In this document: positions 1 through 64,000 of the stretch, piece by piece
Position numbering within the stretch: position 1 is the first letter of the stretch
Layout: every line of letters starts with the position of its first letter
DNA from: an uncultured bacterium
GTDB lineage: Bacteria > Patescibacteriota > Minisyncoccia > UBA6257 > 2-01-FULL-56-20
DNA: 64,000 nt
Reading direction: 5' to 3'
NCBI GenBank assembly: GCA_963844965.1
Contig: CAWJQC010000004.1
Span: 41,609 to 105,608 of the forward strand
Made by a program: the position numbers and the translations under genes
The notes under the pieces: model-generated
Told to the model about the DNA's origin: nothing
The model's database searches: none
The model's input: the letters and a program-made list of their open reading frames with translations, nothing else

Positions 1-644
1 TTTTCCAATCCGCCGACCATCAAAAGCTGTTTATACTGCTGCGGCGACTGCGGCAAAGCGTAAAACTGTCCTTTGAAAATGCGTGACGGCACAAGATAAT
101 CGCGTGCGCCTTCCGGCGTGGATTTTGACAGCACCGGCGTTTCTATTTCCAAAAATCCTTTCCCATCCAGAAAATCTCGTATTAACTTGATTATTCTGTG
201 CCGCGAAATCAAGTTTTTCTGCAAGCGCGCGCGCCGCAAATCCAAATATCTGTATTTCAGGCGGGTTTCCTCGTTGATCTCGTAACCGTCGGCGTCAACG
301 GAAATCGGCGTGGCTTCCGAGCGATTCAGGATTTCCAGTTCGGTCGCGCTGACTTCATAGTGACCGGTCGGCAACTTGTCGTTCACCATCGCCGGCGGCC
401 GCTTCTTGACCTCGCCTTTCACTCGCACGACATATTCCAGCCGCAGGTCGCCGGCGCCTGATAATGATGGCCCTCCGCCAGAGGCGGATCCGCCTTCGGC
501 GGAAAAAACGACCTGCGCTAAACCGCTCCGGTCGCGGAGGTCAATAAAAACCAATTTCCCGTGGTCGCGCCGCGCGTGAACCCAACCGCAAAGCTCAACT
601 TCTTTGCCTTCGTTTTTTATGATTTCTGATACAGATACCCGCAT
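1..644 (-). CDS. aspS: aspartyl-tRNA synthetase, N-terminal ~214 codons (rest lies left of the window)
   Basis: Reverse translation from the ATG at 644-642 gives [47 protein letters not shown]...YLDLRR...[46 protein letters not shown]. This is the OB-fold plus class II core of AspRS. It is absent from the ORF track because it runs off the window edge. Confidence 0.85.
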
Positions 645-656
645 GGATTGGCGTCC

Positions 657-920
657 TTATTTAGCTCTTGCCTTATCAACCCTATCTATGGCGCTCTGAT
701 ACTGATCGCGTATCTTTTCAAGCTCCTTGCGCTGATCGATCAGTGCATTTGCTGTCGCCTGACCATGCCTGACGCCATATTTTACTTGTTCTTGAATCTG
801 CTTCTGAAGCTCCGCAATCTCTGCTAACTTCTTCGCAAGTTCTTCCTTGTAAATTTCGTACATTTCCTCGTCTTCTTGCGAAGCTTCGCCGCTATTTTGA
901 ATTATTTCTTTCCCGTCCAT
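657..920 (-). CDS. hypothetical coiled-coil protein
   Basis: ORF 657..968; the likely start is the internal MDGKEII. The sequence is charged and heptad-like (EELAKKLAEIAELQKQIQEQ). I recognise no family. Confidence 0.4.
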   Translation of the reverse strand: MDGKEIIQNSGEASQEDEEMYEIYKEELAKKLAEIAELQKQIQEQVKYGVRHGQATANALIDQRKELEKIRDQYQSAIDRVDKARAK

Positions 921-950
921 ATGAGTATGATATAATTTCACTATACACCA

Positions 951-1439
951 ATGCTGACTTTTGAACAAATGATCTTGCGACTCATCGTCGCCCTCGCCCT
1001 CGGAGCGCTCATTGGCCTTGAGCGCGAACTCATCGGCAAAGAAGCCGGAATACGCACGACGATGCTTGTTTCAAGCGGAGCGACAATCTTCTCAATCATC
1101 GCGATGACTCTCCCCTACCTTGTCGCGACGGACGCGTCGCAGTTGCCCGACATCCTCGCGCACAACGGCGGCTTCCTCACAATAATAGGAAACATCATCG
1201 TCGGCATCGGCTTTATCGGCGCAGGCATAATACTCAAGGAAGAAGGGCGCGTGCGCAGCCTGACCACCGCGGCGGATGTCTGGTTCGCCGCCGCCGTCGG
1301 CATTCTTGTCGGTATTGGCCTGCTCAGCTTCGCTGTCGCTTCCGCAATACTCGTTGCCGGCCTTCTCTACTTACTGCGAAAAGTTAGGCTCTCCGAATAC
1401 GTGCGGCCGGAAGATAAGGCCGAAAACGTGTCGGACTAA
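951..1439 (+). CDS. MgtC/SapB family membrane protein
   Basis: 162 aa. The N-terminus LIVALALGALIGLERE is the MgtC family signature, followed by 4-5 hydrophobic helices. Confidence 0.75.
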   Translation: MLTFEQMILRLIVALALGALIGLERELIGKEAGIRTTMLVSSGATIFSIIAMTLPYLVATDASQLPDILAHNGGFLTIIGNIIVGIGFIGAGIILKEEGRVRSLTTAADVWFAAAVGILVGIGLLSFAVASAILVAGLLYLLRKVRLSEYVRPEDKAENVSD

Positions 1440-1463
1440 AAAACTTGTACCTTCTACGCAAAC

Positions 1464-1495
1464 AAAAACGCCCCGTTCATCGGGGTATTTTTGTT
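1464..1495. terminator. bidirectional intrinsic terminator
   Basis: aaaaaCGCCCCGttcatCGGGGtattttt: a GC stem flanked by an A-run and a T-run, lying between the convergent mgtC-like gene and rnpB. Confidence 0.7.
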
Positions 1496-1903
1496 GCTGG
1501 CAATCCGTAAGCCGGATTCTGTCGCGCCTGCCTGTCGGCAGACGATGCGATCATTTATCTGGGCCCTTGATTGCTCGCGGGCTCAAGCGGCACTTCCACC
1601 TCATCGGCGGACACGGCCTTGCACCCAGTAAGGATTTAGCCGTTTCATCTCCACTTTTTTATCCCTATGGCGGAGCTGGACCGACTAGCTTGGGATTGGG
1701 TCCGTCCGACTTTTTCAAATCGGACCGTTTCTGCTCGCACCTCTATTCTTACGAACGACGGCTGTTAGCCGCTACTATTTTATCCCTCCCCAGTTTTGCC
1801 AGTAATGTCACTGGCAAAACTGGGGAGGGATGGTGTCCGGACTTTCCTCCCTACATTTTCTAGAATTTTAAGAAAATGTAGGGCGATCGCCTAGATTGCC
1901 AGC
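1496..1903 (-). ncRNA. rnpB: RNase P RNA (bacterial type)
   Basis: The minus strand carries GGGAGGAAAGTCCGGACACC (CR-I) near the 5' end and ACAGAATCCGGCTTACGGATTGCCAGC (CR-V/P4 region) at the 3' end. The 5' GCTGGCAATC pairs with the 3' GATTGCCAGC to form P1. Confidence 0.9.
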
Positions 1904-1996
1904 TAACTACAGTGTAACATTCTATCAAAAAAAATCAAGTCCGGAAGCAGTGTTCGCGACTAGCCGGTGATATTTTAATTCACGGCGGACATACCT

Positions 1997-3091
1997 TCAA
2001 CTTATATTGAAAAGCAACTTGAATATGATAAAACACAACGCCGCGAGAACCCCACTCGCGATAATATTAACAAAGCAGACAAATCCCGAATCTTTTACCA
2101 GCCGCCAGCAAACCGCTTTAAAGCGGGATGCCACATCCGCTTCAGCTGTTGAGGATGAGATAACCTGCGCCGTGGAAAGCGGGTAACCGAAAATTGTAAA
2201 AGTATAAATCACGAACGCCGATGCCATTTGCGGCGCGAAGGCGCGCGTCGGTTTAACTTTGCGTGAACGCACCCCCACTGCCTTAATCGCCCTCCAACCG
2301 CCGGCCATCACGCCCGCGGCGATGCCAAGCGAACACAACGCTATCACCCACCACGGAATAACCACCGAATCTCCCGCTCGTAAGACATTAATGCCGACTA
2401 TCACAAGTGTGAAAGCAATGACGCCCATCGCCTTTTGTGCTTCATTCGCGCCACAAGAGAACGTCTGTGCCGCCAAAGACACAGCTTGCATATTTTTAAA
2501 CGATCTATCGGCGCGGTGTCCAAATAGTCCCGAAAAACGGACCGCCACTTTAGCAAAAATACGCGCGACAGCAAACCCGACGAGAGGAGCGATAAGCATT
2601 ATAACTACGATCAAGAGCACTTTCAGCCAATGAATCGGCTGAAATCCCCAAGCGATTAAAAACGCACCGACAAGCCCGCCGATGAGCGCGTAAGATAAGG
2701 AAGACGGGACCCTAAGGCGCCTGGCCAAGAAGTTCCACACTATCGCCCCAAGCAGCGCGGCTATAATTACGAACGCGCCTACGCTCCTTTCTCCCAAAAA
2801 GCTCGGGTCAATAATTCTCTGGCTAATGGTTCTCGCTACCGCCGTTCCCAAAAGAAACGCGCCGGCAAAATTTCCCGCCGCCGCGAGCAAAAACGCCCGG
2901 GTCGGTGAAACAGAACCAGACATAATCACCGCAGCTGTTCGGTCAGACGAATCGCCAAAACCATTCATGAAGTCAAAAAACAAGCCGAGCGCTATAGCGA
3001 TCGCCGCGAGCAAGATTGCCAATCCGGTCACCGGTTCTATGACTTGCATCAATGTAAAAGTTAAATCGTTCGCGAATCGGCGCCCTAACAA
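1997..3091 (-). CDS. PiT-family inorganic phosphate transporter-like membrane protein
   Basis: 364 aa and polytopic. It has two PiT-like half motifs: FMNGFGDSSDRTAAVI (compare NGFHDTANAIAT) and SCGANEAQKAMGVI (compare HGSNDAQKxMGII). Confidence 0.65.
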   Translation of the reverse strand: MLGRRFANDLTFTLMQVIEPVTGLAILLAAIAIALGLFFDFMNGFGDSSDRTAAVIMSGSVSPTRAFLLAAAGNFAGAFLLGTAVARTISQRIIDPSFLGERSVGAFVIIAALLGAIVWNFLARRLRVPSSLSYALIGGLVGAFLIAWGFQPIHWLKVLLIVVIMLIAPLVGFAVARIFAKVAVRFSGLFGHRADRSFKNMQAVSLAAQTFSCGANEAQKAMGVIAFTLVIVGINVLRAGDSVVIPWWVIALCSLGIAAGVMAGGWRAIKAVGVRSRKVKPTRAFAPQMASAFVIYTFTIFGYPLSTAQVISSSTAEADVASRFKAVCWRLVKDSGFVCFVNIIASGVLAALCFIIFKLLFNIS

Positions 3092-3162
3092 GTTAGTGGG
3101 CTCTAGAGTGCTTTGTTTATATTCAGTTAGCCCGCGAACTCGTCAACTGAACAATTTTTCAA

Positions 3163-3595
3163 CTATAACCCATTCTTGTTCAAAACCTCATTCACGACTC
3201 TATCCGCTTTTCTGTTCTCCTCGCGCGGCACGTGGCGGAATTCCACCATTTTAAAGTCAAATTTCAAATTCCATACACCGACGAACAGTGGCTGCAGGTT
3301 TTCTTCCATGATCTTATACTTGCCGTTCAGTTGTTTCACCACGAGTTCGGAATCCATCCTTATTTCAACATCCGACTCCTTCGCTTTCGCTTTGCCAATG
3401 AGCTGTTTTATTTTTTTAAGCGCGAAAATGACCGCTTCGTATTCGGCCTGATTGTTGGTCTTCTCGCCTAGATATTCGCCATATTCTTTATTATCAATCA
3501 CAACCCCGATAGCGGCCGGACCTGGATTTCCCCTGGAACCGCCGTCGGTATAAACGACGTATCTTTGATTCTTTGAATAATTGACCCTTCTTCAT
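3163..3595 (-). CDS. rnhA: ribonuclease HI, interrupted by one frameshift near 3560-3590
   Basis: The ORF gives VVYTDGGSRGNPGPAAIGVVIDNKEYGEYLGEKTNNQAEYEAVIFAL...RHVPREENRKAD, the RNase H catalytic motifs. The in-frame upstream stretch has no start codon. An ATG at 3595 overlaps the upstream gene's stop as ATGA but sits in another frame. Confidence 0.7.
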
Positions 3596-4545
3596 TTTAG
3601 CCTTTCAACAACTTCCATAGCGACCCTTCCAGCGTCTTCCTTACTTTTGAAGAAAGCACCCGCGGCGCCCTTGTGGCCGCCGCCGCCGTATTTTGCCATA
3701 AGTTCACCAGCATGAATTTTTGCCTCGCGCATTCGCCAGGGATTCGCTGAAAGCCCTACCTCAAAAAGGTTGTCGCTCCTTTGCAGGCGGACGGCATAGA
3801 TGGTCTTCGGATAAAGATAGTATGGCGCGAACCGCAGCTTGCCGCTACCTGCCAATGTCAGGTCTATAAATGTCGCCTTGCCGCGAACTTTTATGTTCTT
3901 CCGGTAAAATCTCAATCCCAATCTTATCTTTTTGCGCGCACCGGCTGCGCATTCCTGAACGCGCGGGTCTTTAGCTATTTCCCTGAGCGACTTCCGGGAA
4001 AGAAGGTCTATGAGCGGCCGGCGCGTGCTGTTATCATTGGCGTTCTTTTCAATGAAGGCGTCAATGCGGAGTGCCGGCTCCTTTACTTCAAGCGTCTGCT
4101 TGGCGGATCCATAACCCGCTCCGTCAATAATGTCCAGCCATTTCGTCAACTCCTTGAAGTGCTTGGGTGGTTTCCAGTCGAAACCGACGCGCAGTGACGC
4201 CTCGGTAAAATGGCACGCCGACTTATACGACGGATCGTAACGGCGGAACTTGGATGGTCTGAACTTTTTCCGCCAGCTTTCTTTCTGAAAAGCGGTCGGA
4301 TGGTGGTCAAACCAAAAAAAAGCCCCTGGGTGGTATTGGAAATCCAAAACGATGGCCGGATTGCGCCTGCCGCGGAAGAGTTTGTGCTTCAAAAAGAATT
4401 TTTCGTCCCGCCACTGCGGTAAAATATCAAAACCGAGAGGAACATAACGCTCAATATCGTCGCCGCGGTCGCGCAAAAATGCAAGCATCACCGCCGCTGA
4501 CGCCCATCCGTCAAAATCGTTGTGAAAATAGACGTCGTAAGTCAT
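3592..4545 (-). CDS. DHH-family phosphoesterase (DHH/DHHA1)
   Basis: 317 aa. It has an N-terminal HNDFDGWAS motif (DHH motif I-like) and a C-terminal GGGGHKGAAG (DHHA1 GGGH motif). Confidence 0.6.
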   Translation of the reverse strand: MTYDVYFHNDFDGWASAAVMLAFLRDRGDDIERYVPLGFDILPQWRDEKFFLKHKLFRGRRNPAIVLDFQYHPGAFFWFDHHPTAFQKESWRKKFRPSKFRRYDPSYKSACHFTEASLRVGFDWKPPKHFKELTKWLDIIDGAGYGSAKQTLEVKEPALRIDAFIEKNANDNSTRRPLIDLLSRKSLREIAKDPRVQECAAGARKKIRLGLRFYRKNIKVRGKATFIDLTLAGSGKLRFAPYYLYPKTIYAVRLQRSDNLFEVGLSANPWRMREAKIHAGELMAKYGGGGHKGAAGAFFKSKEDAGRVAMEVVERLK

Positions 4546-4769
4546 TCTCTATTATGATAACGCCTGCCGCCCCTCCTCGCCAACTATCTGAAGTCATCGG
4601 CGAAAAATTCATAACCGCAGATTAGCACGGGCGTGGAAAGAAAATACCAGAATACCACGTCGTCTATGGGAAAAATATGGCCGAAAACAAGAATTGGAAA
4701 GATATATTTTCCGGGTGACCAGGACCCCGTAATTTAGACACAAAGGTCGAAACAAACTACCATTGTGTC

Positions 4770-5033
4770 ATGAGCAACAAAAAAGGGCATCGGATTGCAA
4801 AGGAAGTGAAGGCGGACATCCTCCGCCGCGTGAAGGAAGAAGGCGTTTCGGTGGCCCAAGCCGCGAAGGACCACGGCTTGCACGAGTCCACCATCTATAA
4901 CTGGCTCGGAGCCGGAGCGGCAGGCGCTCCCTCGTGGAGCGAGTTCTCCCGCCTGCAGAAGCAGAACCGCGAGCTCTTTGAGGTGGTGGGCGAGCTCACC
5001 GTGAAGCTCTCTCAGGCCCAAAAAAAGAGTTGA
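4770..5033 (+). CDS. IS3-family transposase OrfA (HTH)
   Basis: MSNKKGHRIAKEVKADILRRVKEEGVSVAQAAKDHGLHESTIYNWL is a helix-turn-helix of IS3/IS911 OrfA type, followed by a leucine-zipper-like tail. Confidence 0.85.
   Translation: MSNKKGHRIAKEVKADILRRVKEEGVSVAQAAKDHGLHESTIYNWLGAGAAGAPSWSEFSRLQKQNRELFEVVGELTVKLSQAQKKS
5020..5027 (+). promoter_or_regulatory. programmed -1 ribosomal frameshift site (A7G) giving OrfAB
   Basis: The run AAAAAAAG sits just before the orfA stop. Slipping by -1 reads ...QKKELTEKRDKS, continuous with OrfB. This is the canonical IS3-family arrangement. Confidence 0.75.
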
Positions 5034-5812
5034 CGGAGAAACGGGACAAGTCGGCCCTGGCCAGGGCCATGGGCGTCTCACGGGCATCGCTCTACTACGT
5101 TCCGAAACAGTACGCGAAGGATTGGGCATTCAAGATCCTGATCGAGGAAGAGCTGCGGCGCCATTCCTCGTACGGCTCGCGGCGCCTGGCGCAAGCCCTC
5201 CACGCGAACCGCAAACGGACCAGGCGTGTGATGAAGCTCTTTGGCATCAAGCCATACCGGAGGCGGGGCAAGAAATATCGTAAATCAAAGGCATCGCGGG
5301 CCTTTCCGAACCTCTTACTTGCCATCATGCCCTCGTACGCGAACCACGTCTGGGCAACCGATTTCACGGAGTTCCTGTATCGCGGCAAGAAAGTGTACGT
5401 GTCCACGATACTCGATCTTTTCACGAGACGATTGATGGGCGTCCATGTGGCGTTGCGGAAAGGATCGCCCCTCACGATACAGACCCTGGCCAACGCGCTT
5501 TTCCACCATCCGCATCCGGTCATCTTCCATTCGGACAACGGCAGCGAGTACAAGGCACGAGCGTTCACCGATACACTGGGGGACTGTGGCATCACGATCT
5601 CGCGGTCGCGGCCCGGTGCCCCATGGGAAAACGGCTACCAGGAATCGTTCTATGACAAGTTCAAGATTGACCTCGGTGATCCCAACCGGTTCGGGACCTT
5701 CGGCGAGCTCGTGGCGGAGATCTACAGCACCTTGTGGCAGTACAACCACACGCGGATCCACTCCGCCCTCAAGATGCCGCCGTCCGTGTTTGCCGAGAAG
5801 ATTGCGGCTTAA
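5030..5812 (+). CDS. IS3-family transposase OrfB (DDE/rve integrase core)
   Basis: WATDFTEF, HSDNGSEYKA and PWENGYQESFY are rve-domain DDE motifs. It lies in the -1 frame relative to orfA. Confidence 0.9.
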   Translation: MTEKRDKSALARAMGVSRASLYYVPKQYAKDWAFKILIEEELRRHSSYGSRRLAQALHANRKRTRRVMKLFGIKPYRRRGKKYRKSKASRAFPNLLLAIMPSYANHVWATDFTEFLYRGKKVYVSTILDLFTRRLMGVHVALRKGSPLTIQTLANALFHHPHPVIFHSDNGSEYKARAFTDTLGDCGITISRSRPGAPWENGYQESFYDKFKIDLGDPNRFGTFGELVAEIYSTLWQYNHTRIHSALKMPPSVFAEKIAA

Positions 5813-5864
5813 CGAAAAAAAACGGCAAAAAGCCGTCGAATCACTGTCTAAAGAAACCTATCCT

Positions 5865-6098
5865 TTACAGGTGTTTATAGCTGCCATCTTCTGGTGCCCA
5901 AGACTCAAACAATTTCTTTAAGTCCTCTATGATTCCCACCTCCCACTCCATAATAACAAGCGCTGCAGTCGTTCCAAAAACGAATATGTGCGCGATTCCG
6001 TCCGAGAGGCCGGATTGCTTGACCACCGCAGCAACCCGATCGGTGATGTTTATAAAATCGTAGTGACCTTTTGTTTTGACGGAAAGGATCATCGCCAT
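5865..6098 (-). pseudogene. YjbQ/UPF0047-family gene truncated at the IS3 right end
   Basis: MAMILSVKTKGHYDFINITDRVAAVVKQSGLSDGIAHIFVFGTTAALVIMEWE...APEDGSYKH matches the first ~76 residues of a ~135 aa family. The stop codon is supplied by the IS terminus (cac cTG TAA). Confidence 0.6.
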
Positions 6099-6266
6099 AT
6101 TATCTCGAAAGTTGCGGGTGGGGTGCAAACGATTCTACCGCAAACTGGTTTTTTTTGCGGTTTTGACATGTCCATGTTTCCCAACTCTATCACTTTAATT
6201 CTATCAGAACAGAGAAAATTATATGCATCTCGGTCTGTCCGATACTAAAACTAGGTGCGGGGAGTA

Positions 6267-6285
6267 GTGGACGACGTTAGAACCT
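6267..6285. repeat. direct repeat, left copy (GTGGACGACGTTAGAACCT)
   Basis: It recurs as GTGGACGGTGTTAGAA...GTTAGAACCT at 7470..7510. The two copies bracket the AT-rich oxidoreductase gene. Confidence 0.5.
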
Positions 6286-6442
6286 GTTTGATGGAAAATG
6301 CCAGCAAATTCAGTATCCCGAGTCTTGTGAGTTAGGTTCCCCCACCCTATCACCCACCATATCTACTCCGGTGGTTGGACGACATAAGGGCCTGTAAAAA
6401 AACCGAACATTCTTATCGCGATCAGCTTTGAGAAATTAACTT

Positions 6443-7498
6443 CTAGTTCCCCATCTTCGGCCCGCTTACGTCGCCATTGTTATTATATCCAGACTTTTCC
6501 CACGTGCCTTTGTAATTAATATCATCGGACAACTCAATTTTGGTTATCCATTTTATCCATTTGTATCCCCATTTTTGTTCCGCAACAAGCTGAAACGGGA
6601 AGCCTTTTTCTGCCGGAATGACAACGTTATTCATTTTATAGGCCAAGAGAATATTATTATTTTCAATATAATCCAGGGGCAGTGAGGTGGTATAACCATC
6701 GCTCGCATAAAATATGACAACTTTTGCTTGTGCTTTAATACCGGCCGATTCCAAAAGGTCTTTGACCAAGACCCCTTCCCATAAAATTTTTGCAGTCCAG
6801 CCCTCGACACAATCAAGCTCCACAACCTTAGAATATTTCTGAAAATTTAGAACTTGATCGTAGGTATAACTTTTTGGAGTCTGGACCAAGCCAGAGATTT
6901 CCAATGAGTAATTATCAATGTCTATATATTGAGTTCCTTTAATCGCGTTATCCTGAATATCGGCAATTGATGATAATTTTTCTCCCTGGTACTCCTTAAC
7001 CTGACTATCTGTTAATTGTTTTGTTGCGTAATCAGACGATAATTTAATTCTGATAAAAGAAATGCTTGCGATTCCGGCCAGCACCAAAAAAATTATTAAA
7101 AACCAAATTTTGGTTCTCAAACCTAAAAATTTATTTTCAGGAGTTGCGTTGAGTGTTTTTTCGGAAACTTTAATTCGGCCCAAGACGATATTCATCAATG
7201 CCAAAACTACTATAATAATACCCGACCAATCATGTGCAAAATTTATCCAAAATAACGGCAAAGGCGCATAGCCAATTACATGATACAATTCCAAAAACTT
7301 AAAAACGCCCGTAATAACCAGTATTGGAACAAAAAATATCAAAACCAGTCGAACAATTTTTCTTAATGCAATCACGCTTTTATTATATCGTTTCCATCCG
7401 AAGTCAACAAAAGCGAAGAGCGTCAAAAAACCACCCCGTGTGCGGAGCGGCGGAAATTTACTCCAACGGGTGGACGGTGTTAGAATATAAATCGCCAA
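6443..7498 (-). CDS. membrane-anchored molybdopterin-dependent oxidoreductase (sulfite oxidase / MsrP-YedY-like domain)
   Basis: The C-terminal half reads LDCVEGWTAKILWEGVLVKDLL...FYASDGYTTSLPLDY...LLAYKMNN..IPAEKGFPFQLVAEQKWGYKWIKWITKIEL, typical of the Mo-cofactor oxidoreductase fold. The N-terminus is hydrophobic. The true start is uncertain. The gene is visibly AT-rich. Confidence 0.65.
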   Translation of the reverse strand: MAIYILTPSTRWSKFPPLRTRGGFLTLFAFVDFGWKRYNKSVIALRKIVRLVLIFFVPILVITGVFKFLELYHVIGYAPLPLFWINFAHDWSGIIIVVLALMNIVLGRIKVSEKTLNATPENKFLGLRTKIWFLIIFLVLAGIASISFIRIKLSSDYATKQLTDSQVKEYQGEKLSSIADIQDNAIKGTQYIDIDNYSLEISGLVQTPKSYTYDQVLNFQKYSKVVELDCVEGWTAKILWEGVLVKDLLESAGIKAQAKVVIFYASDGYTTSLPLDYIENNNILLAYKMNNVVIPAEKGFPFQLVAEQKWGYKWIKWITKIELSDDINYKGTWEKSGYNNNGDVSGPKMGN

Positions 7499-7510
7499 AA
7501 GTTAGAACCT
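7470..7510. repeat. direct repeat, right copy (split form)
   Basis: GTGGACGGTGTTAGAAtataaatcgccaaaaGTTAGAACCT; compare 6267..6285. Confidence 0.5.
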
Positions 7511-7555
7511 CAAATTGCTTACCGGATAAGCGTTAACCGAGAAAAATTATCGTAG

Positions 7556-7626
7556 CGGGGGCAGTAGGAATCGAACCCACGTTAGCGGTTTTGGAGACCG
7601 CTGTCCTGCCACTGAACGATGCCCCC
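7556..7626 (-). tRNA. tRNA-Trp (anticodon CCA)
   Basis: The minus strand reads GGGGGCATCGTTCAGTGGCAGGACAGCGGTCTCCAAAACCGCTAACGTGGGTTCGATTCCTACTGCCCCCG, a cloverleaf with anticodon loop CTCCAAA. No CCA is encoded. Confidence 0.9.
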
Positions 7627-7724
7627 TTGCGCTCCGACCATGGTCGGAGCGCAATTTTCAAATCACAATTTCCAATTTTCAAACCATTACTGAATTACCA
7701 CTAATTACAACTGAATTACATCTA

Positions 7725-7907
7725 TTACTTCCCTCCTATCTTAACCTCCTTGTGTGCCGTATGTTTTCGGCACCACTTGCAGAATTTTTTATATTCCAGT
7801 TTCCGCTCAACTTTCTTCTTGTTCTTGGTCGTATAATAATTCCGCCGTTTGCAGACGGAACAACGCAGGGCTATTAAATTCTCGGAATGCTTGGATTTAG
7901 CTGCCAT
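7725..7907 (-). CDS. rpmG: 50S ribosomal protein L33
   Basis: MAAKSKHSENLIALRCSVCKRRNYYTTKNKKKVERKLEYKKFCKWCRKHTAHKEVKI is the L33 zinc-ribbon pattern. The longer ORF-track start is unlikely. Confidence 0.85.
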   Translation of the reverse strand: MAAKSKHSENLIALRCSVCKRRNYYTTKNKKKVERKLEYKKFCKWCRKHTAHKEVKIGGK

Positions 7908-8027
7908 GGAATCAGAAAGTAGAAGGTAGAAAATAGAATTTAGAACATAGAACTGAGGGCGCGGAGAGAACAATCCTCAAAATTCCACACAGGAAATCTT
8001 AGCAGAAAACCGGTTTTCGCGCAAATC

Positions 8028-9906
8028 TTAAACGGTCCCTCGGGGTGACGCGCGGAACGCAGCCTCAACATCCAGGTCCTCCCAGCCGGCTTTCTTCAAT
8101 TCGCCGCGAATCACGTCGTCCACAAACGCGGCGGCGCGGGCGGCCCTGATATATTCCACGAGCTCCGGATTCTGGGAACCGGCTTGGGTTGATTTCACTT
8201 CCGCGGCCGGAGAAGCGGCGGTTGCGGCGTCCGCGCTAACTTGCCGCGCGGCTTCAGGGTTCGCCGCTGAAGCCGCTGAATTGTTTTTCTCCGCTTCTTC
8301 CCGCGTCGCCTCATGTTTTATAAGTTCTTTCTCTTCCGTCTCCAGCTTCACTATTTCCTCCTCCTCTTTTTTCATCCGCTTGCGAAGCATGACTACGACA
8401 AACGCCGCTATTATCAGAACCAACACTCCGCCGCCCGCGATAAGCCACGCGGTGAGTCCGACTCCGCTCAGCCGCTCCTTTATGACATCCCATGGCGTAT
8501 CAAGCGACCCGCCCGCGGCGATAAGCGCCGCGCACTGCTCTATATACGGGTCAGCGTATTTGTTTACGGAGAATTTCGCGTCGGAATTCTCGGCTATCTT
8601 GAATTGCTCCGTCGCTTTCTTGCACTGCTTGGCGTGCAGAAGCGCGAGACCCTGTTCCATTGAATCGGTGAAGCCGCTTGTATCGTTTTTCAGCGACTGT
8701 GCGTCAAGCGCGGCTTTCGCCAGTTCAACCGGAACGGCGGATGCGAAATTATCCCCTAAAATGTCGCTGAGCCCCGATTCAAATGTCACCAAACCAATGA
8801 CCTCTCCGTCAGCTCCGAAGAGCGGCCCTCCGCTTGAACCTTCGGAGATCTTCGCGTCCGATTGCAATATTTTGAAATCCTTATTTTGGGAATCTTTGAT
8901 GGCGGTTATCACTCCCTGTGTGAACGTCGGCTCAAGATAATCTTGCGACCCGATACTGGGCCGTACCCGGAAAGCCAAACACGTAAATTTTCTGGCCGAC
9001 AGCGGCCAACGCCGAAGCGCCGAGCTTCATGGCCGCGAGGTTACTTTCGCCAATCTTAAGAATAGCGACGTCCTTGTCGTCAAGGTTGTAGTTATCATTC
9101 ACGCTCAAAACCGTTGCCGGAAACGAATCTTTGATAAGTTCGGTGAGTTTTTGTTTCGTTGATGTCGGATTCAGCACGACGACCTCCCGCAAGATGTCAA
9201 AGCGGCTGTTGGCTTCCAGGGCGGATAAAATTTTCTTTCCATATTCTTCTCCCATGCTTTCCGCATCCAGCGAGTCAATCCCTTTATCTTTATAATACTT
9301 TTCCAAGTCCTGTATTTCATTCGGTTTCAAGGAGAACATTTCTTTGAATATCACCGACGTCATAGCCGCGCCGAGTATCGCCTGCCGCATGGTCTCTTCC
9401 GAAACAACATGGGAGTTTGTGAGGACCAGGCCGGATGGATTCACGACGAAACCGCTGCCCGCGAGATACTGCTCCGTGGAAGTGCCGTTAACGGCGCCTG
9501 ATTTCGGAAACGACACGGCAAACGTTCGGAGGTCAATGCTAAAATCGGGCACCGTTGAGGTTACCAGGAAATGCGTGAGCACCCGAACAATGGACGGCTT
9601 CGTTATGTCCGCCAATTCCTCTTCGCTCATCGCGAGCGGCTGCGGCGTGGGCATGCTCCAAAGATCGGAGAGCGACGCCGTCCCCGATCTCCCACCGCCG
9701 GGCAAACTGCGGAGAGCAACGGCGCCCAAAAACGCCGTGCTCACAAAAAGCGCGACCAAAAACAAAAAGAGCGGTAGCCATATCCGTCCACCTTCCCTAC
9801 CGTTGCCGATAAATGGCATGTATAAATTATAACAAACCCGGAATGAGCCTGGCACTTCACGACAACTTAAACGTGGGTCTGAATTAACTCGTTCAAATCC
9901 AGCCAA
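8028..9906 (-). CDS. trypsin-like (S1C/HtrA-like) serine protease with a C-terminal TM segment, split by one frameshift near 8950-8965
   Basis: The upstream ORF carries the His and Asp regions (GSGFVVNPSGLVLTNSHVV, DVAILKI). The downstream ORF carries the Ser motif (SEGSSGGPLF). The frames join at ...IYVFGFPG / SIGSQDYLEPTFTQGVI. Confidence 0.7.
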
Positions 9907-9949
9907 AACTTAACCCGTTGCCCTAAACACTTCGTGTCGGGCAGCTAAA

Positions 9950-9984
9950 ACAAAAAAGCAGGCGATTCACCTGCTTTTTTGTTT
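9950..9984. terminator. bidirectional intrinsic terminator
   Basis: aaaaaaGCAGGcgattcaCCTGCtttttt, immediately downstream of tRNA-Thr(GGT) on the minus strand. Confidence 0.6.
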
Positions 9985-9991
9985 TAGGCTG

Positions 9992-10064
9992 AGCCGATGG
10001 CCGGATTTGAACCGGCGACCTACTCCTTACCATGGAGTTGCTCTACCAGCTGAGCTACATCGGC
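9992..10064 (-). tRNA. tRNA-Thr (anticodon GGT)
   Basis: The minus strand reads GCCGATGTAGCTCAGCTGGTAGAGCAACTCCATGGTAAGGAGTAGGTCGCCGGTTCAAATCCGGCCATCGGCT, with anticodon loop ATGGTAA. Confidence 0.9.
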
Positions 10065-10200
10065 GAACTTAGTCCCGACGCGCTTCGGGCATCGGTTTAA
10101 GTTTACTATTACGAAAACGCACAGTCAAAACACCGTGTTTTTATCCCGTCACACGGTCCTCATTTCTGGCGTGCCGGTGATTCTTCAAAAATAGCCCGGA

Positions 10201-10452
10201 CTAGGCGGCACCGGCCGTGTCGGATTTGTCCTTGCTTATGCCGAGCTTGTTCATTAAACCCTTTCTCGTTTTCTCCAGCTCGGGCAACAGCACTCGGTCC
10301 TCTACCGTAGAATTACCGGCTCCCATCCACATGTTCAATTCTGCAATCCGCTTCTCAAGATTCTTAAGCTCGGCTATATCGGCCTCGCGCCTTGCCATTT
10401 TTGCCTCATCCTCTAACCTTTTTTCTTTTCGTTCAAACCATCCCATAAACAA
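10201..10452 (-). CDS. hypothetical small coiled-coil protein
   Basis: An 83 aa ORF between tRNA genes with charged repeats (EDEAKMARREADIAELKNLEKRIAEL). No family recognised. Confidence 0.4.
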   Translation of the reverse strand: MFMGWFERKEKRLEDEAKMARREADIAELKNLEKRIAELNMWMGAGNSTVEDRVLLPELEKTRKGLMNKLGISKDKSDTAGAA

Positions 10453-10540
10453 ATGTTAGCAAGCAAACGCCACAATATCAATATTTATGCCTACGCGTCT
10501 TATTTAAACCGAACTGTTTTACCCCACACTTTCCGCCGAA

Positions 10541-10600
10541 TGAGCCGAGGAGAGGAGTCGAACCTCCAACCTACGGTTTATCCCGATTTTGCAAAATTTG
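10541..10600 (-). pseudogene. tRNA-like 3' fragment (variable region, T-arm, acceptor 3' strand) lacking an anticodon arm
   Basis: The minus strand reads ...GTAGGTTGGAGGTTCGACTCCTCTCCTCGGCTCA: T-stem GGAGG/CCTCT, T-loop TTCGACT, acceptor 3' strand CCTCGGC. No D or anticodon arm can be drawn from the adjacent sequence. Confidence 0.55.
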
Positions 10601-10605
10601 CCTTG

Positions 10606-10677
10606 AGCCGGCGGTCGGATTTGAACCGACGACCTGCTGTTTACAAAACAGCTGCTCTGCCGCTGAGCTACGCCGGC
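10606..10677 (-). tRNA. tRNA-Thr (anticodon TGT)
   Basis: The minus strand reads GCCGGCGTAGCTCAGCGGCAGAGCAGCTGTTTTGTAAACAGCAGGTCGTCGGTTCAAATCCGACCGCCGGCT, with anticodon loop TTTGTAA. It is flanked on both sides by the palindrome ATTTTGCAAAA. Confidence 0.9.
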
Positions 10678-10792
10678 AATTTTTTTGCAAAATCGCGGAC
10701 TCGCGATATTGTAAGCAAATCGTAGATTTGCACAATATCGGAGCAAAACCGTTGCTCCCTGCCCCGCACCGAGCTTTGCTCTGGTGCGCGGG

Positions 10793-10812
10793 TGCCATTG
10801 AACTACCTCGAC
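10793..10812 (-). other. tRNA-like 5' fragment (acceptor 5' strand plus D-loop motif)
   Basis: The minus strand reads GTCGAGGTAGTTCAATGGCA. GTCGAGG pairs 7 of 7 (one U-G) with the CCTCGGC of the 3' fragment at 10544..10550. TAGTTCAATGG is a standard D-arm/loop motif, but the D-stem 3' strand is missing. Confidence 0.45.
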
Positions 10813-10871
10813 AAATATGCCTGAACCCAAAAATTATTCTAACAGAAAATTGAAAAATCGGCAATTTTCAT

Positions 10872-10901
10872 CAAAAAAGCCCCGCGCTCGAAGCACGGGG
10901 C
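10872..10901 (-). terminator. intrinsic terminator after the 10913..11152 ORF
   Basis: The minus strand reads GCCCCGTGCTTCGAGCGCGGGGCTTTTTT. Confidence 0.65.
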
Positions 10902-10912
10902 TACTCAAAATA

Positions 10913-11152
10913 TCATTGCGCCAATACCTTGTTAGGTTGAGCAACTTGCCGTCTCCCGGTGTATCCCCTGATCTCACTCAGCCCGGCATAAATGACGTGA
11001 CCAACCATCAATTCCGGACGATCTTCGTCCATACCCCCTACAAACTCACAGGGAAAACCGGCTCCCATAACAAGCTGGCAAGCATCCCTTGATTCGTTTG
11101 ACACTCCAAAGATCAGAAGGGCTTCATCTCTGATGGGGATTTCTGTTGCCAT
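10913..11152 (-). CDS. hypothetical protein
   Basis: An ORF with its own terminator; the likely start is MATEIPIRDEALLIF. No family recognised. Confidence 0.35.
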   Translation of the reverse strand: MATEIPIRDEALLIFGVSNESRDACQLVMGAGFPCEFVGGMDEDRPELMVGHVIYAGLSEIRGYTGRRQVAQPNKVLAQ

Positions 11153-11311
11153 TACAAGTCTCCTTTCGTAATTCATAATAAACTACTTTCATAATAAGTC
11201 GCGGCGCAAATTTTGTCAAATTTTCACGCATATGTGCATAAATCCTCTTTCGCGGACGCGAGAATTTCTCTATGATTAAGGAAACAACAACCGAGACCGT
11301 CAAAATTTTTT

Positions 11312-14300
11312 ATGTCCAAGTTCACGCATCTCCATATCCACTCCCACTATTCTCTGCTTGACGGCCTCACAAAAATTGACGACCTTGTCGCGCGGGTAAA
11401 GGAACTCGGAATGGATTCGGTAGCGCTCACCGACCACGGCGTTCTCTACGGCGCCGTTGAATTTTACAAAAAGGCGCGGGCCGCCGGCATAAAACCGATC
11501 CTCGGCCTCGAAACCTACGTCGCGCCGAGGGACAGGTTCAGTAAAGAAACGAGTGAGCGGTATTATCACCTCATACTCCTCGCGGAAAGCAACACCGGCT
11601 GGAAAAATCTCATAAAACTTTCCACCAAAGCGCACCTGGAAGGGTTTTATTACAAACCCCGCGTTGACAAAGACCTTCTGCGGGAATGCCACGAGGGACT
11701 CATCGCGCTCTCGGCATGCCTAGGCAGCGAGATCGGCCAGGCGCTCCTTGAAGGCAACACGGAAAAAGCTGAGCGCATCGCTCGGGAGTATGAAGAAATA
11801 TTCGGCAAAGGAAATTATTTTCTGGAGATCCAAAAACATCCGCGCATTGCCGATTCAGAAAAGATAGAGACGGGACTCATAGACCTGTCGCGCGCTACCG
11901 GCATCCCTCTCGTCGCCACGCAGGACAGCCACTACCTCCGCTCAGAGGATGCGGAATACCACGACGTGCTTCTCGCTGTGCAGACCGGCAATCAACTCGC
12001 CGACCAGGACCGCCTGACGATGAAAGACGATGACTTCTCCCTCCTTTCTCCGGAAGCAATGGCGGAAAAATTCGTGCGCGTTCCCGAAGCCATCGCCCAG
12101 ACTTCCGTTATCGCCGAGCGCTGCAATGTTGAACTGCAACTCGGAAAAGTTATCCTGCCGAATTTTCCCAAGCCGGAGGATAAAACCGCGAACGAATACC
12201 TGAGCGACTTGATAAACGAAAAGATCGGTAATCGCTTCACAAAAGAAAAACAAACTCCTGAACTTTTGAAGCGATTGGAATACGAGCTCACTACGATCGA
12301 GAAGACCGGATTCGCCGATTACTTTTTGATAGTCGCGGACATGATCAACTGGGCCAAAACCCACGGCATAGCCGTAGGCCCTGGCCGCGGTTCCGCCGCC
12401 GGAAGCCTGGCTTCGTATATCCTCGGCATAACGGACATCAATCCGCTTGAATACAACCTCCTTTTTGAGAGATTCCTGAACCCCGACAGGGTTCAAATGC
12501 CGGACGTTGACATGGATTTCGCCGACACGCGGCGCGATGAGGTCCTGGCATATCTGCGCGAAAAGTACGGCACCGACCATGTGGCGCAGATAATAACTTT
12601 CGGAACGATGATGGCGAGAGCGGCGTTGCGGGACGCGGGCCGCGCGATGGGATTTAGCTATAATTTCTGCGACCAAATCGCCAAGCTGATCCCGTTCAAT
12701 CCGACACAAGGAATGAAAGAAGGATGGCTGGACAGGTGTCTCGCCATGGTGCCGGAACTTAAATCCACCTACGAAGGCAATGTGGACGCCAAGCGCCTCA
12801 TTGACACCGCACGGCATCTTGAAGGAGTGGCGCGCCACGCGTCGGTCCACGCCTGCGGTACGGTGATCTCCAAAGAGCCGCTCGTGAATTACCTGCCGTT
12901 GCAGCTCGCGCCACAGGACAAAAACAATGTCATCACACAATTTGAGATGCACAGCGTGGAAGACCTGGGACTCCTCAAAATGGATCTCTTGGGACTCAGG
13001 AACCTCACCGTAATAGAGGAAACCGTACGCCTCGTGAAAGACACGCGCGGCGAGGAGTTGAAAATTTCCGAACTGCCGCTCAACGACAAAAAAACATTTG
13101 AACTTCTGCGGGCGGCGAACACCACGGGCGTCTTCCAGTTCGAAAGTTCCGGCATGAAACGCTATATGAAGGAAATTGAACCGACAAGCATTGAAGACCT
13201 AATCGCCCTCGTCGCTCTTTTCCGCCCCGGCCCGATGGAACTTATTCCGTCCTTTATCAATCGCAAGCATGGGCGGGAAAAAATCACATATCTTCATCCC
13301 CTGCTTGAACCAATCCTAAAAAACACCTACGGCATCGGCGTTTATCAGGAACAAATGATGCAAATCGCCCGCGACCTCGGCGGCTACACGCTCGCGGAAG
13401 CCGACACCCTGCGGAAAGCGATCGGCAAGAAAATAAAAAAACTTCTGGACGAACAGAAAGAAAAACTCATAAGCGGCATGCGCAAAAAAGGCATACCGCA
13501 AAAGACGGCGCAAGCTATCTGGGAACTCTTCCCACCTTTTGCGCGCTACGGTTTCAACAAATCGCACGCCGCCTGCTACGCCCTGATCGGCTACCGGACT
13601 GCATATCTCAAAGCGCACTATCCGGAGGAATTCATGGCGGGACTCCTCAATTCCGAGCTGAGCGATATTGACCGCATCTCGGTTCTCATAGAAGAAGCGA
13701 AGCAGTCCAACATCGGGATACTGCCGCCGGACATTAATAAAAGTTTCGTAAATTTCACACCAGAGGGAGAAAAAATCAGGTTCGGTCTGGTAGCTGTGAA
13801 AAATGTCGGCGAAGAGATAGCGAAGAACATCATAGAAGAACGGATCCGCGGCGGCCCGTTCAAGAATTTTGAGGATTTCCTCTCGCGGGTTCAGCACAAA
13901 GACCTGAACAAAAAATCCCTGGAGTCGCTCATAAAAGGCGGCGCGTTTGACTCGCTTGGCGTGGAGCGCAATCAGGCCCTCCAAGGAATGGAGGATGTGC
14001 TCAGGTTCGCGAACGTTTTCCGCAAAGGCGCAGCATCCATGAATGGCAGAAGTACTTCCCTCTTCGGTGTGAGCACGCCCAAAGCTTCGTTAAAATTGAA
14101 AATTGTTCCGCCGGCGACAAACGAGGAAAAGCTTGCCTGGGAAAAGGAACTCCTCGGATTCTACCTGTCCGAGCATCCTCTGAAGGCCTACGAGAAAAAA
14201 ATAAACGGCTACAACGCGAAGCCGATATCCGAAGTGCGGAAGATAACGAACGGCCAGCTTACGGTGCGGACCGCGGGCCTTGTCTCACAAATCAAAAAAA

Positions 14301-14509
14301 TTCTCACGAAGAACGGCCAGCCGATGCTCTTCGCGAAAATTGAGGACCTCTCCTCGCAGCCTATTGAGGTTGTCGTATTCAACAGCACTTTAGAAAAAAC
14401 GGCGAAGGCCTGGGTTCTAAACAACGTCGTCCTGCTTGAAGGCCGCGTCAACTGGCGCGACAACGAACCCAAAATCATCTGCGAGCGAGCGGCGAAGCTG
14501 GAAGCGTAA
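11312..14509 (+). CDS. dnaE: DNA polymerase III alpha subunit
   Basis: 1065 aa. It has a PHP domain (HLHIHSHYSLLDG), a polymerase core (GPGRGSAAGSLASYILGITDINP, MPDVDMDF) and a C-terminal OB region. The reading frame is intact. Confidence 0.95.
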   Translation: MSKFTHLHIHSHYSLLDGLTKIDDLVARVKELGMDSVALTDHGVLYGAVEFYKKARAAGIKPILGLETYVAPRDRFSKETSERYYHLILLAESNTGWKNLIKLSTKAHLEGFYYKPRVDKDLLRECHEGLIALSACLGSEIGQALLEGNTEKAERIAREYEEIFGKGNYFLEIQKHPRIADSEKIETGLIDLSRATGIPLVATQDSHYLRSEDAEYHDVLLAVQTGNQLADQDRLTMKDDDFSLLSPEAMAEKFVRVPEAIAQTSVIAERCNVELQLGKVILPNFPKPEDKTANEYLSDLINEKIGNRFTKEKQTPELLKRLEYELTTIEKTGFADYFLIVADMINWAKTHGIAVGPGRGSAAGSLASYILGITDINPLEYNLLFERFLNPDRVQMPDVDMDFADTRRDEVLAYLREKYGTDHVAQIITFGTMMARAALRDAGRAMGFSYNFCDQIAKLIPFNPTQGMKEGWLDRCLAMVPELKSTYEGNVDAKRLIDTARHLEGVARHASVHACGTVISKEPLVNYLPLQLAPQDKNNVITQFEMHSVEDLGLLKMDLLGLRNLTVIEETVRLVKDTRGEELKISELPLNDKKTFELLRAANTTGVFQFESSGMKRYMKEIEPTSIEDLIALVALFRPGPMELIPSFINRKHGREKITYLHPLLEPILKNTYGIGVYQEQMMQIARDLGGYTLAEADTLRKAIGKKIKKLLDEQKEKLISGMRKKGIPQKTAQAIWELFPPFARYGFNKSHAACYALIGYRTAYLKAHYPEEFMAGLLNSELSDIDRISVLIEEAKQSNIGILPPDINKSFVNFTPEGEKIRFGLVAVKNVGEEIAKNIIEERIRGGPFKNFEDFLSRVQHKDLNKKSLESLIKGGAFDSLGVERNQALQGMEDVLRFANVFRKGAASMNGRSTSLFGVSTPKASLKLKIVPPATNEEKLAWEKELLGFYLSEHPLKAYEKKINGYNAKPISEVRKITNGQLTVRTAGLVSQIKKILTKNGQPMLFAKIEDLSSQPIEVVVFNSTLEKTAKAWVLNNVVLLEGRVNWRDNEPKIICERAAKLEA

Positions 14510-14512
14510 TTT

Positions 14513-14608
14513 TAGAAAATAGTAAGTAGAAATTAGAAAATAGAATTTTGTCGGGATTTTCGGCGAAGTTCCGATTTCTATTTTCTATTTACTATTTTCT
14601 ACTTTCTA
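14513..14608. repeat. AT-rich low-complexity inverted repeat / bidirectional terminator hairpin (TAGAAA-word family)
   Basis: TAGAAAATAGTAAGTAGAAATTAGAAAATAGAA ... TTCTATTTTCTATTTACTATTTTCTA lies between convergent dnaE and the cytidylyltransferase gene. Related word repeats occur in many intergenic gaps. Confidence 0.6.
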
Positions 14609-15006
14609 TCTACGATATTGCTTTTATATCTATGCGGCTCGTGCGCCCTCAAAACAACCATCTTCGGCCGCCAACGAAATTCCTTGCGGTGATTTTTCAG
14701 GTCCTCTTTGAGCGCCACCTGGTCGTAACCCAAAGCGATAACGTCGGGCTTGTGCTTTTTCACGACCTCGTAAACGCCGAGTTCAGCGTCGCCGAGCGCG
14801 ACCTCGTCAACAAGAGGTTCTTTTCGCAGGTCGTCAATTCTCCGCGCGAGATTTCTCTGCGGCAGACGGCCCTTCAAGTACTCAGCCGTATGGTCCTGCG
14901 CGACTGCGACGAGCAAATAATGGCCGTATTCCCTGGCTTGTTTAAAAAATTGACGGTGACCTTCATGGATGCCGTCAAAAACGCCGAAGACCAGAACTTT
15001 TTTCAT
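14599..15006 (-). CDS. cytidylyltransferase-like (HxGH) nucleotidyltransferase
   Basis: MKKVLVFGVFDGIHEGHRQFFKQAR carries the GxFDxxHxGH nucleotidyltransferase motif, as in the RibL/TagD-like family. 135 aa. Confidence 0.6.
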   Translation of the reverse strand: MKKVLVFGVFDGIHEGHRQFFKQAREYGHYLLVAVAQDHTAEYLKGRLPQRNLARRIDDLRKEPLVDEVALGDAELGVYEVVKKHKPDVIALGYDQVALKEDLKNHRKEFRWRPKMVVLRAHEPHRYKSNIVDRK

Positions 15007-15068
15007 GTATCACGCAACATGAAACATGTAGCAGTTAAAACGGTGCTACATGTTTCGTGTTATATGTT

Positions 15069-16517
15069 TCATTTTTTCGGACGCATCAGCGGGAAAATCA
15101 CGGTCTCGCGCACGGGCTTGTCCATCAAAATCGCGAATAGGCGCTCTGACATGCCGAAACCGGCGGCGGGCGGCATACCGTACTCCATAGCTTCCAAGTA
15201 ATCCTCGTCCAGCCGCTGGGCTTCATTGTCCCCTTCCGCACGCAACTTCATCTGCTCCTCAAACCGCGCGCGCTGGTCAAGGGGGTCATTCAGTTCCGAA
15301 AAACCATTTCCCACTTCCGTGCCACAGGCCACTACCTGAAACCGTTCCGCGACTTTCGGATTTTTCCGACTGCGTTTGGCCAAGGGTACTAATTCAACCG
15401 GTGGGTCAACCAAAAAGCACGGCTCAATCAGTTTGGGTCGGATGGCTTTCTTATATATCAGATCAATAAGGCGTCCTCTGCCGAGATTTTCCTCCGGCTG
15501 CAGGCCGAAAGAACGTGCCGTGATAAAAAGCTCTTTGCGCGTGGCAACCGTCGGGTCAAGCCCGGCAGCTTTCTTAAATTCCTCCACGTAATTCACTTTC
15601 GGCCACCTCTTCCCCCAGTTTATTTTTTTGCCGCCGAAGGTCACGGTAAAACCGCCGCAGGTTTTTTTGACAACGGCTTTGTACATTTTTTCCACGGACG
15701 CCATCATGTCGTTGTAATCGGCGTAAGCCCAGTAGTATTCCATGTGCGTGTAGTCCTGCAGATGTTCCTTGTCTATGCCTTCGTTGCGGAACACGCGGCC
15801 AATCTCAAAGACCCTTTCAAAACCGGCGACGAGAAGTTTTTTCAAAGACAGTTCCATGGATATGCGCAGGTAGAAGTCAACATCCAGCGCATTGTGATGC
15901 GTTTTGAACGGCTCGGCGTCCGCGCCTCCGGGAACGCTCTCCAGAACGGGCGTTTCCACTTCCAAAAATCCTTCGCCCTTAAGATAATTGCGGATAGTTT
16001 CCCAAAAAACGGCTTTCTTCTCAAAAAGCACCTTTGCTTCCGGATTCATAAGCAAATCCAGGTATCGTTTCCGCAGGCGCGTTTCAATGTCTTCCAGCCC
16101 GTACCACTCGCTCGGCAACGGACGCAGGGATTTCGCCAGTATTTTAAGCTCTTTAACTTCCAGACTTTCCTCTCCTTTTTTCGTCTTGAACAACGAGCCA
16201 CCCGCGTAAATAAAATCGCCGATGTCCAAAACGGATTTCCAAAATTCAAAATCCGGCAAATTGTCTTTCTTCAAAACCAGCTGCAGCTTGCCCGTGGCGT
16301 CTGCCAGATCAAGAAACACGATATTCCCCTGGTCGCGCGAGCCCAAAATGCGCCCGACCAAAGAAATCTTCTTCCGGGATTTCGCCAGCGCGTTGAATCT
16401 TTTCCGCGCCTCGGCAATCGCAAGCGTCCGCTTCGCCTCCGGCGGATACGGGTCGAGCTTCACTTTCTTTATTTCTTCCAGCTTCTTCAACCGCTCTTTG
16501 ATAAGATCGTCAAGCAT
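15069..16517 (-). CDS. lysS: lysyl-tRNA synthetase, class II
   Basis: 482 aa. It has an OB N-domain and class II motifs (FLEVETPVLE, RISMELSLKKLLVAGFERVFEIGRVFRNEG, GMPPAAGFGMSERL). Confidence 0.95.
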   Translation of the reverse strand: MLDDLIKERLKKLEEIKKVKLDPYPPEAKRTLAIAEARKRFNALAKSRKKISLVGRILGSRDQGNIVFLDLADATGKLQLVLKKDNLPDFEFWKSVLDIGDFIYAGGSLFKTKKGEESLEVKELKILAKSLRPLPSEWYGLEDIETRLRKRYLDLLMNPEAKVLFEKKAVFWETIRNYLKGEGFLEVETPVLESVPGGADAEPFKTHHNALDVDFYLRISMELSLKKLLVAGFERVFEIGRVFRNEGIDKEHLQDYTHMEYYWAYADYNDMMASVEKMYKAVVKKTCGGFTVTFGGKKINWGKRWPKVNYVEEFKKAAGLDPTVATRKELFITARSFGLQPEENLGRGRLIDLIYKKAIRPKLIEPCFLVDPPVELVPLAKRSRKNPKVAERFQVVACGTEVGNGFSELNDPLDQRARFEEQMKLRAEGDNEAQRLDEDYLEAMEYGMPPAAGFGMSERLFAILMDKPVRETVIFPLMRPKK

Positions 16518-16617
16518 TAGATTAATTATGCCCCATTATCAATCAAAATTCAAAATCGGGATAACATAAAAAGCTGTTTTTGCCGACAGGCTAAAACACC
16601 TTATATCCAAAAGAATT

Positions 16618-16748
16618 GAGTGGCGTTTCTTGGGAAACCCGCAGCCGATTTAGCTAGGTCTTTGCCGAAAGGCAAAGTAAATCGGCGAGGACAAGTCGAA
16701 TTTGCCGCCGGAGCAAATTCGACGGGTTCCCAAGAAATCTCGCCGCTC
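16618..16748 (-). other. 131-nt three-helix structured element (ncRNA, leader or palindromic element) between greA and lysS
   Basis: The outer stem is GAGTGGCG-TTTCTTGGGAAACCCG / CGGGTTCCCAAGAAAtctCGCCGCTC. It encloses two near-perfect hairpins: CCGATTTA..CTTTGCCgaaaGGCAAAG..TAAATCGG and GTCGAATTTGCcgccggaGCAAATTCGAC. Confidence 0.5.
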
Positions 16749-16755
16749 GATTCCC

Positions 16756-17215
16756 TCACTCTATCTTAGTAATCTGGTATACAATCTGTCCCGCCGGCGC
16801 GTTAACGGTCACGCTGTCGCCGACTTTCCTGCCGATGAACGCTCTGCCGAGCGGCGATTCGTCGGAAATCTTTCCTTCCTCCGGCTTCGCTTCATAAGAA
16901 CCGACTATCGTGTAACGCGCAATCTGATTCTCCTTTCTTGGCGAAAACCGTGGAGCAGACGCCAACTTTCTCCGCTCCTTCTGTCTTCTTTATAATCACC
17001 GCTTTTTTCAGAAGTTCCTCCAGATCAAAAATCCGCGTCTCAACGAGCGCCTGCTCTTCCCTCGCCTCCGCGTACTCGGAATTTTCCGAAAGGTCGCCGT
17101 ATTCCTTCGCGTGACGCAAACGCTCCGCGATTTCCGCGCGTTTCGTATTTTTCAGAACGTCAAGTTCCTGCTTCAATTCCTCAAGACGTTCTTTTGTTAA
17201 GTAATATCTGTCCAC
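16756..17215 (-). CDS. greA: transcription elongation factor GreA, split by one frameshift near 16930-16940
   Basis: The N-terminal coiled coil (EYGDLSENSEYAEAREEQ) is in one ORF. The C-terminal domain (ARYTIVGSYEAKPEEGKISDESPLGRAFIGRKVGD) is in the next frame. Removing one A from gccaagAAAgg restores ...FAKKENQIARYTIVG. Confidence 0.85.
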
Positions 17216-17277
17216 GATAGAAAATTAAAAAATTTAAAAATCAAAATGCAAAATTTGGGTGTCCTACGGACCAGATT

Positions 17278-18141
17278 TTATAATTTGTCAATTTTAAATT
17301 TTTCATTGTTATTTTGAACTTTGATTTTTACATTTTCAACTTGATACTTGCCGGTCCACAGCCACCAACGAATTTTACACGTTTCCCATAAAGTTTTCAA
17401 GTAGGCGGAAGCCGGAAGCCTTGAGCGGGCATCGTTCACCCAATGAACCGGAATTTCCTTAATTTTGTAGCCGAATTTCTTGGCCAATGCCAGGATCTCC
17501 ACGTCAAATCCCCAACCGCTGATTTTTGATAAATTGAAAATTTTTTCCGCTGCCTCATCCGTAAACGCCTTGAAGCCACACTGCGTGTCCCAAATCTTCG
17601 GCAACAGCAGTGCTTGAATGATCAAATTCCCGACCTTTCCCGGGATCTGGCGGTAGAAGGGCTGCGGCGGGTCAAGTTTGCTTCCTTTGAGCACGCGGTC
17701 ACAGATCACGACATCATATCTCTCGCGCGCCGCCACGGTCGGCGCAGAAAGCGTTCCCAGTTTCATATCATCCGAATCCGACTCAACTGGTACGCCTCCC
17801 GGAGCAAAATACGGCATCATGGCATTGAAGTGATCTATGGACGTAGAATTGTCGGCATCGGTGAAGAGCCGAATCTTCCCCCTTGCGAGAAGCATTCCCT
17901 GCCGGACAACTCCGCCCTTGCCCTTGTTCTCGGAATTATCTATCAGCTTGAGGTTTTTGATAAGCTTCGCCATATTGCTGACGATTTGGGCGGTGTTGTC
18001 CTTTGAGCCGTCGTTCACGACCAAAATTTCGTAGGAATATTCCGCGTCTGCCAGGCGCTTGTCAATATCAACGAGCGTCAAGGGCAGCCGCTCGGCCTCG
18101 TTGTAGGCGGGAATGATGATAGAAAGATAGGGCTGGGCCAT
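17278..18141 (-). CDS. family 2 glycosyltransferase (dolichyl/polyprenyl-phosphate glycosyltransferase-like)
   Basis: LSIIIPAYNEAERLPLTL...VVNDGSKDNT...DADNS are GT2 (GT-A) motifs. Confidence 0.8.
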   Translation of the reverse strand: MAQPYLSIIIPAYNEAERLPLTLVDIDKRLADAEYSYEILVVNDGSKDNTAQIVSNMAKLIKNLKLIDNSENKGKGGVVRQGMLLARGKIRLFTDADNSTSIDHFNAMMPYFAPGGVPVESDSDDMKLGTLSAPTVAARERYDVVICDRVLKGSKLDPPQPFYRQIPGKVGNLIIQALLLPKIWDTQCGFKAFTDEAAEKIFNLSKISGWGFDVEILALAKKFGYKIKEIPVHWVNDARSRLPASAYLKTLWETCKIRWWLWTGKYQVENVKIKVQNNNEKFKIDKL

Positions 18142-18144
18142 TGA

Positions 18145-18232
18145 AATAGAAAATAGAATTTAGAAAGTAGAAAGTAGTAGGTAGTAGGAAGAAAAAACTG
18201 AAAATTTCTAAATTCTAATTTCTGATTTCTAA
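18145..18232. repeat. AT-rich low-complexity inverted repeat (TAGAAA/GTAGTAG words)
   Basis: AGAAAATAGAATTTAGAAAGTAGAAAGTAGTAGGTAGTAGG ... TTTCTAAATTCTAATTTCTGATTTCTA lies between the GT2 gene and map. Confidence 0.5.
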
Positions 18233-18276
18233 ACAATTAAAATTATAACACAAAAGAAACAGCTGAAATTCCACGC

Positions 18277-19038
18277 TCAAATCTTGGTTAGTATTCTTGT
18301 TCCCTGTTCTGTTATAGCAACCGTATGTTCCCAATGAGCGGATGGTGAGCCGTCGGCGGTGATAAAACTATCGTCGGCGAGCTGCTTTGTCGCCCCGGAG
18401 CCCATCGCTACCATCGGCTCAATCGCGAGCACCATTCCTGGCACAAGTTCTTCGCCTTCGCCTTTGCGGCCAAAATTCAGAACTTGCGGCTCTTCGTGAA
18501 GGTCGCGGCCGATACCGTGACCCGTGAGCGAACGAACGACCGAGAAACCATTTTTTGTCACGAACTTTTCAATAGCACAACCGATGTCCCCCACCATTTT
18601 TCCAGGCCTCGCTTCCGCAATACCAATATTAAGTGCTTCTCTCGTGACGTGAATTAATTTCTGTGCTTCACGGCCGATAGCGCCAACGGGAACGGTAATC
18701 GCCGAATCGGAATAAAATCCCTTGTATTTTAGTCCCAAATCCAATTTAAGAAGATCGCCGCTCTTCAGCGCGTAATCCGACGGCAACCCGTGCACGACAA
18801 CGTCGTTCAGGGATGCGCAAATCGTAAATGGATATGGCTTTTCGGAGCCCGCTGGTCGGTAACCCAAAAACGCCGGCTCGGCTCCAGATTCTTTTATCAG
18901 CTTCTTCGCCAATTTGTCCAAAAAAATTGTGGTGACGCCCGCGCGGACCTCTTTCCTAAGCGCCTCAACAACCGAAGCGAGCCGCTGCCCAGCCTCGGCC
19001 ATGATTTCAACCTCAGCGGGAGTTTTTATGGTGGTCAT
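18277..19038 (-). CDS. map: type I methionine aminopeptidase
   Basis: 253 aa. Metal ligands sit in the conserved context (VVHGLP, DLGLKYKGFYSDSA, LTGHGIGRDLHE, LAIEPM, HWEHTV). Confidence 0.95.
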   Translation of the reverse strand: MTTIKTPAEVEIMAEAGQRLASVVEALRKEVRAGVTTIFLDKLAKKLIKESGAEPAFLGYRPAGSEKPYPFTICASLNDVVVHGLPSDYALKSGDLLKLDLGLKYKGFYSDSAITVPVGAIGREAQKLIHVTREALNIGIAEARPGKMVGDIGCAIEKFVTKNGFSVVRSLTGHGIGRDLHEEPQVLNFGRKGEGEELVPGMVLAIEPMVAMGSGATKQLADDSFITADGSPSAHWEHTVAITEQGTRILTKI

Positions 19039-19793
19039 TACGAAAACAAAACCCGATAAAAGTCCACTGAGCCGGCGGAGGCCTTCCTCACGGTGGTTTT
19101 TCTGCCGATGCCGCGCGTTCGCAGCATAATCGTACCAATTATCTTGTTGAGCACTTTATATGGCGCGGCTCTGGCGTTAATAACTTCCAGGTTGTAACCC
19201 AATTTATCCAAAATATTGAAAACCGGCTCGGTGCGATTCTTATACTCCTTAAGACGTACCTTGATCACCTCCGGTTTATCCAATGAACGTCTGTAAAAAT
19301 TTCCGCCGCACACGGGGCAATACCTCGGCTTAACCTTGGGGTAATATTTCGCAAGCAGCGTGTAGCCGCAGGATTTACACACCATGCGGGCGCCGTTTCT
19401 CTTGATTGAATATTCTGCCGGCAGCCGCAACTCAAAAATAAATATATTCTCCCGGCCATAAAGCCGATCCAAAATCGGCATAAGCCGCTCGCCTTCGTAA
19501 ACGGTGCGCGGCGAGCCGCTGAAAGCGACGCCGAATCCCGCCTGCGCGATCTTCGTGACCGCGTTCGCCACCTCGCGCGAAACAAAGCTCGGTGTCATCA
19601 AAATCCCGCCATCAAAAAGTTTCCGCTCGCGCTTTACAATTTTTTCTTTCTGCCGCGCCTGGTCGTGCACAACCGATTCCAAAAATTTTCCCGTGTCAAA
19701 ATGAATCAGGTTCAGTTTTTGCGCCAATAAATTCGCCTGTGTTCCCTTACCCGAACCCGGCGGCCCGTAAATTATAATGGCGATTTTTTTCAT
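19038..19793 (-). CDS. adk: adenylate kinase (zinc-lid type) with a basic C-terminal tail
   Basis: P-loop IYGPPGSGKGTQA and lid CKSCGYTL...YCPVCGG. The last ~30 residues are atypical and may be read-through. Confidence 0.9.
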   Translation of the reverse strand: MKKIAIIIYGPPGSGKGTQANLLAQKLNLIHFDTGKFLESVVHDQARQKEKIVKRERKLFDGGILMTPSFVSREVANAVTKIAQAGFGVAFSGSPRTVYEGERLMPILDRLYGRENIFIFELRLPAEYSIKRNGARMVCKSCGYTLLAKYYPKVKPRYCPVCGGNFYRRSLDKPEVIKVRLKEYKNRTEPVFNILDKLGYNLEVINARAAPYKVLNKIIGTIMLRTRGIGRKTTVRKASAGSVDFYRVLFS

Positions 19794-19917
19794 CCCGTTA
19801 GAGACAGGGAACGCTTCGCCAGTTAGACGAACCGCTATCTGTCATTATTATTTTTGATAAATGAAGTTGGTTTGTGTAAATTAAGCGTCCCCGTAGCGAA
19901 GCGGTCTCTAACGGGAT
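19792..19917. repeat. long imperfect inverted repeat abutting the adk start codon
   Basis: ATCCCGTTAGAGAC(agggaa)CGCTTCGC ... GCGAAGCGGTCTCTAACGGGAT: arms of 14+8 bp around a ~75 nt AT-rich loop. One arm ends at the adk ATG. Confidence 0.5.
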
Positions 19918-20040
19918 TCATGCACTTGAAACAATTCTAACACAAGATGCCCCTGCAATTTAAGGGGGATTTATGCACAGCAAATCGGCACACGCCATGT
20001 CGCGACAAACAAAAACCCCGATTCTCATCGGGGATGCAAA

Positions 20041-20706
20041 CTATTCCGGCTCAATACCAAGAACATCGCAAACGGCGCAGAAAAGGCGCTCTTTCTTCTT
20101 TTTGAAACCTGTAGAATTATCAATTACCGTCAAATTTCTGTGTGGTCGCCAACCGGCGAGAATGCGCCGATCCAAAGCGCGGGCTTTTTTAGGGGTCTCG
20201 TATCTCACTTCGTTGCTTTTATTCCCATAATGCTTCTCTGCGCCCAACGCGGCCGTCACAAGGTGTATCACGGCGTCGTATCTCGTATAGATGTCGTGAA
20301 GCAACATTTCCTTGTCTTTCAAAATCTTTTCCAATGAAACTAGACCGTCGTATCCAACCCGATCGACGATTCCACGATCGCACAAGATTACTATATTTTC
20401 ACGGGGCAAGGTTTTTGCCAAAACCTCAGTCCCGTCTTCAAGGGCTAGTTGCAAATCAACAATATATCTCCCCATAAGGAAAGAGGTGTGTGAATCTTCC
20501 GCAACAATTCTCTTTATGTCGTATGCGCCCGTGCCTATACCGAAAAGGATGGTTGCAGCTTCCGGAACGAGCAATGGTTGCCAACCAGCCGCCTTCAACT
20601 TTCTAACGACGTACTTTATTCCCAGCGTTTTTCCCGAACAAGGCCCACCGGTAATGGCAATCTTTATAATCCTTCCCATTTGCGACCTCCCGGAAGATAA
20701 TTTCAA
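20041..20706 (-). CDS. AAA_28-type P-loop ATPase / predicted nucleotide kinase
   Basis: Walker A ITGGPCSGKT and Walker B-like ILCDRG, with an overall NadR-C/AAA_28-like layout. The start is probably the internal MGRIIKIA. Confidence 0.55.
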   Translation of the reverse strand: MKLSSGRSQMGRIIKIAITGGPCSGKTLGIKYVVRKLKAAGWQPLLVPEAATILFGIGTGAYDIKRIVAEDSHTSFLMGRYIVDLQLALEDGTEVLAKTLPRENIVILCDRGIVDRVGYDGLVSLEKILKDKEMLLHDIYTRYDAVIHLVTAALGAEKHYGNKSNEVRYETPKKARALDRRILAGWRPHRNLTVIDNSTGFKKKKERLFCAVCDVLGIEPE

Positions 20707-20836
20707 TTTCGCTGCCTAAAATATATCAGAACCTTAAAATTTGTGCAACAAAAAGTTTTGTATGGTAGCGGTCAATGGACAACAACGTAGGAATGATTTA
20801 GAATTTAGTCAGCATCACAAAATACGGGAGGTGGCA

Positions 20837-21193
20837 ATGGCTACTAAGAAAAAATTCAGATTGACGAAGAAAGAGCGCACAAAACGGAATCCGAAAGGAA
20901 AAATTTCCCGCCGAATTGCCGAATTGCGCCGGAAATTTAAAAAATTTTCAAAGACGCCTACAGACAACGTGTCTATTCGTTCCTTGGTTCGCTCTAATAT
21001 TAAGCGCAAGATTAAGATGCTGAACGACCACCTGAAGGGCAAGATTGATATTTTTGCCGAGATTGCGAACGAAAAACCCAAGACCGAAGTTCTGCGTTCG
21101 GCAGAGCAGCAATTATCTTTAGCTCAAATCAGGGTAGACACGCTCAAGAAAGAATTGCAGAGAATTGTCTGGCTCAAAGATTTGGTCGGTTAG
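20837..21193 (+). CDS. hypothetical highly basic coiled-coil protein
   Basis: GGAGGTGGCAATG Shine-Dalgarno plus start; MATKKKFRLTKKERTKRNPKGKISRR.... This is one of the few plus-strand genes. Confidence 0.4.
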   Translation: MATKKKFRLTKKERTKRNPKGKISRRIAELRRKFKKFSKTPTDNVSIRSLVRSNIKRKIKMLNDHLKGKIDIFAEIANEKPKTEVLRSAEQQLSLAQIRVDTLKKELQRIVWLKDLVG

Positions 21194-21379
21194 ATGTGGA
21201 ATTTACCAGACAAAATAACGGCGCCCCCTCGGCGCCGGATTTTTTTCGGCAGTTGCACATGCTTAGTTATCTAAATTTTCCCAATGCGGAGGCCATTGCC
21301 TCTCAAAAAAGAAAGGGCCGGATTATCCATCCGGACCCTGCGGCCTGCCGTGGCCGCTTCAAACCGGTCTCGCCCCGCC

Positions 21380-21814
21380 TCATTTGCCAACTTTCGGAGT
21401 GACGTCAGCCGCCGGAACGGCAAACTTGATCTCTTCTATGTCGCTGCCAAAGTCAGTACCAAGGTTATAGACAAACCTACCAACACATACCTGCTCTCCG
21501 ACTACCATCTTCAACCCTGGTTTAACAGGAACAGAACGGATCCTGTCACGCTGACTCTTGATTGCGACCCTGTCGAGGCCGAGGACCCCATCAGGTATCA
21601 CCTTCACGACGGTATAACGATAATCGTCAATGCCCTTGACATAGATGCGCAGGGACTCCCGACTGACGAGATCAATGTCTTTTTGTTCGCGCAACGCTTC
21701 TTGCTTGACGACATCGCGGGCGTGATCGTAGGCGGGTTGAGTTGCCCTCCAAACGATTCCCGCCAGAAGCAATACCGCAGAAATTAATAAAGCGACCGTA
21801 AAGTTCTTCCCCAT
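21380..21814 (-). CDS. hypothetical N-terminally anchored protein
   Basis: 144 aa with a single N-terminal TM helix (FTVALLISAVLLLAGIVW). No family recognised. Confidence 0.4.
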   Translation of the reverse strand: MGKNFTVALLISAVLLLAGIVWRATQPAYDHARDVVKQEALREQKDIDLVSRESLRIYVKGIDDYRYTVVKVIPDGVLGLDRVAIKSQRDRIRSVPVKPGLKMVVGEQVCVGRFVYNLGTDFGSDIEEIKFAVPAADVTPKVGK

Positions 21815-22291
21815 GTTTCTTCCCTCCGATTTGAGATACCCAACCAGAAAAAGCTGGGCTATAAGACCGAAAACTAGATTGTGCAGAACTACTTATATGT
21901 TAGCATATAGTCAATAATAAGTCAAGTGCTTAAAAACGCTTGATTTTGTTGGCTAAAACGTACTTCGCCCTGCTATCAAGAAAGCGCACGGAGATTCTTC
22001 GCATGGCTCAGAATGACACCGGCTCTTTATAAAAAATCCGTTTTGCGCCAGCAAAACTCCTTATTTCCTACAGCATTGAGGGATGTTTCTTTGGAACCAG
22101 AAGCGGAGGCCGCGCAAAAATGAATGAGTGCGGCGAAGATTTTTAAAAGCCGATTTTGCCGTGAGGCAAAATCACCTTAAGCACTCGCAGAAGTTTTTGT
22201 TTCGCGAGGGTGTATCGCAGGAGCGAAGGCGACGAGATGCAGCGCGTTTTCAGCAGAAAACGACGCGACCATCGCGAAATAAAAACTGGAG

Positions 22292-23564
22292 CTACTCGAT
22301 GCCCTCGTATTCGCGAACCGTCAGCTGCGAATCCACCTGCCTCATTGTCTCCAAGCGCTACCGCGACAACGATCAGAAGCGCCGTGCCCGAAATATTCAG
22401 GACCTGGACGCCGGTAAAGCGCTGGATGACGAGCGGCAAAACCGCGATCAAACCCAGAAACGCTGCGCCGAAAAACGTGATGCGGTTAACGATACCGGAA
22501 AAGAATTGGGTGGTCGCCTCGCCGGGCCGGATACCCGGAACGAATCCGCCACCCTTCTGGAGATTTTTGGCGACCTCTTCCGGATTGAACGTAATGGCGG
22601 TGTAGAAATATGTGAAAATGAAAACCAGGGCGAAGTAGAAAATTCCGTAAAAAATCTGATTGTTCAAAAACGCCGTCACGAAGCCGTTTATTTTAAGCGC
22701 GAGACTCGGAGAAAAAATGGTCGCGGCCTGAGCGATGAACTGCGGGAACAGAAGGACCGAGATCGCGAATATCAAGGGAATCATTCCGGCCTGGTTCACC
22801 TTGAGCGGTAGATAGCTTTGCGCGCCGCCATACATTTTCATGCCGCGAACCCGCCGCGCGTAGGCGACGGGAATTTTCCGTTCTCCCTCGTTCAGATAAA
22901 CCACGCCGGCGATAAGCAAGACGGCCACTACAACGAAACCGATATACGTCGGCAAAAGCGCCGGCTGATACGAAAGAAGCGCGAGTCCGAAAGACGAAGG
23001 CAGACGGCTCACGATACCCGCTAAAATTATGAGCGATATGCCGTTCCCCACCTTCTCTTCGCTTATAAGTTCTCCGAGCCACAAGGCGAGCATGGAACCC
23101 GTAACGATTACCACGACGTTCCTTATCATACTGAAAGGATCCGGCCTGTCTATGACGTTCTGGGATATGAGGAGCGTCAAAAATCCGTAAGCCGAAACGA
23201 CGGCCAGCGGCACGGTTATGAAACGCGAGTAGCGGTTGAACTTCGCCTGGCCGCGGGCTCCTTCCTCGTAATACATCTGCTTAAACTTCGGGAAAATAAT
23301 CGTGAGAAGCTGCATGATGATCGTAGCCGTGATATATGGTCCAACGCCAAGCATGACAACGGACATGTTCACAAGTCCGCCGCCCGAGAAGAAATTCAAA
23401 AATCCTAAGAGCTGATTGGAGTTGAAATAATTCTGAAGTCTAAGCGCGTCCACCCCCGGAATAGGTATCGCGGCCAGGAGCCGGTAAGCGATCAAAAACA
23501 GTGCGACCTTCAAAATTTTGTTGCGAAGGTCCTTGATTTTAAAAATTTGGAGGAATCTGTTCAT
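22292..23564 (-). CDS. secY: preprotein translocase subunit SecY, frameshift ~20 codons before the true stop
   Basis: A typical SecY throughout (GIPIPGVD..., GGGLVNMSVVMLGVGPYITATIIMQLL). After ...LLIVVAVAL the conserved tail ETMRQVDSQLTVREYEGIE* is in another frame (stop at 22292). The ORF-track extension to 22143 is an artefact of an extra base near 22352-22358. Confidence 0.9.
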
Positions 23565-23656
23565 CTCAATAGTAAACCGCAGAATGCGACGTATTTAATG
23601 GTTGCTTGATCGCGGTTGTGTCAAATCCGATCATTTTACATGTCGCGTTGTCCATT

Positions 23657-24097
23657 CTACTTTATTGTGCCGCCGGCTTTTTCAATCTTCTCCTTGGCGC
23701 TTTTTGATACCCCGATGCCTTCCACCGCAACCGGCACGGTAATTTCCCCGTCACCTAAGATTTTAACATCTCCCGGGTAATTCGCCTTCAAAAGTCCGCT
23801 TTGCGCCAAAAAATCCTTGTCCAGCAAAATTTGCTTCCCGCCGCTTCCGGCGACCTTCAGAACAAGCGACAAATCGTCAAGATTGAATATCGTAGGCTTG
23901 GAACTCTTCGGTTTGTTCCTAAAACCCCGGCGTTTGGGAATGCGCAAAATCAAGTCGCGCTCCGCTGGGCGAATCCTGTGGCCAGCCCTGGATTTTTGAC
24001 CCTTCTGTCCGCGTCCGGAAGTCGTGCCGCGCTTGCCGCCGCGGCCAATGCGCTGCGCCTTCTTGTGGCTTTTAACTTGTAGTTGATGCAGTTGCAT
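23657..24097 (-). CDS. rplO: 50S ribosomal protein L15
   Basis: RIGRGGKRGTTSGRGQKGQKSRAG; the position after S5 matches the expected order. Confidence 0.93.
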   Translation of the reverse strand: MQLHQLQVKSHKKAQRIGRGGKRGTTSGRGQKGQKSRAGHRIRPAERDLILRIPKRRGFRNKPKSSKPTIFNLDDLSLVLKVAGSGGKQILLDKDFLAQSGLLKANYPGDVKILGDGEITVPVAVEGIGVSKSAKEKIEKAGGTIK

Positions 24098-24562
24098 TTA
24101 GGCTTTAAGTTTCTTCAACGCTTCTATGGTCGCCAGGGCATTAGTCAGTTTATTTGGCGTTCTGCCGAGACATTTTGCCGTCGCGTCCTTTACGCCGGCC
24201 AAAGACAGCACAAATCTTACCGCCCCGCCCGCCCTAAGACCGTGCCCGGCCACGGCCGGTTTGAGCAATACCTCAGCCGCGCTGAACTTCGCCGTTACTT
24301 CGTGGGCTATCGTGCGGCCGTCCTTCAGATTCACTTTCAAAATATTTTTCTTCGCCGCCGACTTTGATTTGGCGATTGCCTGCTGGACATCCGCGCCCTT
24401 GGCAACCCCTATCCCGACTCTGCCCTTCTCGTCACCAATGACCAAAGTCGCCCGGAAACGGAATCTTTTGCCTCCGGCGACAACGCGCGTCACGCGGCGA
24501 AGGTCCAGAACCTTCTCCTTGAATTCCTCCCTTTTTGCGATTGTTTCTCTACGCTTGAACAT
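24098..24562 (-). CDS. rpsE: 30S ribosomal protein S5
   Basis: RRVTRVVAGGKRFRFRATLVIGDEKGRVGIGVAKG. Its stop directly abuts the rplO start, so no L30 gene lies between them. Confidence 0.93.
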   Translation of the reverse strand: MFKRRETIAKREEFKEKVLDLRRVTRVVAGGKRFRFRATLVIGDEKGRVGIGVAKGADVQQAIAKSKSAAKKNILKVNLKDGRTIAHEVTAKFSAAEVLLKPAVAGHGLRAGGAVRFVLSLAGVKDATAKCLGRTPNKLTNALATIEALKKLKA

Positions 24563-24574
24563 GTTGGCGTTAAA

Positions 24575-24700
24575 TTTCTAATATCTAATTTCTAATTTCT
24601 AAACAATATTTGAAATTCCAATGACAAAAACTTAAAATGGTCTGTTTTCAATTTGGGACTTAGAAATTGGGGTTTGTTTAGGATTTAGAAATTAGGAATT
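24575..24700. repeat. AT-rich low-complexity inverted repeat (TTTCTAA words)
   Basis: AAATTTCTAATATCTAATTTCTAATTTCTAAAC ... TTAGAAATTGG..TTTAGAAATTAGGAATTAGG lies between rpsE and rplR. Confidence 0.5.
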
Positions 24701-24707
24701 AGGGCTT

Positions 24708-25070
24708 TTATATCCTAAGTCCGCCCTTTCTGGCTCCTTCGGCCAGCGCTTTGACGCGACCATGGTACTTATACGCGCGGCGGTCCAACACCGCCTCCTT
24801 GACGCCCAACTCCACCGCTCTTTTCGCGATGAGTTCGCCGACCATCAGAGCTTCTTCGCTTTTGGATTTCTTCGCAGCCTTAATTTCGCGCGACGACGCC
24901 TGGGCAAGAGTGTGCGATTTGCCATCATCGATCAGCTGAGCGTAAATGGAACGACTGCTCCGCGAAACCGCAAGACGCGGCTTCGTGGCCGTGCCAAAAA
25001 TCCTGGCTCTGTTACGCGCCGTCCGCCGCACCCTTTTTTCGTTTAACAGTTTTTTCGGATTCATATCCAA
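24708..25070 (-). CDS. rplR: 50S ribosomal protein L18
   Basis: [35 protein letters not shown]...[15 protein letters not shown]. Confidence 0.93.
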
Positions 25071-25074
25071 AGCA

Positions 25075-25629
25075 TTATGCCGGGGCCGTTGTCGCCGCTC
25101 CGGCTTTTTTGCCGACTTTTCGCTTTATTACCTCGCCGCGATAGTGTATCCCCTTTCCCTTATATGGTTCGGGCTTCTTCAGCGCCCTGATATTCGCGGC
25201 CACCTTGCCGACCAGATCTTTATCAATGCCGGAAATCTTTATCGCGTTCTTCTCTACCACTACGGCAATGCCTTCCGGAATTTTCAGGCGAACCGGTTGC
25301 GCGTACCCCAAGAAAAGAACAAGCTCGTTCTTTTCGGTTTGAGCGCGATAGCCAACGCCCTCAATTTCCAGATTCTTCTCAAAGCCATTTGTGACTCCCT
25401 CAACGGAATTTTTAACCAGAGACCAAGCCGTGCCAGCAAGCGCCCGAGCGCGTCCCTCGTTGTCAGTTCCTTCGATCCGGATATCCTCACCCTCTACCTT
25501 AACACGAATTCCCGGATTGACGGCAATCTTTATTTCCCCGCGAGGTCCCTTAAAGATCAAAAAGGAACCCTCGTTTTTCACGGTAACGCCCGGCGGTAAT
25601 TTGACTGGTTTTTTGATTAAACGGCTCAT
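25075..25629 (-). CDS. rplF: 50S ribosomal protein L6
   Basis: [18 protein letters not shown]...GVGYRA...[11 protein letters not shown]. Confidence 0.93.
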
Positions 25630-25736
25630 TGATAACAAATGGAAAATGTAAATATCAAAATGTAAAATGACAACCCAAAATGCAAAAATTTTTAATTCTG
25701 AATTGTAATTTTGATTTTTGCATTTTAAATTTTACG

Positions 25737-26117
25737 TTACCATATTTGAAATAAATATTCCCCGCCGACTTTGTTTTTCCTGGCGGTTTTGTTACTCATT
25801 ATGCCTTTAGGCGTGGAAATAATACCGACGCCGTAGCCGTGTTTTACCGGCTTCAGGCTTCTGTAATCCGCATAGATGCGCCGGCTCGGCTTGCTTAATA
25901 TTTTGAAATCGTTTATGGCCGGTTTTTTACCGCCACCGGCAAGTTTAATTTCTATCGCGCCGCGCACACCGGCACTTTTCTTTTCAACGGCTTTCACGTA
26001 GCCCTCTTCGGCCAAAACTTTGGCGACGGCAAAATCAAACTTTGAGAGGGGGGTGGTGATTTTTTCTTTCCCCGAACGCTCGGCGTTTTTTATTTTTACC
26101 AGCAGATCGTAGTACAT
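25737..26117 (-). CDS. rpsH: 30S ribosomal protein S8
   Basis: The internal start gives MYYDLLVKIKNAERSGKEKITTP...GIISTPKGIMSNKTARKNKVGGEYLFQIW. The ORF-track 5' extension overlaps rpsZ and is unlikely. Confidence 0.9.
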   Translation of the reverse strand: MYYDLLVKIKNAERSGKEKITTPLSKFDFAVAKVLAEEGYVKAVEKKSAGVRGAIEIKLAGGGKKPAINDFKILSKPSRRIYADYRSLKPVKHGYGVGIISTPKGIMSNKTARKNKVGGEYLFQIW

Positions 26118-26125
26118 AAATTTTA

Positions 26126-26311
26126 TTACCAAGACGCCTTTTTGACCCCGGGTATTTCCTGCTGCGTTGCCATTTCCCTGAAGCAAATCCTGCAAAGATT
26201 GAATTTCCTTATGTAGCCGCGTTTTCTGCCGCAACGAAAACACCGCCGCACAATTCGCGTGGAATATTTTGGCGTTTTTTTGCTTCTTGCGATGACAGAT
26301 TCTTTGGCCAT
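26126..26311 (-). CDS. rpsZ: 30S ribosomal protein S14, short zinc-binding (type Z)
   Basis: 61 aa with [20 protein letters not shown]. Confidence 0.93.
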
Positions 26312-26392
26312 GATTATAAATAAATTTTCAATTTTTAATTTTCAATTTTAAAATGTTTGGAAATTGTAAAATTGAGAATTATAAAATTGTTT

Positions 26393-26911
26393 TCATTTCT
26401 TCTTTAGCGGCAATCCTAACTCCCTAAATTTCTCTATCGCCCATTGCCGATCTTTCTTGCGCGGAACGATGCTCACTCCCAACGAAAAAGAGAGTGGCGA
26501 TTCTTCCGGCTTCACTTCAGGAAAAACAAATTGTTCTTTAAAGCCGACGTTCAGAACGCCTCCGCGATCAACCGCGCCAAGATCTACCCCCCTGAAATCT
26601 CGGACCCTTGGCCATACTATCTTAACCAAGCGCTCAAAAAAATCAACCATTTTTCCGCGCCTTAATGTAGCTTTCAAGCCGACGATCTGGCCTTCGCGCA
26701 CCTTGAAGCCGGATATCGATTTTTTGGCGCGCCTTACCTGAGGCTTCTGGCCCGCAATGAGCGCGATGTCGCGCGATACCTGCGGCAGCCCCCTTTCCTC
26801 AAAGTTGGGGTTTTGAGCTGCGCGACCCACGCCGGCGTCAATGACGATCTTCTCTAAAAACTGTGTTACACGCCGACTGTTCTCGGATTGTTTTGGCTGT
26901 TCGTATTTCAT
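26393..26911 (-). CDS. rplE: 50S ribosomal protein L5
   Basis: KIVIDAGVGRAA...GQKPQVRRAKKSISGFKVREGQIVGLKATLRRGKMVDFFERL. The start is taken at the internal MKYEQ. Confidence 0.9.
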   Translation of the reverse strand: MKYEQPKQSENSRRVTQFLEKIVIDAGVGRAAQNPNFEERGLPQVSRDIALIAGQKPQVRRAKKSISGFKVREGQIVGLKATLRRGKMVDFFERLVKIVWPRVRDFRGVDLGAVDRGGVLNVGFKEQFVFPEVKPEESPLSFSLGVSIVPRKKDRQWAIEKFRELGLPLKKK

Positions 26912-26912
26912 T

Positions 26913-27218
26913 TTATGTTGTGGCATTACATTTCTTGCAATATCGGACTTTTCGCCCAGATTCAAAACGGTAACCAACGCGCGTCGCTTTCTTGCAACCT
27001 GAACATACCAGCATCACCTTGGATGCCGGCATCGGACGCGGAACCATGACCGTTTCGCCTTTCTGCCCCTGTCTCTTCGGACGCACGCGCTTCTTATAGA
27101 GATTTAGTCCTTCAACGGTAGCGCGTCCATCGTCTGGAAAAACATTCAAAACGGTGCCGCTTTTGCCGCGATCTTTGCCGGATAATATTTTAACTTGGTC
27201 GCCTTTCTTTATGTGCAT
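26913..27218 (-). CDS. rplX: 50S ribosomal protein L24 with a C-terminal zinc-ribbon extension
   Basis: MHIKKGDQVKILSGKDRGKSGTVL (KOW), followed by CSGCKKATRVGYRFESGRKVRYCKKC. Confidence 0.9.
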   Translation of the reverse strand: MHIKKGDQVKILSGKDRGKSGTVLNVFPDDGRATVEGLNLYKKRVRPKRQGQKGETVMVPRPMPASKVMLVCSGCKKATRVGYRFESGRKVRYCKKCNATT

Positions 27219-27229
27219 GATTGAAGTTC

Positions 27230-27599
27230 TTATACAATTTCTTCGGCCATCGTCATTAATTTTTCAAAACCTTTTTCCTTGAGCTCGCGCGGTAAAGGAC
27301 CGAAGATCCTGGTCGCTATCGGTTCCTTCTTGGCGTCAATCAGCACAACCGCGTTCTCGTCAAAACGCACGTAAGAACCATCCAAACGCCTTATGGGACT
27401 CTTTCGTGCGCACGATGAGCACCCGGACGATGTCCTTTTTCTTCACGGTTTTTCTGGGCTCGGCGACCTGAACGGAGGTCACGATAACGTCACCCACACC
27501 TCCATATCTCCTGCGCGTTGCTCCCAAAATTCTAAAGCAACGGACGATTTTCGCGCCGGAATTATCAGCAACCTTTAAAATACTCCTTTCTTGTATCAT
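27230..27599 (-). CDS. rplN: 50S ribosomal protein L14, split by one frameshift near 27390-27400
   Basis: [26 protein letters not shown]...VRTK continues in another frame as [19 protein letters not shown]...[28 protein letters not shown]. Confidence 0.88.
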
Positions 27600-27668
27600 T
27601 GCTTTGTAAAATGTTTACTGCGACATGTGAAATGTTTTATTTATATGATCTTTCCATGTCGCTTGTCG

Positions 27669-27929
27669 CTATTCTACTTTTGCCACGATTCTCCATCTTT
27701 TCTCTTTTGATGTCGGCCTTGTTTCCTCTATGACAACCTTATCGCCAACGCGATATTCGTTTTTCTCGTCATGCACTTTAAACCGCGCGGTGACCCTATA
27801 GTACTTTTGGTACTTGGGATGCTTTTTAAACCTTTCTATTTCAATTACCCTCGTCTTCTGCATCTTGTCGCTTACCACCACGCCCTCAAGCTTCCTATGA
27901 TTTAATTTTGCGTTGGATTTTTCCGCCAT
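27669..27929 (-). CDS. rpsQ: 30S ribosomal protein S17
   Basis: KLEGVVVSDKMQKTRVIEIERFKKHPKYQKYYRVTARFKVHDEKNEYRVGDKVVIEETRP. Confidence 0.93.
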   Translation of the reverse strand: MAEKSNAKLNHRKLEGVVVSDKMQKTRVIEIERFKKHPKYQKYYRVTARFKVHDEKNEYRVGDKVVIEETRPTSKEKRWRIVAKVE

Positions 27930-27934
27930 GATAA

Positions 27935-28144
27935 TTATTTGTTGCCGTTATTTTCGGCCTCGCGCATGAAGGTAAGCACCCTCGCGATATCTCTGCGCAG
28001 TTTTCTTAATTCTTCCACGTTCTTGACCTTGCCGGCTGCCAAATCAAACTTCAAAACTCTTAGGCGCTCTCTCCACTCCTTGAGGAGTTTCGCAAGTTCC
28101 GGCATCGGCTTGGTTTTTAATTCTTGGATCTCTTTACGTTTCAT
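27935..28144 (-). CDS. rpmC: 50S ribosomal protein L29
   Basis: A 69 aa helical protein in the conserved L16-L29-S17 position; ELRKLRRDIARV. Confidence 0.88.
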   Translation of the reverse strand: MKRKEIQELKTKPMPELAKLLKEWRERLRVLKFDLAAGKVKNVEELRKLRRDIARVLTFMREAENNGNK

Positions 28145-28148
28145 ATCG

Positions 28149-28560
28149 TTATTTACTAATGACCTTGCTTTTGAACGGCAGTTTATATCCGGCGAGGCGC
28201 AGGGCTTCCTTTGCCATATCCCCGTCCACGCCGTCTATTTCAAATATAACCCGACCGGGCTTCACGGGGAATACGTAGTGGTCAACGCTTCCTTTCCCGC
28301 CGCCCATGGTGGTTTCCGGCGGCCGCATGGTGACCGGCTTATCCGGGAAAACGCGTATCCAGAGCCGGCCGCTGCGCTTCAAGTGATTCGTAATGGTTTT
28401 CCTCGCAGCTTCAATCTGCTTGGAATTCAACCACGACGGCTCAAGCGCCTTCAGACCGTACTCGCCGTAATTCAACCCCAAACCGCGCGTTTCCACCGGC
28501 GCGCTTGCGCGACCTGCCCTTTTGCCACTTCCTATGTTTTACTTTTTTGGGAATCAACAT
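28149..28560 (-). CDS. rplP: 50S ribosomal protein L16, split by one frameshift near 28490-28500
   Basis: The ATG at 28560 gives [22 protein letters not shown], then the frame changes to [20 protein letters not shown]...[13 protein letters not shown]. Confidence 0.88.
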
Positions 28561-28645
28561 GGTTTTATAAATTCGAAACTTAAAAATCAAAAGGCAAAAG
28601 TGGGATTAAAAAGTTTTAAATTTTGACCTTTGATTTTGTTATTTG

Positions 28646-29329
28646 CTACTTTTTGTTTTCTGTTTTGTCTTTTTGGAATATCTCTCCTTTATATATCCAA
28701 ACCTTGACTCCCACCGTTCCATACGTGGTGTAGGCGACGGCGTGGCCGTAATCTATATTGGCGCGGAGGGTGTGGAGCGGCAAAGAACCGCCCTGCGCCG
28801 CAAGCCACTCGCGCCTCGCAATCTCGTTGCCGTCAAGCCGGCCGGAAAGAAGCACTTTTGCGCCTTTCACTTCCTTGTTTTGTTTGACGCCTTCAAGATA
28901 TTTTTTCATCGTCCTGCGGTAAGGCATGCGTTTTTCCAGATCCCAGGCGATCTGCTGCGCAACGTATTGTGCAGAAATTTCGGACCTTTTCAGTTCCTCA
29001 ACGTTCACACTCAAGTTCCCGGTCAATTTCTTGACTCCCTTGAGCTTCCTTACTGCCGCCTCAATCGCCTTGTTCAGTTCTTCTATGCCTTTGCCGCCCC
29101 TGCCGATTATGAAACCCGGCCTTGCGGCTTTTATCCAAATCTTGATATTTCCGCCGGTGCGTTCTATCTCCACGGCAGCGATGCCCGCCTGCCCGATTTT
29201 ATCCGTAATCACCCTTCTAACTGCTTCATCCTCTTCCAGAAATTTTGCGTAATTCTTGGAAAACCAGCGCACTGGCCAATTCTTGGTAACACCAAGCCGA
29301 TATGATAACGGATTTATTTTTTGTCCCAT
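28646..29329 (-). CDS. rpsC: 30S ribosomal protein S3
   Basis: MGQKINPLSYRLGVTKNW...IIGRGGKGIEEL (KH domain). Confidence 0.95.
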   Translation of the reverse strand: MGQKINPLSYRLGVTKNWPVRWFSKNYAKFLEEDEAVRRVITDKIGQAGIAAVEIERTGGNIKIWIKAARPGFIIGRGGKGIEELNKAIEAAVRKLKGVKKLTGNLSVNVEELKRSEISAQYVAQQIAWDLEKRMPYRRTMKKYLEGVKQNKEVKGAKVLLSGRLDGNEIARREWLAAQGGSLPLHTLRANIDYGHAVAYTTYGTVGVKVWIYKGEIFQKDKTENKK

Positions 29330-29337
29330 GATTTTAT

Positions 29338-29853
29338 TTATTTGGCGAATCCAGCCTTTCTGCTGAAAATTCTCCTGAAGAAACCGGGTCTTTTCTTCGG
29401 CTCGGCGACTTCTTTTTTGGCCTTTTCAACTCTTTTCTTTTTCGCCGGTTTTTCCTCTCCCGGCGGCAACTTAACTTTTTTAGGAACAACTATCTTGAAC
29501 CGCGGCGAAGCCAGATCCGGTTTCTCCGCTAAAATCATAGTAACGTGGCTCATTTTTCTCTGTATCGGCGTGGCTGTGCCGCGCGCGCGGGGCAGATATC
29601 TTTTGAGCATGGGGCCCTGGTCAACGCGCACACTCTCAACGAGAAATCTTTCTTCGGCTAAGCGCTTATTGTTCTTGATATCGGCGACGGCGGAACGCAA
29701 AAGCTTCAAAAGCGGTACGGCGGCTCGGCGCCTTATGGACATAAGCTGCGCTTCCGCTTCGTGGATAGGCAGTCCTTTAAGCAGATCGGCAATGGCGCGC
29801 ACCTTGCGCGGAGTCATTCTAAGATAATTCAGTTTTACTGTTTGCTTATTCAT
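29338..29853 (-). CDS. rplV: 50S ribosomal protein L22 with a basic C-terminal extension
   Basis: RMTPRKVRAIADLLKGLPIHEAEAQL...ARGTATPIQRKMSHVTMIL. Confidence 0.92.
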   Translation of the reverse strand: MNKQTVKLNYLRMTPRKVRAIADLLKGLPIHEAEAQLMSIRRRAAVPLLKLLRSAVADIKNNKRLAEERFLVESVRVDQGPMLKRYLPRARGTATPIQRKMSHVTMILAEKPDLASPRFKIVVPKKVKLPPGEEKPAKKKRVEKAKKEVAEPKKRPGFFRRIFSRKAGFAK

Positions 29854-29865
29854 GCGTAATTTTTA

Positions 29866-30198
29866 TTATTTCTTGACCTCCTTTGCCGGCGCGGCAGCCG
29901 GTGCTCCAGCGACAGCGGCGCTCGCCTCCAACTCACGCTGCATCTTGCCGCCGTGCCGCGTGAACTTCCTCGTCGGCGCGAATTCTCCCAAGCGATGGCC
30001 GACCATTTCTTCGCTCACTTTAACCTCAATGAAGATCTTGCCGTTGTGAACGCCGAAAGTGAATCCCACCATTTCCGGTGAAATCTCCGAAGCCCGCGAC
30101 CATGTCTTAACAACCACCTTGTCGTCGGGCCTGAGTTTGGAAACCTTCTTAAGAAGTTTCGGGTCAACATAAGGACCTTTCTTTAGCGAGCGGCTCAT
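29866..30198 (-). CDS. rpsS: 30S ribosomal protein S19
   Basis: [19 protein letters not shown]...[17 protein letters not shown]. Confidence 0.95.
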
Positions 30199-30204
30199 AA
30201 TGAT

Positions 30205-30268
30205 AAATTTTCAATTTCCAATTTTCCAATTTCCAAACGTTTGGAAATTCTGAACTTGGAATTATTTT
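30205..30268. repeat. AT-rich low-complexity inverted repeat (CCAATTTCC words)
   Basis: TTTCCAATTTTCCAATTTCCAAACGTTTGGAAATTCTGAACTTGGAA lies between rpsS and rplB. Confidence 0.5.
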
Positions 30269-30274
30269 CTCCGT

Positions 30275-31087
30275 TTAATTATAAGTTTTGCTCGACCATT
30301 TTTTCTTATTGCGGGTCTTGTGCCCGCCGGTAACCTTACCCCACAACGTTTTTGGTTTTCTCGTGCCGCGCGGCTGTCTGCCCTCGCCGCCGCCGTAGGG
30401 ATGATCAACCGGATTCATGGCTGTGCCGCGGACGGTCGGCCTCACGCCAAGCCAGCGCGAGCGGCCGGCTTTTCCTATTGTAACCAAATTATGCTCGGGA
30501 TTGGAAAGTTGTCCGATGGAAGCGAAGGAGTTCCAGGAAACCCTTCGTATCTCGCCGGAGGACAACTTCAGGTCCGTATAGCCATCGGCGTTCGCGAGGA
30601 CCTCCACGTAAGAACCGGCGGAACGGGCCAGCTTCCCGCCCACGCCCGGCTTCAATTCTATATTATGTACTTGGTAGCCAACTGGAATATTCTTCAATCT
30701 TAACCTATTTCCGATTTTAAGAGGCGCGGTATCGGACGTCACGATGGTATCCCCGACCGCGAGCCCCTGAGCCGCGAGAACGTAGCGGCGCTCGCCATTG
30801 GCGTATAAAACCCTGGCGATGAATGTGGTTCTGTAAGGATCATATTCCAAAGTTTCAACCTTGGCCGGCATATCCGGGAATTCGCTCTGCACGAAATCTA
30901 CCATCCTGTACAGCTTTTTGTGACCGCCGCCCTGATGGCGCACCGTGATTCTTCCCTGCGAGTTCCTGCCCGCGTGGTCCTGAAGGCGCCTAAGCAGCGG
31001 CTTATACGGTTCTGTTTTTGTAAGCGCACCATAATCGGGTACCGTCATCTGCCTGCGTCCCGGAGTTGTTGGCTTGTAAGCTTTCAT
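30275..31087 (-). CDS. rplB: 50S ribosomal protein L2
   Basis: RNSQGRITVRHQGGGHKKLYR...RGTAMNPVDHPYGGGEGR. Confidence 0.95.
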   Translation of the reverse strand: MKAYKPTTPGRRQMTVPDYGALTKTEPYKPLLRRLQDHAGRNSQGRITVRHQGGGHKKLYRMVDFVQSEFPDMPAKVETLEYDPYRTTFIARVLYANGERRYVLAAQGLAVGDTIVTSDTAPLKIGNRLRLKNIPVGYQVHNIELKPGVGGKLARSAGSYVEVLANADGYTDLKLSSGEIRRVSWNSFASIGQLSNPEHNLVTIGKAGRSRWLGVRPTVRGTAMNPVDHPYGGGEGRQPRGTRKPKTLWGKVTGGHKTRNKKKWSSKTYN

Positions 31088-31094
31088 CGGAAAA

Positions 31095-31370
31095 TTATTG
31101 TATGTCTATTTTTTGTCCGGCCTTAAGCGTCACAATCGCTTTTTTGTATCCAGATTGTTTGCCGCGCAGGGCGCCGACGCGCTTATGCTTGGCCGGGCGA
31201 TTGACGATATTGACTGCGACCGCATCGGCTTTGTAAATTTCTTTCACCGCTTTTTTGATCTCCGGCTTGGTGGCGTCATTCCTCACGAGAAAAACGTATT
31301 TGCCGAACTTGGACAAGTCGGTCGCTCTCTCTGTCACCCACGGTTTTTTTATCAAAAATACGCTGCTCAT
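31095..31370 (-). CDS. rplW: 50S ribosomal protein L23
   Basis: 91 aa; KYVFLVRNDATKPEIKKAVKEIYKADAVAVNIVN...KKAIVTLKAGQKID. Confidence 0.92.
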   Translation of the reverse strand: MSSVFLIKKPWVTERATDLSKFGKYVFLVRNDATKPEIKKAVKEIYKADAVAVNIVNRPAKHKRVGALRGKQSGYKKAIVTLKAGQKIDIQ

Positions 31371-32011
31371 GATTTGTAACGTTTACCCATAATTTCAACG
31401 GCTTTTCTGTCCATGAAAATATTCTTATAGTTCAAAATGTCGTAGAGATTCAGCGACTCCGGAGGAACAGTTTTTGTCTTGACCAAATTCCGCGAGGCGC
31501 GCGCCAAATTTTTGTTTTCTTTGTTCGCGACAAGAAGTAGATCAAATTTTTTATCCTTCTTTTTCAAGTTCAAAACCGGCGCGAGCGCCGCGGCAAGAAC
31601 CTTGGTTTTCGGCCGCTCCACGTTCAAATCTTCAAAAATCCTCACGTCATTGTCTTTGAGTTTGCGCGAGAGCGCGCTCACGAGAGCCAGACGCTTCATT
31701 TTCTTGTTTATCTTCTGCGAATAATCGCGCAACTTGGAAGGTCCGTGCGCCTTGCCGCCGCCAACCCACAACGGCGAGCGGATAGAGCCATGCCTCGCGC
31801 GCCCCGTTCCCTTCTGCCGCCACGGCTTTCTGCCGCCGCCTCGGACTTCGGCGCGGGTCTTTGCGTGCGCCCACGGGCGTCTGGCGTTCGCAAGCTGGGC
31901 AACCAAAACCTGTTGCACAAGCTCCGGATTCCACTTCACGCCAAAAATCTTGTCGGGTAGTTCAATCTCGCCGACCACCTCGTTTTTTAAATTATAAACC
32001 GCGGCTTTCAT
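31367..32011 (-). CDS. rplD: 50S ribosomal protein L4
   Basis: RRPWAHAKTRAEVRGGGRKPWRQKGTGRARHGSIRSPLWVGGGKAHGP. Confidence 0.95.
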   Translation of the reverse strand: MKAAVYNLKNEVVGEIELPDKIFGVKWNPELVQQVLVAQLANARRPWAHAKTRAEVRGGGRKPWRQKGTGRARHGSIRSPLWVGGGKAHGPSKLRDYSQKINKKMKRLALVSALSRKLKDNDVRIFEDLNVERPKTKVLAAALAPVLNLKKKDKKFDLLLVANKENKNLARASRNLVKTKTVPPESLNLYDILNYKNIFMDRKAVEIMGKRYKS

Positions 32012-32012
32012 T

Positions 32013-32564
32013 CTATTTTCTATTTTCTATTTTCTGTACTTCCAAAATCCCTCCCCTCGCTCCGGGAACCGCTCCCTTTATAAAAAGCAATCCGTTCTCT
32101 TTATCAACGCCGGCGACCTTCAAATTTTTTACCGTCACGCGCTCGTCGCCCATGTGGCCGGCCATGCGGTGGCCCGGCGTAACCCGCTGGGGCGCGGTGC
32201 TGCCGATGGAACCGCCGGCGCGGAAACGGTTTTTCTGTCCGTGTGTTTTCGGTCCGCCGGCGAAACCATGGCGCTTGACGACACCAGCAAAGCCACGTCC
32301 CTTCATCGTGCCCGACACGCGCACCACATCACCTTCCTTGAAAGCATCAACCTCTATTGCGTCACCAACTTTAAATTTCTCGCTTTCGGTTCTGAATTCC
32401 CGCTTTTGCTTTCCGAGAGCGAGCTGAACGGCTTCATATCCGTCCCGTTCGTTAGTGCGAACAAAAGTTACCTTATTCGGCTGCGCGCGAAGCACCGTCA
32501 CGGGCACGACGGTTTTGTCCTTCCAAATCTGGGTCATCTTCAATTTTTTCGCCAGGATAAACAT
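32013..32564 (-). CDS. rplC: 50S ribosomal protein L3
   Basis: VTVLRAQPNKVTFVRTNERDGYEAVQL...SGTMKGRGFAGVVKRHGFAGGPKTHGQ. Confidence 0.95.
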   Translation of the reverse strand: MFILAKKLKMTQIWKDKTVVPVTVLRAQPNKVTFVRTNERDGYEAVQLALGKQKREFRTESEKFKVGDAIEVDAFKEGDVVRVSGTMKGRGFAGVVKRHGFAGGPKTHGQKNRFRAGGSIGSTAPQRVTPGHRMAGHMGDERVTVKNLKVAGVDKENGLLFIKGAVPGARGGILEVQKIENRK

Positions 32565-32570
32565 AACTTA

Positions 32571-32600
32571 ATAAAAATCCGCCCAAGCACACCCGGGCGG
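32571..32600 (-). promoter_or_regulatory. terminator-like hairpin plus U-run ~10 nt upstream of the rplC start (possible leader/attenuator)
   Basis: The minus strand reads CCGCCCgggtgtgcttGGGCGGATTTTTATTaagttATG. Confidence 0.45.
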
Positions 32601-32664
32601 TCCGGCTGTCCTTGTGAAAACGTTCTTAATTATTGTCCAGAACGTCCATTAAAGAGACAAGCTA

Positions 32665-32693
32665 ATACTACGCCGGAATGCCTGGAACGTCAA
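32665..32693 (-). promoter_or_regulatory. sigma70-like promoter for the rplC operon
   Basis: The minus strand reads TTGACG, a 17 nt spacer, then TAGTAT, about 100 nt upstream of the rplC ATG and just downstream of the island terminator. Confidence 0.5.
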
Positions 32694-32756
32694 TAGCACC
32701 CCCTCCACAAGCAAAATCGGCCTGATTTTGCCGCCTTGCCTTCTAAAATGTCGGTA

Positions 32757-32792
32757 AAATAAAAAGCCGGGCCGTTAGAACTTCAGCCCGGC
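32757..32792 (-). terminator. intrinsic terminator after the 367-aa island gene
   Basis: The minus strand reads GCCGGGCtgaagttctaacgGCCCGGCTTTTTATTTT. Confidence 0.7.
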
Positions 32793-32799
32793 AACTTGC

Positions 32800-33879
32800 T
32801 CACCGAAGAATGAAACGTCCCGGTTTGCTTGAGTAATCAGAGAAGAAATTCGCATACGGGAAACGCAGAACACCATAGCCGTGCGTCACGCTTTTTGAGA
32901 CGAACGCGGGCCTTTCTCGTTTCCATCGCTCATACTCTTCTTCCTTGAACAGCACGACGCGTAGCGGATTGCGCGATTCATCAATAACGGCAGGAAGAGC
33001 AAACTCCCAAAACGCCATGTCGTCCTGTTCGTCGCGCGTGAAGAGCGAACGAACGTCGGCGATATCGCCTTCGGCCCAGAACGCGAATCCGCCGCAGGAA
33101 GTCAAATATATTCTCTCCAACTCTTTCGGCCGAATACCCTCCAACTTCAACAAATCAAATCTGTTACAAACAGCCAAAGGCTTTAACCGAGAATAGTAAA
33201 AAAGTTGTCGCGCTTCCTTTCTTACACATTTGGCAAATATGTCCTCGATGTAGGCGGCGAGGAACGGGAGCTCGTGACTAATGTCGGCATCAAAACAGTT
33301 GACCGAATGTTCAACCGGCAGGGCGTATTTCCAAATGCTCGGAATCGTTTCTTGGAGAATGGCAAGTGTGTCCGGCACCGACCCGCCGATAGTACTGAGA
33401 GAATTGAGGCCGGGAACCGTTTCGCCGTGTATGAAGTGCCGGTGGCAAACCGACACATACCGGAGATATATACCCATGCCGTCGCTGTGCATGAATTCCA
33501 GAAGACGCAGGGTTTTTTCCGGCGCGAACATAACGAGCACGCATTTCTTCGTTTTCTCAATCGGCACCGTTTCGCCGGGCAGTACGTGCCCTTTATCCCC
33601 GAGCGCGCGGAGAAGTTCTTCGGCGGCTTCATCGCAACCGTCACGCCGGAGCTGGGCATAAAAATCGGCGAGAACGCGCGCATCGCTGAAAAGTCCGTTA
33701 AGTTCGTTCAAAAACGCGGTTGGGGTGTCGGCTTTATCGGCGATATTTGCCAACGTTTCCGTCATAAATCCGAGTTTGCCGCGCCTTCGCCCAAACACTT
33801 TATGGCCGGCGAGTTTCTGAAATAACCGGTCAAATTGCTGTCCACGAAGAACCGTCTTTCCTTCAGGCACCTGTTTCAT
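32800..33879 (-). CDS. hypothetical cytoplasmic protein (359 aa), first gene of the rpsJ-rplC island counted from the rplC side
   Basis: An intact long ORF. GGAGG lies 6 nt before the ATG (MKQVPEGKTVL...). No signal peptide or TM segment, and no family I recognise. Confidence 0.55.
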   Translation of the reverse strand: MKQVPEGKTVLRGQQFDRLFQKLAGHKVFGRRRGKLGFMTETLANIADKADTPTAFLNELNGLFSDARVLADFYAQLRRDGCDEAAEELLRALGDKGHVLPGETVPIEKTKKCVLVMFAPEKTLRLLEFMHSDGMGIYLRYVSVCHRHFIHGETVPGLNSLSTIGGSVPDTLAILQETIPSIWKYALPVEHSVNCFDADISHELPFLAAYIEDIFAKCVRKEARQLFYYSRLKPLAVCNRFDLLKLEGIRPKELERIYLTSCGGFAFWAEGDIADVRSLFTRDEQDDMAFWEFALPAVIDESRNPLRVVLFKEEEYERWKRERPAFVSKSVTHGYGVLRFPYANFFSDYSSKPGRFILR

Positions 33880-34082
33880 GGGAACCTCCTTGTTCCGAAA
33901 CACATCTGAAGCAACACTTCCTGGGAAATGCCTATTCGTCTGCCTTTCAGCAGACCGTCTCCTGGGAAACGTGGATTAGCGCATTTTCAAAGAACATGCA
34001 CCGAACAAATCATAAGCAATGCGGACTTCTAAGTCAAGCGCATCGTAGATGCGGCCGACACCGAAAATCTTCCGTTCCCAAT

Positions 34083-35000
34083 TTACTGTGCCACCATAAG
34101 CGTCCTCCTTATTGAGTCAAACTGATTAAGCAATGCCGTGCGGTCAAATTCATGGACAACGCCAGGCGGATAGTTATAAATATCCGTGGAGTGTATGAGA
34201 TAGCGCACCGCGAGGCAGGGATTTGTGCCGGGAACGGCCCAGACTTGTTCTTCGTAAAAATTGCCCGCCGCCCCTTCGGTCGTCGTAGCAACGGAATACT
34301 CCGCGCCGCCGTCGGTCACATTCTCTGCGACCAGATTTTGCCGGTCAAGAAAAGGAAGCGCGCTGCAATCCTTTATGTTCGGAGTTTCTTCAACCGACAC
34401 GCCCGTGTCGTAGTGTGAAAGATTGGTACCGGTCGCCATCGCGGCGGGAATAACAAATTTGACGCCGCTGATATCCTTGCCCGGGCCGAGTTCCTGATAC
34501 TTATACGAAGCGTCAACGGAGTAGCCCACGGGATAACGTATGGAAAAACCCGCCGTTCCGCTTGCGTAAGTTTGCGGCAAACCGCCCGAGTCTGGCGCAA
34601 GCACAATACAGCCAACGTAATTTTTCTCTTCGTTATTCTCAAAAACGAGCGCGCCGTTGCCCTTGCCCCAGAAAACGAACGACTCGTCACTGTTGGCGTA
34701 ACGTATTCCGTCCGCCGATATTGTTTGCGGCAAAGTGAATCTGCGCCCGTCGCTTAAAACCAAGGCAACGCTCCCACCGGGAACCGGCGGCTCGCCGGGC
34801 TTTACGGGCGGCGGAGTTCCCTTGTAAAAACTTGCGTCAATCGTCTTTCCGCCATTGCACAGATAGGTAACTTCATTGATAGGCGCGGGCGCCGCGGACT
34901 TTTCCGGCGCGCCGCGGCGGGCGTACCAAAACCACACGCCAAAAAACACCAAGATGACCGCGAGCACCGCAAACAATATTTTAATATTCCTAAATTCCAT
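34083..35000 (-). CDS. membrane-anchored protein with an N-terminal MliC-like (lysozyme-inhibitor fold) domain and an unknown C-terminal domain
   Basis: The start MEFRNIKILFAVLAVILVFFGVWFW forms a TM helix. It is followed by TYLCNGGKTIDASFYKG...VALVLSDGRRFTLPQTISADGIRYANSDESFVFWGKGNGALVFEN, which matches the MliC pattern (C..G......v.l..dg....L.q..SasG.rY......w.kG). Confidence 0.5.
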   Translation of the reverse strand: MEFRNIKILFAVLAVILVFFGVWFWYARRGAPEKSAAPAPINEVTYLCNGGKTIDASFYKGTPPPVKPGEPPVPGGSVALVLSDGRRFTLPQTISADGIRYANSDESFVFWGKGNGALVFENNEEKNYVGCIVLAPDSGGLPQTYASGTAGFSIRYPVGYSVDASYKYQELGPGKDISGVKFVIPAAMATGTNLSHYDTGVSVEETPNIKDCSALPFLDRQNLVAENVTDGGAEYSVATTTEGAAGNFYEEQVWAVPGTNPCLAVRYLIHSTDIYNYPPGVVHEFDRTALLNQFDSIRRTLMVAQ

Positions 35001-35098
35001 GATTTTAGTTTTTAGAAACGCCCGATCCGATAAGCACAGGTGGCACTCTGTGGAGATAGCGAGAGGCACCAGTTGCAACTTCGCCAAACCAACCGCCG

Positions 35099-35410
35099 TC
35101 AGCTGTAAGCCAAAATGATAAACACAATCGCGACGATTACGACGAGGAACGTAATGGTTGCCGCAACAAGATTTATCGCTTCCCTTTTTTTGCCGTTAAA
35201 GTACCAAAGAATCGGCCGGCCGAAGATAACAATGCCCATTACAGCCGCGGAAATCACAAAAACAAGAAGAAACGCCGAGACGACCAGCACCCCGCCCCCG
35301 GGACCGAAAACGTGGTTCGCGTTTGAAATCAAAAGAGCGACGAGCCCCACGTAGGCCGCGGCGGCAAGCGCGTTAAGCAAGCCGTAGCCGATTATTCGTT
35401 TTGTTTTCAT
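35099..35410 (-). CDS. small integral membrane protein (3 predicted TM helices)
   Basis: 103 aa, almost entirely hydrophobic helices. Confidence 0.5.
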   Translation of the reverse strand: MKTKRIIGYGLLNALAAAAYVGLVALLISNANHVFGPGGGVLVVSAFLLVFVISAAVMGIVIFGRPILWYFNGKKREAINLVAATITFLVVIVAIVFIILAYS

Positions 35411-35422
35411 TGTATAGAAATA

Positions 35423-36814
35423 TTACTGCTGGCATGCCTGGCCCGTCAGCCACGGTCCACTCGTGGCGTTGGGATCGTATGGCACGAGCGGCACTACGCA
35501 CGACCAGGAAAGGCCAGTGGATTTGAGCACGATTTTGCTATCGCTTCGGTCCGTTATTACGCTACGCAGTCCGATGGTAATTGTCGGGTCAACGCCGGAA
35601 ATGCCCATGCGGTGCACCCCCAATATTTCAATCGGGAGCATTCTCTGGGTGGTTGGTCCTAATGGGAAGGAAAACGGAACGTTAATGTTCTCTCCGCTGT
35701 GCGTGAAGGGAATAGATGGGTCAGCCGCCAGATTTTCCAGGTGATAATCGGTTGACGGATCATCAGCTACGCGCAAAACCAGCGGCGAATCGGCGACATT
35801 CAAAGCCGTGTAAGAAATATCAACGTTTAGTCCGGTAATCGTAATCTGGTTGGAATCTATATTGTTGAAAACAAGACCACCATTGTCCGTACTTTCCTGA
35901 AGCACGGTGCTCATGGCCGACGGCGAAGTGACGATCAGTTGGCCGGGGTCGGTCGTAAAGGAAAAATTTTTGGACTGAACCCGCTGGTCGTTTCCGGAAG
36001 TCTGAGCCAAACCGATGGCACAAGCGTATGAAGTTCTCACATCGAACATCGGATTTTGGTCGGTATCGTCGGAAGACGGGATATTCGGCGGCGGATTGCA
36101 GGAGAACGAAACGAAAAAACGCGGCACCGAACCGCTGCCGCCGATGGAAGTTTCGTCCAAACCCCATATTACACTGCTTTTTGTGCCTGCGAACGTGGTA
36201 AATTTTGCTTCGTATGGGCCGTCAAACCGTTCGTTCAAAGAAAGCGTGGTGGCGTCCAAAAACGTCCGCGCCGTAATTACCGCCGGGACGGAAGCGGCGG
36301 CTGTTGTCGGGGTCGTAGCGGATTTTGCCTGCGCTCCGGCCTTTTTACTTGTAGTTTTCCCACCGGACTGGGTGGTCGCGGCGGCCGTCGTGGCGGTCGT
36401 TGTGGAAAACGGCACATCCACGCTTGGCAATAGTCCCGCCACAATCTCCGTCTGTGCATCCAAACTCGCGACGCTTGAGGTGGCAACGCTTGAAGTAGCC
36501 GTGGAAGTTGAGAACGCAATAACACTTTGCATCATGGCAATCTCTTTCGGGACGCCTACTGCCATGCCCAGGCGTGCCTGCATGCCCATAACTTCAATCG
36601 TCTGTTTATAGGAAACAATTTCCGTCAAAGTTTTCGCCGCGAAAACTCCTCCGAAGAGGATTGCCGCGAGCCCGACAAGAAAAGGAACTCTCGTGCTGAA
36701 CAACTTCAAGATTTTTCCGGAGATATTTCCGCCGCCCAAAAAAATGGCCTTGAAGCCGCCGGGTCTGGCGGGCTTTTCACGGCGCACAATATCTTGTACG
36801 CGCCTGTTATTCAT
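35423..36814 (-). CDS. hypothetical secreted/anchored protein with a Thr/Ser/Ala-rich linker
   Basis: 463 aa. It has an N-terminal TM helix (VPFLVGLAAILFGGVFAA), low-complexity SSVATSSVAS..TTTATTAAATTQ, then a beta-rich C-terminal region. Confidence 0.5.
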   Translation of the reverse strand: MNNRRVQDIVRREKPARPGGFKAIFLGGGNISGKILKLFSTRVPFLVGLAAILFGGVFAAKTLTEIVSYKQTIEVMGMQARLGMAVGVPKEIAMMQSVIAFSTSTATSSVATSSVASLDAQTEIVAGLLPSVDVPFSTTTATTAAATTQSGGKTTSKKAGAQAKSATTPTTAAASVPAVITARTFLDATTLSLNERFDGPYEAKFTTFAGTKSSVIWGLDETSIGGSGSVPRFFVSFSCNPPPNIPSSDDTDQNPMFDVRTSYACAIGLAQTSGNDQRVQSKNFSFTTDPGQLIVTSPSAMSTVLQESTDNGGLVFNNIDSNQITITGLNVDISYTALNVADSPLVLRVADDPSTDYHLENLAADPSIPFTHSGENINVPFSFPLGPTTQRMLPIEILGVHRMGISGVDPTITIGLRSVITDRSDSKIVLKSTGLSWSCVVPLVPYDPNATSGPWLTGQACQQ

Positions 36815-37023
36815 TTGACGTATTGTTATATATTACCTCAGGACGCGTGGGGATTCAAACGTAGGCAAAATCGCAGTTTTGTTGCGGCAGGGCAAATCAC
36901 CCGGAGCGCTGAAGGATTAAAAAACAAAGCCGCAACCACGACTGTTCACTTTTTATGAACAATCATTTTATCGCTTGTTAAAAATTGAAACTGCCGACCG
37001 TGGATACAAAAATCTTTCAAAAG

Positions 37024-37064
37024 CCCGAAAAGAAAACACCCCGAAAACGAATTGGCTTTCGGGG
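37024..37064 (-). terminator. intrinsic terminator
   Basis: The minus strand reads CCCCGAAAgccaattcgTTTTCGGGGTGTTTTCTTTT. Confidence 0.65.
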
Positions 37065-37109
37065 CGACTTGTTAGAAAAAAACAGGAGTCAGGATTCTAT
37101 TCTCTGGTT

Positions 37110-37554
37110 TCAATTGAGGCCCGTTGCGGCAAGAAGTGTGCGGCGAATCACCGAATCGTGTCCCATCTCATTGTATGTGGCCGCCTCTATACGCCTCTCC
37201 AAAACAGCAGGAAGCCCAAGTATTTCTTTCTTGACCTCCCGTTCGGCAGAGCTCGCCACACCTTCCGTAATCATCGCGTATACCGCAGTCAACGGATAGT
37301 AGTCATTTTCCGCGGTGATGATGACACCGAGCGGCGTCAGCTTCCATCGGTGGGGTCTTTGCGCAGATACTCAAGAATACGCTGTAGTCGTAGATATCGC
37401 GCCCCAACAGTGCGCCGAAGAACAGCAACAAAACACCCTGAATTCCTACGACCACGTGATGACCTTGTATTTGATCTTTTGAAAAAAGAGCGAAAGCGGT
37501 GCATATTCCACCAAACACCAGCAGCACGACAAGCGATGGCTTAGCGCCCTTCAT
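37110..37554 (-). CDS. hypothetical membrane protein, probably one gene split by a frameshift near 37290-37330
   Basis: The 83-aa ORF (2 TM helices) ends where a second frame stays open (..KLTPLGVIITAENDYYPLTAVYAMITEGVASSAEREVKK..) and runs on to 37110. Confidence 0.35.
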
Positions 37555-37826
37555 ATACCCCCCCTTCCTCTTTTTTATCTTTGGCCTATCCAGCTGGCCT
37601 CAACCTAACACAGCGAAAGTTATTAGTCAAATGCGGCGGCTTTTTATAACTTGCGCGCTGATCACGGCAAAAATCTGCCGCCGGCCGGGAATGCGGGGGT
37701 TTAAACGAGGTCCAGCTGGTCCTCGGCCACAGGGTTTTAGAAAACCAATTCAAAACTGCCCTTTCCTGCGCTTCGCCGAAGGCTTCGGCAAGGCGAGCGG
37801 GCGGTGGTGAAAAAAATTACCTAGTT

Positions 37827-38174
37827 CTATTTGCCGTCGGCGCTGCTGGCCGGAAACTCGGAAGACGCGTCTCCGTCGTTCATCCATTGCCAAATTTCGG
37901 CTCGGCGCTTTTCGGCGCCGGGAAACACGTCATCGGGTATGGCAATACGCCGCAATTCTTCTTCGGTCAAGCTGCTGAGGTTAACCGACGAGGGGTCTTT
38001 GCCTAAAAGAGATTTGAGCGTTTTAAGGCTCGCTTTTATCCGTTTCGGGGCGAGAGCGTCCTTATTCCACAACTCTGAATCTTTTCTAATTGCGTCCAAA
38101 TTTTCGTGCGCCAGGGCGATCCTGTCGTTCCTGGAGAGTTCGTTCCCGCCAATCTTATCTGCAGGTTCTGGCAT
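37827..38174 (-). CDS. hypothetical protein
   Basis: A 115 aa ORF directly downstream of the rpsJ terminator. No family recognised. Confidence 0.4.
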   Translation of the reverse strand: MPEPADKIGGNELSRNDRIALAHENLDAIRKDSELWNKDALAPKRIKASLKTLKSLLGKDPSSVNLSSLTEEELRRIAIPDDVFPGAEKRRAEIWQWMNDGDASSEFPASSADGK

Positions 38175-38232
38175 AAATTTATATTACAACAATTTAATTT
38201 CTAAGTCCAAGCCCTGAATTAACAGAGAAATT

Positions 38233-38255
38233 CAAAACCGCCTTTTCGGGCGGCT
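38233..38255 (-). terminator. intrinsic terminator after rpsJ
   Basis: The minus strand reads GCCGCCCGAAAAGGCGGTTTTGAATTT, preceded by GCGCGGAACTACGCGGAATTACGCAGAAAC word repeats. Confidence 0.65.
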
Positions 38256-38287
38256 TTGTTTCTGCGTAATTCCGCGTAGTTCCGCGC

Positions 38288-38618
38288 TTAGACCATTTTG
38301 ATTTCCACATCTACGCCAGCCGGTAAATTCAGATTGCTCAGCGATTCCACGATTTTCTGACTGGGATTCAGTATTTCCACGAGGCGCTTGTGGACGCGGA
38401 GCTCAAACTGCTCGCGCGAGTCCTTGTGGACGAATGTTGAACGATTTACGGTGTAGCGCTTAATCTCGGTCGGCAGCGGAATCGGCCCTACGATGCGCGC
38501 GTCCTGCCTCTCGGCGGCTTCAATAATTTGCCGCGCCGAATTATCAATCAGCTTGTGATCTGTATGACTTGATTCTCAGCCTGATTTTTTGCGGAAGGTC
38601 CGCTACTTTTTTGGCCAT
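38288..38618 (-). CDS. rpsJ: 30S ribosomal protein S10, interrupted by a +1 base near 38558-38565
   Basis: [19 protein letters not shown] then a stop. Deleting one base in tcatacAgatcac restores [63 protein letters not shown]...VDVEIKMV*. Confidence 0.88.
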
Positions 38619-38627
38619 TATTTTTTC

Positions 38628-38948
38628 CTATTGAGGGAATTCATCCGGATGTTCGTCCTCGTATTTTTCAAGAAGTCCGTTGTACAGATTTATATCCCTT
38701 TCGAGTTTGGAGCAGGATTCAAGCTCCCAGTGCCCGATATCCCCTTGACGGGACGCCGCTGGCTCGCCACTTCCGCAAATTGGCTCTCTAATCGCTTAAC
38801 CAGGGCTTTCAGTTTTTCGTAGTCCTCGTGATTTTGAGGCGGATTTTTCAACCAGCTCCTGTTGTCAAAGTTAGTTTCTTTTTCCTCACCAAGCTAATTT
38901 TGGATTCACTGCGATTTTTTTCACCCATATTATTTCAGTATCTTAGTC
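38628..38948 (-). CDS. hypothetical ~106 aa protein inserted between tuf and rpsJ (two compensating frameshifts)
   Basis: Three consecutive frame pieces read [17 protein letters not shown].. / [44 protein letters not shown] / [35 protein letters not shown]. The start lies 1 nt after the tuf stop. Confidence 0.35.
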
Positions 38949-38949
38949 A

Positions 38950-40132
38950 CCGCTCCTGCGCCGACCGTCTTGCCGCCTTCGCGGATGGCAAAACGCTGTT
39001 TTTCTTCAAGCGCGACCGGGAAATGAGTTTCACGGTGAGTTTAACGGTGTCGCCCGGCATGACCATTTCCATGCCTGCCGGCAAGGGTCACTTCGCCCGT
39101 AACATCGGTCGTCCTGATATAGAACTGCGGCTTGTAGCCGTTGAAGAACGGCGAGTGGCGGCCGCCTTCCTCTTTTGAAAGCACGTAAACCTCGCGCTCG
39201 AATTCCGTGTGCGGCGTGACGCTGCCCGGCTTCGCGACAACCTGCCCGCGCTCCACGTCTTCTTTCTTCAGGCCGCGGAGCAGAACGCCGACGTTGTCGC
39301 CCGCCATGCCTTCGTCCAAGAGTCTTATTGAACATTTCAATGCCCGTGACGACGGTCTTCTGCCGTCGGCCTGCAGGCCGACGATCTCCACTTCTTCGTT
39401 CACTTTCACCTTGCCGCGCTCCACGCGGCCGGTCACGACCGTGCCGCGTCCTTCAATCGAGAAGATGTCTTCGATCGGCATAAGGAACGGCTTGTCGAAG
39501 TCGCGGACCGGATCGGGAATGAATGTCATCCACCGCTTTGATAAGGTCCAAGATCGGTTTCGCGTCCGGGTCGTCGGCGATTTCGCGGCCAACGCTTTCA
39601 AAGCCGAACCGCGGATGATCGGAGTCGTGTCGCCCGGGAATTCGTATTTCTTCAAAAGCTCGCGGACTTCGGACTCAACGAGATCAATGAGTTCCGGATC
39701 GTCCACCTGATCGCACTTATTAAGAAACACGACGATGGTCGGCACGCCGACCTGGCGGGCAAGCAAAATGTGCTCGCGCGTCTGCGGCATCGGGCCGTCG
39801 GTCGCGGCGACGACCAAAATCGCGCCGTCCATCTGCGCGGCGCCCGTGATCATGTTCTTGATATAGTCGGCGTGTCCCGGCGCGTCAATGTGCGCGTAGT
39901 GGCGCTTCTCGGATTCGTACTCCGAATGGTGCAGGGCGATCGTGATGCCGCGCGCCTTTTCCTCCGGAGCGTTGTCAATTTGGTCCACTCTCTCTTCTTT
40001 CTTCGTCAGACCCTTCAAATGCAAAACGTGCATAATCGCGGCGGTCAGGGTCGTCTTGCCGTGGTCAACGTGGCCGATCGTGCCGATGTTCATGTGCGGC
40101 TTGGCCCGGTAGAATTTTTCTTTTTCAGCCAT
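38950..40132 (-). CDS. tuf: elongation factor Tu, with four apparent single-base indels
   Basis: The N-terminus is canonical ([53 protein letters not shown]). A compensating pair near 39515-39527 and 39585-39600 scrambles [21 protein letters not shown]. Two more, near 39075-39085 and 39015-39020, break the C-terminus (..[20 protein letters not shown] / [29 protein letters not shown]). Confidence 0.88.
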
Positions 40133-40256
40133 GGTTTTATTATTTTATTTTTATTTATTTTTTTAGTGAGAACCTGGCCTGATGGATATCGCGTATGAAA
40201 AGCCCCAAACCAATCGACCGGGGCCGCGAACACATCATCGGACCTTATAATGCTAG

Positions 40257-40286
40257 ATTATATACCATTCCCCCAACTGCTGTCAA
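40257..40286 (-). promoter_or_regulatory. near-consensus sigma70 promoter upstream of tuf
   Basis: The minus strand reads TTGACA, an 18 nt spacer, then TATAAT, about 125 nt upstream of the tuf ATG. Confidence 0.6.
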
Positions 40287-40443
40287 TTGCCATTGTGGAA
40301 TGATTGTGGACGGCGAAAGGGGGCAGGATTTGGACAAATCATAGATAGATAGCATGAATTAATTTATTACTTATTAACGGATTAACGAATTGCGAATTGA
40401 ATCCGATGCGTTAATACGTTAATTCGTTAATTTTAATAGAATA

Positions 40444-40486
40444 AAAAACCCGCCGACGCTTACACCTAACGCGCGGCGGGCTCGTT
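40444..40486 (-). terminator. intrinsic terminator after the 40493..41296 gene
   Basis: The minus strand reads CCCGCCGcgcgttaggtgtaagcgtCGGCGGGTTTTTTAT. Confidence 0.7.
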
Positions 40487-40492
40487 CAAGAC

Positions 40493-41296
40493 TCATTTCC
40501 CTAGAGCGGAAAACGCCTCGTTGCCGGGATACTTTCTATGAAGGTAATCGTGGATATTAGCTTTGTCATCTGCGGTATATTGGCAGGCGTTTTTCTTGTC
40601 CGTGATTATCTTCAAAATCACGAACCAAACGTCGTCGGCGTACATACCGCCGTCCAGAGCCACCGATTCGAATATTAATTCCCGGCCGCGATAGTCGTTG
40701 TTCGGAATGCCGAACAGTGTTGTCACCACGGGATGCGACGACGCCCTATAGTTCGTAAGGCCGAGAAGGAATTTCGCGCCACGGTACTTTGAGGCGGAAG
40801 CGACGGCAACGGCGGACTGCAAGGTGTTTTTTGCCGCCCACCACGAGCCGCAGCCATACAACAGAACTGCCTTGGTATATAGAAGATTCGCCTCTACATA
40901 CTGATAAAAATCAATCTGCTTGCCGTTTCCTATTTTCTTATCAGCCTTGTTGATGCCCACATCAAGCAGCTTGAAAAAATCCGCGCGCGGGCCGTCCTCC
41001 AATTTAGGCGCGTCCTTTTTTTGTTCGTGCCGAAGCCGGAAAAGCCAGCTCAAAGATAGCCGCAGTTCACCGACGGGATCGTCCGGCTCCATTTCCGCGT
41101 ATTTTCTGAACTTGGCGTCGGCGCAGTTATAATCGCTGTTGTAAAAACAATTCAGGCCCGCCTCAAGCACAGCACGGCTCTCGGGCCTCATCTCACGGTC
41201 CGAGATAGAATCCGCAGAAAAAACCGGGGCAGCCGAACCCGAGAAGAGACACACCGACATAAAAAAGATGAGCATCCTCGTTCTCTTCGCGCCCAT
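40493..41296 (-). CDS. hypothetical secreted protein inserted between fusA and tuf
   Basis: 267 aa with signal peptide MLIFFMSVCLFSGSAAPVFSA. It has its own terminator. No family recognised. Confidence 0.5.
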   Translation of the reverse strand: MGAKRTRMLIFFMSVCLFSGSAAPVFSADSISDREMRPESRAVLEAGLNCFYNSDYNCADAKFRKYAEMEPDDPVGELRLSLSWLFRLRHEQKKDAPKLEDGPRADFFKLLDVGINKADKKIGNGKQIDFYQYVEANLLYTKAVLLYGCGSWWAAKNTLQSAVAVASASKYRGAKFLLGLTNYRASSHPVVTTLFGIPNNDYRGRELIFESVALDGGMYADDVWFVILKIITDKKNACQYTADDKANIHDYLHRKYPGNEAFSALGK

Positions 41297-41436
41297 TTTT
41301 CTCCTTTCAACGGCAAAATTTCAACGCAAGCCCATCAGCTACGAAGCATTATACGGAAATACTTCATAAAAGTCAAACAAATTGCCAAATTGCCCCGAGG
41401 GCGCAAGAGAACGCGACCAGGATCTCCGGCAAAAAA

Positions 41437-43541
41437 TTACCGTTTTTTGCCTTCGATAATCAACTGCGCAATGTTCTGCGGCACTGGCTCATAATGGTCA
41501 AATTCCATCGTGAACGCTCCCCTGCCTTGCGTCATGGAACGCAACTCGGTCGCGTAGCCGAACATTTCCGCGAGCGGAACTTTGGCGTCAATCACTTTCA
41601 CGTTGGGCCGGTCGGAAATTTCCTCAATCCTGCCGCGCTTGGAGTTCAAGTTGCCGCTCACCTCGCCCAAAAATTCTATCGGGATGATAACCTGAAGCTT
41701 CATTATCGGCTCCAATATGACCGGCTTCGCGCGCTTCGCCGCTTCCTGCAGGGCGATGGAGCCAGCAATTTTGAAAGCCGCCTCCGACGAGTCAACTTCA
41801 TGGAAAGAGCCGTCATAGAGCGAAACTTCAAGGTCGGTCATCGGGTAGTGGGCAACGACCCCCTTACTCAATGCTTCCACCACACCTTTTTCCACCGCCG
41901 GGATGAATTCGTTCGGAATGATCCCTCCCTGATATCGTCTATGAAAACAAATCCCTTGCCGCGCTCCAAGGACTTCACGCGCAGCCAGACATGTCCGTAT
42001 TGTCCGCGGCCGCCGGATTGCCTGATATATTTGCCTTCCGCCTCCGCTTCGCCCATAATCGTTTCTTTATAGGCAACCTGCGGCCGCCCCACCGAACCCT
42101 CAACACCGAACTCCCGCTTCATCCTGTCAACAATAATTTCCAGGTGCAACTCGCCCATGCCAGAAATAATCGTCTCGCCAGTTTCCAGGTCGCCCGCCAC
42201 GCGGAAAGTCGGGTCTTCTTCCGCCAAGCGGTGCAGGGCAATGCTCATTTTTTCCTGGTCGGCTTTCGTCTTCGGCTCAATGCGAATGCCGATCACCGGC
42301 TCGGGGAATATGATCTTCTCAAGCACTATCGGCGCGTCGGGACTGCAAAGCGTGTCGCCGGTCGTCGTATTCTTCAAACCGACGATCGCCGCGATATCTC
42401 CGGCATGCACTTCCTCCATTTCTTCGCGGTGGTTGGCGTGCATCCGCACCACGCGGCCGACACGTTCCTGCTGGTCCTTCTTGGAATTCAAAACGTACGT
42501 GCCGCGCTTCAAAACGCCGGAATAATTCCGGAAATAGGTTAAAGTGCCGACGTACGGGTCTGTCGCAACCTTGAAAGCCAGCGCCGAGAACGGCTCTTCG
42601 TCCTTGGGGTGCCGCACGATATCGGCGCCGCTCTTCGGGTCAATGCCCTTAACCGGAGGAAGGTCCGTCGGCGCGGGCAAATATTCCACAACCGAGTCAA
42701 GCATAAATTGCACGCCTTTGTTTTTCAGGGCCGAACCGCAAAGCACCGGCACAATTTTGTTGGCAATAACGGCTTTGCGCAAAACGCGGCGCAAATCTTC
42801 AATGTCAAGCTCAGTACCATCCAAATACTTGGTCATCAAGGCATCGTCATTGTCCACAATGCGTTCCACAAGTTCATGCCGCGCCTTCTTCACGTGCACT
42901 TTCATATTTTCCGGCATCGGAATTTCTGTAATCTTTTCGCCATGTTCACCCTCCGAGCCGTACGCCTTTTCGGTTAAGAGGTCTATCATTCCCACGAATT
43001 CACCCTCAAGGCCGATGTTCAACTGCAAAGGCAGTGCGTTCGGCGTGAGCCGTTCTTTGATTGACTGCAAACTTTTTTCAAAGCTCGCACCCAAGCGGTC
43101 AAGTTTGTTAATAAAGCAAATCCGCGGCACGTGGTACTCATCGGCATAGCGCCAGTTCGTTTCCGACTGCGGCTCAACACCTGCGACGCCATCAAAGACG
43201 ACAACCGCGCCGTCCAAAACGCGGAGCGAACGCTTCACCTCCACCGTAAAGTCAATGTGCCCCGGCGTGTCAATCAAATTTATCATATGCTCAAATTTTT
43301 TGTCGCCCTTGCGGTAAGTCGGAATCCAGAACGCCGTCGTTGCGGCGGAAGTAATCGTAATTCCCCTCTCACGTTCCTGCTCCATCCAATCCATCACCGT
43401 GTCGCCCGTGTGCACCTCGCCGATTTTGTGACTGACGCCCGTATAAAAAAGCACCCGTTCGCTCACGGTGGTTTTGCCGGCATCTATATGGGCGATGATG
43501 CCGATGTTACGGACCTTCTCGACAGGATACATTCTAGGCAT
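41437..43541 (-). CDS. fusA: elongation factor G, split by one frameshift near 41920-41933
   Basis: [35 protein letters not shown]. At ..FIDDIR the frame slips; adding one G in atcaGGGaGGGatc restores [30 protein letters not shown], which joins the two track ORFs. Confidence 0.9.
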
Positions 43542-43695
43542 TGAATTTGAATAAACTTATTTTAATTCTCGCGCATATTGATGCGGGAAAGGGGTCGGGA
43601 AAACGGGAGTTTTCCCGTATAGGAAAAAGGCCGGAGGCCGAGTTAAAAACCGAGAGGTTTTTAAGGAGCGGGTTGCTGTATAGCGACTCGCGACC

Positions 43696-43755
43696 GTCTA
43701 TATGCGCGATTATTCCTATATTTCTTACTTTTTCTACTGGATATTGTCGCGGCAT
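43696..43755 (-). pseudogene. orphan copy of the first 20 codons of fusA
   Basis: [20 protein letters not shown] versus the resident [20 protein letters not shown]. The amino acids are nearly identical but almost every third codon position differs. It lies 8 nt after the stop of the inserted ORF and ~155 nt upstream of the real fusA start. Confidence 0.7.
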
Positions 43756-43763
43756 AAAATAAA

Positions 43764-44150
43764 TTATTTATCTTCTTCAACTTCCGGCAAACCTGTTCCG
43801 CCTCTCACCCCTTGGCCGCCGCTCTCCACGTAAGACATGGTGACATCGAATGCGTTCCGGAGATAAGGAATTTTGGCGGGACTGCTGTTGCCTTCCTCTA
43901 TCTCCGACCAGCTAATTTTGCCTTTTTCCAAAAGAGCGCTCAGAACTTCTATTTTTGATTTGGTGCCGAAATCCAAAACCGTTTCCGGTGGTGCATAAGC
44001 GATGTTTTTACCCTGCCGAAGCGCTTCCAATTCGTGGCGTTTCGCTCGTTCCTTATATTCTTCCAATTTTAATCGCAATTGCTTTACGCGCCGTCCGTCA
44101 GTAGGCAAAACTATCTCTAAACCACTTTTTTCGGCTTCCGGACCTTTCAT
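43764..44150 (-). CDS. hypothetical protein inserted between rpsG and fusA
   Basis: 128 aa and charged (LRLKLEEYKERAKRHELEALRQGK...). It is flanked tightly by the rpsG-3' and fusA-5' remnants. Confidence 0.5.
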   Translation of the reverse strand: MKGPEAEKSGLEIVLPTDGRRVKQLRLKLEEYKERAKRHELEALRQGKNIAYAPPETVLDFGTKSKIEVLSALLEKGKISWSEIEEGNSSPAKIPYLRNAFDVTMSYVESGGQGVRGGTGLPEVEEDK

Positions 44151-44162
44151 CGTGGCAAATAA

Positions 44163-44201
44163 TTACCGGGCGAAGTGCGCGAATGCCCTGTTCGCTTCCG
44201 C
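44163..44201 (-). pseudogene. orphan copy of the last 12 codons plus stop of rpsG
   Basis: gcg gaa gcg aac agg gca ttc gcg cac ttc gcc cgg taa encodes [12 protein letters not shown], identical in protein to the end of the resident rpsG but different at most third positions. It lies 12 nt upstream of the inserted ORF start. Confidence 0.7.
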
Positions 44202-44278
44202 CCCCGCACCAAAGCTACGCTTGGTACGGGACTCCGCCTCTTCTAAATATCTTAAATTAAGGTGGCTACGCATTCTGT

Positions 44279-44746
44279 TTATCTGGCAAAGTGTGCAAAG
44301 GCACGATTAGCCTCAGCCATCCGGTGCATATCTAACTTCTTTTTGATTGCCGCGCCTTCATTCTTGGAAGCGGCAATGATTTCTTCCGCCAATTTGTCGG
44401 CCATGGGCTTGCCTTTGCGGCTGCGCGCAGTGCCGATTATCCAGCGGATTGCCAAAATAAACCTGCGTTCGGGGCGCACTTCAATCGGCACTTGATAGTT
44501 CGCGCCGCCGACCCGCCGCGATTTCACCTCCAATAAAGGCGAGGCGTTTTCAACGGCTTTCTCAAAAACCTTCAGGGAATCTTCTTTCGTGATTTCTTTC
44601 ACTTTATCAAACGCGTCATAGACAATTTTTTCGGCAATTGATTTCTTGCCGTCGCGCATCACGTAATTAATAAAACGCTCCACGTCTATGCGCTCATGCT
44701 TTATGTCCGGCTTGTGATATTTTTTGTAAACTCGTTTTTTGCGCAT
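44279..44746 (-). CDS. rpsG: 30S ribosomal protein S7
   Basis: [22 protein letters not shown]...[23 protein letters not shown]...[13 protein letters not shown]. Confidence 0.95.
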
Positions 44747-44760
44747 TGTTACATATGGTT

Positions 44761-44817
44761 GTCATTCCGAGCTTTGCGAGGAATCTCATGAGATCCTTCA
44801 CTTCGCTCAGGATGATG
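44761..44817. repeat. palindromic GTCATTCCGAGC...GCTCAGGATGA element (REP/MITE-like) between rpsL and rpsG
   Basis: GTCATTCCGAGCtttGCGAGGAATCTCATGAGATCCTTCacTTCGCTCAGGATGAT is an imperfect hairpin. A related half-copy (GATTCTTCGCATGGCTCAGAATGAC) occurs at ~21995..22020. Confidence 0.55.
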
Positions 44818-44829
44818 CTCTGCGGAGCG

Positions 44830-45240
44830 TCATTTCGGCCGCTTTACACCGTATTTACTGCGCTGCTGTTTCCTGTTATCCACTCCGGTCGTGTCCAAAA
44901 TTCCGCGGATAACGTGGTAGCGCACGCCCGGCAAGTCCTTCACGCGGCCGCCGCGCACGAGAACGATGGAGTGCTCCTGCAGGGTGTGGCCTTCGCCGGG
45001 AATATAAGCCGTGATTTCCATGCCGTTCGTGAGACGGACGCGCGCGACTTTGCGCAGAGCCGAGTTCGGTTTCTTCGGCGTTGTCGTGAAAACCTTGAGG
45101 CAAACGCCGCGCTTGAACGGTGAGCCGGAATCCACCGGCCGATTCTTCAGCGTGTTGAAATAATAAGACAGCGCCGGCGCCTTGGTCTTTGCTTTAAGCG
45201 GCTTCCTTCCTTTTTTAATTAGTTGACGGATTGTCGGCAT
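44830..45240 (-). CDS. rpsL: 30S ribosomal protein S12
   Basis: [12 protein letters not shown]...[22 protein letters not shown]...[15 protein letters not shown]. Confidence 0.95.
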
Positions 45241-45410
45241 CCTTAGATAATCTCCAATTTACAATACCCAATTTCCAACTAAATTTCCAGATTAACAAAA
45301 TTAGCAGCCAGCCACAGCCGCTACATTAGGAAAGTGTACAGTAAACGGCGGCCAGTGTCAAACCCACCACGCTTACCCACCGCGCCTAAGAGAGATAAAA
45401 AAAAGCCGCT

Positions 45411-46121
45411 TCAAAATCCGAAAGACTGCCCCGTGATGAGCGTGAAAAGAAACTGAATGATGGGCGCTATGAGCTGAAATCCGAAGAATACGAAAATGAG
45501 AACGAGAATCATGCCGTAGCGCTCCAGGAAATATGCCGCGCGGTAGCTCGCTTCGGTTTTCGGCAAAACGGCGAATAAAACCTTGGAGCCGTCAAGCGGC
45601 GGAATGGGAACAAGGTTGAATACGGCGAGCAGAATGTTAATAAGAGTTATCACAAAAAAAGCATATAAAATCATAGCAACTGGCGAAGTTAGTAAAGTTA
45701 AAACTAGGTCCGTTCTGCCAGAAAGCACGGCTATAGCCATATTATTTCGCAACATTTCGGATACTGGCAAAAACCGACTAGCAATTCCAAAAAAAATTGC
45801 TATTAACAAGTTTGAAGCTGGCCCAGCAACGGCGATTTTTCCAGCTCCAGAAAGAGGATCGCGCAGATTATTCGGGTTGTATGGCACGGGCTTCGCCCAA
45901 CCGAAGACCATGCTGCCTCCGGTCAAAAAATAAAGAGAAACCGGCAGCAGAAACGAGCCGAAGAAATCCAGATGTTTTATGGGATTCAAAGTCAGCCGCC
46001 CGGCGAGCCGCGCCGTGGGGTCGCCCAAGTGCTCGGCGACGACGCCGTGCGAAACCTCGTGGATTACGGCGGACATTATGAGTATCGCGAGCCAAAATAA
46101 AAAAGCGATTGTGGATGTCAT
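45411..46121 (-). CDS. site-2 protease family (M50) zinc metalloprotease
   Basis: HEVSHGVVAEHLGD (HExxH within a TM helix), NPIKHLD, and polytopic. The start is taken at the internal MTSTIAFLF. Confidence 0.75.
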   Translation of the reverse strand: MTSTIAFLFWLAILIMSAVIHEVSHGVVAEHLGDPTARLAGRLTLNPIKHLDFFGSFLLPVSLYFLTGGSMVFGWAKPVPYNPNNLRDPLSGAGKIAVAGPASNLLIAIFFGIASRFLPVSEMLRNNMAIAVLSGRTDLVLTLLTSPVAMILYAFFVITLINILLAVFNLVPIPPLDGSKVLFAVLPKTEASYRAAYFLERYGMILVLIFVFFGFQLIAPIIQFLFTLITGQSFGF

Positions 46122-46221
46122 ATCAACAATAATATCCGAAAACCGCGGTCTTTGCCAATTAAGAAAAAACAAATTAAAATGAGCATGTCGCCCTCGTGGT
46201 GAAACTTGCCCTCCCACCTTT

Positions 46222-46294
46222 GTCCCTGTAGCTCAACGGATAGAGCGTGTGGCTTCGAACCACAAGGTTGCAGGTTCAAATCCTGCCAGGGACG
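46222..46294 (+). tRNA. tRNA-Arg (anticodon TCG)
   Basis: GTCCCTGTAGCTCAACGGATAGAGCGTGTGGCTTCGAACCACAAGGTTGCAGGTTCAAATCCTGCCAGGGACG, with loop CTTCGAA. It is bracketed by the perfect inverted repeat CCCTCCCACCTTTG / CAAAGGTGGGAGGG. Confidence 0.9.
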
Positions 46295-46321
46295 CAAAGG
46301 TGGGAGGGTGAAGATATCATA

Positions 46322-46367
46322 TGTGGCTTCGAACCACAGGTTCCAGGTTCGAGTCCTGGCGAGGGCA
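46322..46367 (+). pseudogene. 3' fragment of a different tRNA-Arg(TCG) (anticodon arm to acceptor 3' strand)
   Basis: TGTGGCTTCGAACCACA is identical to the anticodon arm of the neighbouring gene. It is followed by a different T-arm (CCAGGTTCGAGTCCTGG) and acceptor strand (CGAGGGC). There is no 5' acceptor or D-arm. Confidence 0.7.
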
Positions 46368-46464
46368 CACACAACATTTCGTATCGCGGCATCGTGGGGG
46401 CCGACGCTCTAGCGCGACCCCGAGAGGCCTACCGATACGGAATATCGTCCTCCTTATTTCTCTA

Positions 46465-46832
46465 TTAAGAGCCGGCAAAAATACTTTTGATAAGGCTTGT
46501 AATGCCGCCTGCTATCAGCACGATCACAAAACCGACTGCCGCATACGTAAGGGTCTTCTTCCCTTTCGAAAATTTTTCAGGATCGCCAGCCGCCGTCATC
46601 ATTTGAAACCCGCCGACAAGCACCATTATACTTGTGAGCGGCGCTGCAATATCGTAAAAAAGAAATCCCGCCACACTATTCGCGACGGACACCAAGCTGC
46701 CCCCCCATTCGTACAATTTGGATCGAACGGATTAAAAAGTTGGTTGGGAGGGCACGCGGCAAAAGCTAACTTCGCGACGGTTAAGGCGCTGACTGTTATT
46801 AAAATCTTTGTTGTGCGGCGGATAATATGCAT
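46465..46832 (-). CDS. small two-TM pilin-like protein (TrbC/VirB2-like T4SS-pilin type seen in CPR), frameshifted in a C7/G7 run at ~46697-46705
   Basis: A signal-like N-terminus (MHIIRRTTKILITVSALTVAKLAFA) is in one frame. SLVSVANSVAGFLFYDIAAPLTSIMVLVGGFQMMTAAGDPEKFSKGKKTLTYAAVGFVIVLIAGGI is in the next. The family assignment is from memory of the pattern. Confidence 0.45.
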
Positions 46833-46883
46833 ATGGATTATTATAGCATACGAGATAGCGTGGCAGAAGCCCATTTTGTTTAG

Positions 46884-48221
46884 CTATTTCTGCAAGCTCA
46901 GAATTTTATTCCTGAACGTCAACTTACTCTTGAAGCAAGATAGCAATTCGCGTTTCTCGACCGTGCTGCCCTTTTTGAGAAGATATTTTGCGTACGTTTT
47001 AAGGTCAATTTCTTTAGTGGCCGCTTTCGATCCTTCTCCCAAGACATCGTTCGCGAATTTGCGATATCGTTCCATCTCGTCTTCGAATTTCTTCTGCATC
47101 CCAATCTCACTGATATCCATCTCGTCAATGATAGCGAGAAGTTGAGCGATCAATTCCTCTTCGCGAATGTATCCGCACTTGCAATCCTTATCTTTCGAGC
47201 GTGAGCATCCATAGTACACGTACCGCGCCGTCGTTCCATCCTTGTGCGCCTTATATTTCTCGCACGCACTGATGCCCGATCCGCATAGGCCGCACGAGAT
47301 CAGTTTCGTAAACGAAAATTCCTTTATCTCCGACCTGATGACAAAATCTCGGTGCAGCTGCTCCTGTACTTTATCGAACAGCTCCCGCGAAATGATTGCT
47401 TCGTGCTTGCCGCTGTACCAGTTACCGCTCTTCAGTGGATACTCAAAGATGCCGCAGTAAAATGGATTTTTGAGGATGATATAAATATTGGATAACGAAA
47501 GCACTTTCCCATTCTTTGTTCTGAATTTGATTTCCGACTTCAGCCAATGATAAAGCTTCCGGCCCGACCATTGTTCGTCGGCGACTTTCTGGAGCATTTG
47601 CTTGATGACGGGCGCTCGCAGGGGATCAATGATAACTTCACAAGGACGGTCGGTGCTCTTCTCGTTAAGATACCCTGTCGGTGCGATAGACGGACGCAAA
47701 CCTTGTTCGCACCGCATCCGTAATCCGCGCTTCACGTTTTCCGATTTGTTATCATTCTCAAGTTTCGCTTGGCTGCACAAAATCATCAACATGAATTTCT
47801 CGCTCGGCGAGTTCGTGAATTTCTGGCTGAAGGTTCTGATCTCGATAAGTAATTTTTGATCCATCAAGTCCACCAAGCCGCCAAGGTCGCCCGCGTTGCG
47901 GCTCAAGCGATCCGGCGCCCATGTAAGGATACCGTTGAATTCGCCGGAACGAATATCAATAAGCAACTCGTTAAAAATTTTTCGCTGGCCGACAGCTTTT
48001 GCGGAATGGCTTTCCTTTCTAACTTCGGCGATCTCAAGGTTATCGCGCTCGGCGATTTTCAGCATCTCCTTTATCTGACTATCAATGGAAAGCACTTGCT
48101 GTTCCTCGCTCTCCGTACTTTTCCTCGCATAGAGGCAGTATTTTATTTTTATCGCTTCGGCCTTTGTCGCAGAAACGCCCGACTGATCCCAGCCCTTTGG
48201 TATATTTGTTATTTTCTCCAT
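46884..48221 (-). CDS. large serine recombinase (resolvase domain, recombinase domain, zinc ribbon)
   Basis: YCLYARKSTESEEQQVLSIDSQ (catalytic Ser region), LTWAPDRLSRN, later CGLCGSGISAC...YYGCSR. About 445 aa from MEKITNIPKGW. Confidence 0.85.
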   Translation of the reverse strand: MEKITNIPKGWDQSGVSATKAEAIKIKYCLYARKSTESEEQQVLSIDSQIKEMLKIAERDNLEIAEVRKESHSAKAVGQRKIFNELLIDIRSGEFNGILTWAPDRLSRNAGDLGGLVDLMDQKLLIEIRTFSQKFTNSPSEKFMLMILCSQAKLENDNKSENVKRGLRMRCEQGLRPSIAPTGYLNEKSTDRPCEVIIDPLRAPVIKQMLQKVADEQWSGRKLYHWLKSEIKFRTKNGKVLSLSNIYIILKNPFYCGIFEYPLKSGNWYSGKHEAIISRELFDKVQEQLHRDFVIRSEIKEFSFTKLISCGLCGSGISACEKYKAHKDGTTARYVYYGCSRSKDKDCKCGYIREEELIAQLLAIIDEMDISEIGMQKKFEDEMERYRKFANDVLGEGSKAATKEIDLKTYAKYLLKKGSTVEKRELLSCFKSKLTFRNKILSLQK

Positions 48222-48377
48222 ACCTAAGGGATGCCGCAACGGCGGAAGGAGTCCAGAGCATCCTTGTCGGTAACTCAAAACTCGATATCAGGCGACGAAG
48301 GGGCAAAGAAGGCAAGCAGAGTGATTTCCCCAGCCACCCTCTTTAAGACCATTTATAAACGAGCTATAATAATTCTA

Positions 48378-49918
48378 ATGTTCAGTACCAATGCGCGACG
48401 GGTAATGTGTGTCGTTGCAGGTTTGATTTTGACTTCGCTCGCTTGGATCGGATGCGCGAATTATTTCAACTGGTACGCCGACACAATCGGTCCCGTGGCC
48501 TGGTTTGGCACCCTGTTCCTATTTGCCGCAGCAGGAGTCGGCGCCGGTCTGCTCTTCGAAAAATCGACCAGGGCTCATTATCAGTCTGCAATGACGGCAA
48601 ATCCCCAACTTAAGGAACGAATGGAAACTACTCTCGGAAGGCGCCTCAAGTTTGGCTACGTGCTTGCCGGGCTTTATGTCGCCTATAGGCTTTTCGGATA
48701 TTATCTGTTTTTTGTTCTCGGCTTCTCTTTATCTCCAGCGGCCCATCTTCAACTGATTCTTTCGGCGGTCGTTGAGGCGGTTGTCGCCTTAGTGTGTTTG
48801 TTGCTTTATTGGGAGCGCGGAGAAGATGCCAGTACGGCGAATATAAAAAAGCATTTGCTTGTCTATGTTATTTTCTTCTTCGTTCTCGCAGTGGTTGACG
48901 GTGTCGCACTGCTTGTCTTGAAGCCCGCTTCGGCGGTAGTTCAAACACCCGCAACTCTCGAATCCGCGCTCGAAGCATTTTCCGCCGAGGAATTTTCCGG
49001 GGCAGCAGCAAAAGGGGCGCAAGCGCTACAAGTAAAAGATATGGTCGGGATAGCTTCGGCGCTCCAGAAGATCAATGCTCATTTTAACCAATCATTAACC
49101 AGCGCGGATCTTTATGACATGCGGTACACCATTAATTGGGGCTTGAATGAAGCAATTGCATATTACCAATTCGAGGCCGACGATCAATCCATTTACGCTC
49201 TTCAGCTTACCGAAAATCTTGCGACCAGCAATATTGCCGAGAGTTATTATTCGTTTCCGGCAGGTAGCACCTCCGCTCTAACCGGACAGAGGTATCTCTT
49301 CGTGGCAAACGGATTCAAACGCGGCCGAAACTTTGTTCCTTGATACTGCAGGTGCTTATCTCAACCTACCTATGCAATCTCCGATTATGAACGAAGACCT
49401 TTATTATCCTTTAACGGCATCTGCTCCTTCGTGGACAGTGTCCGTCCTCTTTACGAGCACTACGGAGGAGGGACAACAGCAAGTTCACGCTCTATAATAC
49501 CTTTGACGCGAATACCGAGCGGGTGACGACGAGTACTTACGTTCCCTCCGGAAACTATTTGCCCTTGTCACCACAATCGCCATCCGTGTCGATGAACGTT
49601 GCTCCGCCTCCCTCAAATTCCTCCCTGAAAATAATTTCTCCTGCCAACGGACAGAAATTGAAGCAGGGGTCAACATACACGATTAGCTGGCAGTCGTCTG
49701 GTGATTTCAATTTTGTCGTCGGGAATATCGTCGCTCCCGTTCCGGGCGAAGGGGGTGTAGGAATATTCCAAGCCCCCGCGACTTCAAGCCGCTATAGCTG
49801 GACCGTGCCGACCGGCTTCCCACCTGGGATGTATAAACTGGGGCTTGCGGGCAGCGATCAAGATTTTGTGAATCATAATTTTGCCTCGTCCAGTGTTTCA
49901 ATCTACATCATTCCGTAG
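48378..49918 (+). CDS. membrane-anchored surface protein, probably one ~510-aa gene broken by two frameshifts (~49320-49345 and ~49480-49495)
   Basis: TM-rich N-terminal ORF (48378..49343), then the open frame ..SNAAETLFLDTAGAYLNLPMQSP..TSTTEEGQQQ, then KFTLYNTFDANTERVTTSTYVP... to 49918. The end carries an Ig-like YTISWQSSG motif. Confidence 0.4.
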
Positions 49919-49930
49919 TAAAACTTATTT

Positions 49931-50378
49931 AAGATGAGACGCGGCCTTGGGACACCCTTTTAGTGCCTCATTTGTCTCATTTGCATAAAAAAGCCTTATT
50001 TTATGGGCATCGATTTTTCGGAATGAGACACTGCTTTGTATAAATCGGACACGTCCAGAATGGCATTTCTGTGTCCGATTTGTCCGATTTGCCTCCAAAA
50101 TGTTACACACCACAAAGTGCAAAAGTTGTGTAACATTTGTAACATTTTGAGGAAAAGCGGGGGGTTGGAACATGGGAATGGGACACGAAAAATCGACCTC
50201 TTGTGTCCCATTTGTTCCATTTTGTAGAAATGAGCCCTGCTGCGTTACGTTTGCCGCGTTACATTCCGAACGCTCAGAAATCTTTGATTTATCTACCTAA
50301 CAGGACAGCTCCCCAAAAAAGTGCCGCCCTCTCAACTTTTCACATCGCGTTACATTTGTTACATGTTACATTTGATCC
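49931..50378. repeat. array of related hairpin / direct-doublet units with a covarying central triplet (GTGT-NNN-ATTTGT-NNN-ATTT(T)G)
   Basis: Units: AAATCGGACAC-18nt-GTGTCCGATTTGTCCGATTTG (50042-50091); AAAATGTTACAC-19nt-GTGTAACATTTGTAACATTTTG (50097-50149); AATGGGACAC-16nt-GTGTCCCATTTGTTCCATTTTG (50176-50224). CTC and TAC variants sit at 49963-50031 and 50242-50378. Confidence 0.7.
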
Positions 50379-50580
50379 CTCCGAAAACCGCGACCGTGAG
50401 CCTTCCAAGGGAAATTTGGGGTCGTCCTCAAAAACCCTTATACTGATTGCACAGGGAAAGTCCGCATCCGCGAGGGGGCACAACAAAACTATATCTTTTT
50501 AGTTACCGCACGGTTGTCGTCGAGACGCGTGAAAAACAAAAAAGGAGCTTGCAGAGCTCCTCTATCTAACTCAACCTAAC

Positions 50581-51300
50581 TCAACGGGATGCGGCGGAAA
50601 CATGGGACAGCACGTCCGCAATGGCGTTCACGAGAACTCTTAATCCGTCTCTCCGGTAGAAAATTTCCTCACCGTCTGCCGGTCCGAAGCGATCAATGTG
50701 GCGGTGAGATTTTTTCCTTATGAAACGACTGTTCGAAAGAGCGTGTAAGTTTACCCTTATGTTCTCAATCATTTTCTCGTGATAAGGGTTCTCCCTGCCA
50801 TGCCATTGCTCACAAAGGGCAATCTCGCCTTCGGCGGTCGTAAAAAACAACGACCGAAGGAAGTAATTAAAGTGACGCTCAACGGCAGTCTCAACCAATC
50901 TTTGCAACTCCGGCCCGCTTTTCGCGCTTCCCAAGACCGGTATCGCCGAGATATCGTTACCATACTTCTTTTTGGCCAAGTGGTCCCAGGCATAACCAAG
51001 AGCGATGAGCCAACGTTTGCCGTGGACGGTGGCAAGGAACACGTCGCCGTACTTCATATATAACCTTTCCGAATTATTGCCGTTGACGGCATGGTCGTCA
51101 ACGATCGCGTAGACAGATGACGGAATGGGCAACTCGATTTTCCTACGGGGACGCAATCTATAATCATCCCAAAGTCCGTGAAATACCCCGTAGGTAAGTT
51201 CCTCAGGCGTAATCAACCGCCTGAACGGATGGACAATAGAACGAAGAGCACCGTGCTTTCCTTCCAGCACTTCCTTCAGGCGTTTTCTAAAAATTTTCAT
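50581..51300 (-). CDS. hypothetical protein
   Basis: A ~239 aa ORF from MKIFRKRLKEVLEG. No family recognised. Confidence 0.45.
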   Translation of the reverse strand: MKIFRKRLKEVLEGKHGALRSIVHPFRRLITPEELTYGVFHGLWDDYRLRPRRKIELPIPSSVYAIVDDHAVNGNNSERLYMKYGDVFLATVHGKRWLIALGYAWDHLAKKKYGNDISAIPVLGSAKSGPELQRLVETAVERHFNYFLRSLFFTTAEGEIALCEQWHGRENPYHEKMIENIRVNLHALSNSRFIRKKSHRHIDRFGPADGEEIFYRRDGLRVLVNAIADVLSHVSAASR

Positions 51301-51628
51301 CCGACCCCCAATCAAAAGATTTTCACTCAAACAACTGCAAGCAGTATAACGAAATTTTTTGAATTTGGCAAATTTGATATTTTTCGCCGCAGAAGCCAAC
51401 GCCACTTCTCGGCCATAAAAATATCCGCAAACGGCAACCGTTTGCGGATTTCAACTTATCGCGACGCACTCTCAACGCACCTCACGCACAAAACACGCAC
51501 CTGCCGCCAAGGAATCTCGCCCTCAGCGGCGAGAAGAAAATCTCCGGCCAATATAAAGCCCATGGATTCAAGAATTCGCGCGCGGCATTTGCAACAATTC
51601 ACTTTCACGCCGACCTTCCTTAGAATTT

Positions 51629-52648
51629 TCAATCGCGCCTCTTCAAAACAGGCGGCTGCTCCTCGCCCTTATTACCTTTATTCTCGCCGCCCTGCTGTGT
51701 CTGGTCGGTCGGCTCGCGCTTCTTAAGCGTCGGCTTTCCTTCGGTTACTTTCCTTCTGCTCGTCACAATTTGCAGCCGATCTTTCACGTCATCAAACTCG
51801 GATGTAGACACGAGATACTGGTCCTTTTTCGGAAGAATTTCCTTAATCTCCTTCTCTATTTTTATAATCCTGTCACCAGTTGGCGGATGGTCGGCAAAAA
51901 CGTTTGGCACGCTTCCGGGTATTCGCCTTTCTTCTTCAATAACCTTGGAAAACATACCTACGTAGGACTCCGGGTCGTAGCCCGCCTTATACATGTACTG
52001 CAATCCCAGATAGTCCGCCTCGGCCTCGTCGTTGCGGCTGAATTTTAAAAACGCAATAGGTATGCCAAAGTTCATGGCCTCCATAGTCGCAATGTAAACA
52101 GGATAAGACATGGGTACGAAGATAAGAGGAATTGTGGCGTATTGGAGGAGCGTGGCTTTTGTCATCTGCGACGCCCAATGCCGGCACGCAACGTGCGCAA
52201 TCTCGTGCGCCATCACTCCGGCAACCTGACTTTCTCCATCGGCAACAAGAAGCAGGCCAGAATTAATATACAAGAACCCGCCAGGGAGAGCGAAGGCGTT
52301 GATTCCGGGCGCATCTATAACTTTCACCGTAAGAGGAACTTTCAGGTCCGAATTCCGCGCAATGTTCTGAGCGACGCGGTTGACATACTCGCCCACCACA
52401 GGGTCGGTCAAAAGTTTCGCCGATTTCTCAACTTCGGTGGAGTATTGTTTCCCGATGGCAATCTCTTTTTCAATGGAAATTATTGACTTGTGCGCGACCT
52501 TGCGGTTGCCGATTTCTTCGGGGTTGTCTTTGCTCTTCTGTCCGTCCGCCGAAGCGCCATAAGCCCTGGGAGGGCACGCCATAATGGCCAAAAGGATAGC
52601 AAGAATAATTACAAGAATCAGGTATCGTTTCTTGACCGTACCGCTCAT
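51629..52648 (-). CDS. M48-family zinc metallopeptidase (BepA/Ste24-like), N-terminally anchored
   Basis: GVMAHEIAHVACRH (HExxH) and NDEAEADYLGLQYMYKAGYDP, with an N-terminal TM helix (YLILVIILAILLAIMA). Confidence 0.8.
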   Translation of the reverse strand: MSGTVKKRYLILVIILAILLAIMACPPRAYGASADGQKSKDNPEEIGNRKVAHKSIISIEKEIAIGKQYSTEVEKSAKLLTDPVVGEYVNRVAQNIARNSDLKVPLTVKVIDAPGINAFALPGGFLYINSGLLLVADGESQVAGVMAHEIAHVACRHWASQMTKATLLQYATIPLIFVPMSYPVYIATMEAMNFGIPIAFLKFSRNDEAEADYLGLQYMYKAGYDPESYVGMFSKVIEEERRIPGSVPNVFADHPPTGDRIIKIEKEIKEILPKKDQYLVSTSEFDDVKDRLQIVTSRRKVTEGKPTLKKREPTDQTQQGGENKGNKGEEQPPVLKRRD

Positions 52649-52880
52649 AAGCCACCTCCTTTTCCAGATTCAACCAACTGCTTCCACTCTACCAAAAAGC
52701 GGGAAAAAATCCAGAACCTGTCCAAGTCGTTGCGGAAAGACGTTTTTGGATATAAAATAATAAAACCGGCCGCGAAGCCCGACATAATCAGCGCCATTCG
52801 GCTTAATAAAAATCCGCCCATAGCTCCCACCTTCGCCGAGGCTTCGGCGGGCAAGCAACTGGCCCCGCACCAAAATTTAT

Positions 52881-52953
52881 CCGCGCGTAGCTCAACTGGC
52901 AGAGCAGCTCCCTCTTAAGGAGACGGTTGCAGGTTCGACTCCTGCCGCGCGGA
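52881..52953 (+). tRNA. tRNA-Lys (anticodon CTT)
   Basis: CCGCGCGTAGCTCAACTGGCAGAGCAGCTCCCTCTTAAGGAGACGGTTGCAGGTTCGACTCCTGCCGCGCGGA, with loop CTCTTAA. It is bracketed by the inverted repeat CCCGCACCAAAATTTAT / ATAAATTTGGTGCGGG. Confidence 0.88.
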
Positions 52954-53132
52954 CTGGAAAAATTAAGGATAAATTTGGTGCGGGTTAGACGCCGCAGCTC
53001 TCCTCTTACAACCGCGTAGCGAGGCGAGGATAAAAATCGCCAATTTTTATTTTCGCCGAGCGAGCGGGTGGCGAAACAGGTTTTCGCAGGAAAAGGTTCC
53101 AGGTTCAAGTCCCTGCTTGCCAGCAGGCAGGC

Positions 53133-53182
53133 AGGTGGGCGGACACAGAATCGAGGATCTCCGGCAGCTCACCTCTTTTTTA
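53133..53182 (+). terminator. intrinsic terminator closing the tRNA-Lys transcription unit
   Basis: AGGTGGGCggacacagaatcgaggatctccggcaGCTCACCTCTTTTTTAT. Confidence 0.55.
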
Positions 53183-53252
53183 TTGACAACACACACGTTA
53201 TTTTTTAATCTAAACAGTAGCGTCTGTTAAAAATTAAAAATCGGGAGCGGCA

Positions 53253-53492
53253 ATGTATAGTCTGTTTGGAAGATTCGAGCGGATAGGCGAAGCGAAATAT
53301 TCCGCCGAGGAAATCTGTCTTTTCCGGTTAATCGACCTTCTATTACATCGCGGATGGAGATTCCTGGGATGCCTGTGGAACGGCAAAAAATATAAGATAA
53401 AAATAAAAAATCTCCGCACCGGCAAAAAACGCTCTTTCAAATCAGGACGCCCATATTGGCTCTCAAGCGATGCCGACGGAAATTTATTCTAA
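53253..53492 (+). CDS. hypothetical small basic protein
   Basis: A 79 aa ORF followed by the terminator AACCCCACCgaatgaacaGGTGGGTTTTTGTTTT (53492-53524). No family recognised. Confidence 0.35.
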   Translation: MYSLFGRFERIGEAKYSAEEICLFRLIDLLLHRGWRFLGCLWNGKKYKIKIKNLRTGKKRSFKSGRPYWLSSDADGNLF

Positions 53493-53515
53493 CCCCACCG
53501 AATGAACAGGTGGGT

Positions 53516-53543
53516 TTTTGTTTTGGGGTAAATTTGGTATAAT
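53516..53543 (+). promoter_or_regulatory. extended -10 promoter upstream of recG
   Basis: TGgTATAAT at 53535-53543. The -35 is weak. Confidence 0.45.
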
Positions 53544-53623
53544 ATGTGCGCGATGTGCTTGGCTCATATTGGGAAAACGTGGCGCCGGACACCGAACAAA
53601 TTCCGTTCTATGTATAAATCATT

Positions 53624-56305
53624 ATGAGTGGGATAAAAATAAATCTTTCTCTCAGCGAAATCCCAGGCATCGGCCCGCGTTTTCTGGAACGGCTGGGAAA
53701 ACTCGGCATAAAAACCGTCCGTGATCTCATTTATCATTTTCCGGCCCGCTACGAGGATTTCTCCCAGATATACAAAATTTCCGACGTTGAGCCGGGGGAA
53801 CAGGTAACAATACGTGGCGTTGTTGAAGACACCAAACTGCGGCGGACTTGGAGAAAACACATGACAATCGCCGAAGCCCTGATCCGCGACGATTCCGGAA
53901 CGATACGCGCCATCTGGTTCAACCAACCATATGTTTTGAACACTCTGCGGGTCGGGCGCACGGCGAATTTCGCAGGCAAAATATCCATATCGGACGAGGA
54001 CGAAATTTATTTGAGCCACCCGGCTTATGAAATCGTCGGCAGTCGGGAGTCGGGAACGGAGAAGCAAGAAACAAAACATACAGCGCGGCTCGTCCCCATT
54101 TATCCCGAAACGCGCGGCCTCACATCCAAGGGGTTGAGATATCTGATCCAGCCAATTCTGAAAAACAGCGAACAGCTGGAGGAATGGCTGCCGCCGGAAG
54201 TTCTGCGCGAAAATAATTTTCCCGAAATAAACCTTGCGCTCAGATCCATACACTTCCCCGAAAAAACCGAGGATGCTCTTGTCGCGAAAAAACGCTTCAC
54301 TTTTGAAAACCTGTTCCTGCTGCAACTCGCCAATCTTGAACAAAAATTGAAACTCGCGCGCGAAAAAGCGCCAGTGATCAAAACCGACATAGAACACCTG
54401 AAAAAAATGATCTCGGAACTGCCATACGAACTCACGTTTTCGCAAAAGAAATCATTGTGGGAAATCATCCAGGACCTCGCCAAAAAACAGCCGATGAACC
54501 GCCTGCTCCAGGGCGACGTGGGCTCCGGCAAGACGGTTGTCGCGGCGCTCGCCGCGGTAATTACCGCGGAAAACGGGCTGCAGACCGCGTTTATGGCGCC
54601 AACCGAGGTTCTCGCGAGACAGCATTTTGAAACATTGAAAAAATTATTCGCCGGAATTCCCTCGATCCATCAACCCGTAGTTGGGCTTCTCACGTCAAGC
54701 GAAGCAAAAATCCTCTACGCGACAGACCTTGAATCAAAAATCAAAAAACCGGAGTTGCAGGAAAAAATAAAAAACGGCGAGGTAAAAATAGCCATCGGCA
54801 CGCACGCTTTGATACAAAAAGACGTGGCGTTCGGCAATCTTGCCTTTATCATCATTGACGAACAGCATAGATTCGGCGTCTCACAACGAGCTGCGCTCGT
54901 TCGCGGACAGACGCAGAATGATAATACGCGGACAGACGCTGAACAACTACTATACGAAAAAACGACGTTTGAGATAAGAAAAAGTCTGTTTGAGGTGAGA
55001 AAACAACTGGGCCTTGGTCATAAAGAAGTGGTGTATCAGAAAGCATTGGAGGAGGAGTTCAAGAAATCCGGTGTAATATTTGAGAAAGAAAAGAAAATTC
55101 CTGTCGTTTATAACAAGAAAAAGATTGGCGTTTATCAACCGGATTTTGTCATAGATAATGAAGTAATTTTGGAACTTAAGGCTCTTCCCTTTATCGGCGG
55201 CATCGAAAAAAAACAGCTGTGGAATTATTTGAGGGGTTCGGATTACAAACTCGCGCTTATGGCAAACTTTGGACCGGAAAGATTATCCATAGAGCGGGTA
55301 GTATACGATATTGCGCGGAGTCGGCGGCTGTCAGCGTCCGGTCAGCAACTGTCCGCGCCTATCCCCCACCTCCTCTCAATGTCCGCCACGCCAATCCCAC
55401 GCACGCTCATGCTCACCGTCTTCGGCGATTTGGATATATCGCTCATCACCGAACTTCCCGCCGGCAGAAAAAATATCGTAACAAAAATAATCCCCCCACG
55501 GGGCAGGAGCGAAGCCTATGAATTCATCCGCGGCGAAGTGAGGGCCAGCCGGCAGGTTTTTGTCATCTGCCCCCGCATTGACAAACCGCAGACAGGCGCA
55601 GACCACACGCAGACAAACGCAGACAAGACACAGACAGACGCAGACAATTTTCAGCGGCTGTCTGCGTCAAGTCAGCGACTGTCCGCGTTAAGTCCACGTA
55701 AGTCCGCGTTAGTGTGGGAAGTAAGATCCGTGAAAGAAGAATTTGAAAAATTATCCAAGAAAATTTTTCCGGATTTGCGCGTCGCCATGCTCCACGGCCA
55801 GCTCAAGCCAAAAGAAAAAGCGGGTATCATGAAGGACTTCCGCAACTACAAAATAGATATTCTCGTTTCAACTTCCGTCGTGGAAGTTGGCGTGGACGTG
55901 CCGAACGCAACAATAATGATGATTGAAGGCGCCGATCGCTTCGGGCTGGCTCAGATCTACCAATTCCGCGGACGCGTGGGGCGCGGCGAACACCAATCCT
56001 ATTGCTTCCTGTTCACGGATTCGTCCGCCAAAACTACGCGCGAGCGGCTGCAGGCCGTCCTTGAAGCCAAGAACGGCTTTGAGCTCGCCGAGAAGGACCT
56101 GAAGATCCGCGGTCCCGGCGAATTCCTCGGCACGGCGCAGACCGGCTTTCCCGACACGGCGATGAGCGGCCTCATGAACCCGGAGCTCGTGAAAGCAAGC
56201 CGCGAAGCGGCGGCAAAAATCGTCCAAAAAGATCCGCTTTTCAAAAATTATCCGCTCCTGAAAACCAAATTAAACGAGTTCCGGAAGGAAATCCACTTGG
56301 AGTAG
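53624..56305 (+). CDS. recG: ATP-dependent DNA helicase RecG carrying two in-frame insertions
   Basis: Wedge/OB N-terminus; motif I GDVGSGKT; motif II [11 protein letters not shown]; motif III [9 protein letters not shown]; later [15 protein letters not shown] and QFRGRVGRG. 893 aa against ~680-700 expected. The excess is accounted for by 54908-55357 and 55589-55708. Confidence 0.92.
   Translation: [893 protein letters not shown]
54908..55357 (+). other. 450-nt in-frame insertion in recG encoding a GxxExxY-family (PD-(D/E)XK-like) domain flanked by inverted word repeats
   Basis: [87 protein letters not shown] matches the GxxExxY pattern. The flanks are cgcggacagacgcagaat..tacgcggacagacgctga and the reverse-complement-like ctgtcagcgtccg..ctgtccgcgc. 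Confidence 0.75.
55589..55708 (+). repeat. 120-nt in-frame palindromic insertion in recG (solo copy of the same word-repeat arms)
   Basis: cagacaggcgcagaccacacgcagacaaacgcagacaagacacagacagacgcagaca attttca gcggctgtctgcgtcaagtcagcgactgtccgcg. It translates as [40 protein letters not shown]. Confidence 0.7.
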
Positions 56306-56571
56306 TGCCTTCGGTAAAAATGCTTTTCGGTAAAACTCGTTTTCAAACGACCGTCCGCTCATTCCGACAATCAATAGGCGGTAGCAGTGCCGCAAACGCC
56401 GTTCAGATAATTTTGAAGCGTTGCTTCCCAAGCATAATCGTTGCCAGCGGCGCAGAAGTGGGACAAGTGGCTCCACTTGTTACCTATTTCACATAAGCCT
56501 GCGTTTCCTTCCGATGCTCTGCCGGATTCTTTTGATCGGCTCTCGCTATTTTCGTGGAACTTGTTATGTCA

Positions 56572-59017
56572 CTACTGCTCCATATGACCGACAAGGGTGC
56601 ATGTATAAAAGTTACCAGTGCATTGGGATGAATTAGTAACATCCCAACAAGTTGAATAAGTCTCCAGCGCGCCACTACAAGGAGTGGTATTAGCGCATGA
56701 ACTGTTGTAGTAACGAATATAAGTCATATACTGCGGGCAGAAGTAAATCGGCGTCCCGCCTGTAACTTTAAGAGTGCCGGGAATGATGACGTTGCCGTTT
56801 GCTAGAACCTGTATAGCTGCTCCGGTTGTAGTAGCTGTACCAGTATTCGGCATACTGCCGCCAATACCGACGTTGCCGGCATAGTTGATGACTAATTTAT
56901 TTGATTCTGCCGCACTAGGATAATTTCCCACCATAAGCATGGCGCCCTGATTAACATCGCCCACATCGAGCAGCACCGCATCCGCATTGGTCGTAGCCGC
57001 GGTGCCGTAGAACGTGCCGGTATTGGTATCCCTGTTCTGCTCGAACTGGGTGCCGTAATCACCGGTGTTATACAAGAACGAATAGGTGGGATTACTAAAA
57101 TCGCTGTACATCTCAAGGCCGGGGCCGGTACCGGCAGTATTTGAATATGCATAAAATTGATAGTTGGCGGGCGCCGCCGCTCCCACCCCGATTCCGGAGG
57201 TGAATAAACCTCCTCCAGTTACCGTCAGTTTCTGGGTCGGCGCCGTATTCCCGATGCCGACGTTGCCGGAGGAATTCCAAATACCGGTGCCAGGCATCGT
57301 AACGTTGCCAGTAAAGGTCGGGCTCGCTAAAAGCGCCGCTCCGGTAACCTGCGCTACCCCGTAGTCACCAGATGCCGCCACCACGGCTCCGGTTCCGCCA
57401 AATACCGAGGTGACGCCGCCGCTCGGCCAAGCCGTGATGCAATTCGCCCCGGAGATGCAATATTGAGTGGCGTTTGCGGTAACCGTTGACGTACAGAGCG
57501 TACCCTCCGCCTGAGTTTGTGAAATACCCACCGTAGCCGCCGGAGTTGGTGGCTAATCCATAAACTCCTACGCCGTTACCTGCCGCTGACTGTCCGGCAA
57601 CCCCTACCCAGTAAGAAGCGCCGACCTGTCCGCCGAGAATCCCATTCGTTGTGGCGTTGCTATTATTTCCCGTTACCGAGCCGACCCATGATGAATTGAC
57701 GGCGCTCGTGAAACTGCCTACGCCAGCAACAACCAACGGATATGCCGGCGTCGTCGTCCCGATGCCGACGTTGCCGTTCGTGATGGAGAAATATGGACCA
57801 CCCCCCATCCCAGTGCCAAGCGCCAAATTGAGGCCATAAGATTGTGACGTCAAATCAGCGTATGTAAATGCTCCGTTGCTGGTGGTGAACTTTATCCAAT
57901 CTACGTTTGACCCGTTTGTATTGTCTAGCCGTAAGGTAGACGTACTTCCACTCTGAATATCAAGTTTTGCGACCGGCGCCGTGTTCCCGATGCCGACGTT
58001 GCCGTTGTTATTTATAAACAAGGCGGGTGACGCGCCGGATGAGTCAGAACCCTGAGTCAAAAAGGCCATTGGAGAACCGTTACTGCCGATCCGGGCCCAG
58101 TTCGCAACTGCTGCCGGTCCAAGCTGTAGCAAGGCATCGGTACCGTTAGATGTCAAGTCAAACTTGGCGAATTTTGACCCGTTCACGACATGCAACGTCG
58201 TTGCCGGCGACGCCGTCCCGATGCCGACGTTGCCGCCATATGCAAGCGTCATTATTTGGGAGTACCAACTGCTGGGGTTCTGATACCCAATCGTCAAGAC
58301 CGAATTATCTGACGCTGGTGCAAAAACATACCCATTATTACTGCCAGCCATATCGCGGAGCTTGAAGGCTCCAAAGACATCAAGTGTATTTTGTGGTGAC
58401 GGCGTCCCGATGCCGACCGAGCCCGAGAAATACCCGCCGCCGTAGACGGAGAGGGCCTGCGGCAAGTTGCTGGCGGAGGATGTGGTAACGCCCAGAGCGG
58501 AAGAAACAAACACACTGTGGGGGAACCCGTAGGGAACGCCGGAATCGGCCTCTAGAGAATTGAACACCGCGGGCGTGACATAGCCGGCGTTGACGGTCCC
58601 GTTAAAATTGCCGTGGATCGTGCCGTTCACGTCAAGCTGGTAGCCAGGCGACGCCGTCCCGATGCCGACAGAACCGTCATTGCGCACGACAAGTATGGGC
58701 GACGAATTCGGATAAAGGATCTTCAATGTGTAATTCGCGGCATCAGCGGACGAAGAAGCAACGATGAGGAGTTTGGTTTCCGGCAGAGGCGTGGGCGTAC
58801 CAACGCCCAGATTCCCAGCCGCATTAGTGCTTACCGCTCCCGAACCGAAACCGGGGGTGGGAGGAGGAGAGGCAAACGCGTAGTAGGTAGTAGGTAGTAG
58901 GTAGTAGGTAGTAGCGAGAATGACGAAAAACAAAACGTGCGGCGCAAAACTCGGACGCACACCGTAAAACTTGCGGCGGAGCTTTTGCTGTTTTTGGAAC
59001 AAATCTGCGTCCATCAT
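56572..59017 (-). CDS. large secreted tail-fibre-like repeat protein (GNVGIG repeats), split by one frameshift near 57525-57540
   Basis: About 815 aa when ORFs 57365..59017 and 56572..57531 are joined (..GGGYALYVNGY / GISQTQAEGTLCTS..). The motif NGNVGIG(T/N)(A/T)(S/A)P recurs. It has an N-terminal hydrophobic segment and a Cys-rich C-terminus. Confidence 0.6.
58880..58914. repeat. heptanucleotide tandem repeat (GTAGTAG)x5 inside the 5' coding region of the tail-fibre-like gene
   Basis: gtagtaggtagtaggtagtaggtagtaggtagtag encodes ..ATTYYLLPTTYY.. on the minus strand. An inverted partner (TACTACC x3.5) lies at 59025-59049, upstream of the ATG at 59017. Confidence 0.8.
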
Positions 59018-59186
59018 AATAATTTACTACCTACTACCTACTACCTACCGCTTTTAATTGTTTCGGGGCGACAATCTCATAGCTTTATTATATAAGAACA
59101 GGGAAAGATATGTAGAAAGGGGTGTGCATAGGCGCGAAAACTGCCCGAGCGGCGGCCGCAAATTTCCCGGCCATCCGGGATATAAA

Positions 59187-59235
59187 AAAGGCTCTCGCGA
59201 GGAATTGCGAATTGCGAATCCTCACGAGAGCCAAA
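59187..59235 (-). terminator. intrinsic terminator after the 59252..59959 gene
   Basis: The minus strand reads GGCTCTCGTGAGGAttcgcaattcgcaatTCCTCGCGAGAGCCTTTTTTAT. Confidence 0.7.
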
Positions 59236-59251
59236 CATACCGGAGGGGAAT

Positions 59252-59959
59252 CTAGTGGCCGACGATGGGTGGAAGACCGGCCTGGTAGCGGCGGTAATTC
59301 CCCATGTACCGGTCCGCCACCTGAATATTCCGCACGCCGTACCAAACGTGAACCGTGCTAAGGTAACCGGCAAAGCCGATGCTTGCGAGACGCTCGGCCC
59401 TCACCATTCTCCTGCCCCACTTATGTCCCCCCCATTTATGCTCTGTCCAGCGAGGGATAGCCGAAGAAAAGTAGGAAAAAACGACATCGAACGCCGAGGC
59501 GCTCCCTAACACCCCAGCAATATTGCGATTGCCAAATTGGGTATATAGGGAGTCCGTCTCACGGGGGCCCTGCTGGCTAGCATAACGCAAACCGTTGCTA
59601 GCGACGTACTCTGGAATAAAGGGTGGCGTAGAGAGGGAACGGAACGTGGTTATGTTGTCAAACGCAAATGGCCCGCGCTCAACACCCCACATCCAAGCCT
59701 GTGTCCTCTCAAGCTTGCTCTGGTCCCGGTTTAACTTGCCGCCAGGCCAAGCCATAACCCTAAACACCTTATCAAAGGTTGATGGCTCAACCGGTGCCGC
59801 CGAACGCAAGGGCGAGATAGCGGGTGCGAGTGCCGGTGCAGACGCGGCGGATGCCGCCACGGGCGTTGACGCTAAGGGCAGTTCGGTAAGACCGTCTGCC
59901 GGAAACGCGCGAACCGAAATGATTGTCAAGATTGTCAACAAAAGCACCAGTCGCTTCAT
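59252..59959 (-). CDS. hypothetical secreted protein
   Basis: MKRLVLLLTILTIISVRAFPA is a signal peptide, followed by an Ala/Pro-rich linker. No family recognised. Confidence 0.5.
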   Translation of the reverse strand: MKRLVLLLTILTIISVRAFPADGLTELPLASTPVAASAASAPALAPAISPLRSAAPVEPSTFDKVFRVMAWPGGKLNRDQSKLERTQAWMWGVERGPFAFDNITTFRSLSTPPFIPEYVASNGLRYASQQGPRETDSLYTQFGNRNIAGVLGSASAFDVVFSYFSSAIPRWTEHKWGGHKWGRRMVRAERLASIGFAGYLSTVHVWYGVRNIQVADRYMGNYRRYQAGLPPIVGH

Positions 59960-60178
59960 AACGACCTCCTCAAAAAGATTTAATTTAATTGCGCAAAGCA
60001 ATTTGGCTACTCCCAAGAATAACCAAATCGCTTTGCGCAAGCAATATATTCATTTTTCAAGATACTTGCCTATCTATGCTAATTATAGCACAAATAAACA
60101 ACCTGTCAACCCCCACCTTTTTCCGAAAAGGTGGGGGTCAAGTGGCCGCGGCGGCTGACCCGCTGAAGCGACGATACC

Positions 60179-60438
60179 CTACAACTCATAAATCTCATCT
60201 CGCTTGCCTATTTTGAGTATATAAATTGCGCCATTTCTAACGTCAAATACCAACCTATAATCGCCCACGCGAAATCTGAACTCCCCGCCGCGGTTGTCAG
60301 CCAAACGCTTGGCAAACCTCAACGGATTATCCTCTGACGCATAAATGCGCATCTTCTTTGCTTTGCGATGCGCACTTGAACTTCTCTCGGCAGGGATTCC
60401 AACTGCTTAGCCGCCCGCTTGGCATAGAAAATCTTCGT
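60179..60438 (-). pseudogene. decayed copy of the RelE/ParE toxin gene
   Basis: About 97% identical by eye to 62204..62458, but the start ATG is mutated to ACG (cgt at 60436-60438) and a 5-nt insertion (ctttgctttgcg versus cttcgcg) shifts the frame. Confidence 0.7.
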
Positions 60439-60614
60439 TACAATCCCAACTTCTTAAACAGCTTATCCTGCGATATAGTTTTTTTTGCCTTGATTTCTTT
60501 TCTCGCTTCGCGGACATCCAAAATATGCGCGAGGTAGCCAAGCAGGGCGCCGAAGCGAGCATCCGTTTTCCTCAAACGCTCGTATTCTTGTTTTGGTATA
60601 GTAACCGTGGTCAT
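60438..60614 (-). CDS. antitoxin (copy 1) of the RelE/ParE pair, intact
   Basis: MTTVTIPKQEYERLRKTDARFGALLGYLAHILDVREARKEIKAKKTISQDKLFKKLGL, identical in protein to copy 2. Confidence 0.6.
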   Translation of the reverse strand: MTTVTIPKQEYERLRKTDARFGALLGYLAHILDVREARKEIKAKKTISQDKLFKKLGL

Positions 60615-60737
60615 ATAAGTGCATTATAGTAAACCGGCGGCGGATATCAACCCCCACACCAAACGAGGACTTTCCGGGTCCCGCGCCGAAGGCGCATGTC
60701 CTCGTTAGGATTCTCGATAGGAATTGCCGGTGCGACA

Positions 60738-60956
60738 TTACAACAGAGAAACAAACTGCTCCGGTGCAAGTTCGGCATCACGTAGTATTTTGCGAAGCAG
60801 AGAAACATCCACTGCCTTATAGTTCGGCACCGTTACGGATTTCTTGCCGGGACAGGACAAACGAATATGGCTGCCGCGCTGGCGAACTTCGCGATAACCG
60901 AACTTTGCCAAAGCAGAAATAATCTTGCGGCCGGAGATAACAGGCAGTTTAGACAT
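60738..60956 (-). CDS. hicA: HicA-family mRNA-interferase toxin
   Basis: 72 aa; ISGRKIISALAKFGYREVRQRGSHIRL... is the YcfA/HicA pattern. It lies downstream of a HicB-like gene. Confidence 0.7.
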   Translation of the reverse strand: MSKLPVISGRKIISALAKFGYREVRQRGSHIRLSCPGKKSVTVPNYKAVDVSLLRKILRDAELAPEQFVSLL

Positions 60957-60962
60957 GACGAG

Positions 60963-61214
60963 CTATACGGCAATTGTATGTAAGCTGATTTCCTGCGGCT
61001 TGTAATCCTGCAAAATTTGCCTGGACTGCTTTTCTTCCAAAATAAGCATTATAACCTCTCGGATATTGCGGAGCGCCTCGTCAATCGTCTTGCCCTGCGC
61101 ATAACATCCTTCAAAAACAGGGCATTCAACAACATAAAACCCGCTCTCTCCTTTTTCGGCGAGGAGCGGCAATTGCCGGCCGCGGCCTATAAATTTTGCT
61201 CTTGTTCTTGCCAT
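60963..61214 (-). CDS. hicB: HicB-family antitoxin (UPF0150 fold)
   Basis: GFYVVECPVFEGCYAQGKTIDEALRNIREVIMLILEE is the typical HicB N-domain motif. Confidence 0.7.
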   Translation of the reverse strand: MARTRAKFIGRGRQLPLLAEKGESGFYVVECPVFEGCYAQGKTIDEALRNIREVIMLILEEKQSRQILQDYKPQEISLHTIAV

Positions 61215-61493
61215 AGTGAAATAATACCACAACCCTTTAGGCGGTCAAGTGAAATTGGTAGCCAAAATCGCCCTGCCACACTAAAACCCCTTTAAATTCT
61301 TCCAGCAAGCAAACTGCCCGCGCTTTTCCGCGCGGGCTTTTTTTAAATCCCCGCTGAATACCCAGCCGAGACGTGGCGGAGACGAAACAGTGAGATATCT
61401 TTCTTTCCTCGCTTCGCAAGAAATCTTGCCGTTCCTCCGCGAGCCAATATCTACGGCCCCCGGCTGGAGGGATGAAATGAAATGGACGCTCAA

Positions 61494-61688
61494 CTATTTC
61501 TGTTTAATCTCTCTAATACCGAGGTCCCGGCAGATTTTCTTTGCCAAAAATTCATTGATTTCGCTATGGCGGGGCACCGTAGACGAACGTCTGACTTTGG
61601 GGTTAAAAAAGACGCTGTGCTTGGCGCCTTCCCGAACAAAAACACACCCCTCATGCTCAATGTGGCAAATTAAAACAACTCGCTTCAT
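61494..61688 (-). CDS. hicA: HicA-family toxin (second pair)
   Basis: 64 aa; REGAKHSVFFNPKVRRSSTVPRHSEINEFLAKKICRDLGI matches the HicA pattern (GSHxxf......tvPrH.eI...l...I.k.lgi). Confidence 0.65.
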   Translation of the reverse strand: MKRVVLICHIEHEGCVFVREGAKHSVFFNPKVRRSSTVPRHSEINEFLAKKICRDLGIREIKQK

Positions 61689-61691
61689 TCA

Positions 61692-61916
61692 TCAAACTGT
61701 AAGCAGCTGCCGCGTCAACTTCTGTTTGCCGGCCTCGGCATCAGCCAGCGCCCGGTTGGTTTCCAAAATTAGCCGAAGCGCTTCTTTAAGATTTTCTTTT
61801 ACTTCCTTCACGCTTTTCCCTTGAGTATTTACCCCGGGCACTTCCTCTATCCAGCCGACATACCATTTACCGCTTTTTTTAAACACGGCTGTAAATTTGT
61901 ATTTCATGACTGCCAT
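61692..61916 (-). CDS. hicB: HicB-family antitoxin (second pair)
   Basis: MKYKFTAVFKKSGKWYVGWIEEVPGVNTQGKSVKEVKENLKEALRLILE. Confidence 0.65.
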   Translation of the reverse strand: MAVMKYKFTAVFKKSGKWYVGWIEEVPGVNTQGKSVKEVKENLKEALRLILETNRALADAEAGKQKLTRQLLTV

Positions 61917-62203
61917 ACATTTAAGATAATCCCAAAGCATGTAGCTGTCAACTCCTCTCAACTCCCGAGAAAACCCAGATGGCGAGCTTCTCCCTGCCTC
62001 GATAGGGTAGAAAAACAACTCAAACAGCCCAACGAAATTCGTTGGGCTGGATTTTTTTAACCAATGGCGTCACCCGCCGTTGAATTCCTTAATATCTTTT
62101 GGCGAACACCGTTTAAACTACCTGTCAACCCCCACCTTTTTTCCGAAAAGGCGGGGGTCAAGCGGCCGCGGCGGCTGACCCGCTGAGCTGAAGCGACGAT
62201 ACC

Positions 62204-62458
62204 CTACAACTCATAAATCTCATCTCGCTTGCCTATTTTGAGTATATAAATTGCGCCATTTCTAACGTCAAATACCAACCTATAATCGCCCACGCGAAAT
62301 CTGAACTCCCCGCCGCGGTTATCAGCCAAACGCTTGGCAAACCTCAACGGATTATCCTCTGACGCATAAAAGCGCATCTTCTTCGCGATGCGCATTTGAA
62401 CTTCTCTCGGCAGGGATTCCAACCGCTTAGCCGCCCGCTTGGCATAGAAAATCTTCAT
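62204..62458 (-). CDS. RelE/ParE-family toxin (intact copy)
   Basis: 84 aa; ...GGEFRFRVGDYRLVFDVRNGAIYILKIGKRDEIYEL is the typical RelE/ParE C-terminal pattern. Its ATG overlaps the antitoxin stop (TAATG). Confidence 0.75.
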   Translation of the reverse strand: MKIFYAKRAAKRLESLPREVQMRIAKKMRFYASEDNPLRFAKRLADNRGGEFRFRVGDYRLVFDVRNGAIYILKIGKRDEIYEL

Positions 62459-62634
62459 TACAATCCCAACTTCTTAAACAGCTTATCCTGCGATATAGTT
62501 TTTTTTGCCTTGATTTCTTTTCTCGCTTCGCGGACATCCAAAATATGCGCGAGGTAGCCAAGCAGGGCGCCGAAGCGAGCATCCGTTTTCCTCAAACGCT
62601 CGTATTCTTGTTTTGGTATAGTAACCGTGGTCAT
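62458..62634 (-). CDS. antitoxin (copy 2) of the RelE/ParE pair
   Basis: 58 aa, the same sequence as copy 1, translationally coupled to the toxin. Confidence 0.6.
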   Translation of the reverse strand: MTTVTIPKQEYERLRKTDARFGALLGYLAHILDVREARKEIKAKKTISQDKLFKKLGL

Positions 62635-62678
62635 ATTAAGTGCATTATAGCAAACCGGCGGCGGATGTCAACCCCCAC

Positions 62679-62738
62679 ACCAAACGAGGACGCGCGCCTT
62701 CGGCGCAGGACCCGGAAAGTCCTCGTTTGGTGTGGGGG
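62679..62738. repeat. 20-bp perfect-stem hairpin (CCCCCACACCAAACGAGGAC ... GTCCTCGTTTGGTGTGGGGG)
   Basis: A perfect inverted repeat around a 28-nt loop. The loop is present in the opposite orientation in the copy-1 region (60671-60697). Confidence 0.8.
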
Positions 62739-62946
62739 TAAATTATGCCGAAAAAGCCGGAAGGAAAGATGCGATCTATGTTTCTCCCGCAAGAATACCC
62801 CCGCCGCAGGCGGGGGATGAATTGCGGTTCGAGAAACATAAACCCCGCCGATGGCGGGGTGAACTACCACCTAACATGCTGCATGTGCTAAGTATTTCGT
62901 GCGCAGCACGGCAGTTGAGATACCACCGCTGTGAGGCGGTGGTAGT

Positions 62947-64000
62947 TCATTTCAGAAGAGCGTCAACTTTTTCTTGGAGCGCGGCGTTCTGCGCCTGAAG
63001 AGCGCTGATCTCTTGTTGCTGCTCCTTGATGGATTCTATCATCGGCGCGATAAGCCCAGTATAATCCAGACCAAGGGTTCCGCTCGCGTCAGTTTCCACC
63101 AACTGCGGGAAAACCGTCTGTACATTCTGCGCGGTTAAACCGAGCTGCTCTCCACTGCCCATCAGTTTTGTATCTTTCCATTCAAAGGAAACCGGCGTCA
63201 GTAACTCAAGCTCCGCAAGCGAACCCGACAGTGGAACTATATTCTTCTTCAAACGCTCGTCGGAGCTATTTATCCACTGCCCAGCATTGTTTGTATACTC
63301 GCCGTGGGCTCCCTGAAAGTCATACGTACTGCCGGAACCATAGACGCCGATTGCAGCAGTTGAAAACACCCCATACCCTGCGGGATTACCGAAGTATCCA
63401 GCGGAACCGTTCGCGCCCGCGGTATCCGAATATCCTTCCACCCCAACCCCAGTACCAGCGTTGTAGCCATAGACGGCGGGAAGACCATTACCAGTACCGT
63501 AGCCATAGACCCCATACCCAGTCGCACCAGCAGTGCCATAGACACCATACATAGAGCCGGTGCCATAAATCCCTGCCCCAGCTTGCCCGGCGCCACCGAC
63601 GCTTAATGTTGACGCCGGTGCCGTCGTCCCGATGCCGACGTTGCCGTTCGTGATGGAGAAATATGGACCACCCCCCATCCCAGTGCCAAGCGCCAAATTG
63701 AGGCCATAAGATTGTGACGTCAAATCAGCGTATGTAAATGCTCCGTTGCTGGTGGTGAACTTTATCCAATCTACGTTTGACCCGTTTGTTTTGTCTAGCC
63801 GTAAGGTAGACGTACTTCCACTCTGAATATCAAGTTTTGCGACCGGCGCCGTGTTCCCGATGCCGACGTTGCCGTTCGTGATGGAGAAATATGGACCACC
63901 CCCCATCCCAGTGCCAAGCGCCAAATTGAGGCCATAAGATTGTGACGTCAAATCAGCGTATGTAAATGCTCCGTTGCTGGTGGTGAACTTTATCCAATCT
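62947..64000 (-). CDS. tail-fibre-like repeat protein with a C-terminal intramolecular chaperone (Peptidase_S74 / endosialidase-chaperone) domain; N-terminus beyond the right window edge
   Basis: The C-terminus reads SSDERLKKNIVPLSGSLAELELLTPVSFEWKD...LGLTAQNVQTVFPQLV...LDYTGLIAPMIESIKEQQQEISALQAQNAAL, the S74 chaperone domain plus coiled coil. Upstream are 76-aa tandem repeats containing GNVGIG. Confidence 0.75.
   Translation of the reverse strand, partial: DWIKFTTSNGAFTYADLTSQSYGLNLALGTGMGGGPYFSITNGNVGIGNTAPVAKLDIQSGSTSTLRLDKTNGSNVDWIKFTTSNGAFTYADLTSQSYGLNLALGTGMGGGPYFSITNGNVGIGTTAPASTLSVGGAGQAGAGIYGTGSMYGVYGTAGATGYGVYGYGTGNGLPAVYGYNAGTGVGVEGYSDTAGANGSAGYFGNPAGYGVFSTAAIGVYGSGSTYDFQGAHGEYTNNAGQWINSSDERLKKNIVPLSGSLAELELLTPVSFEWKDTKLMGSGEQLGLTAQNVQTVFPQLVETDASGTLGLDYTGLIAPMIESIKEQQQEISALQAQNAALQEKVDALLK
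63628..64000. repeat. 228-bp (76-codon) tandem coding repeat, at least 1.6 copies in the window
   Basis: cccgatgccgacgttgccgttcgtgatggagaaatatggacc... restarts at 63628 and at 63856 and is near-identical. The same ~255 bp block occurs at 57752-58006 in the paralog. Confidence 0.85.

Follow-up and report, generated by a model that had tools for sequence, protein, structure and literature searches.

Complementary heptanucleotide tracts around the start of a fibre-like gene in a Patescibacteria genome: a hairpin element as a possible repeat-slippage switch

A life attached to host cells is assumed for bacteria of the candidate phyla radiation, and surface proteins resembling fibres are among the molecules that could make this contact. 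Within a 64,000-nt stretch of DNA from an uncultured member of this group (the window, analysed here at its full length), the start codon of one fibre-like gene lies between two complementary heptanucleotide tracts, which raises the question of whether these form a switch acting on the gene or a generic repeat that happens to overlap its 5' end. Our tentative answer, which we place a little short of an even chance, is that a hairpin element of the lineage straddles the start of a secreted fibre-like gene, where it would provide a repeat-slippage switch together with an arm duplex that lowers initiation. A slippage switch in such a gene would be a first indication that these organisms carry contingency loci, as host-adapted pathogens do; no paper tying Patescibacteria, Saccharibacteria or the candidate phyla radiation to heptanucleotide or simple-sequence-repeat (SSR) phase variation was found in the literature searched.

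Anatomy of the locus

The preliminary description had placed heptamer tracts at 58880-59049, on either side of the start codon. Tandem Repeats Finder confirmed this arrangement and found both tracts to be perfect, delimiting (GTAGTAG)x5 at 58880-58914 (period 7, 5.0 copies, 100% matches) and (TACTACC)x3.4 at 59025-59048 (period 7, 3.4 copies, 100% matches). Together they form 24-nt inverted arms of 100% complementarity, spaced 111-118 nt apart according to register. The gene and the parts of the inverted repeat are arranged as follows:

57365..59017, minus strand: tail-fibre-like open reading frame (ORF) of 550 aa with GNVGIGT-type repeats, starting at ATG 59017
56572..57531, minus strand: the same fibre gene continuing in another frame, after a 1-nt shift near 57480 (GGTTACC)
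58871..59017, minus strand: signal-peptide coding region of 49 codons, from homologue alignment and Kyte-Doolittle hydropathy
58880..58914, minus strand: perfect (CUACUAC)x5 tract, the hairpin 3' arm, at codons 35-46 of the fibre-like ORF, in the signal peptide
58915..59024, minus strand: hairpin loop of 110 nt, holding an AT-rich leader, ATG 59017-59015 and codons 1-34 of the signal peptide with its n- and h-regions
59025..59048, minus strand: perfect (GUAGUAG)x3.4 tract, the hairpin 5' arm, in the predicted 5' UTR at -8 to -31 from the ATG

The start codon of the gene is thus situated in the loop of the hairpin, outside the stem. The coding tract spans nt 104-138 of the ORF and is translated as A-TTYYLLPTTYY-A; read as CTACTAC the repeat gives LLPTTYY in every frame, and read as GTAGTAG it gives TAG in all three.

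The five-unit tract had been proposed to lie within a signal segment of the ORF, and comparison with homologues bore this out. In each of ten homologues (10/10) an N-terminal signal peptide precedes AxA-(F)xGP...G.G.GA.G, and this conserved start of the mature protein aligns with AFASPPPTPGFGSGAV, immediately after the tract; the predicted cleavage site falls between AFA and SPPP, and the hydrophobic core VLFFVILA is within the homologue range of Kyte-Doolittle hydropathy. Because the mature protein begins right after the tract position in ten homologues, the tract must be translated. Alternative starts had been named as a point to check, and no in-frame ATG, GTG or TTG occurs for about 50 codons downstream of the tract, which, with the homologue alignment, rules out a true start beyond the tract and leaves it within the translated signal peptide.

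PHROG tail-fibre families match the fibre-like protein, which is presumably located at the cell surface. A paralogue of it contains a Peptidase_S74 domain, and a paralogue 5.9 kb away shares blocks 95-99% identical to the gene, as expected for a variable surface-protein family. The neighbourhood of the gene beside recG is common to one relative. The 1-nt shift near 57480 is probably an assembly indel, and a pseudogene reading of this frameshift is weakened by shifts of the same type in EF-G and EF-Tu. Since both of the latter are essential genes, their 1-nt frameshifts, which lie at homopolymers, mark the assembly as prone to indel errors, and with the frameshift in the fibre gene itself they lend some weight to the idea that the unit counts or the inverted duplication are themselves assembly errors. 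We consider this very improbable, as the known errors are single bases at homopolymers rather than 7-nt units, similar arrays recur in the independent assemblies of relatives, and the ORF runs in frame through the tract to join a plausible signal peptide exactly at the conserved AxA site. A count of five units keeps the fibre-like ORF in frame despite the indel-prone assembly.

A family of hairpins with period-7 arms

Nothing marks the tract pair out as a special device: the window holds more than ten hairpins or arrays whose arms have a 7-nt period, this pair among them. Of the tandem periods from 3 to 12 nt, 7 alone is enriched, and the 14-mer GTAGTAGGTAGTAG occurs in seven window copies (at most one mismatch), against none expected from 100 shuffles. 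The same words had previously been noticed in other intergenic hairpins, and one of the 14-mer copies is indeed found at 18174-18187. There is strong support for the proposed tie to a generic intergenic repeat, a tie that is broader than first noted and encompasses the period-7 enrichment, sibling arrays and relatives. Most of these hairpins and arrays occupy spacers of ribosomal-protein operons, beside start codons: the L4, S19, S14, S5, S12 and GT2 genes each have a sibling array about 0-21 nt ahead of the start, and the upstream arm at the fibre gene stops 8 nt before the ATG. Several siblings fold as hairpins (z -3.3 to -8.3).

Window copies have a common architecture of tandem-repeat arms, with differing sequence and loop. 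Their units vary (TAGAAAA, TAGAAAT, TAGTAGG, AATTTCC and others), and in the array at 18144-18188 TAGAAAA units grade into GTAGTAG units. A single conserved structured RNA family was rejected, given that loops and units differ among copies; Rfam at the gathering threshold returned no match at 58.8-59.1 kb and only RNase P and tRNAs in the window. As dispersed intergenic hairpins within operons the copies recall REP/BIME and MITE-type elements, from which they differ in sharing neither sequence nor loop and in having no RAYT-type or other transposase associated with them in the window.

The feature extends beyond this genome. Period-7 enrichment recurs in relatives at 79-89% L2 identity, family-level relatives (Liptonbacteria-like Patescibacteria) carry the same feature, and arms of period 8-10 are also found in relatives. 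Two similar elements lie in frame inside recG. As similar elements are abundant elsewhere in this genome for unrelated reasons and occur in frame in recG, their presence within an ORF may simply be tolerated. The tracts would then be a by-product, a generic element or local slippage overlapping the 5' end of the gene, with a unit number stable on ecological time scales and no gene-specific regulation; we regard this as possible but doubtful. The wide occurrence of such elements in the window and in relatives, the in-frame recG copies, the homologues that lack the tract, its mere five units and the 3-unit CTACTAC insertions that sit in frame within ordinary enzymes of other phyla (L071, L100) all agree with it. 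What speaks against it is the perfection of the repeats: within the window, 100% perfect arrays are restricted to the fibre-gene locus and 32011-32035, most others reaching only 68-92%, and perfect arrays are a signature of recent slippage, so that both arms point to recent or ongoing slippage or homogenisation. Moreover, the gene belongs to a class typical for contingency loci, and any single-unit slip abolishes the protein, which makes a functional consequence unavoidable if slippage occurs. A by-product would also imply a signal peptide that tolerates additional LLPTTYY residues.

The constancy of TAG within otherwise variable units suggests a further possibility, namely that (UAGNNNN)n arrays bind a multimeric HutP-like RNA-binding protein able to read UAG triplets spaced 7 nt apart, whose binding would either open the hairpins or close them and thereby govern the genes downstream, the fibre gene among them. 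HutP binds three XAG triplets separated by four sequence-independent spacer nucleotides (PMC2425495); in most arrays of the window and of relatives, TAG or its complement recurs at 7-nt intervals and the four intervening bases differ, and the fibre-gene locus contains at least three XAG triplets at the 7-nt spacing of a HutP-type motif. Such a reader nevertheless appears distinctly improbable: none of 38 window ORFs scanned against Pfam matched HutP, the arrays at 26323-26390 and 30197-30265 are devoid of TAG, arms of period 8-10 in relatives depart from the spacing, and the TAG arm does not keep to one orientation with respect to the start codon.

We also weighed an inverton, in which inverted repeats of 24-35 bp would let the 110-bp start-codon segment flip and swap the N-terminus. 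Inverted repeats do flank the start region, and the simulated inverted state keeps the mature frame open from a GTG with an A-rich leader. An open frame of this length is, however, expected by chance in about 15% of cases by our own estimate and is not significant, and the inverted N-terminus would place acidic residues in the hydrophobic stretch. No invertase was detected among the ORFs scanned at 46.8-64 kb, the sole recombinase of the window being a large serine recombinase (46884..48278) 11 kb away beside a tRNA, and sibling hairpins in operon spacers cannot be invertons. Inversion is accordingly the least credible of the explanations considered, and we hold it to be extremely unlikely.

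Unit number and reading frame

The preliminary description stated that a change of one unit switches the frame, and in-silico simulation of tract copy number agreed. With 2, 5 or 8 units the full protein is in frame; with 1, 4 or 7 units the product ends after 52-66 residues. One-unit changes from the present count truncate the product made from the ATG at 59-66 aa (59 aa with 4 units, 66 aa with 6). With 3, 6 or 9 units a second start comes into frame with the mature protein in the simulation:

58960..58962, minus strand: alternative GTG start with 3, 6 or 9 units, giving MCVRVLRRTFCFSSFS-LLPTTYY...

Slippage-driven phase variation of the fibre-like gene is therefore a plausible consequence of the sequence. 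In the slippage-switch explanation that we favour, the tracts are the arms of one of the lineage's hairpin elements, in which an arm of (TAGNNNN)n faces an arm made of the complementary repeat; such elements normally lie in intergenic spacers beside start codons and here would extend across the start of the fibre gene. Its perfect 35-nt heptanucleotide tract would be a slippage hot spot, one-unit slips would leave the truncated product of 59-66 aa, and the gene should switch stochastically as Neisseria opa genes do, with 3, 6 or 9 units yielding a variant protein from the GTG. Opa genes carry CTCTT pentamer repeats in the leader-peptide coding region, and unit number sets the frame of the mature protein. 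Both systems have a unit that is not a multiple of three within the signal-peptide codons of a surface protein, where it encodes hydrophobic leader residues. The fibre gene differs in a unit of 7 rather than 5 nt, in having only five copies, in its Patescibacteria host, in a switch that is predicted from sequence and in a complementary repeat in the predicted 5' UTR able to pair with the coding tract.

Heptanucleotide SSR switches lie both within and upstream of ORFs in Haemophilus influenzae (PMC2651432), examples being (AACAACC)n, which lies within a TonB-dependent receptor gene or close to one, and (AATTTTG)14 inside hmw1a (PMC2651432). As in those ORFs, unit number truncates or restores the fibre-like ORF, here in silico; between-strain differences in unit number are documented for H. 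influenzae, whereas the fibre-gene tract is known from one assembly. Five units are few compared with well-studied heptanucleotide switches, the documented tracts ranging from 1-13 to 13-38 units, the latter in H. influenzae hmw (PMC2651432). The GTAGTAG unit reaches 9-11 copies in other Patescibacteria (L011, L025).

RNA folding and transcript context

The tracts had been suggested to pair around the start codon, in agreement with the folds that we obtained. In the predicted fold of the 211-nt minus-strand RNA (58860-59070) the tracts are paired, with dG -68.1 kcal/mol, z = -5.6 and none of 200 shuffles as good, and arm-arm pairing is retained in a predicted fold of 386 nt (z = -3.9), the arm duplex comprising 24-27 bp. 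Candidate transcription signals lie upstream of the gene:

59087..59116, minus strand: sigma-70-like promoter candidate, TCTACA / 18-nt spacer / TATAAT, by consensus match only (10/12)
59184..59232, minus strand: intrinsic-terminator-like hairpin with T-run, after the upstream gene 59252..60040

Since the promoter candidate is upstream of the 5' arm, that arm would be inside the transcript, whose start is predicted near 59080, and the terminator-like hairpin after 59252..60040 suggests that the fibre gene is its own transcription unit.

The leaders of most ATG genes in the window are AT-rich and contain no Shine-Dalgarno sequence. Under the proposed explanation, the arms would form in the mRNA a duplex of 24-27 bp that ends 8 nt before the AUG and should lower initiation, because the organism, mostly devoid of Shine-Dalgarno sequences, depends on open AU-rich leaders. 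The duplex would be a possible target of a double-strand RNase, and a translating ribosome would need to open it. Occlusion of the start region by the hairpin is a plausible outcome of this model. What is shown is the anatomy, the arithmetic of the reading frames, the predicted fold and the membership in the element family; that the tract slips in the cell, or that the hairpin acts on the gene at all, is inferred. Complementary tracts around a start codon would also couple a DNA-level switch, set by unit number, to RNA structure through stem length and register.

The closest parallel for the RNA arm is provided by H. influenzae hmw1A and hmw2A, in which a heptanucleotide SSR upstream of an adhesin-type gene likewise forms one arm of a long RNA hairpin (PMC12721329, PMC2651432). 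That SSR is transcribed in the 5' UTR and the hairpin is processed by RNase III (PMC12721329, PMC2651432); phase variation of hmw1A requires the hairpin (PMC12721329). There, the SSR pairs with a G-rich region that is not a repeat, the hairpin is entirely upstream of the start and the tract has 13-38 units, whereas at the fibre gene a complementary SSR within the ORF serves as the partner and the loop contains the start codon.

These features would also fit a switch confined to RNA, in which the long-range duplex sets how the fibre-gene mRNA is translated or degraded, perhaps by RNase III cleavage or ribosome-dependent opening, and repeats matter for pairing in multiple registers instead of for frameshifting. 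The predicted stability of the duplex in two sequence contexts, the AT-rich leaders without Shine-Dalgarno sequences, the sibling hairpins directly adjoining start codons and the RNase III-targeted, SSR-built 5'-UTR hairpin of hmw1A (PMC12721329) are consistent with this, but the AUG in a 110-nt loop may stay accessible, and slippage would shift the frame regardless. We therefore judge a purely RNA-level switch improbable.

Similar loci in other genomes

Exact-protein look-ups with three window proteins returned no match, and a homologue search with the first 280 aa of the fibre-like protein reached best identities of 37-41%, with no orthologous locus; among the homologue genes checked, none has such a tract. 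When metagenomes were scanned for the two flanks separated by a variable gap (2-6 units), 0 loci matched. Scanning a genome collection for (GTAGTAG)x3 retrieved at least 120 loci across many phyla (Pleurocapsales cyanobacteria, Bacteroidota and some Patescibacteria). Among the matches listed, the arrays are mainly intergenic, often 10-25 nt upstream of real starts, and in-frame 3-unit insertions are rare, those of CTACTAC in the enzymes of other phyla being examples; an exact inverted partner accompanies only one of 120 GTAGTAG loci listed from other genomes. The full architecture, (GTAGTAG)2-N95-125-(CTACTAC)2, was recovered from metagenomes at 11 loci (10 intergenic, one unplaced), none of them in a fibre-like gene or around a credible start. 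The lack of a fibre-like gene among these 11 indicates that the architecture is not a conserved device of this gene family.

Genome-wide heptamer arrays have been described in Beggiatoaceae, Cyanobacteria and Bacteroidetes as TAACTGA direct repeats (PMC4679880); the same paper summarises Mrazek et al. 2007, which deals with long heptanucleotide SSRs in general. The TAACTGA arrays resemble those of the window in lying a few nt upstream of starts, including in ribosomal-protein operons, in stopping all three frames in one orientation and being occasionally translated at protein termini in the other, and in hosts with few Shine-Dalgarno sequences. Unlike them, the window arrays consist of TAGNNNN variants without a single fixed heptamer and commonly come in inverted pairs, which fold into hairpins.

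The hairpin elements bear on mRNA processing and translation in genomes without Shine-Dalgarno sequences, and their spread across ribosomal-protein operons and recG may matter more than the fibre locus alone. Broadest of all would be the reading that Liptonbacteria-like Patescibacteria carry an undescribed class of hairpin elements with 7-10-nt tandem-repeat arms, rapid turnover from one relative to another and in-frame insertion into genes, the fibre-gene copy having been recruited as promoter-proximal leader and signal peptide and as an RNA and slippage switch, which would give the candidate phyla radiation its first described contingency locus; as a whole we think this unlikely. In one relative (L136), copies share conserved ends, ACCA(TTCTAAA)nCTTG. 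The loop of one element copy contains a nuclease-fold domain of the GxxExxY type, and if such a class exists this PD-(D/E)XK domain could be the mobility or processing enzyme of the elements.

Complementary heptamer tracts flank the start codon of a tail-fibre-like gene

The window is a chromosomal segment from a Patescibacteria (candidate phyla radiation) bacterium, carrying dnaE, recG, EF-G, EF-Tu, the S10/spc ribosomal-protein cluster, RNase P RNA and tRNAs. Its ribosomal protein L2 shares 88-89% identity with the closest database entries, with Candidatus Liptonbacteria the most specific recurring name among the top matches and the others assigned to Minisyncoccia, Patescibacteria group and Wolfebacteria. 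Most ATG genes in the window are preceded by an AT-rich leader that lacks a Shine-Dalgarno sequence. The fibre gene (57365..59017, minus strand, 550 aa) matches phage tail-fibre PHROGs, and a paralogue with a Peptidase_S74 chaperone domain runs from 62947 to beyond 64000. The recG-adjacent neighbourhood is shared with a Patescibacteria contig bearing a homologue that ranks among the best (41% identity). The following features surround the ATG at 59017:

58880-58914: (GTAGTAG)x5.0, 100% identity (Tandem Repeats Finder), codons 35-46 of the fibre ORF
59025-59048: (TACTACC)x3.4, 100% identity (Tandem Repeats Finder), -8 to -31 from the ATG
59116-59087: predicted sigma-70-like promoter candidate, upstream intergenic region
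59232-59184: terminator-like hairpin and T-run, 3' of the preceding gene, upstream intergenic region

The perfect tracts that the preliminary description placed in and upstream of this gene are real, and the upstream one would lie within the 5' UTR if the promoter is genuine. They share 24 nt of complementarity with no mismatches across a gap of 111-118 nt, depending on register. Seven copies of the two-unit 14-mer lie in the window, where none is expected; the copy at 18174-18187 matches the earlier sighting of the same words at 18175-18190. Pairing across the start codon, also proposed earlier, is supported by predicted folds of the minus-strand RNA, in which the tracts pair in a 211-nt context (-68.1 kcal/mol, z = -5.6), a pairing that also holds over 386 nt (z = -3.9).

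The coding tract and the effect of unit number

All ten homologues examined (10/10) carry an N-terminal signal peptide, after which comes AxA-(F)xGP...G.G.GA.G..D..GN..(I/V)GT. In the window protein the alignment to this motif starts at AFASPPPTPGFGSGAV, directly after the tract; one homologue has TAHASPPCTPGS at the equivalent position. No in-frame ATG, GTG or TTG occurs in the window ORF for ~50 codons past the tract, and the hydrophobic core VLFFVILA scores inside the homologue range. Together, the post-tract motif, the lack of a nearby in-frame start and the hydrophobic core show that the tract is translated as part of the signal peptide. A start downstream of the repeat, on which the proposal of a coding tract could have failed, is contradicted by the homologue alignment and by the ~50 codons free of start codons.

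Reading-frame outcomes were simulated by unit number for the downstream tract:

2, 5 or 8 units: full ORF from the ATG
1, 4 or 7 units: product truncated at 52-66 residues; mature frame not open again until a TTG ~50 codons downstream
3, 6 or 9 units: mature protein in frame with a GTG at 58962, giving MCVRVLRRTFCFSSFS-LLPTTYY... with a weaker leader

The simulation agrees with the expectation that gain or loss of one unit shifts the frame. The tract encodes the LLPTTYY heptad in all three frames, and the opposite strand reads TAG in all three. The reverse complement of the hairpin loop holds an open frame (58937-59095, plus strand) whose N-terminus is basic and which includes a leucine-rich stretch; in a simulated inversion of 58915-59024 this opposite-strand frame would continue into the mature fibre protein without a frameshift. 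The open frame is probably due to chance, being expected in ~15% of cases by our estimate.

A family of tandem-repeat-armed hairpins

Period 7 is the sole enriched tandem period of 3-12 nt in the window (100 positions above threshold, 0 in shuffles). Most of the arrays consist of (TAGNNNN)n or the complementary unit. The arrays lie 0 to ~21 nt 5' of the starts of L4, S19, S14, S5, S12 and glycosyltransferase genes, or between convergent genes, at the following positions:

7910-7954, 14513-14609, 17221-17336, 18144-18233, 24569-24707: period-7 arrays/hairpins
25637-25734, 26323-26390, 30197-30265, 32011-32035, 45249-45278: further period-7 arrays/hairpins

Many form inverted pairs with strong predicted folds (z = -8.3 after dnaE; -4.9, -4.4 and -3.3 elsewhere); others are single and unstructured. 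Both fibre-gene arms are perfect, and most sibling arrays have 68-92% identity (Tandem Repeats Finder). The array at 18144-18188 shades from TAGAAAA into GTAGTAG units, linking the two unit types.

Similar arrays occur on four contigs of more distant Patescibacteria with homologues (L121, L123, L011 and L016) and in four relatives' ribosomal-protein operons with 79-89% L2 identity (L136-L143). Period 7 is again the sole clearly enriched period in L136, L137/L138 and L139, with arm units of 8-10 nt in hairpins of L140/L141 and L143. Orthologous spacers across these operons carry differing units or none, and the L136 copies have conserved ends, resembling a dispersed element. In L136 (9601-11520), the element [(NAGAATN)n ... 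ACCA(TTCTAAA)4-5 CTTG] occupies at least four ribosomal-protein spacers; in L137 (9865-15199), three spacers hold another element, with CCCGTTAGAAAATTAA...TTTAATTTTCTAACGGG as its terminal inverted repeats, and a fourth spacer (S14-S8) has a variant with arm CCCGTTAGAAGC...GCTTCTAACGGG. Among the matches listed (at least 120 loci), GTAGTAG arrays in other phyla are common and almost always unpaired and intergenic. The heptamer pair is a member of a genome-wide element family, and the suggested tie between the fibre-gene 5' end and a generic intergenic repeat is borne out by the period-7 family throughout the window and its relatives.

Coding insertions are also found in recG (ORF 53624..56305), which encodes 893 aa versus 718 aa in L123 and contains two in-frame insertions:

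55580-55694: hairpin with period-10 tandem-repeat arms (CGCAGACAGA and complement), translated as PQTGADHTQTNADKTQTDADNFQRLSASSQRLSAL...
54902-55357: complete GxxExxY (TIGR04256 / PDDEXK_3) domain, 16-nt inverted arms of CGCGGACAGACGC type

The period-10 unit type also forms intergenic hairpins in L143, and the inverted arms around the GxxExxY domain are of that type too. The GxxExxY insertion, which RecG of L123 lacks, is a hairpin element with nuclease-fold cargo in its loop. The fibre-gene element thus has counterparts of its kind; it is set apart by the start codon in its loop, by one arm that is a frameshift-prone perfect tract, and by the perfection of both arms.

Proposed function and precedents

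The evidence shows that the gene for a secreted fibre-like protein takes its leader, start codon and signal peptide from a generic hairpin with tandem-repeat arms. The perfect 35-nt tract should be a slippage hot spot, switching the gene among on, alternative-start and off states. For an organism relying on open AU-rich leaders, an mRNA duplex ending 8 nt before the AUG should lower initiation, or could offer a target for a double-strand RNase. We tentatively favour this combination of hairpin element, slippage switch and duplex effect. No orthologous fibre locus was found by homologue search or by a metagenome scan with the locus flanks, and the tract architecture was not conserved in the fibre-gene family among the homologue genes checked or in a metagenome architecture scan. 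That the element is a tolerated by-product with no biologically significant switching seems somewhat less likely. The remaining probability is shared by an RNA-only switch, an inverton, an assembly artefact and a UAG-N4-reading protein; the last idea takes the HutP motif as its template (PMC2425495), but no HutP-type protein was found among the 38 window ORFs scanned against Pfam.

Repeat-mediated frameshift switches and heptanucleotide simple-sequence repeats (SSRs) are already well known. The closest known analogue of the favoured slippage switch is the CTCTT repeat of the Neisseria opa genes, which likewise falls within the codons of the leader peptide. H. influenzae provides a second precedent in its documented heptanucleotide switches (PMC2651432); in hmw1A, the 5'-UTR hairpin formed by a heptanucleotide SSR is processed by RNase III and is required for SSR-dependent phase variation (PMC12721329). 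Start-proximal heptamer arrays are known from Beggiatoaceae, Cyanobacteria and Bacteroidetes (PMC4679880). In the literature searched, we found no description of a start codon enclosed by complementary tracts, of a Patescibacteria locus of this type, or of lineage-wide hairpins with tandem-repeat arms. The element family is a more unusual part of the finding than the single fibre-gene locus.

Assembly quality and neighbouring loci

Single-nucleotide frameshifts at short G or C runs split EF-G at ~41895 and scramble the EF-Tu C-terminus at ~39010-39060, and a similar shift splits the fibre gene near 57480. The three suggest an indel-prone assembly rather than real pseudogenes and, since EF-G and EF-Tu carry such homopolymer shifts in the same assembly, the fibre-gene split is probably an error, not pseudogenisation.

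The fibre gene and its paralogue 5.9 kb away share blocks of 95-99% identity (57721-58006 versus 63591-63876 and 63843-64000), and the intervening toxin-antitoxin modules (HicAB, ParE-type) are duplicated as well (60110-60670 versus 62130-62691, 91-98% identity); recent rearrangement or gene conversion seems to have affected the region. At 46884-48278 (minus strand), next to tRNA genes (46222-46359), is a large serine recombinase with Resolvase, Recombinase and zinc-ribbon domains, possibly marking the boundary of an integrated element. A 128-aa ORF without a Pfam match separates the S7 and EF-G genes (43764-44150, minus strand) and is conserved at that position in L137 (1408-1794).

Follow-up and report, generated by a model that had tools for sequence, protein, structure and literature searches.

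The biology of toxin-antitoxin systems in the Patescibacteria is, to our knowledge, almost unstudied. In the superintegron cassettes of Vibrio, arrays of toxin-antitoxin genes protect segments of the chromosome from being deleted. Among the HicAB systems, short forms of the HicB/UPF0150 antitoxin are known, and membership of the wider family is thus possible without a C-terminal domain. RelBE-type systems (PF05016) include those of Thermus (2khe), M. tuberculosis (Rv2866/RelE2, 3g5o) and M. jannaschii (RelE3, 3bpq). Orphan antitoxins from degrading toxin-antitoxin loci have been surveyed in Klebsiella (Horesh et al. 2020, PMC7192599), and reviews give anti-addiction as one possible role for an orphan antitoxin (PMC7354431, PMC7192599).

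The locus described here, in a window of 64,000 nucleotides (the whole stretch of DNA that was analysed), appears to be a chromosomal cluster of four minus-strand type II toxin-antitoxin operons in an uncultured, ultra-small bacterium of the Patescibacteria (CPR). It probably represents a clean, datable case of the decay of such a system after duplication, in which the toxin was lost first and the antitoxin was kept to the base. The weight of this case is modest, and the current understanding of toxin-antitoxin systems is unchanged by it. The genes of the cluster are all encoded on the minus strand, and two hicB-hicA pairs lie between two direct repeats, A-left and A-right, each of which contains a hairpin, a RelE/ParE-family toxin gene (disabled in A-left), the gene of a 58-aa antitoxin, a near-consensus promoter and a second hairpin. 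Each of the four operons would have its own near-consensus sigma-70 promoter and its own hairpin, the functions of both being predicted. The features of the locus, in positions of the window, are as follows.

60082-60109, minus strand: predicted 12/12 consensus promoter (TTGACA-16-TGnTATAAT) of the downstream 235-aa gene (sequence)
60096-60709, no strand: A-left, left copy of the direct repeat (MAFFT alignment, BLAST, difference table)
60106-60141, minus strand: 16-bp hairpin downstream of the dead toxin (fold -28.9 kcal/mol, z -5.0)
60179-60438, minus strand: RelE/ParE-family toxin pseudogene of A-left (ACG start, frameshift, F30I)
60438-60614, minus strand: antitoxin of the left copy, 58 aa, intact (0/177 nt differ from the right copy)
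60623-60650, minus strand: predicted promoter of the left operon, 11/12 (TTGATA -35; sequence)
60650-60709, no strand: remnant of the upstream hairpin of A-left (inverted repeat I1, 60 nt, 93%; BLAST; fold z -1.3)
60738-60956, minus strand: hicA-1 toxin, 72 aa (Pfam HicA_toxin, 6.4e-15)
60963-61214, minus strand: hicB-1 antitoxin, 83 aa, N-terminal HicB-like domain only (Pfam HicB_lk_antitox, 4.8e-7)
61221-61248, minus strand: predicted hicBA-1 promoter (TTGACC-16-TGnTATTAT), ending 6 nt before the ATG
61316-61337, no strand: GC-rich hairpin between the hic operons, flanked by an A-run and a T-run on opposite sides, resembling a terminator on either strand (fold)
61494-61688, minus strand: hicA-2 toxin, 64 aa (Pfam HicA_toxin, 1.7e-8)
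61692-61916, minus strand: hicB-2-like antitoxin, 74 aa (Pfam UPF0150, 7.2e-6)
61923-61951, minus strand: predicted hicBA-2 promoter (TTGACA-17-TATCTT), ending 6 nt before the ATG
62025-62049, no strand: 11-bp hairpin, terminator-like on both strands (sequence, fold)
62115-62730, no strand: A-right, right copy of the direct repeat (MAFFT alignment, BLAST, difference table)
62125-62161, minus strand: hairpin downstream of the toxin of the right copy (fold -28.5 kcal/mol, z -4.3)
62204-62458, minus strand: intact RelE/ParE-family toxin, 84 aa (Pfam ParE_toxin, 1.4e-8, above the gathering score)
62458-62634, minus strand: antitoxin of the right copy, 58 aa (sequence, homology and profile searches, structure prediction)
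62644-62671, minus strand: predicted 12/12 consensus promoter of the right operon with a TG extension, ending 9 nt before the antitoxin ATG
62671-62739, no strand: complete upstream hairpin, perfect 21-bp stem with a 27-nt loop (inverted repeat I8; fold -50.3 kcal/mol, z -8.7)

The two repeats are separated by 2,020 bp. BLAST aligns 60095-60670 with 62114-62691 at 96.1% over 583 columns, and MAFFT gives 11 substitutions and four indel events (1, 5, 5 and 1 nt) over 582 columns, with homology extending to about 60709 and 62730, within the upstream hairpin. A preliminary description of the locus, which proposed aligning the copies and counting their differences, had placed the repeats at 60101-60706 and 62120-62727, and these coordinates are correct to about 5 nt. 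Fifteen events separate the copies in the 405 nt outside the antitoxin, versus none in the 177 nt of its coding sequence (Fisher p = 0.008). The longest identical run (178 nt, 60438-60615) corresponds to the antitoxin coding sequence to within 1-2 nt at either end, and another identical run is 134 nt long. The 11-mer TCAACCCCCAC is confined to both ends of each A unit.

The operon in A-right is intact. Its toxin matches PF05016 with 35.7 bits (cut-off 23) over profile positions 1-89 of 89, and a profile search matches it to the RelE-type structures 2khe, 3g5o, 3bpq and 9g12, its closest solved relatives all being RelE-type. The residues R53, R55, R60, R78 and Y82 are conserved across homologues. 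In Patescibacteria 66 homologues of the toxin were found, and the toxins P0002-P0010 are 60-73% identical to it. An exact-protein look-up of the toxin returned no match. The antitoxin gene comes first, and its stop codon overlaps the toxin ATG by 1 nt (TAATG). Judged by sequence, the toxin is a member of the RelE/ParE superfamily (PF05016) paired with a small, co-oriented antitoxin. The small size of the toxin, its Pfam and RelE profile matches and the antitoxin-first order with a 1-nt overlap are all shared with RelBE-type systems. In contrast to those systems, the antitoxin has no Pfam family or solved structure that can be assigned by sequence, and the toxin-antitoxin family was confined to Patescibacteria in the searches made. 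The complete hairpin upstream of this operon runs about 9 nt past the duplicated segment.

In A-left, the toxin gene has the features of a pseudogene and adjoins an intact antitoxin gene. Its start codon is ACG (60436-60438) versus ATG in A-right, and five extra nucleotides at 60356-60360, a tandem duplication of a pentamer (GCAAA-GCAAA on the minus strand), shift the reading frame. Both lesions were already part of the preliminary description and are seen again here, together with F30I, a replacement in a column that is invariant in 14 homologues in an outgroup comparison. The residual ORF encodes the 57 C-terminal amino acids (60179-60352), and the remnant covers only positions 41-89 of the ParE_toxin profile. 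This ORF is unlikely to encode a working toxin, as its fold is missing the N-terminal third and no ribosome-binding site is evident. The left antitoxin, described earlier as unchanged, is indeed identical to the right one as a protein and at all 177 nt. Compared with the right operon promoter, that of the left operon has lost the TG extension and lies 1 nt closer to the ATG. The proximal arm of the upstream hairpin remnant is whole, the distal arm ends after about 12 nt, and the 27-nt loop has the opposite orientation to that of A-right. At the other end of A-left, the 3' arm of the hairpin downstream of the dead toxin overlaps the -35 of the promoter of the 235-aa gene. The -35 of this promoter lies within A-left and the -10 outside it, which places the repeat boundary inside the spacer; A-right has the same -35 and no -10.

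Both pairs of genes between the repeats match HicAB families. HicA-1 and HicA-2 score 55.5 and 34.9 bits against HicA_toxin (cut-off 27), which bears out the earlier report of two HicAB pairs bracketed by RelE/ParE-type repeats. HicB-1 scores 30.4 bits for the HicB fold (cut-off 27), and the sole Pfam match of HicB-2, which has weak similarity to HicB-1, is UPF0150 (HicB-like) with 26.3 bits, just below the cut-off of 27.3. A C-terminal DNA-binding domain, a feature of the canonical autoregulating HicB, is absent from both HicB proteins, with the N-terminal domain alone matching Pfam. The two adjoining pairs resemble known HicAB systems in that each HicA has a HicB-like partner, and in the histidine context read from the sequences (GSH in HicA-1, KHS in HicA-2). 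They differ in the order of the genes, hicB being followed by hicA, and from canonical systems in the shortness of the HicB proteins. The mRNAs of the cluster, including that of hicBA-1, would probably be leaderless, the predicted promoters sitting so near the start codons. A homologue of hicB-1, 72% identical, adjoins a related RelE-type pair in L040/L041. An NCBIfam scan gave no match for any of the seven island proteins.

The predicted structure of the 58-aa antitoxin is a long helix followed by a short one at the C-terminus, and no DNA-binding domain can be recognised in it. Comparison of the antitoxin profile with PDB sequences and Pfam yielded nothing meaningful, and Foldseek returned weak, non-significant matches only (ParD, RelB1). 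A search with the single sequence found three proteins; the family emerged from the genomic context of the toxin homologues and then from a profile search, and the metagenome survey was a scan with a narrower antitoxin alignment. The family comprises at least 155 sequence clusters, labelled only as 'hypothetical protein', with no Pfam model and no solved structure. This sizeable family is one of two by-products that may prove more useful than the duplicated locus. In 20 of 23 genome loci a member of the family immediately precedes the toxin gene (L020 and L013 have a divergent form), and in the metagenome loci every intact toxin has one beside it.

Relatives of the module also bear on the order of decay. 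The antitoxin ORF is intact in all 41 antitoxin-seeded metagenome loci, the toxin is truncated, frameshifted or absent in 15 of them, from about 10 lineages, and no intact toxin was without an antitoxin. The sampled loci, about one third of them toxin-less and none lacking the antitoxin alone, form a small natural data set on decay order, which is the second by-product. Two orphan antitoxins are identical to those of intact pairs (L033 to L032, and L046 to L051), and those decays are therefore recent. The pN/pS ratio is 0.46-0.83 for pairs of orphan antitoxins versus 0.07-0.28 for intact pairs, and the raised values of the older orphans fit decay under way better than maintained function. These comparisons indicate that toxin-first decay is common and mostly recent in the RelE-type family, and that older orphan antitoxins look relaxed. 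Local duplications of the module or of the antitoxin alone are also found in two unrelated contigs, L030 and L034, the latter carrying two copies, both still intact, of an antitoxin that was already an orphan. The antitoxins of L058/L059 differ from that of L060 by 11 synonymous and two non-synonymous changes. The A-left antitoxin resembles the orphans of Klebsiella (PMC7192599) in lying intact beside a disabled toxin in its original genetic context, a state that recurs in about one third of the loci related to the A unit. It differs from them in having a second, intact copy of the whole module at a distance of 2 kb, and is therefore not functionally an orphan.

A recent segmental duplication within a Patescibacteria toxin-antitoxin cluster, followed by toxin-first decay, is the probable history of the locus. 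A segment of about 610 bp with one whole operon, encoding the helical antitoxin and then the RelE-type toxin, would have been duplicated recently, leaving copies that flank both hicBA operons. The toxin of the copy that lies downstream of the hic genes would then have been broken by the loss of its start, the 5-nt slippage duplication and F30I, and the antitoxin gene of that copy would have stayed intact and, presumably, expressed. For modules of this kind, such a route of decay is ordinary and well known. Because the left antitoxin is identical to the partner of the surviving toxin, it can only be an extra dose of the same antidote, which would be made from a slightly weaker predicted promoter. 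The right copy looks like the original and the left copy like the derived one, since the hairpin is complete in the former and cut in the latter, and since the order of a RelE-type pair followed by hicBA-1 recurs in a distant relative (L040/L041). The left boundary, however, forms together with the flanking -10 a perfect 12/12 promoter that looks native, which makes the direction and mechanism of the duplication less certain. Furthermore, with change allowed in the left lineage alone, 0/177 differences would still arise with a probability of 0.04-0.09, which argues against regarding selection on the left antitoxin as proven.

The preliminary description saw in the left antitoxin an orphan anti-addiction gene, that is, a stand-alone gene selected against a related toxin from a plasmid, phage or other mobile element. 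The perfect conservation of its coding sequence amid changed surroundings would suit such a role, as would the frequency of orphan antitoxins in the RelE-type family, the two intact orphan copies of L034, the mainly synonymous divergence between L058/L059 and L060, and the mention of this role in the reviews cited above. Nevertheless, this reading is unlikely. An intact toxin with the identical antitoxin lies 2 kb away under a stronger predicted promoter, so that the left gene adds dose and not specificity, and the left promoter has two departures from consensus. No relatives of the toxin were found in IMG/VR viral contigs, a weak negative given the poor sampling of Patescibacteria mobile elements; the plasmid search with the toxin gave only generic RelE/ParE matches of less than 40% identity, and phage records held no match to the antitoxin. 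The A module thus departs from the anti-addiction idea (PMC7354431) in having no mobile-element counterpart among these collections, and the raised pN/pS of orphan pairs also speaks against maintenance. Another way to arrive at identical antitoxins is a recent gene conversion tract that erased the differences between the A copies with no selection on the left gene. The copies, 2 kb apart and with long identical runs, are good substrates, and the neighbouring fibre-like genes have 263-286 nt in common at 95-99%, which suggests active conversion in the region. The identical run, however, begins 1 nt after the change in the toxin start codon and stops at an indel 1-2 nt upstream of the antitoxin ATG, and an unselected tract would fit the boundaries of the antitoxin gene so closely only by coincidence, which makes conversion rather improbable.

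That the A copies are strain variants of a single locus, put in twice by the assembler, deserves consideration as the window comes from a metagenome-assembled contig of 216,488 bp, yet it is very improbable. The copies differ by 15 events and by the inverted hairpin loop, and a similar local duplication is present in the unrelated contigs L030 and L034. An exact-protein look-up of the antitoxin found only a 1.8-kb Logan unitig (L001), which is identical (100%) to 60405-62216 of the window and joins the hic block to A sequence on both sides, carrying variants of A-right at one end and of A-left at the other end. This unitig is an independent assembly and not an independent population, as it may come from the window's own sample; it reproduces both inner junctions, which argues against the assembly duplication weighed in the preliminary description. 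Finally, the RelE-type module may serve as portable homology, small circles with other genes entering and leaving the chromosome by single crossover and the antitoxin being selected for making such exchanges survivable. In the window, L030 and L034, the module or antitoxin-only copies form direct repeats 1.8-2.0 kb apart with unrelated cargo between them, and the native-looking outer boundaries in the window (at one end a hairpin, at the other a promoter, both complete) would fit this reading, which we consider a rather improbable one all the same. Duplication followed by decay of the toxin remains the preferred account of the locus.

The left border of the cluster is the 235-aa gene, which is of unknown function (59252-59959) and is met before any fibre-like ORF. 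The left fibre-like ORF (57365-59017) lies beyond it and has no Pfam match, and the right-hand fibre-like neighbour matches Peptidase_S74 (Pfam). The earlier picture of an island between two tail-fibre-like genes therefore holds on the right side, while on the left the 235-aa gene intervenes. A tie between the RelE-type module and fibre-like genes with GNVGIG repeats was considered and rejected, as such genes are nearby in 5 of 64 related loci, which is too few. Recombination between A-left and A-right is plausible from their sequences because the two long identical runs are available. The A/B and B/A junctions of an excised A-B circle would not differ from those of the chromosome, and reads across a circle junction would therefore be uninformative. 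The sole recombinase seen is a large serine recombinase 12 kb from the cluster; a Pfam scan of large neighbouring ORFs found no tyrosine recombinase. The 'TGTCAAC' motifs were discarded as recombination sites, being merely the -35 box TTGACA of minus-strand promoters. An integron-type cassette array was likewise dismissed, as the hairpins between the operons have no sequence in common and the neighbourhood has no integrase. The locus accordingly differs from the Vibrio superintegron arrays in having no integron integrase and no common attC-like site. It resembles them in the close packing of several toxin-antitoxin operons that have separate predicted promoters, and in that the direct repeats could loop out the hic genes. 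Such a loop-out would free the HicA toxins, and there would therefore be selection against the deletion.

The cluster lies on a segment of bacterial chromosome (RNase P RNA and five tRNA genes are present in the window), and all genes from 59.2 to 64.0 kb are on the minus strand. Transcription would pass from a fibre-like gene with an S74 domain through three short hairpins to A-right, hicB-2/hicA-2, hicB-1/hicA-1, A-left, a 235-aa gene and a 550-aa ORF, where A-left and A-right are the two direct-repeat copies of a toxin-antitoxin unit and hicBA-1 and hicBA-2 are the operons between them.

Features of the cluster, in window coordinates
57365-59017: 550-aa fibre-like ORF with GNVGIG repeats, no Pfam match
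59252-59959, minus strand: 235-aa gene, no family match
about 60096-60709: A-left, direct repeat of A-right
about 62115-62730: A-right, direct repeat of A-left
62798-62816, 62842-62860 and 62921-62944: three GC-rich hairpins between the fibre-like gene and the large A-right hairpin
62947 to beyond 64000, minus strand: fibre-like gene with a Peptidase_S74 domain (Pfam)

Each A unit contains a 16-bp hairpin, the toxin, the antitoxin, a sigma-70-type promoter and a second, larger hairpin. The copies are spaced 2,020 bp apart and are 96.1% identical over 583 columns (BLAST), with 11 substitutions and four indel events over 582 columns (MAFFT), in agreement with the preliminary description of near-identical repeats in both position and content. 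An assembly duplication is very unlikely. A 1,812-nt Logan unitig from run ERR10755942 is 100% identical to 60405-62216; it starts within A-right, including a GCTGA duplication specific to that copy, spans both hic operons and ends within A-left with the inverted hairpin loop, TTGATA promoter and ACG codon of that copy. Both inner junctions are thus present in an independent assembly, with the A variants on opposite sides of the hic block.

The toxin-antitoxin assignments were largely upheld by HMM searches. The 84-aa product of 62204-62458 scores above the gathering threshold for Pfam ParE_toxin, HicA-1, HicA-2 and HicB-1 pass their Pfam thresholds, and HicB-2 falls just below. When a profile of the 84-aa toxin and 13 homologues was compared with solved structures, only RelE-type proteins were matched (2khe, Rv2866 (3g5o), RelE3 (3bpq) and RelE (9g12)), and the toxin is therefore termed RelE-like within the RelE/ParE superfamily. 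All 66 toxin homologues found are labelled Patescibacteria or unlabelled, and the 23 toxin genome loci are all in Patescibacteria MAGs.

The 58-aa antitoxin (62458-62634 and 60438-60614) has no match in Pfam, NCBIfam or PDB sequences. An antitoxin-related ORF lies immediately upstream of the toxin in almost all relatives, and a profile search recovered at least 155 sequence clusters, with no Pfam domain in any of them and 'hypothetical' as the label of nearly all. Alignments A3 and A5 of the antitoxins describe a Patescibacteria-wide family with a conserved C-terminal ISQEKLFKKLGL motif, for which there is neither a Pfam model nor a solved relative. The AlphaFold model built with 58 sequences (pLDDT 92) consists of a long helix at residues 8-42 and a short one at the C terminus; Foldseek returned only two matches to it, both non-significant and both antitoxins (ParD 6xrw_D and RelB1 9g12_C).

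Lesions in the left toxin were judged against the right copy and ten outgroup proteins. The start codon is changed from ATG to ACG (60436-60438), a tandem duplication of a pentamer (GCAAA-GCAAA on the minus strand; 60356-60360 on the plus strand) shifts the frame, and F30I alters a column that is invariant in 14 homologues. The right toxin carries one derived change, Q12R, at a variable site. The remaining toxin differences are two synonymous changes and M/V22, for which polarity is not assignable, while the other 5-nt indel, the GCTGA-GCTGA duplication, belongs to the right copy and falls in 3' untranslated sequence. The 177-nt antitoxin coding sequence is free of differences: all 15 events separating the copies are confined to the 405 positions outside it. 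The observation of a duplicated unit with a dead left toxin and an intact antitoxin is confirmed. The chance of finding no antitoxin difference is 0.001-0.008 if both copies evolved freely and 0.04-0.09 if the left copy alone was free, which suggests, short of proof, that the left antitoxin is under constraint.

Gene conversion between the copies would also account for the identical antitoxins. However, the longest stretch without a difference (178 nt, 60438-60615) has ends that lie no more than 1-2 nt from those of the antitoxin coding sequence, and it would be coincidental for a conversion tract to end so close to the gene boundaries, making this explanation very unlikely. It had also been proposed that the left gene is an orphan anti-addiction antitoxin. 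The pattern of dead toxin and intact antitoxin is upheld as decay, but the proposed role is unlikely. For anti-addiction, an invading element must carry a toxin that the antitoxin matches (PMC7354431); none was found in IMG/VR, plasmid searches gave only generic RelE/ParE matches below 40% identity, and the antitoxin had no match in phages. Furthermore, A-right already makes the identical antitoxin, so the left gene could add dose but no new specificity. Orphan antitoxins are well documented as remnants of degrading loci (PMC7192599), and the locus is quite probably the product of a recent local duplication within a toxin-antitoxin cluster, which would have been followed by ordinary toxin-first decay of this known kind.

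Toxin-first decay is recurrent in the antitoxin family. Among 41 antitoxin-seeded metagenome loci in which the neighbouring toxin was scored, the antitoxin ORF is intact wherever it is not cut by a contig end; the toxin is full length at 26 and truncated, frameshifted or absent despite contig room at 15, representing about 10 lineages. None of the 23 toxin-seeded genome loci has an intact toxin that lacks an upstream antitoxin-like ORF. A rough Nei-Gojobori count over the last 55 antitoxin codons, with small counts, gave pN/pS values of 0.07-0.28 between intact pairs, 0.04-0.08 for two orphan-versus-intact pairs and 0.46-0.83 for several orphan-orphan pairs, and two orphan antitoxins are identical to antitoxins of intact pairs. 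The picture from these small counts is one of frequent, mostly recent toxin loss followed by relaxation, rather than long-term upkeep of orphans.

A-left appears to be the derived copy. The A-right hairpin is complete (perfect 21-bp stem, -50 kcal/mol, z -8.7) and that of A-left breaks off after roughly the first 12 nt of the distal arm. In L040/L041, which belong to a distant relative, the same RelE-type pair precedes a GIY-YIG gene, after which come homologues of hicB-1 (72%) and hicA-1 (65%), indicating that the order of RelE pair and then hicBA-1 predates the duplication. Against this polarity, the left edge of A-left lies within the spacer of a perfect 12/12 predicted promoter of the 235-aa gene, with the -35 inside the repeat and the -10 outside. 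The left junction could have arisen at a pre-existing similar -35; alternatively, both outer boundaries could be native, as would result if an A-bearing circle had inserted by a single crossover. In the large hairpin, the 27-nt loop has opposite orientations in the two copies (60671-60697 versus 62692-62718; 24 of 27 nt match as reverse complement; the inverted repeat I1 is 60 nt at 93%), while the proximal arm of 21 nt does not differ. Template switching at a hairpin produces changes of this kind, and the inversion coincides exactly with the edge of the duplicated segment, which suggests that such switching took place there.

The identical runs of 178 and 134 nt would in principle suffice for homologous recombination. 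A crossover in the antitoxin would leave a single unit with a dead toxin, and one in the toxin 3' half an intact pair. Either would remove both hicBA operons, which should release the HicA toxins, and deletion would thus be selected against.

Promoters were called from consensus matches, and their function is inferred. The putative A-right promoter (12/12 consensus with a TG extension) ends 9 nt upstream of the antitoxin ATG and both predicted hicBA promoters end 6 nt upstream of theirs, so the transcripts are probably leaderless. A-left differs in having a TTGATA -35, no TG extension and one base fewer from the -10 to the ATG. Both ends of both A units carry the 11-mer TCAACCCCCAC (60106-60116, 60647-60657, 62125-62135 and 62668-62678), and these four copies are its only ones in the window, against an expectation of 0.03. 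Read on the minus strand as GTGGGGGTTGA, the 11-mer is a hairpin 3' arm leading directly into the -35 box, so that terminator hairpin and next promoter are fused alike at both module ends. The recurring plus-strand TGTCAAC was dismissed as a special motif, as it is the -35 box TTGACA.

The module also occurs as direct repeats 1.8-2.0 kb apart on two unrelated groundwater Patescibacteria contigs. L030 carries two intact pairs (1-405 and 1966-2370; 91% identity). L034 carries two orphan antitoxins (1879-2265 and 3662-4111; 98% identity) that flank a 319-aa GNVGIG-repeat gene and adjoin a 551-aa fibre-like gene, with one copy bringing part of the adjacent cysteine desulfurase gene with it.

Several further features of the window were observed. 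The region 62740-62946 has no convincing ORF and, with the large A-right hairpin, presents four consecutive hairpins in 270 nt, which may represent a stack of terminators or the scars that lost cassettes left behind. To the left and right of the cluster, the fibre-like genes have in common 158-286-nt blocks of 95-99% identity (57721-58006, 63591-63876 and 63843-64000) superimposed on a more diverged GNVGIG repeat, which points to surface-protein paralogues having recently undergone gene conversion or duplication. Perfect inverted repeats (58883-58913 and 59025-59048; 7-nt unit GGTAGTA/TACTACC, arms of 24-31 nt about 111 nt apart) flank the start codon of the 550-aa ORF, one arm upstream and the other within the coding sequence, where it encodes LLPTTYY repeats; they could hide the start region within the folded mRNA, or form a switch that is invertible or prone to slippage. 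Between its DEAD and Helicase_C domains, the RecG helicase ORF (53624-56305, 893 aa) has an inserted PD-(D/E)XK nuclease domain (PDDEXK_3, residues 447-558, 8.5e-28). Finally, no more than 30 nt beyond tRNA-Arg(TCG) (46222-46295) lies a partial second copy covering the 3' two-thirds of a tRNA-Arg (about 46323-46365; Rfam 30.2 bits), and then comes a large serine recombinase gene (46884-48278); the arrangement resembles the scar or border of an integrated element.

Follow-up and report, generated by a model that had tools for sequence, protein, structure and literature searches.

The long hairpin that stands upstream of a toxin-antitoxin operon, and that occurs twice, with opposite loops, in the 64,000-nucleotide stretch of DNA analyzed here (the window), is best explained as a copy of a small, non-autonomous, MITE-like palindromic mobile element resembling the Rickettsia palindromic elements (RPEs). 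We put the probability of this reading at about 0.7. The flipped loop would then reflect two copies, in opposite orientations, of a small selfish palindromic element that is found widely among uncultured bacteria, often in frame within essential genes, and nothing suggests an on/off switch. The idea of an invertible segment, put forward by a sequence-only reading of the same DNA, was partly supported: inversion across the stem arms is a plausible historical cause (8 of 31 family copies are flipped), whereas ongoing switching found no support. What appears to be a genetic switch is here something more ordinary, namely two palindromic element copies with identical arms, and the pattern of a hairpin with a flipped loop is by itself no ground for reading phase variation. 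The analysis drew on 64 kb of this genome together with a single further assembly.

The two hairpin copies and their toxin-antitoxin island

Copy 2 is a complete palindromic element at 62671..62739 (no strand assigned), as indicated by a covariance model match, a repeat search and its fold energy. The left arm CCCCCACACCAAACGAGGAC (62672-62691) and the right arm (62719-62738), its perfect complement, pair over 20 nt, and an extra A/T pair extends the stem to 21 bp (62671-62739). They enclose a loop, or inner module, of 27 nt, GCGCGCCTTCGGCGCAGGACCCGGAAA (62692-62718). The perfect 20-bp stem described by the sequence-only reading was confirmed by inspection of the sequence and by a repeat finder. 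Its end at 62738 was correct and its start, given as 62679, was 7 nt off, since the arm begins at 62672. The fold energy of copy 2 was -56.7 kcal/mol (z -7.6). On the plus strand the element is flanked by TCAA / TAAA, only three of the four positions being duplicated.

Copy 1 is a truncated element in the opposite orientation (60650..60709, no strand assigned), and shuffled sequences reached its fold energy equally well. Its left arm (60651-60670) is identical to that of copy 2. It is followed by the inverted inner module (60671-60697) and by a 9-12-nt remnant of the right arm, GTCCTCGTT(AGG) at 60698-60709, which is the sole part left of an arm already noticed to have diverged. The copy 1 loop is the reverse complement of the copy 2 loop with 24 of 27 positions matching, so that the relationship stands with three mismatches in place of the earlier estimate of about two. 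The repeat finder reported the stretches 60650-60709 and 62680-62739 as an inverted match of 60 nt with 93% complementarity, and one segment is thus indeed present both ways round within the contig. The loops are reverse complementary beyond chance, as the arm pattern and the loop pattern were each expected to match 0 times in 100 shuffles. Moreover, the 12-nt non-palindromic tail of the loop, AGGACCCGGAAA compared with the reverse complement GGGACCCGGAAA, matched at 11 of 12 positions, showing that the inversion is not an artefact of a small palindrome within the loop. A second contig for the copy 2 locus was not found by exact look-up with the toxin, the S74-domain ORF and two small ORFs.

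All genes of the island surrounding the hairpins lie on the minus strand. A cassette of ~575 bp is present as a direct repeat, at 60097..60670 (no strand assigned; repeat finder and alignment) and, ~98% identical, at 62117-62691. The direct repeat ends exactly where arm meets loop, and the hairpins form its upstream edge. The operon of cassette copy 2 (62204..62634, minus strand) encodes a 58-aa antitoxin (62458-62634) and an 84-aa ParE-family toxin (62204-62458; Pfam PF05016 at 1.4e-8). The copy 1 operon (60179..60614, minus strand) consists of the antitoxin gene (60438-60614) and a toxin pseudogene, inactivated by a change of the start codon from ATG to ACG and by a 5-nt insertion. The antitoxin ORF is 100% identical between the cassette copies over 177 nt, and that of copy 1 looks like an orphan antitoxin retained by selection or gene conversion. 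Two hicBA operons, recognized as ORFs and by Pfam, lie between the cassettes (60738..61910, minus strand), the hicA stop (60738) and the truncated copy 1 arm being 28 nt apart.

The hairpin was rightly placed directly upstream of the antitoxin-toxin operon, and its arm adjoins the -35 box. In copy 2 the operon promoter is TTGACA-16-TG-TATAAT (12/12; 62644..62671, minus strand), and its -35 box begins at the last base of the element. The promoter of copy 1 (60623..60650, minus strand) is slightly decayed (TTGATA, TG lost). The suggestion that loop orientation could affect expression was not borne out: the sigma-70 promoter TTGACA-16-TATAAT lies wholly outside the inverted 27 nt, and a promoter scan of the loop found no promoter-like motif on either strand. 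Between the cassettes, the promoter region beside the loop differs by two substitutions and one indel in 36 nt. Divergence amounts to ~1.7% for the whole cassette and to 3/27 for the loop.

Four pieces in the island were the only sequences with family ends in the 64-kb window, and all four adjoin -35 boxes. Two of them are minis. TCAA / CCCCCACC-TTTTTCCGAAAA-GGTGGGGG / TCAA (60106..60141, no strand assigned; hairpin 60110-60137, 28 nt) has perfect 4-nt direct repeat flanks (TCAA), and its end on the minus strand adjoins a 12/12 promoter (TTGACA at 60109..60104). Judged from sequence features, as its length is below the reach of the covariance model, it is a probable member of the element family; comparable 27-28-nt minis with 4-nt duplications occur at loci L017, L040 and L044. 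The other mini hairpin lies in the duplicated cassette (62125..62161, no strand assigned; hairpin 62129-62157). It has one arm mismatch (GGCGGGGG) and TCAA on both sides, and the TTGACA -35 box that it adjoins lacks a good -10 box.

Only two homologues of the antitoxin were found, with 62% and 57% identity, and the hairpin was absent upstream of both. From this we deduced that the toxin-antitoxin cassette does not, as such, include the hairpin. Upstream of the island, ~200 nt between the element and the S74-domain gene (62740-62946) contain no credible ORF. This spacer holds GC-rich hairpins at 62798-62816, 62842-62860 and 62921-62944, two of them with T-rich tails on the minus strand, which may be stacked terminators or the remains of lost cassettes.

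A dispersed family of elements with the same ends

The arm 20-mer GTCCTCGTTTGGTGTGGGGG had 50 exact matches in JGI metagenome contigs, with ~2 estimated by chance, and every match was an end of one palindromic element whose common form has ~74 nt. The terminal inverted repeats of the family are CCCCCACACCA(N)AACGAGGAC / GTCCTCGTTTGGTGTGGGGG. Within the window, copy 2 has them in both arms, and copy 1 in one complete arm and in 9-12 nt of its second arm. The 74-nt form consists of a 20-bp outer stem with an extra base in one arm, followed by a mini-hairpin of 4-5 bp (e.g. TGAC-TTC-GTCA), ATTTT, a GC-rich mini-hairpin of 5-7 bp and TT. When 31 unique copies were aligned, the outer stem was almost invariant and the inner hairpins kept their pairing via 3-11 double changes per pair. 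Such compensatory change hints at a single-stranded intermediate. Element sizes range from 27 to 140 nt and comprise 27-28-nt minis, the usual 74-nt form and versions of 100-140 nt with other inner sequence. The GC content of the family host contigs is 31-46%, that of the window 50%.

Both window copies represent a less common, 67-nt subtype that has one inner hairpin. Their inner module has only the GC-rich hairpin (GCGCC-TTC-GGCGC) and the 12-nt tail, and the pair of mini-hairpins (h1 and h2) was not found in it. They resemble the single-hairpin subtype represented by L027 3770-3899, L026 and L035 3871-3937. The loop of copy 1 begins with AT, as in the L027 3770-3899 element, and that of copy 2 with GC.

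A covariance model, R1, was built from the 31 unique family copies, the family being defined from L011-L060. R1 found ~60 sites in 330 kb of family loci, among unrelated genes and spacers. Copy 2 (62672-62738) was matched with 57.6 bits (E 4e-11) on the minus strand and with 52.6 bits on the plus strand. Copy 1 gave weak local matches of 16.5 bits on the plus strand (E 0.14) and 12.8 bits on the minus strand (E 1). The better strand for copy 1 is thus opposite to that for copy 2, a weak preference for opposite orientations.

The flanks of the elements pointed to insertion events. Perfect 4-nt direct repeats flanked 22 of 55 unique copies, and 14 more matched at three of four positions. After permutation of the flanks, the mean number of perfect repeats was 3.8 and the maximum 11. 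Among the 55 copies, none had a flank repeat reaching 5 nt. The target profile was YNNR (Y at -4, R at -1), mostly TNNA, with TTGA among the two commonest duplications. Element ends adjoined TTGAC in 10 of 110 cases compared with 0.46 expected from YNNR sites at the same loci, an excess of ~20x, and eight of these ten ends have a -10-like box TAnnnT at 16-17 nt. Because insertion in a -35 TTGA regenerates TTGACA downstream, an insertion of this kind would be harmless and would survive.

About half of the copies reside in genes. Of the 55 copies, 27 are situated in ORFs with a minimum length of 100 aa; they are free of stop codons, and for nearly all of them the length plus 4 is divisible by 3. 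As 74 + 4 = 78 nt correspond to 26 codons, the usual form can survive in frame within genes. According to Pfam, the element-bearing proteins are unrelated and include LeuRS, UvrB, Mfd, GatB, trigger factor, TyrRS, UvrC and PGK, as well as a UMP kinase-type protein (two copies), L18, an IscS-type protein, Dak2/DegV, TatD, RsmH, KsgA, a Mur ligase and DUF763. The insert adds ~26 residues to LeuRS, UvrB, Mfd, GatB and L18 with the reading frame intact, and peptides such as PHTKRGQGAEGAKIDEVSPRYGVGV would represent it in LeuRS, UvrB or L18, if translated. The ribosomal protein L18 of locus L023 carries the element, and the L18 of the window aligned to it with a 23-aa gap at the element position. 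No strain-level pair of an empty and a filled site was found.

Several arrangements at the family loci were also observed. Two elements are located in one UMP-kinase-type gene (L038 948-1889), two lie 4 nt apart (L035 3793-3937), a mini is nested in a full copy within uvrC (L040 643-728), and L058 1976-2129 holds a tandem pair. At L033 7726-7833 (= L014 2166-2273), arms CCCCCACACC ... GGTGTGGGGG surround a complete tRNA-Thr(CGT) gene without a 4-nt duplication. This could be a cargo tRNA, or the arms could serve like a processing stem.

As expected of a MITE, the element is small and non-coding, it has 20-bp terminal repeats and no room for a transposase, the duplication is of fixed length, and many dispersed copies lie at unrelated sites. 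No parent insertion sequence sharing these terminal repeats turned up in the ~390 kb searched, which included the window. Likewise, in 325 kb of family loci no autonomous insertion sequence with matching ends was detected among repeat pairs of 250-4000 nt with matching duplications and a transposase-size ORF. The window contains an IS3-family insertion sequence at 4770-5812, with an 87-aa orfA and a 260-aa orfB carrying an rve domain, and its ends are unlike those of the palindromic element.

Additional searches returned the following. Rfam models at the gathering threshold identified only RNase P and tRNAs in the window, and scans by E-value, covering the island and one typical copy of the family, yielded only noise. 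Searches of genome contigs with both arms and a variable gap retrieved only unrelated Bacteroidota/Pedobacter repeats and two unrelated hairpins. A 23-mer of loop plus arm had 0 matches in metagenome contigs, three scans of viral sequences had 0 matches, and a 47-aa query carrying the element peptide had no word matches among proteins. No description of the element was found in the literature within the limited library covered, and the family is apparently undescribed so far. The repeats from L002, L003, L004, L007 and L008 (Bacteroidia, Pedobacter), GTCCTCGTTGCAAACGAGGAC ... GTCCTCGTTTGCAACGAGGA, form an unrelated family that has an 11-mer in common with the arm by coincidence of the search pattern.

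Among known systems, the RPEs came closest. As outlined in PMC10969869 with reference to Ogata et al. (2000), RPEs are short palindromic repeats that lie in frame in unrelated housekeeping genes and also between genes. Judged from that outline, the two families have in common that they are palindromic, dispersed in the genome, inserted in frame without stop codons so as to add a peptide, and present in intergenic positions too. By the same outline they differ in sequence and host, which are unrelated, and in length, the 74 nt found here being about half of the roughly 100-150 nt of RPEs. Clear 20-bp terminal inverted repeats, exact 4-bp duplications, covarying inner hairpins and a strong association with -35 boxes likewise appear, on that account, to be particular to the new family. 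We therefore treated the family as an analogue of RPEs and not as a member, set apart by size and host composition. It seems to be their counterpart in uncultured environmental bacteria. If it is confirmed as undescribed, it could help to trace gene transfer and the dynamics of genomes in lineages that are poorly known, and serve as a natural experiment on the tolerance of essential proteins for insertions.

Correia elements, a MITE of Neisseria, are 69-157 bp long and bounded by inverted repeats, have a target duplication, and have been reported to undergo inversion (PMC2649163, PMC10969869). They too form hairpins, very often lie 5' of genes at sigma-70 promoters and have length variants with a directional core. 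Unlike them, the present element duplicates 4 bp (YNNR) and not TA, the promoter beside it belongs to the target whereas Correia elements carry promoter boxes inside, and in-frame residence in essential genes is the rule and not the exception. Small 'flip-flop' inversions of plastid hairpins are a further parallel: in related sequences a stem-bounded loop is found either way round (Kelchner & Wendel 1996; PMC6824564), and the inversion is ascribed to recombination or template switching in the stem, without a dedicated recombinase (PMC6824564). In that case, ordinary non-mobile hairpins are compared between species, whereas here the element is mobile and the two states occur in paralogous copies on one contig.

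Origin of the flipped loop and competing explanations

In the reading that we prefer, the stem arms would be the 20-21-bp terminal inverted repeats of the element and the loop its inner module. The element would insert at YNNR, mostly TNNA, and duplicate 4 bp. TTGA would be a favoured or tolerated target, which would account for the many copies ending exactly at a -35 TTGACA. Because both arms are identical, reversing the element gives what seems to be an unchanged hairpin whose loop is inverted, and for a dispersed element of this kind either orientation is to be expected. For the pair in the window, we give about even odds to a history of one insertion, one duplication and one flip, in which the order of the last two events is one that we infer. 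A single insertion upstream of the ParE-type cassette would have been followed by duplication of cassette and element together, with the breakpoint within the distal arm. The inner 27 nt would then have flipped once, either by recombination across the arms or by template switching within the molecule.

The orientation of the inner module was compared across the family. Relative to this module, 22 of the 31 unique copies have the extra base in the 5' arm and 8 have it in the 3' arm; 1 lacks it. Most of the eight flipped copies carry the linker variant ATTTA, which points to rare flips that were then inherited and spread, and not to frequent switching. At eight orthologous family loci from different metagenomes, the orientation was identical.

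Some findings speak against the element reading. No autonomous insertion sequence with matching ends came to light in the family loci or the window, the window copies are of the rarer subtype and have flanks that duplicate only three of four positions, and a purely double-stranded cut-and-paste mechanism leaves the compensatory changes of the inner hairpins unexplained. A broader proposal is put forward tentatively: an undescribed and widespread 74-nt family in uncultured AT-rich, possibly CPR/Patescibacteria, bacteria might move as a folded single strand, generate 4-bp YNNR duplications, be sized to the gene frame, home to the TTGA of -35 boxes, occasionally flip its inner part and carry cargo such as a tRNA gene. 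For single-strand mobility we cite the Y-shaped fold, the covarying inner hairpins and the C-GAA-G-type triloops on one strand.

The two orientations might also have arisen without any flip, which we regard as a plausible but less probable course. Each cassette could have received its own element by an independent insertion at the same -35 TTGA site, or a cassette could have recombined through its 21-bp arm with a resident element of opposite orientation downstream of hicA. The strong enrichment of the -35 TTGA as a landing site would fit this course, as would the perfect TCAA duplications of both window minis at another -35 box and the AT start that the copy 1 loop shares with the L027 element, copy 2 starting with GC. 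The 3/27 loop differences exceed the cassette average of ~1.7% and mildly favour two separate source copies, but the adjacent promoter is about equally diverged, so that loop divergence does not decide the history. Two insertions at the identical nucleotide would be needed, yet no other family copy lies in the remaining 60 kb, and the truncation of the distal arm demands an extra event. Under either history, the two orientations would represent a state fixed in the past rather than a regulatory switch. That the arms keep recombining and flip the loop repeatedly to modulate toxin-antitoxin expression is very improbable, even though both orientations occur in one contig, the hairpin touches the -35 box, flipped inner modules are known in the family, inversion of Correia elements has been reported in Neisseria (PMC10969869) and the window encodes a large serine recombinase (46884-48278). 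The promoter lies entirely outside the loop, with no promoter-like site inside on either strand, and copy 1, which lacks most of one arm, cannot flip back. A segment of 27 bp between 21-bp repeats is, to our knowledge, far below any known recombinase-driven invertible segment, and 27 bp offer too little length for a synapsed recombinase reaction. No recombinase gene adjoins the hairpins; those encoded in the window are limited to the large serine type at 46.9 kb and the IS3-family transposase at 5 kb. Within several kb of the hairpins there are only toxin-antitoxin pairs and S74-domain proteins, and the serine recombinase, 14 kb away, sits beside a tRNA-Arg gene, the usual location of an integrase. 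Divergence of the loops by 3 nt also counts against switching, as do the unchanged orientation of copy 1 in a second assembly and the agreement of the eight orthologous loci from different samples, and the ATTTA linker of most flipped copies suggests old inherited flips. The switches fimS and hin and the Bacteroides invertons also have an inverted-repeat-flanked segment beside a gene in two orientations, but they measure ~100-1000 bp, contain the promoter, rely on a dedicated recombinase and occur in mixed orientations at a single locus. The present hairpin lacks the first three of these features, and for copy 1, compared in two assemblies, a single orientation was seen.

A host cis-acting structure kept for its function, such as a transcription insulator or terminator or an RNase III/processing stem, would make orientation irrelevant, as only the stem would matter. 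We consider this improbable. The very stable stem, the compensatory change that maintains the inner hairpins, the position between convergently read units and directly upstream of promoters, and the same arms flanking a tRNA-Thr gene like a processing stem are all compatible with it, but there is no T-run after the stem on either strand and no Rfam family match, half of the copies lie in frame within coding sequences of unrelated essential genes, and the 4-bp duplications mark insertion events. Least credible of all is an assembly artefact, in which a de Bruijn graph crossed the palindrome loop wrongly in one of two collapsed repeat copies. The contig does derive from a metagenome, with both copies in a 98%-identical repeat, and small-k graphs can be misled by perfect 21-bp inverted repeats. 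Against this, the loops differ at three positions and are hence distinct sequences, and copy 1 is truncated in one arm and bordered by unique sequence (hicA). In the Logan assembly of run ERR10755942 (L001), moreover, copy 1 was base-for-base identical with unchanged orientation, and the ACG start codon of its toxin was found there as well. This agreement, taken with the three loop differences, argues against mis-orientation during assembly.

Three further classes of hairpin were considered and rejected. The hairpin is not an intrinsic terminator: its stem is followed by TAAATTATG on the plus strand and TTGACATCC on the minus strand, neither with a T-run, and a terminator scan did not report the long stem. 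Integron attC sites have an RYYYAAC / GTTRRRY core at the base, a uniform orientation within the array and intI nearby. Here the base of the stem is CCCCC/GGGGG without core sites, the copies are oppositely oriented, and no tyrosine integrase or intI was among the window ORFs scanned against Pfam. A REP/RAYT-type repeat was dismissed because the 4-bp duplications are variable and do not represent a fixed target.

Further observations in the window

After a tRNA-Arg gene (46222-46295) come a partial tRNA-like repeat (46307-46359) and the gene for the 464-aa large serine recombinase (46884-48278). This arrangement (46222-48278) is the signature of an integrated element. The RecG helicase ORF (53624-56305) encodes a PD-(D/E)XK_3 nuclease domain (aa 447-558) between the helicase lobes, and it also contains, in frame, a 115-nt imperfect palindrome rich in GCAGACA repeats (55580-55694).

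AT-rich, low-complexity, long inverted repeats, TAGAAAATAG / AATTTCTAA, occupy many spacers, several of them between ribosomal-protein genes (14513-14609, 18148-18233, 24578-24702, 25637-25732, 26323-26385 and 30197-30265). A similar AT-rich inverted-repeat sequence stands upstream of the antitoxin homologue in L009.

Some core genes are apparently split or shortened (within 41437-43541, 8028-9906 and 39041-40132). EF-G is spread over two overlapping ORFs (557 and 152 aa), a trypsin-like protease is divided into two ORFs, and EF-Tu has only 363 aa with a partial domain 3. These cases may be frameshifts, assembly indels or real pseudogenes. In the region 23657-24562, L30 is missing from between the ribosomal protein genes S5 and L15, S5 running to 24098 and L15 beginning at 24097. 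This adjacency fits CPR/Patescibacteria and is not diagnostic.
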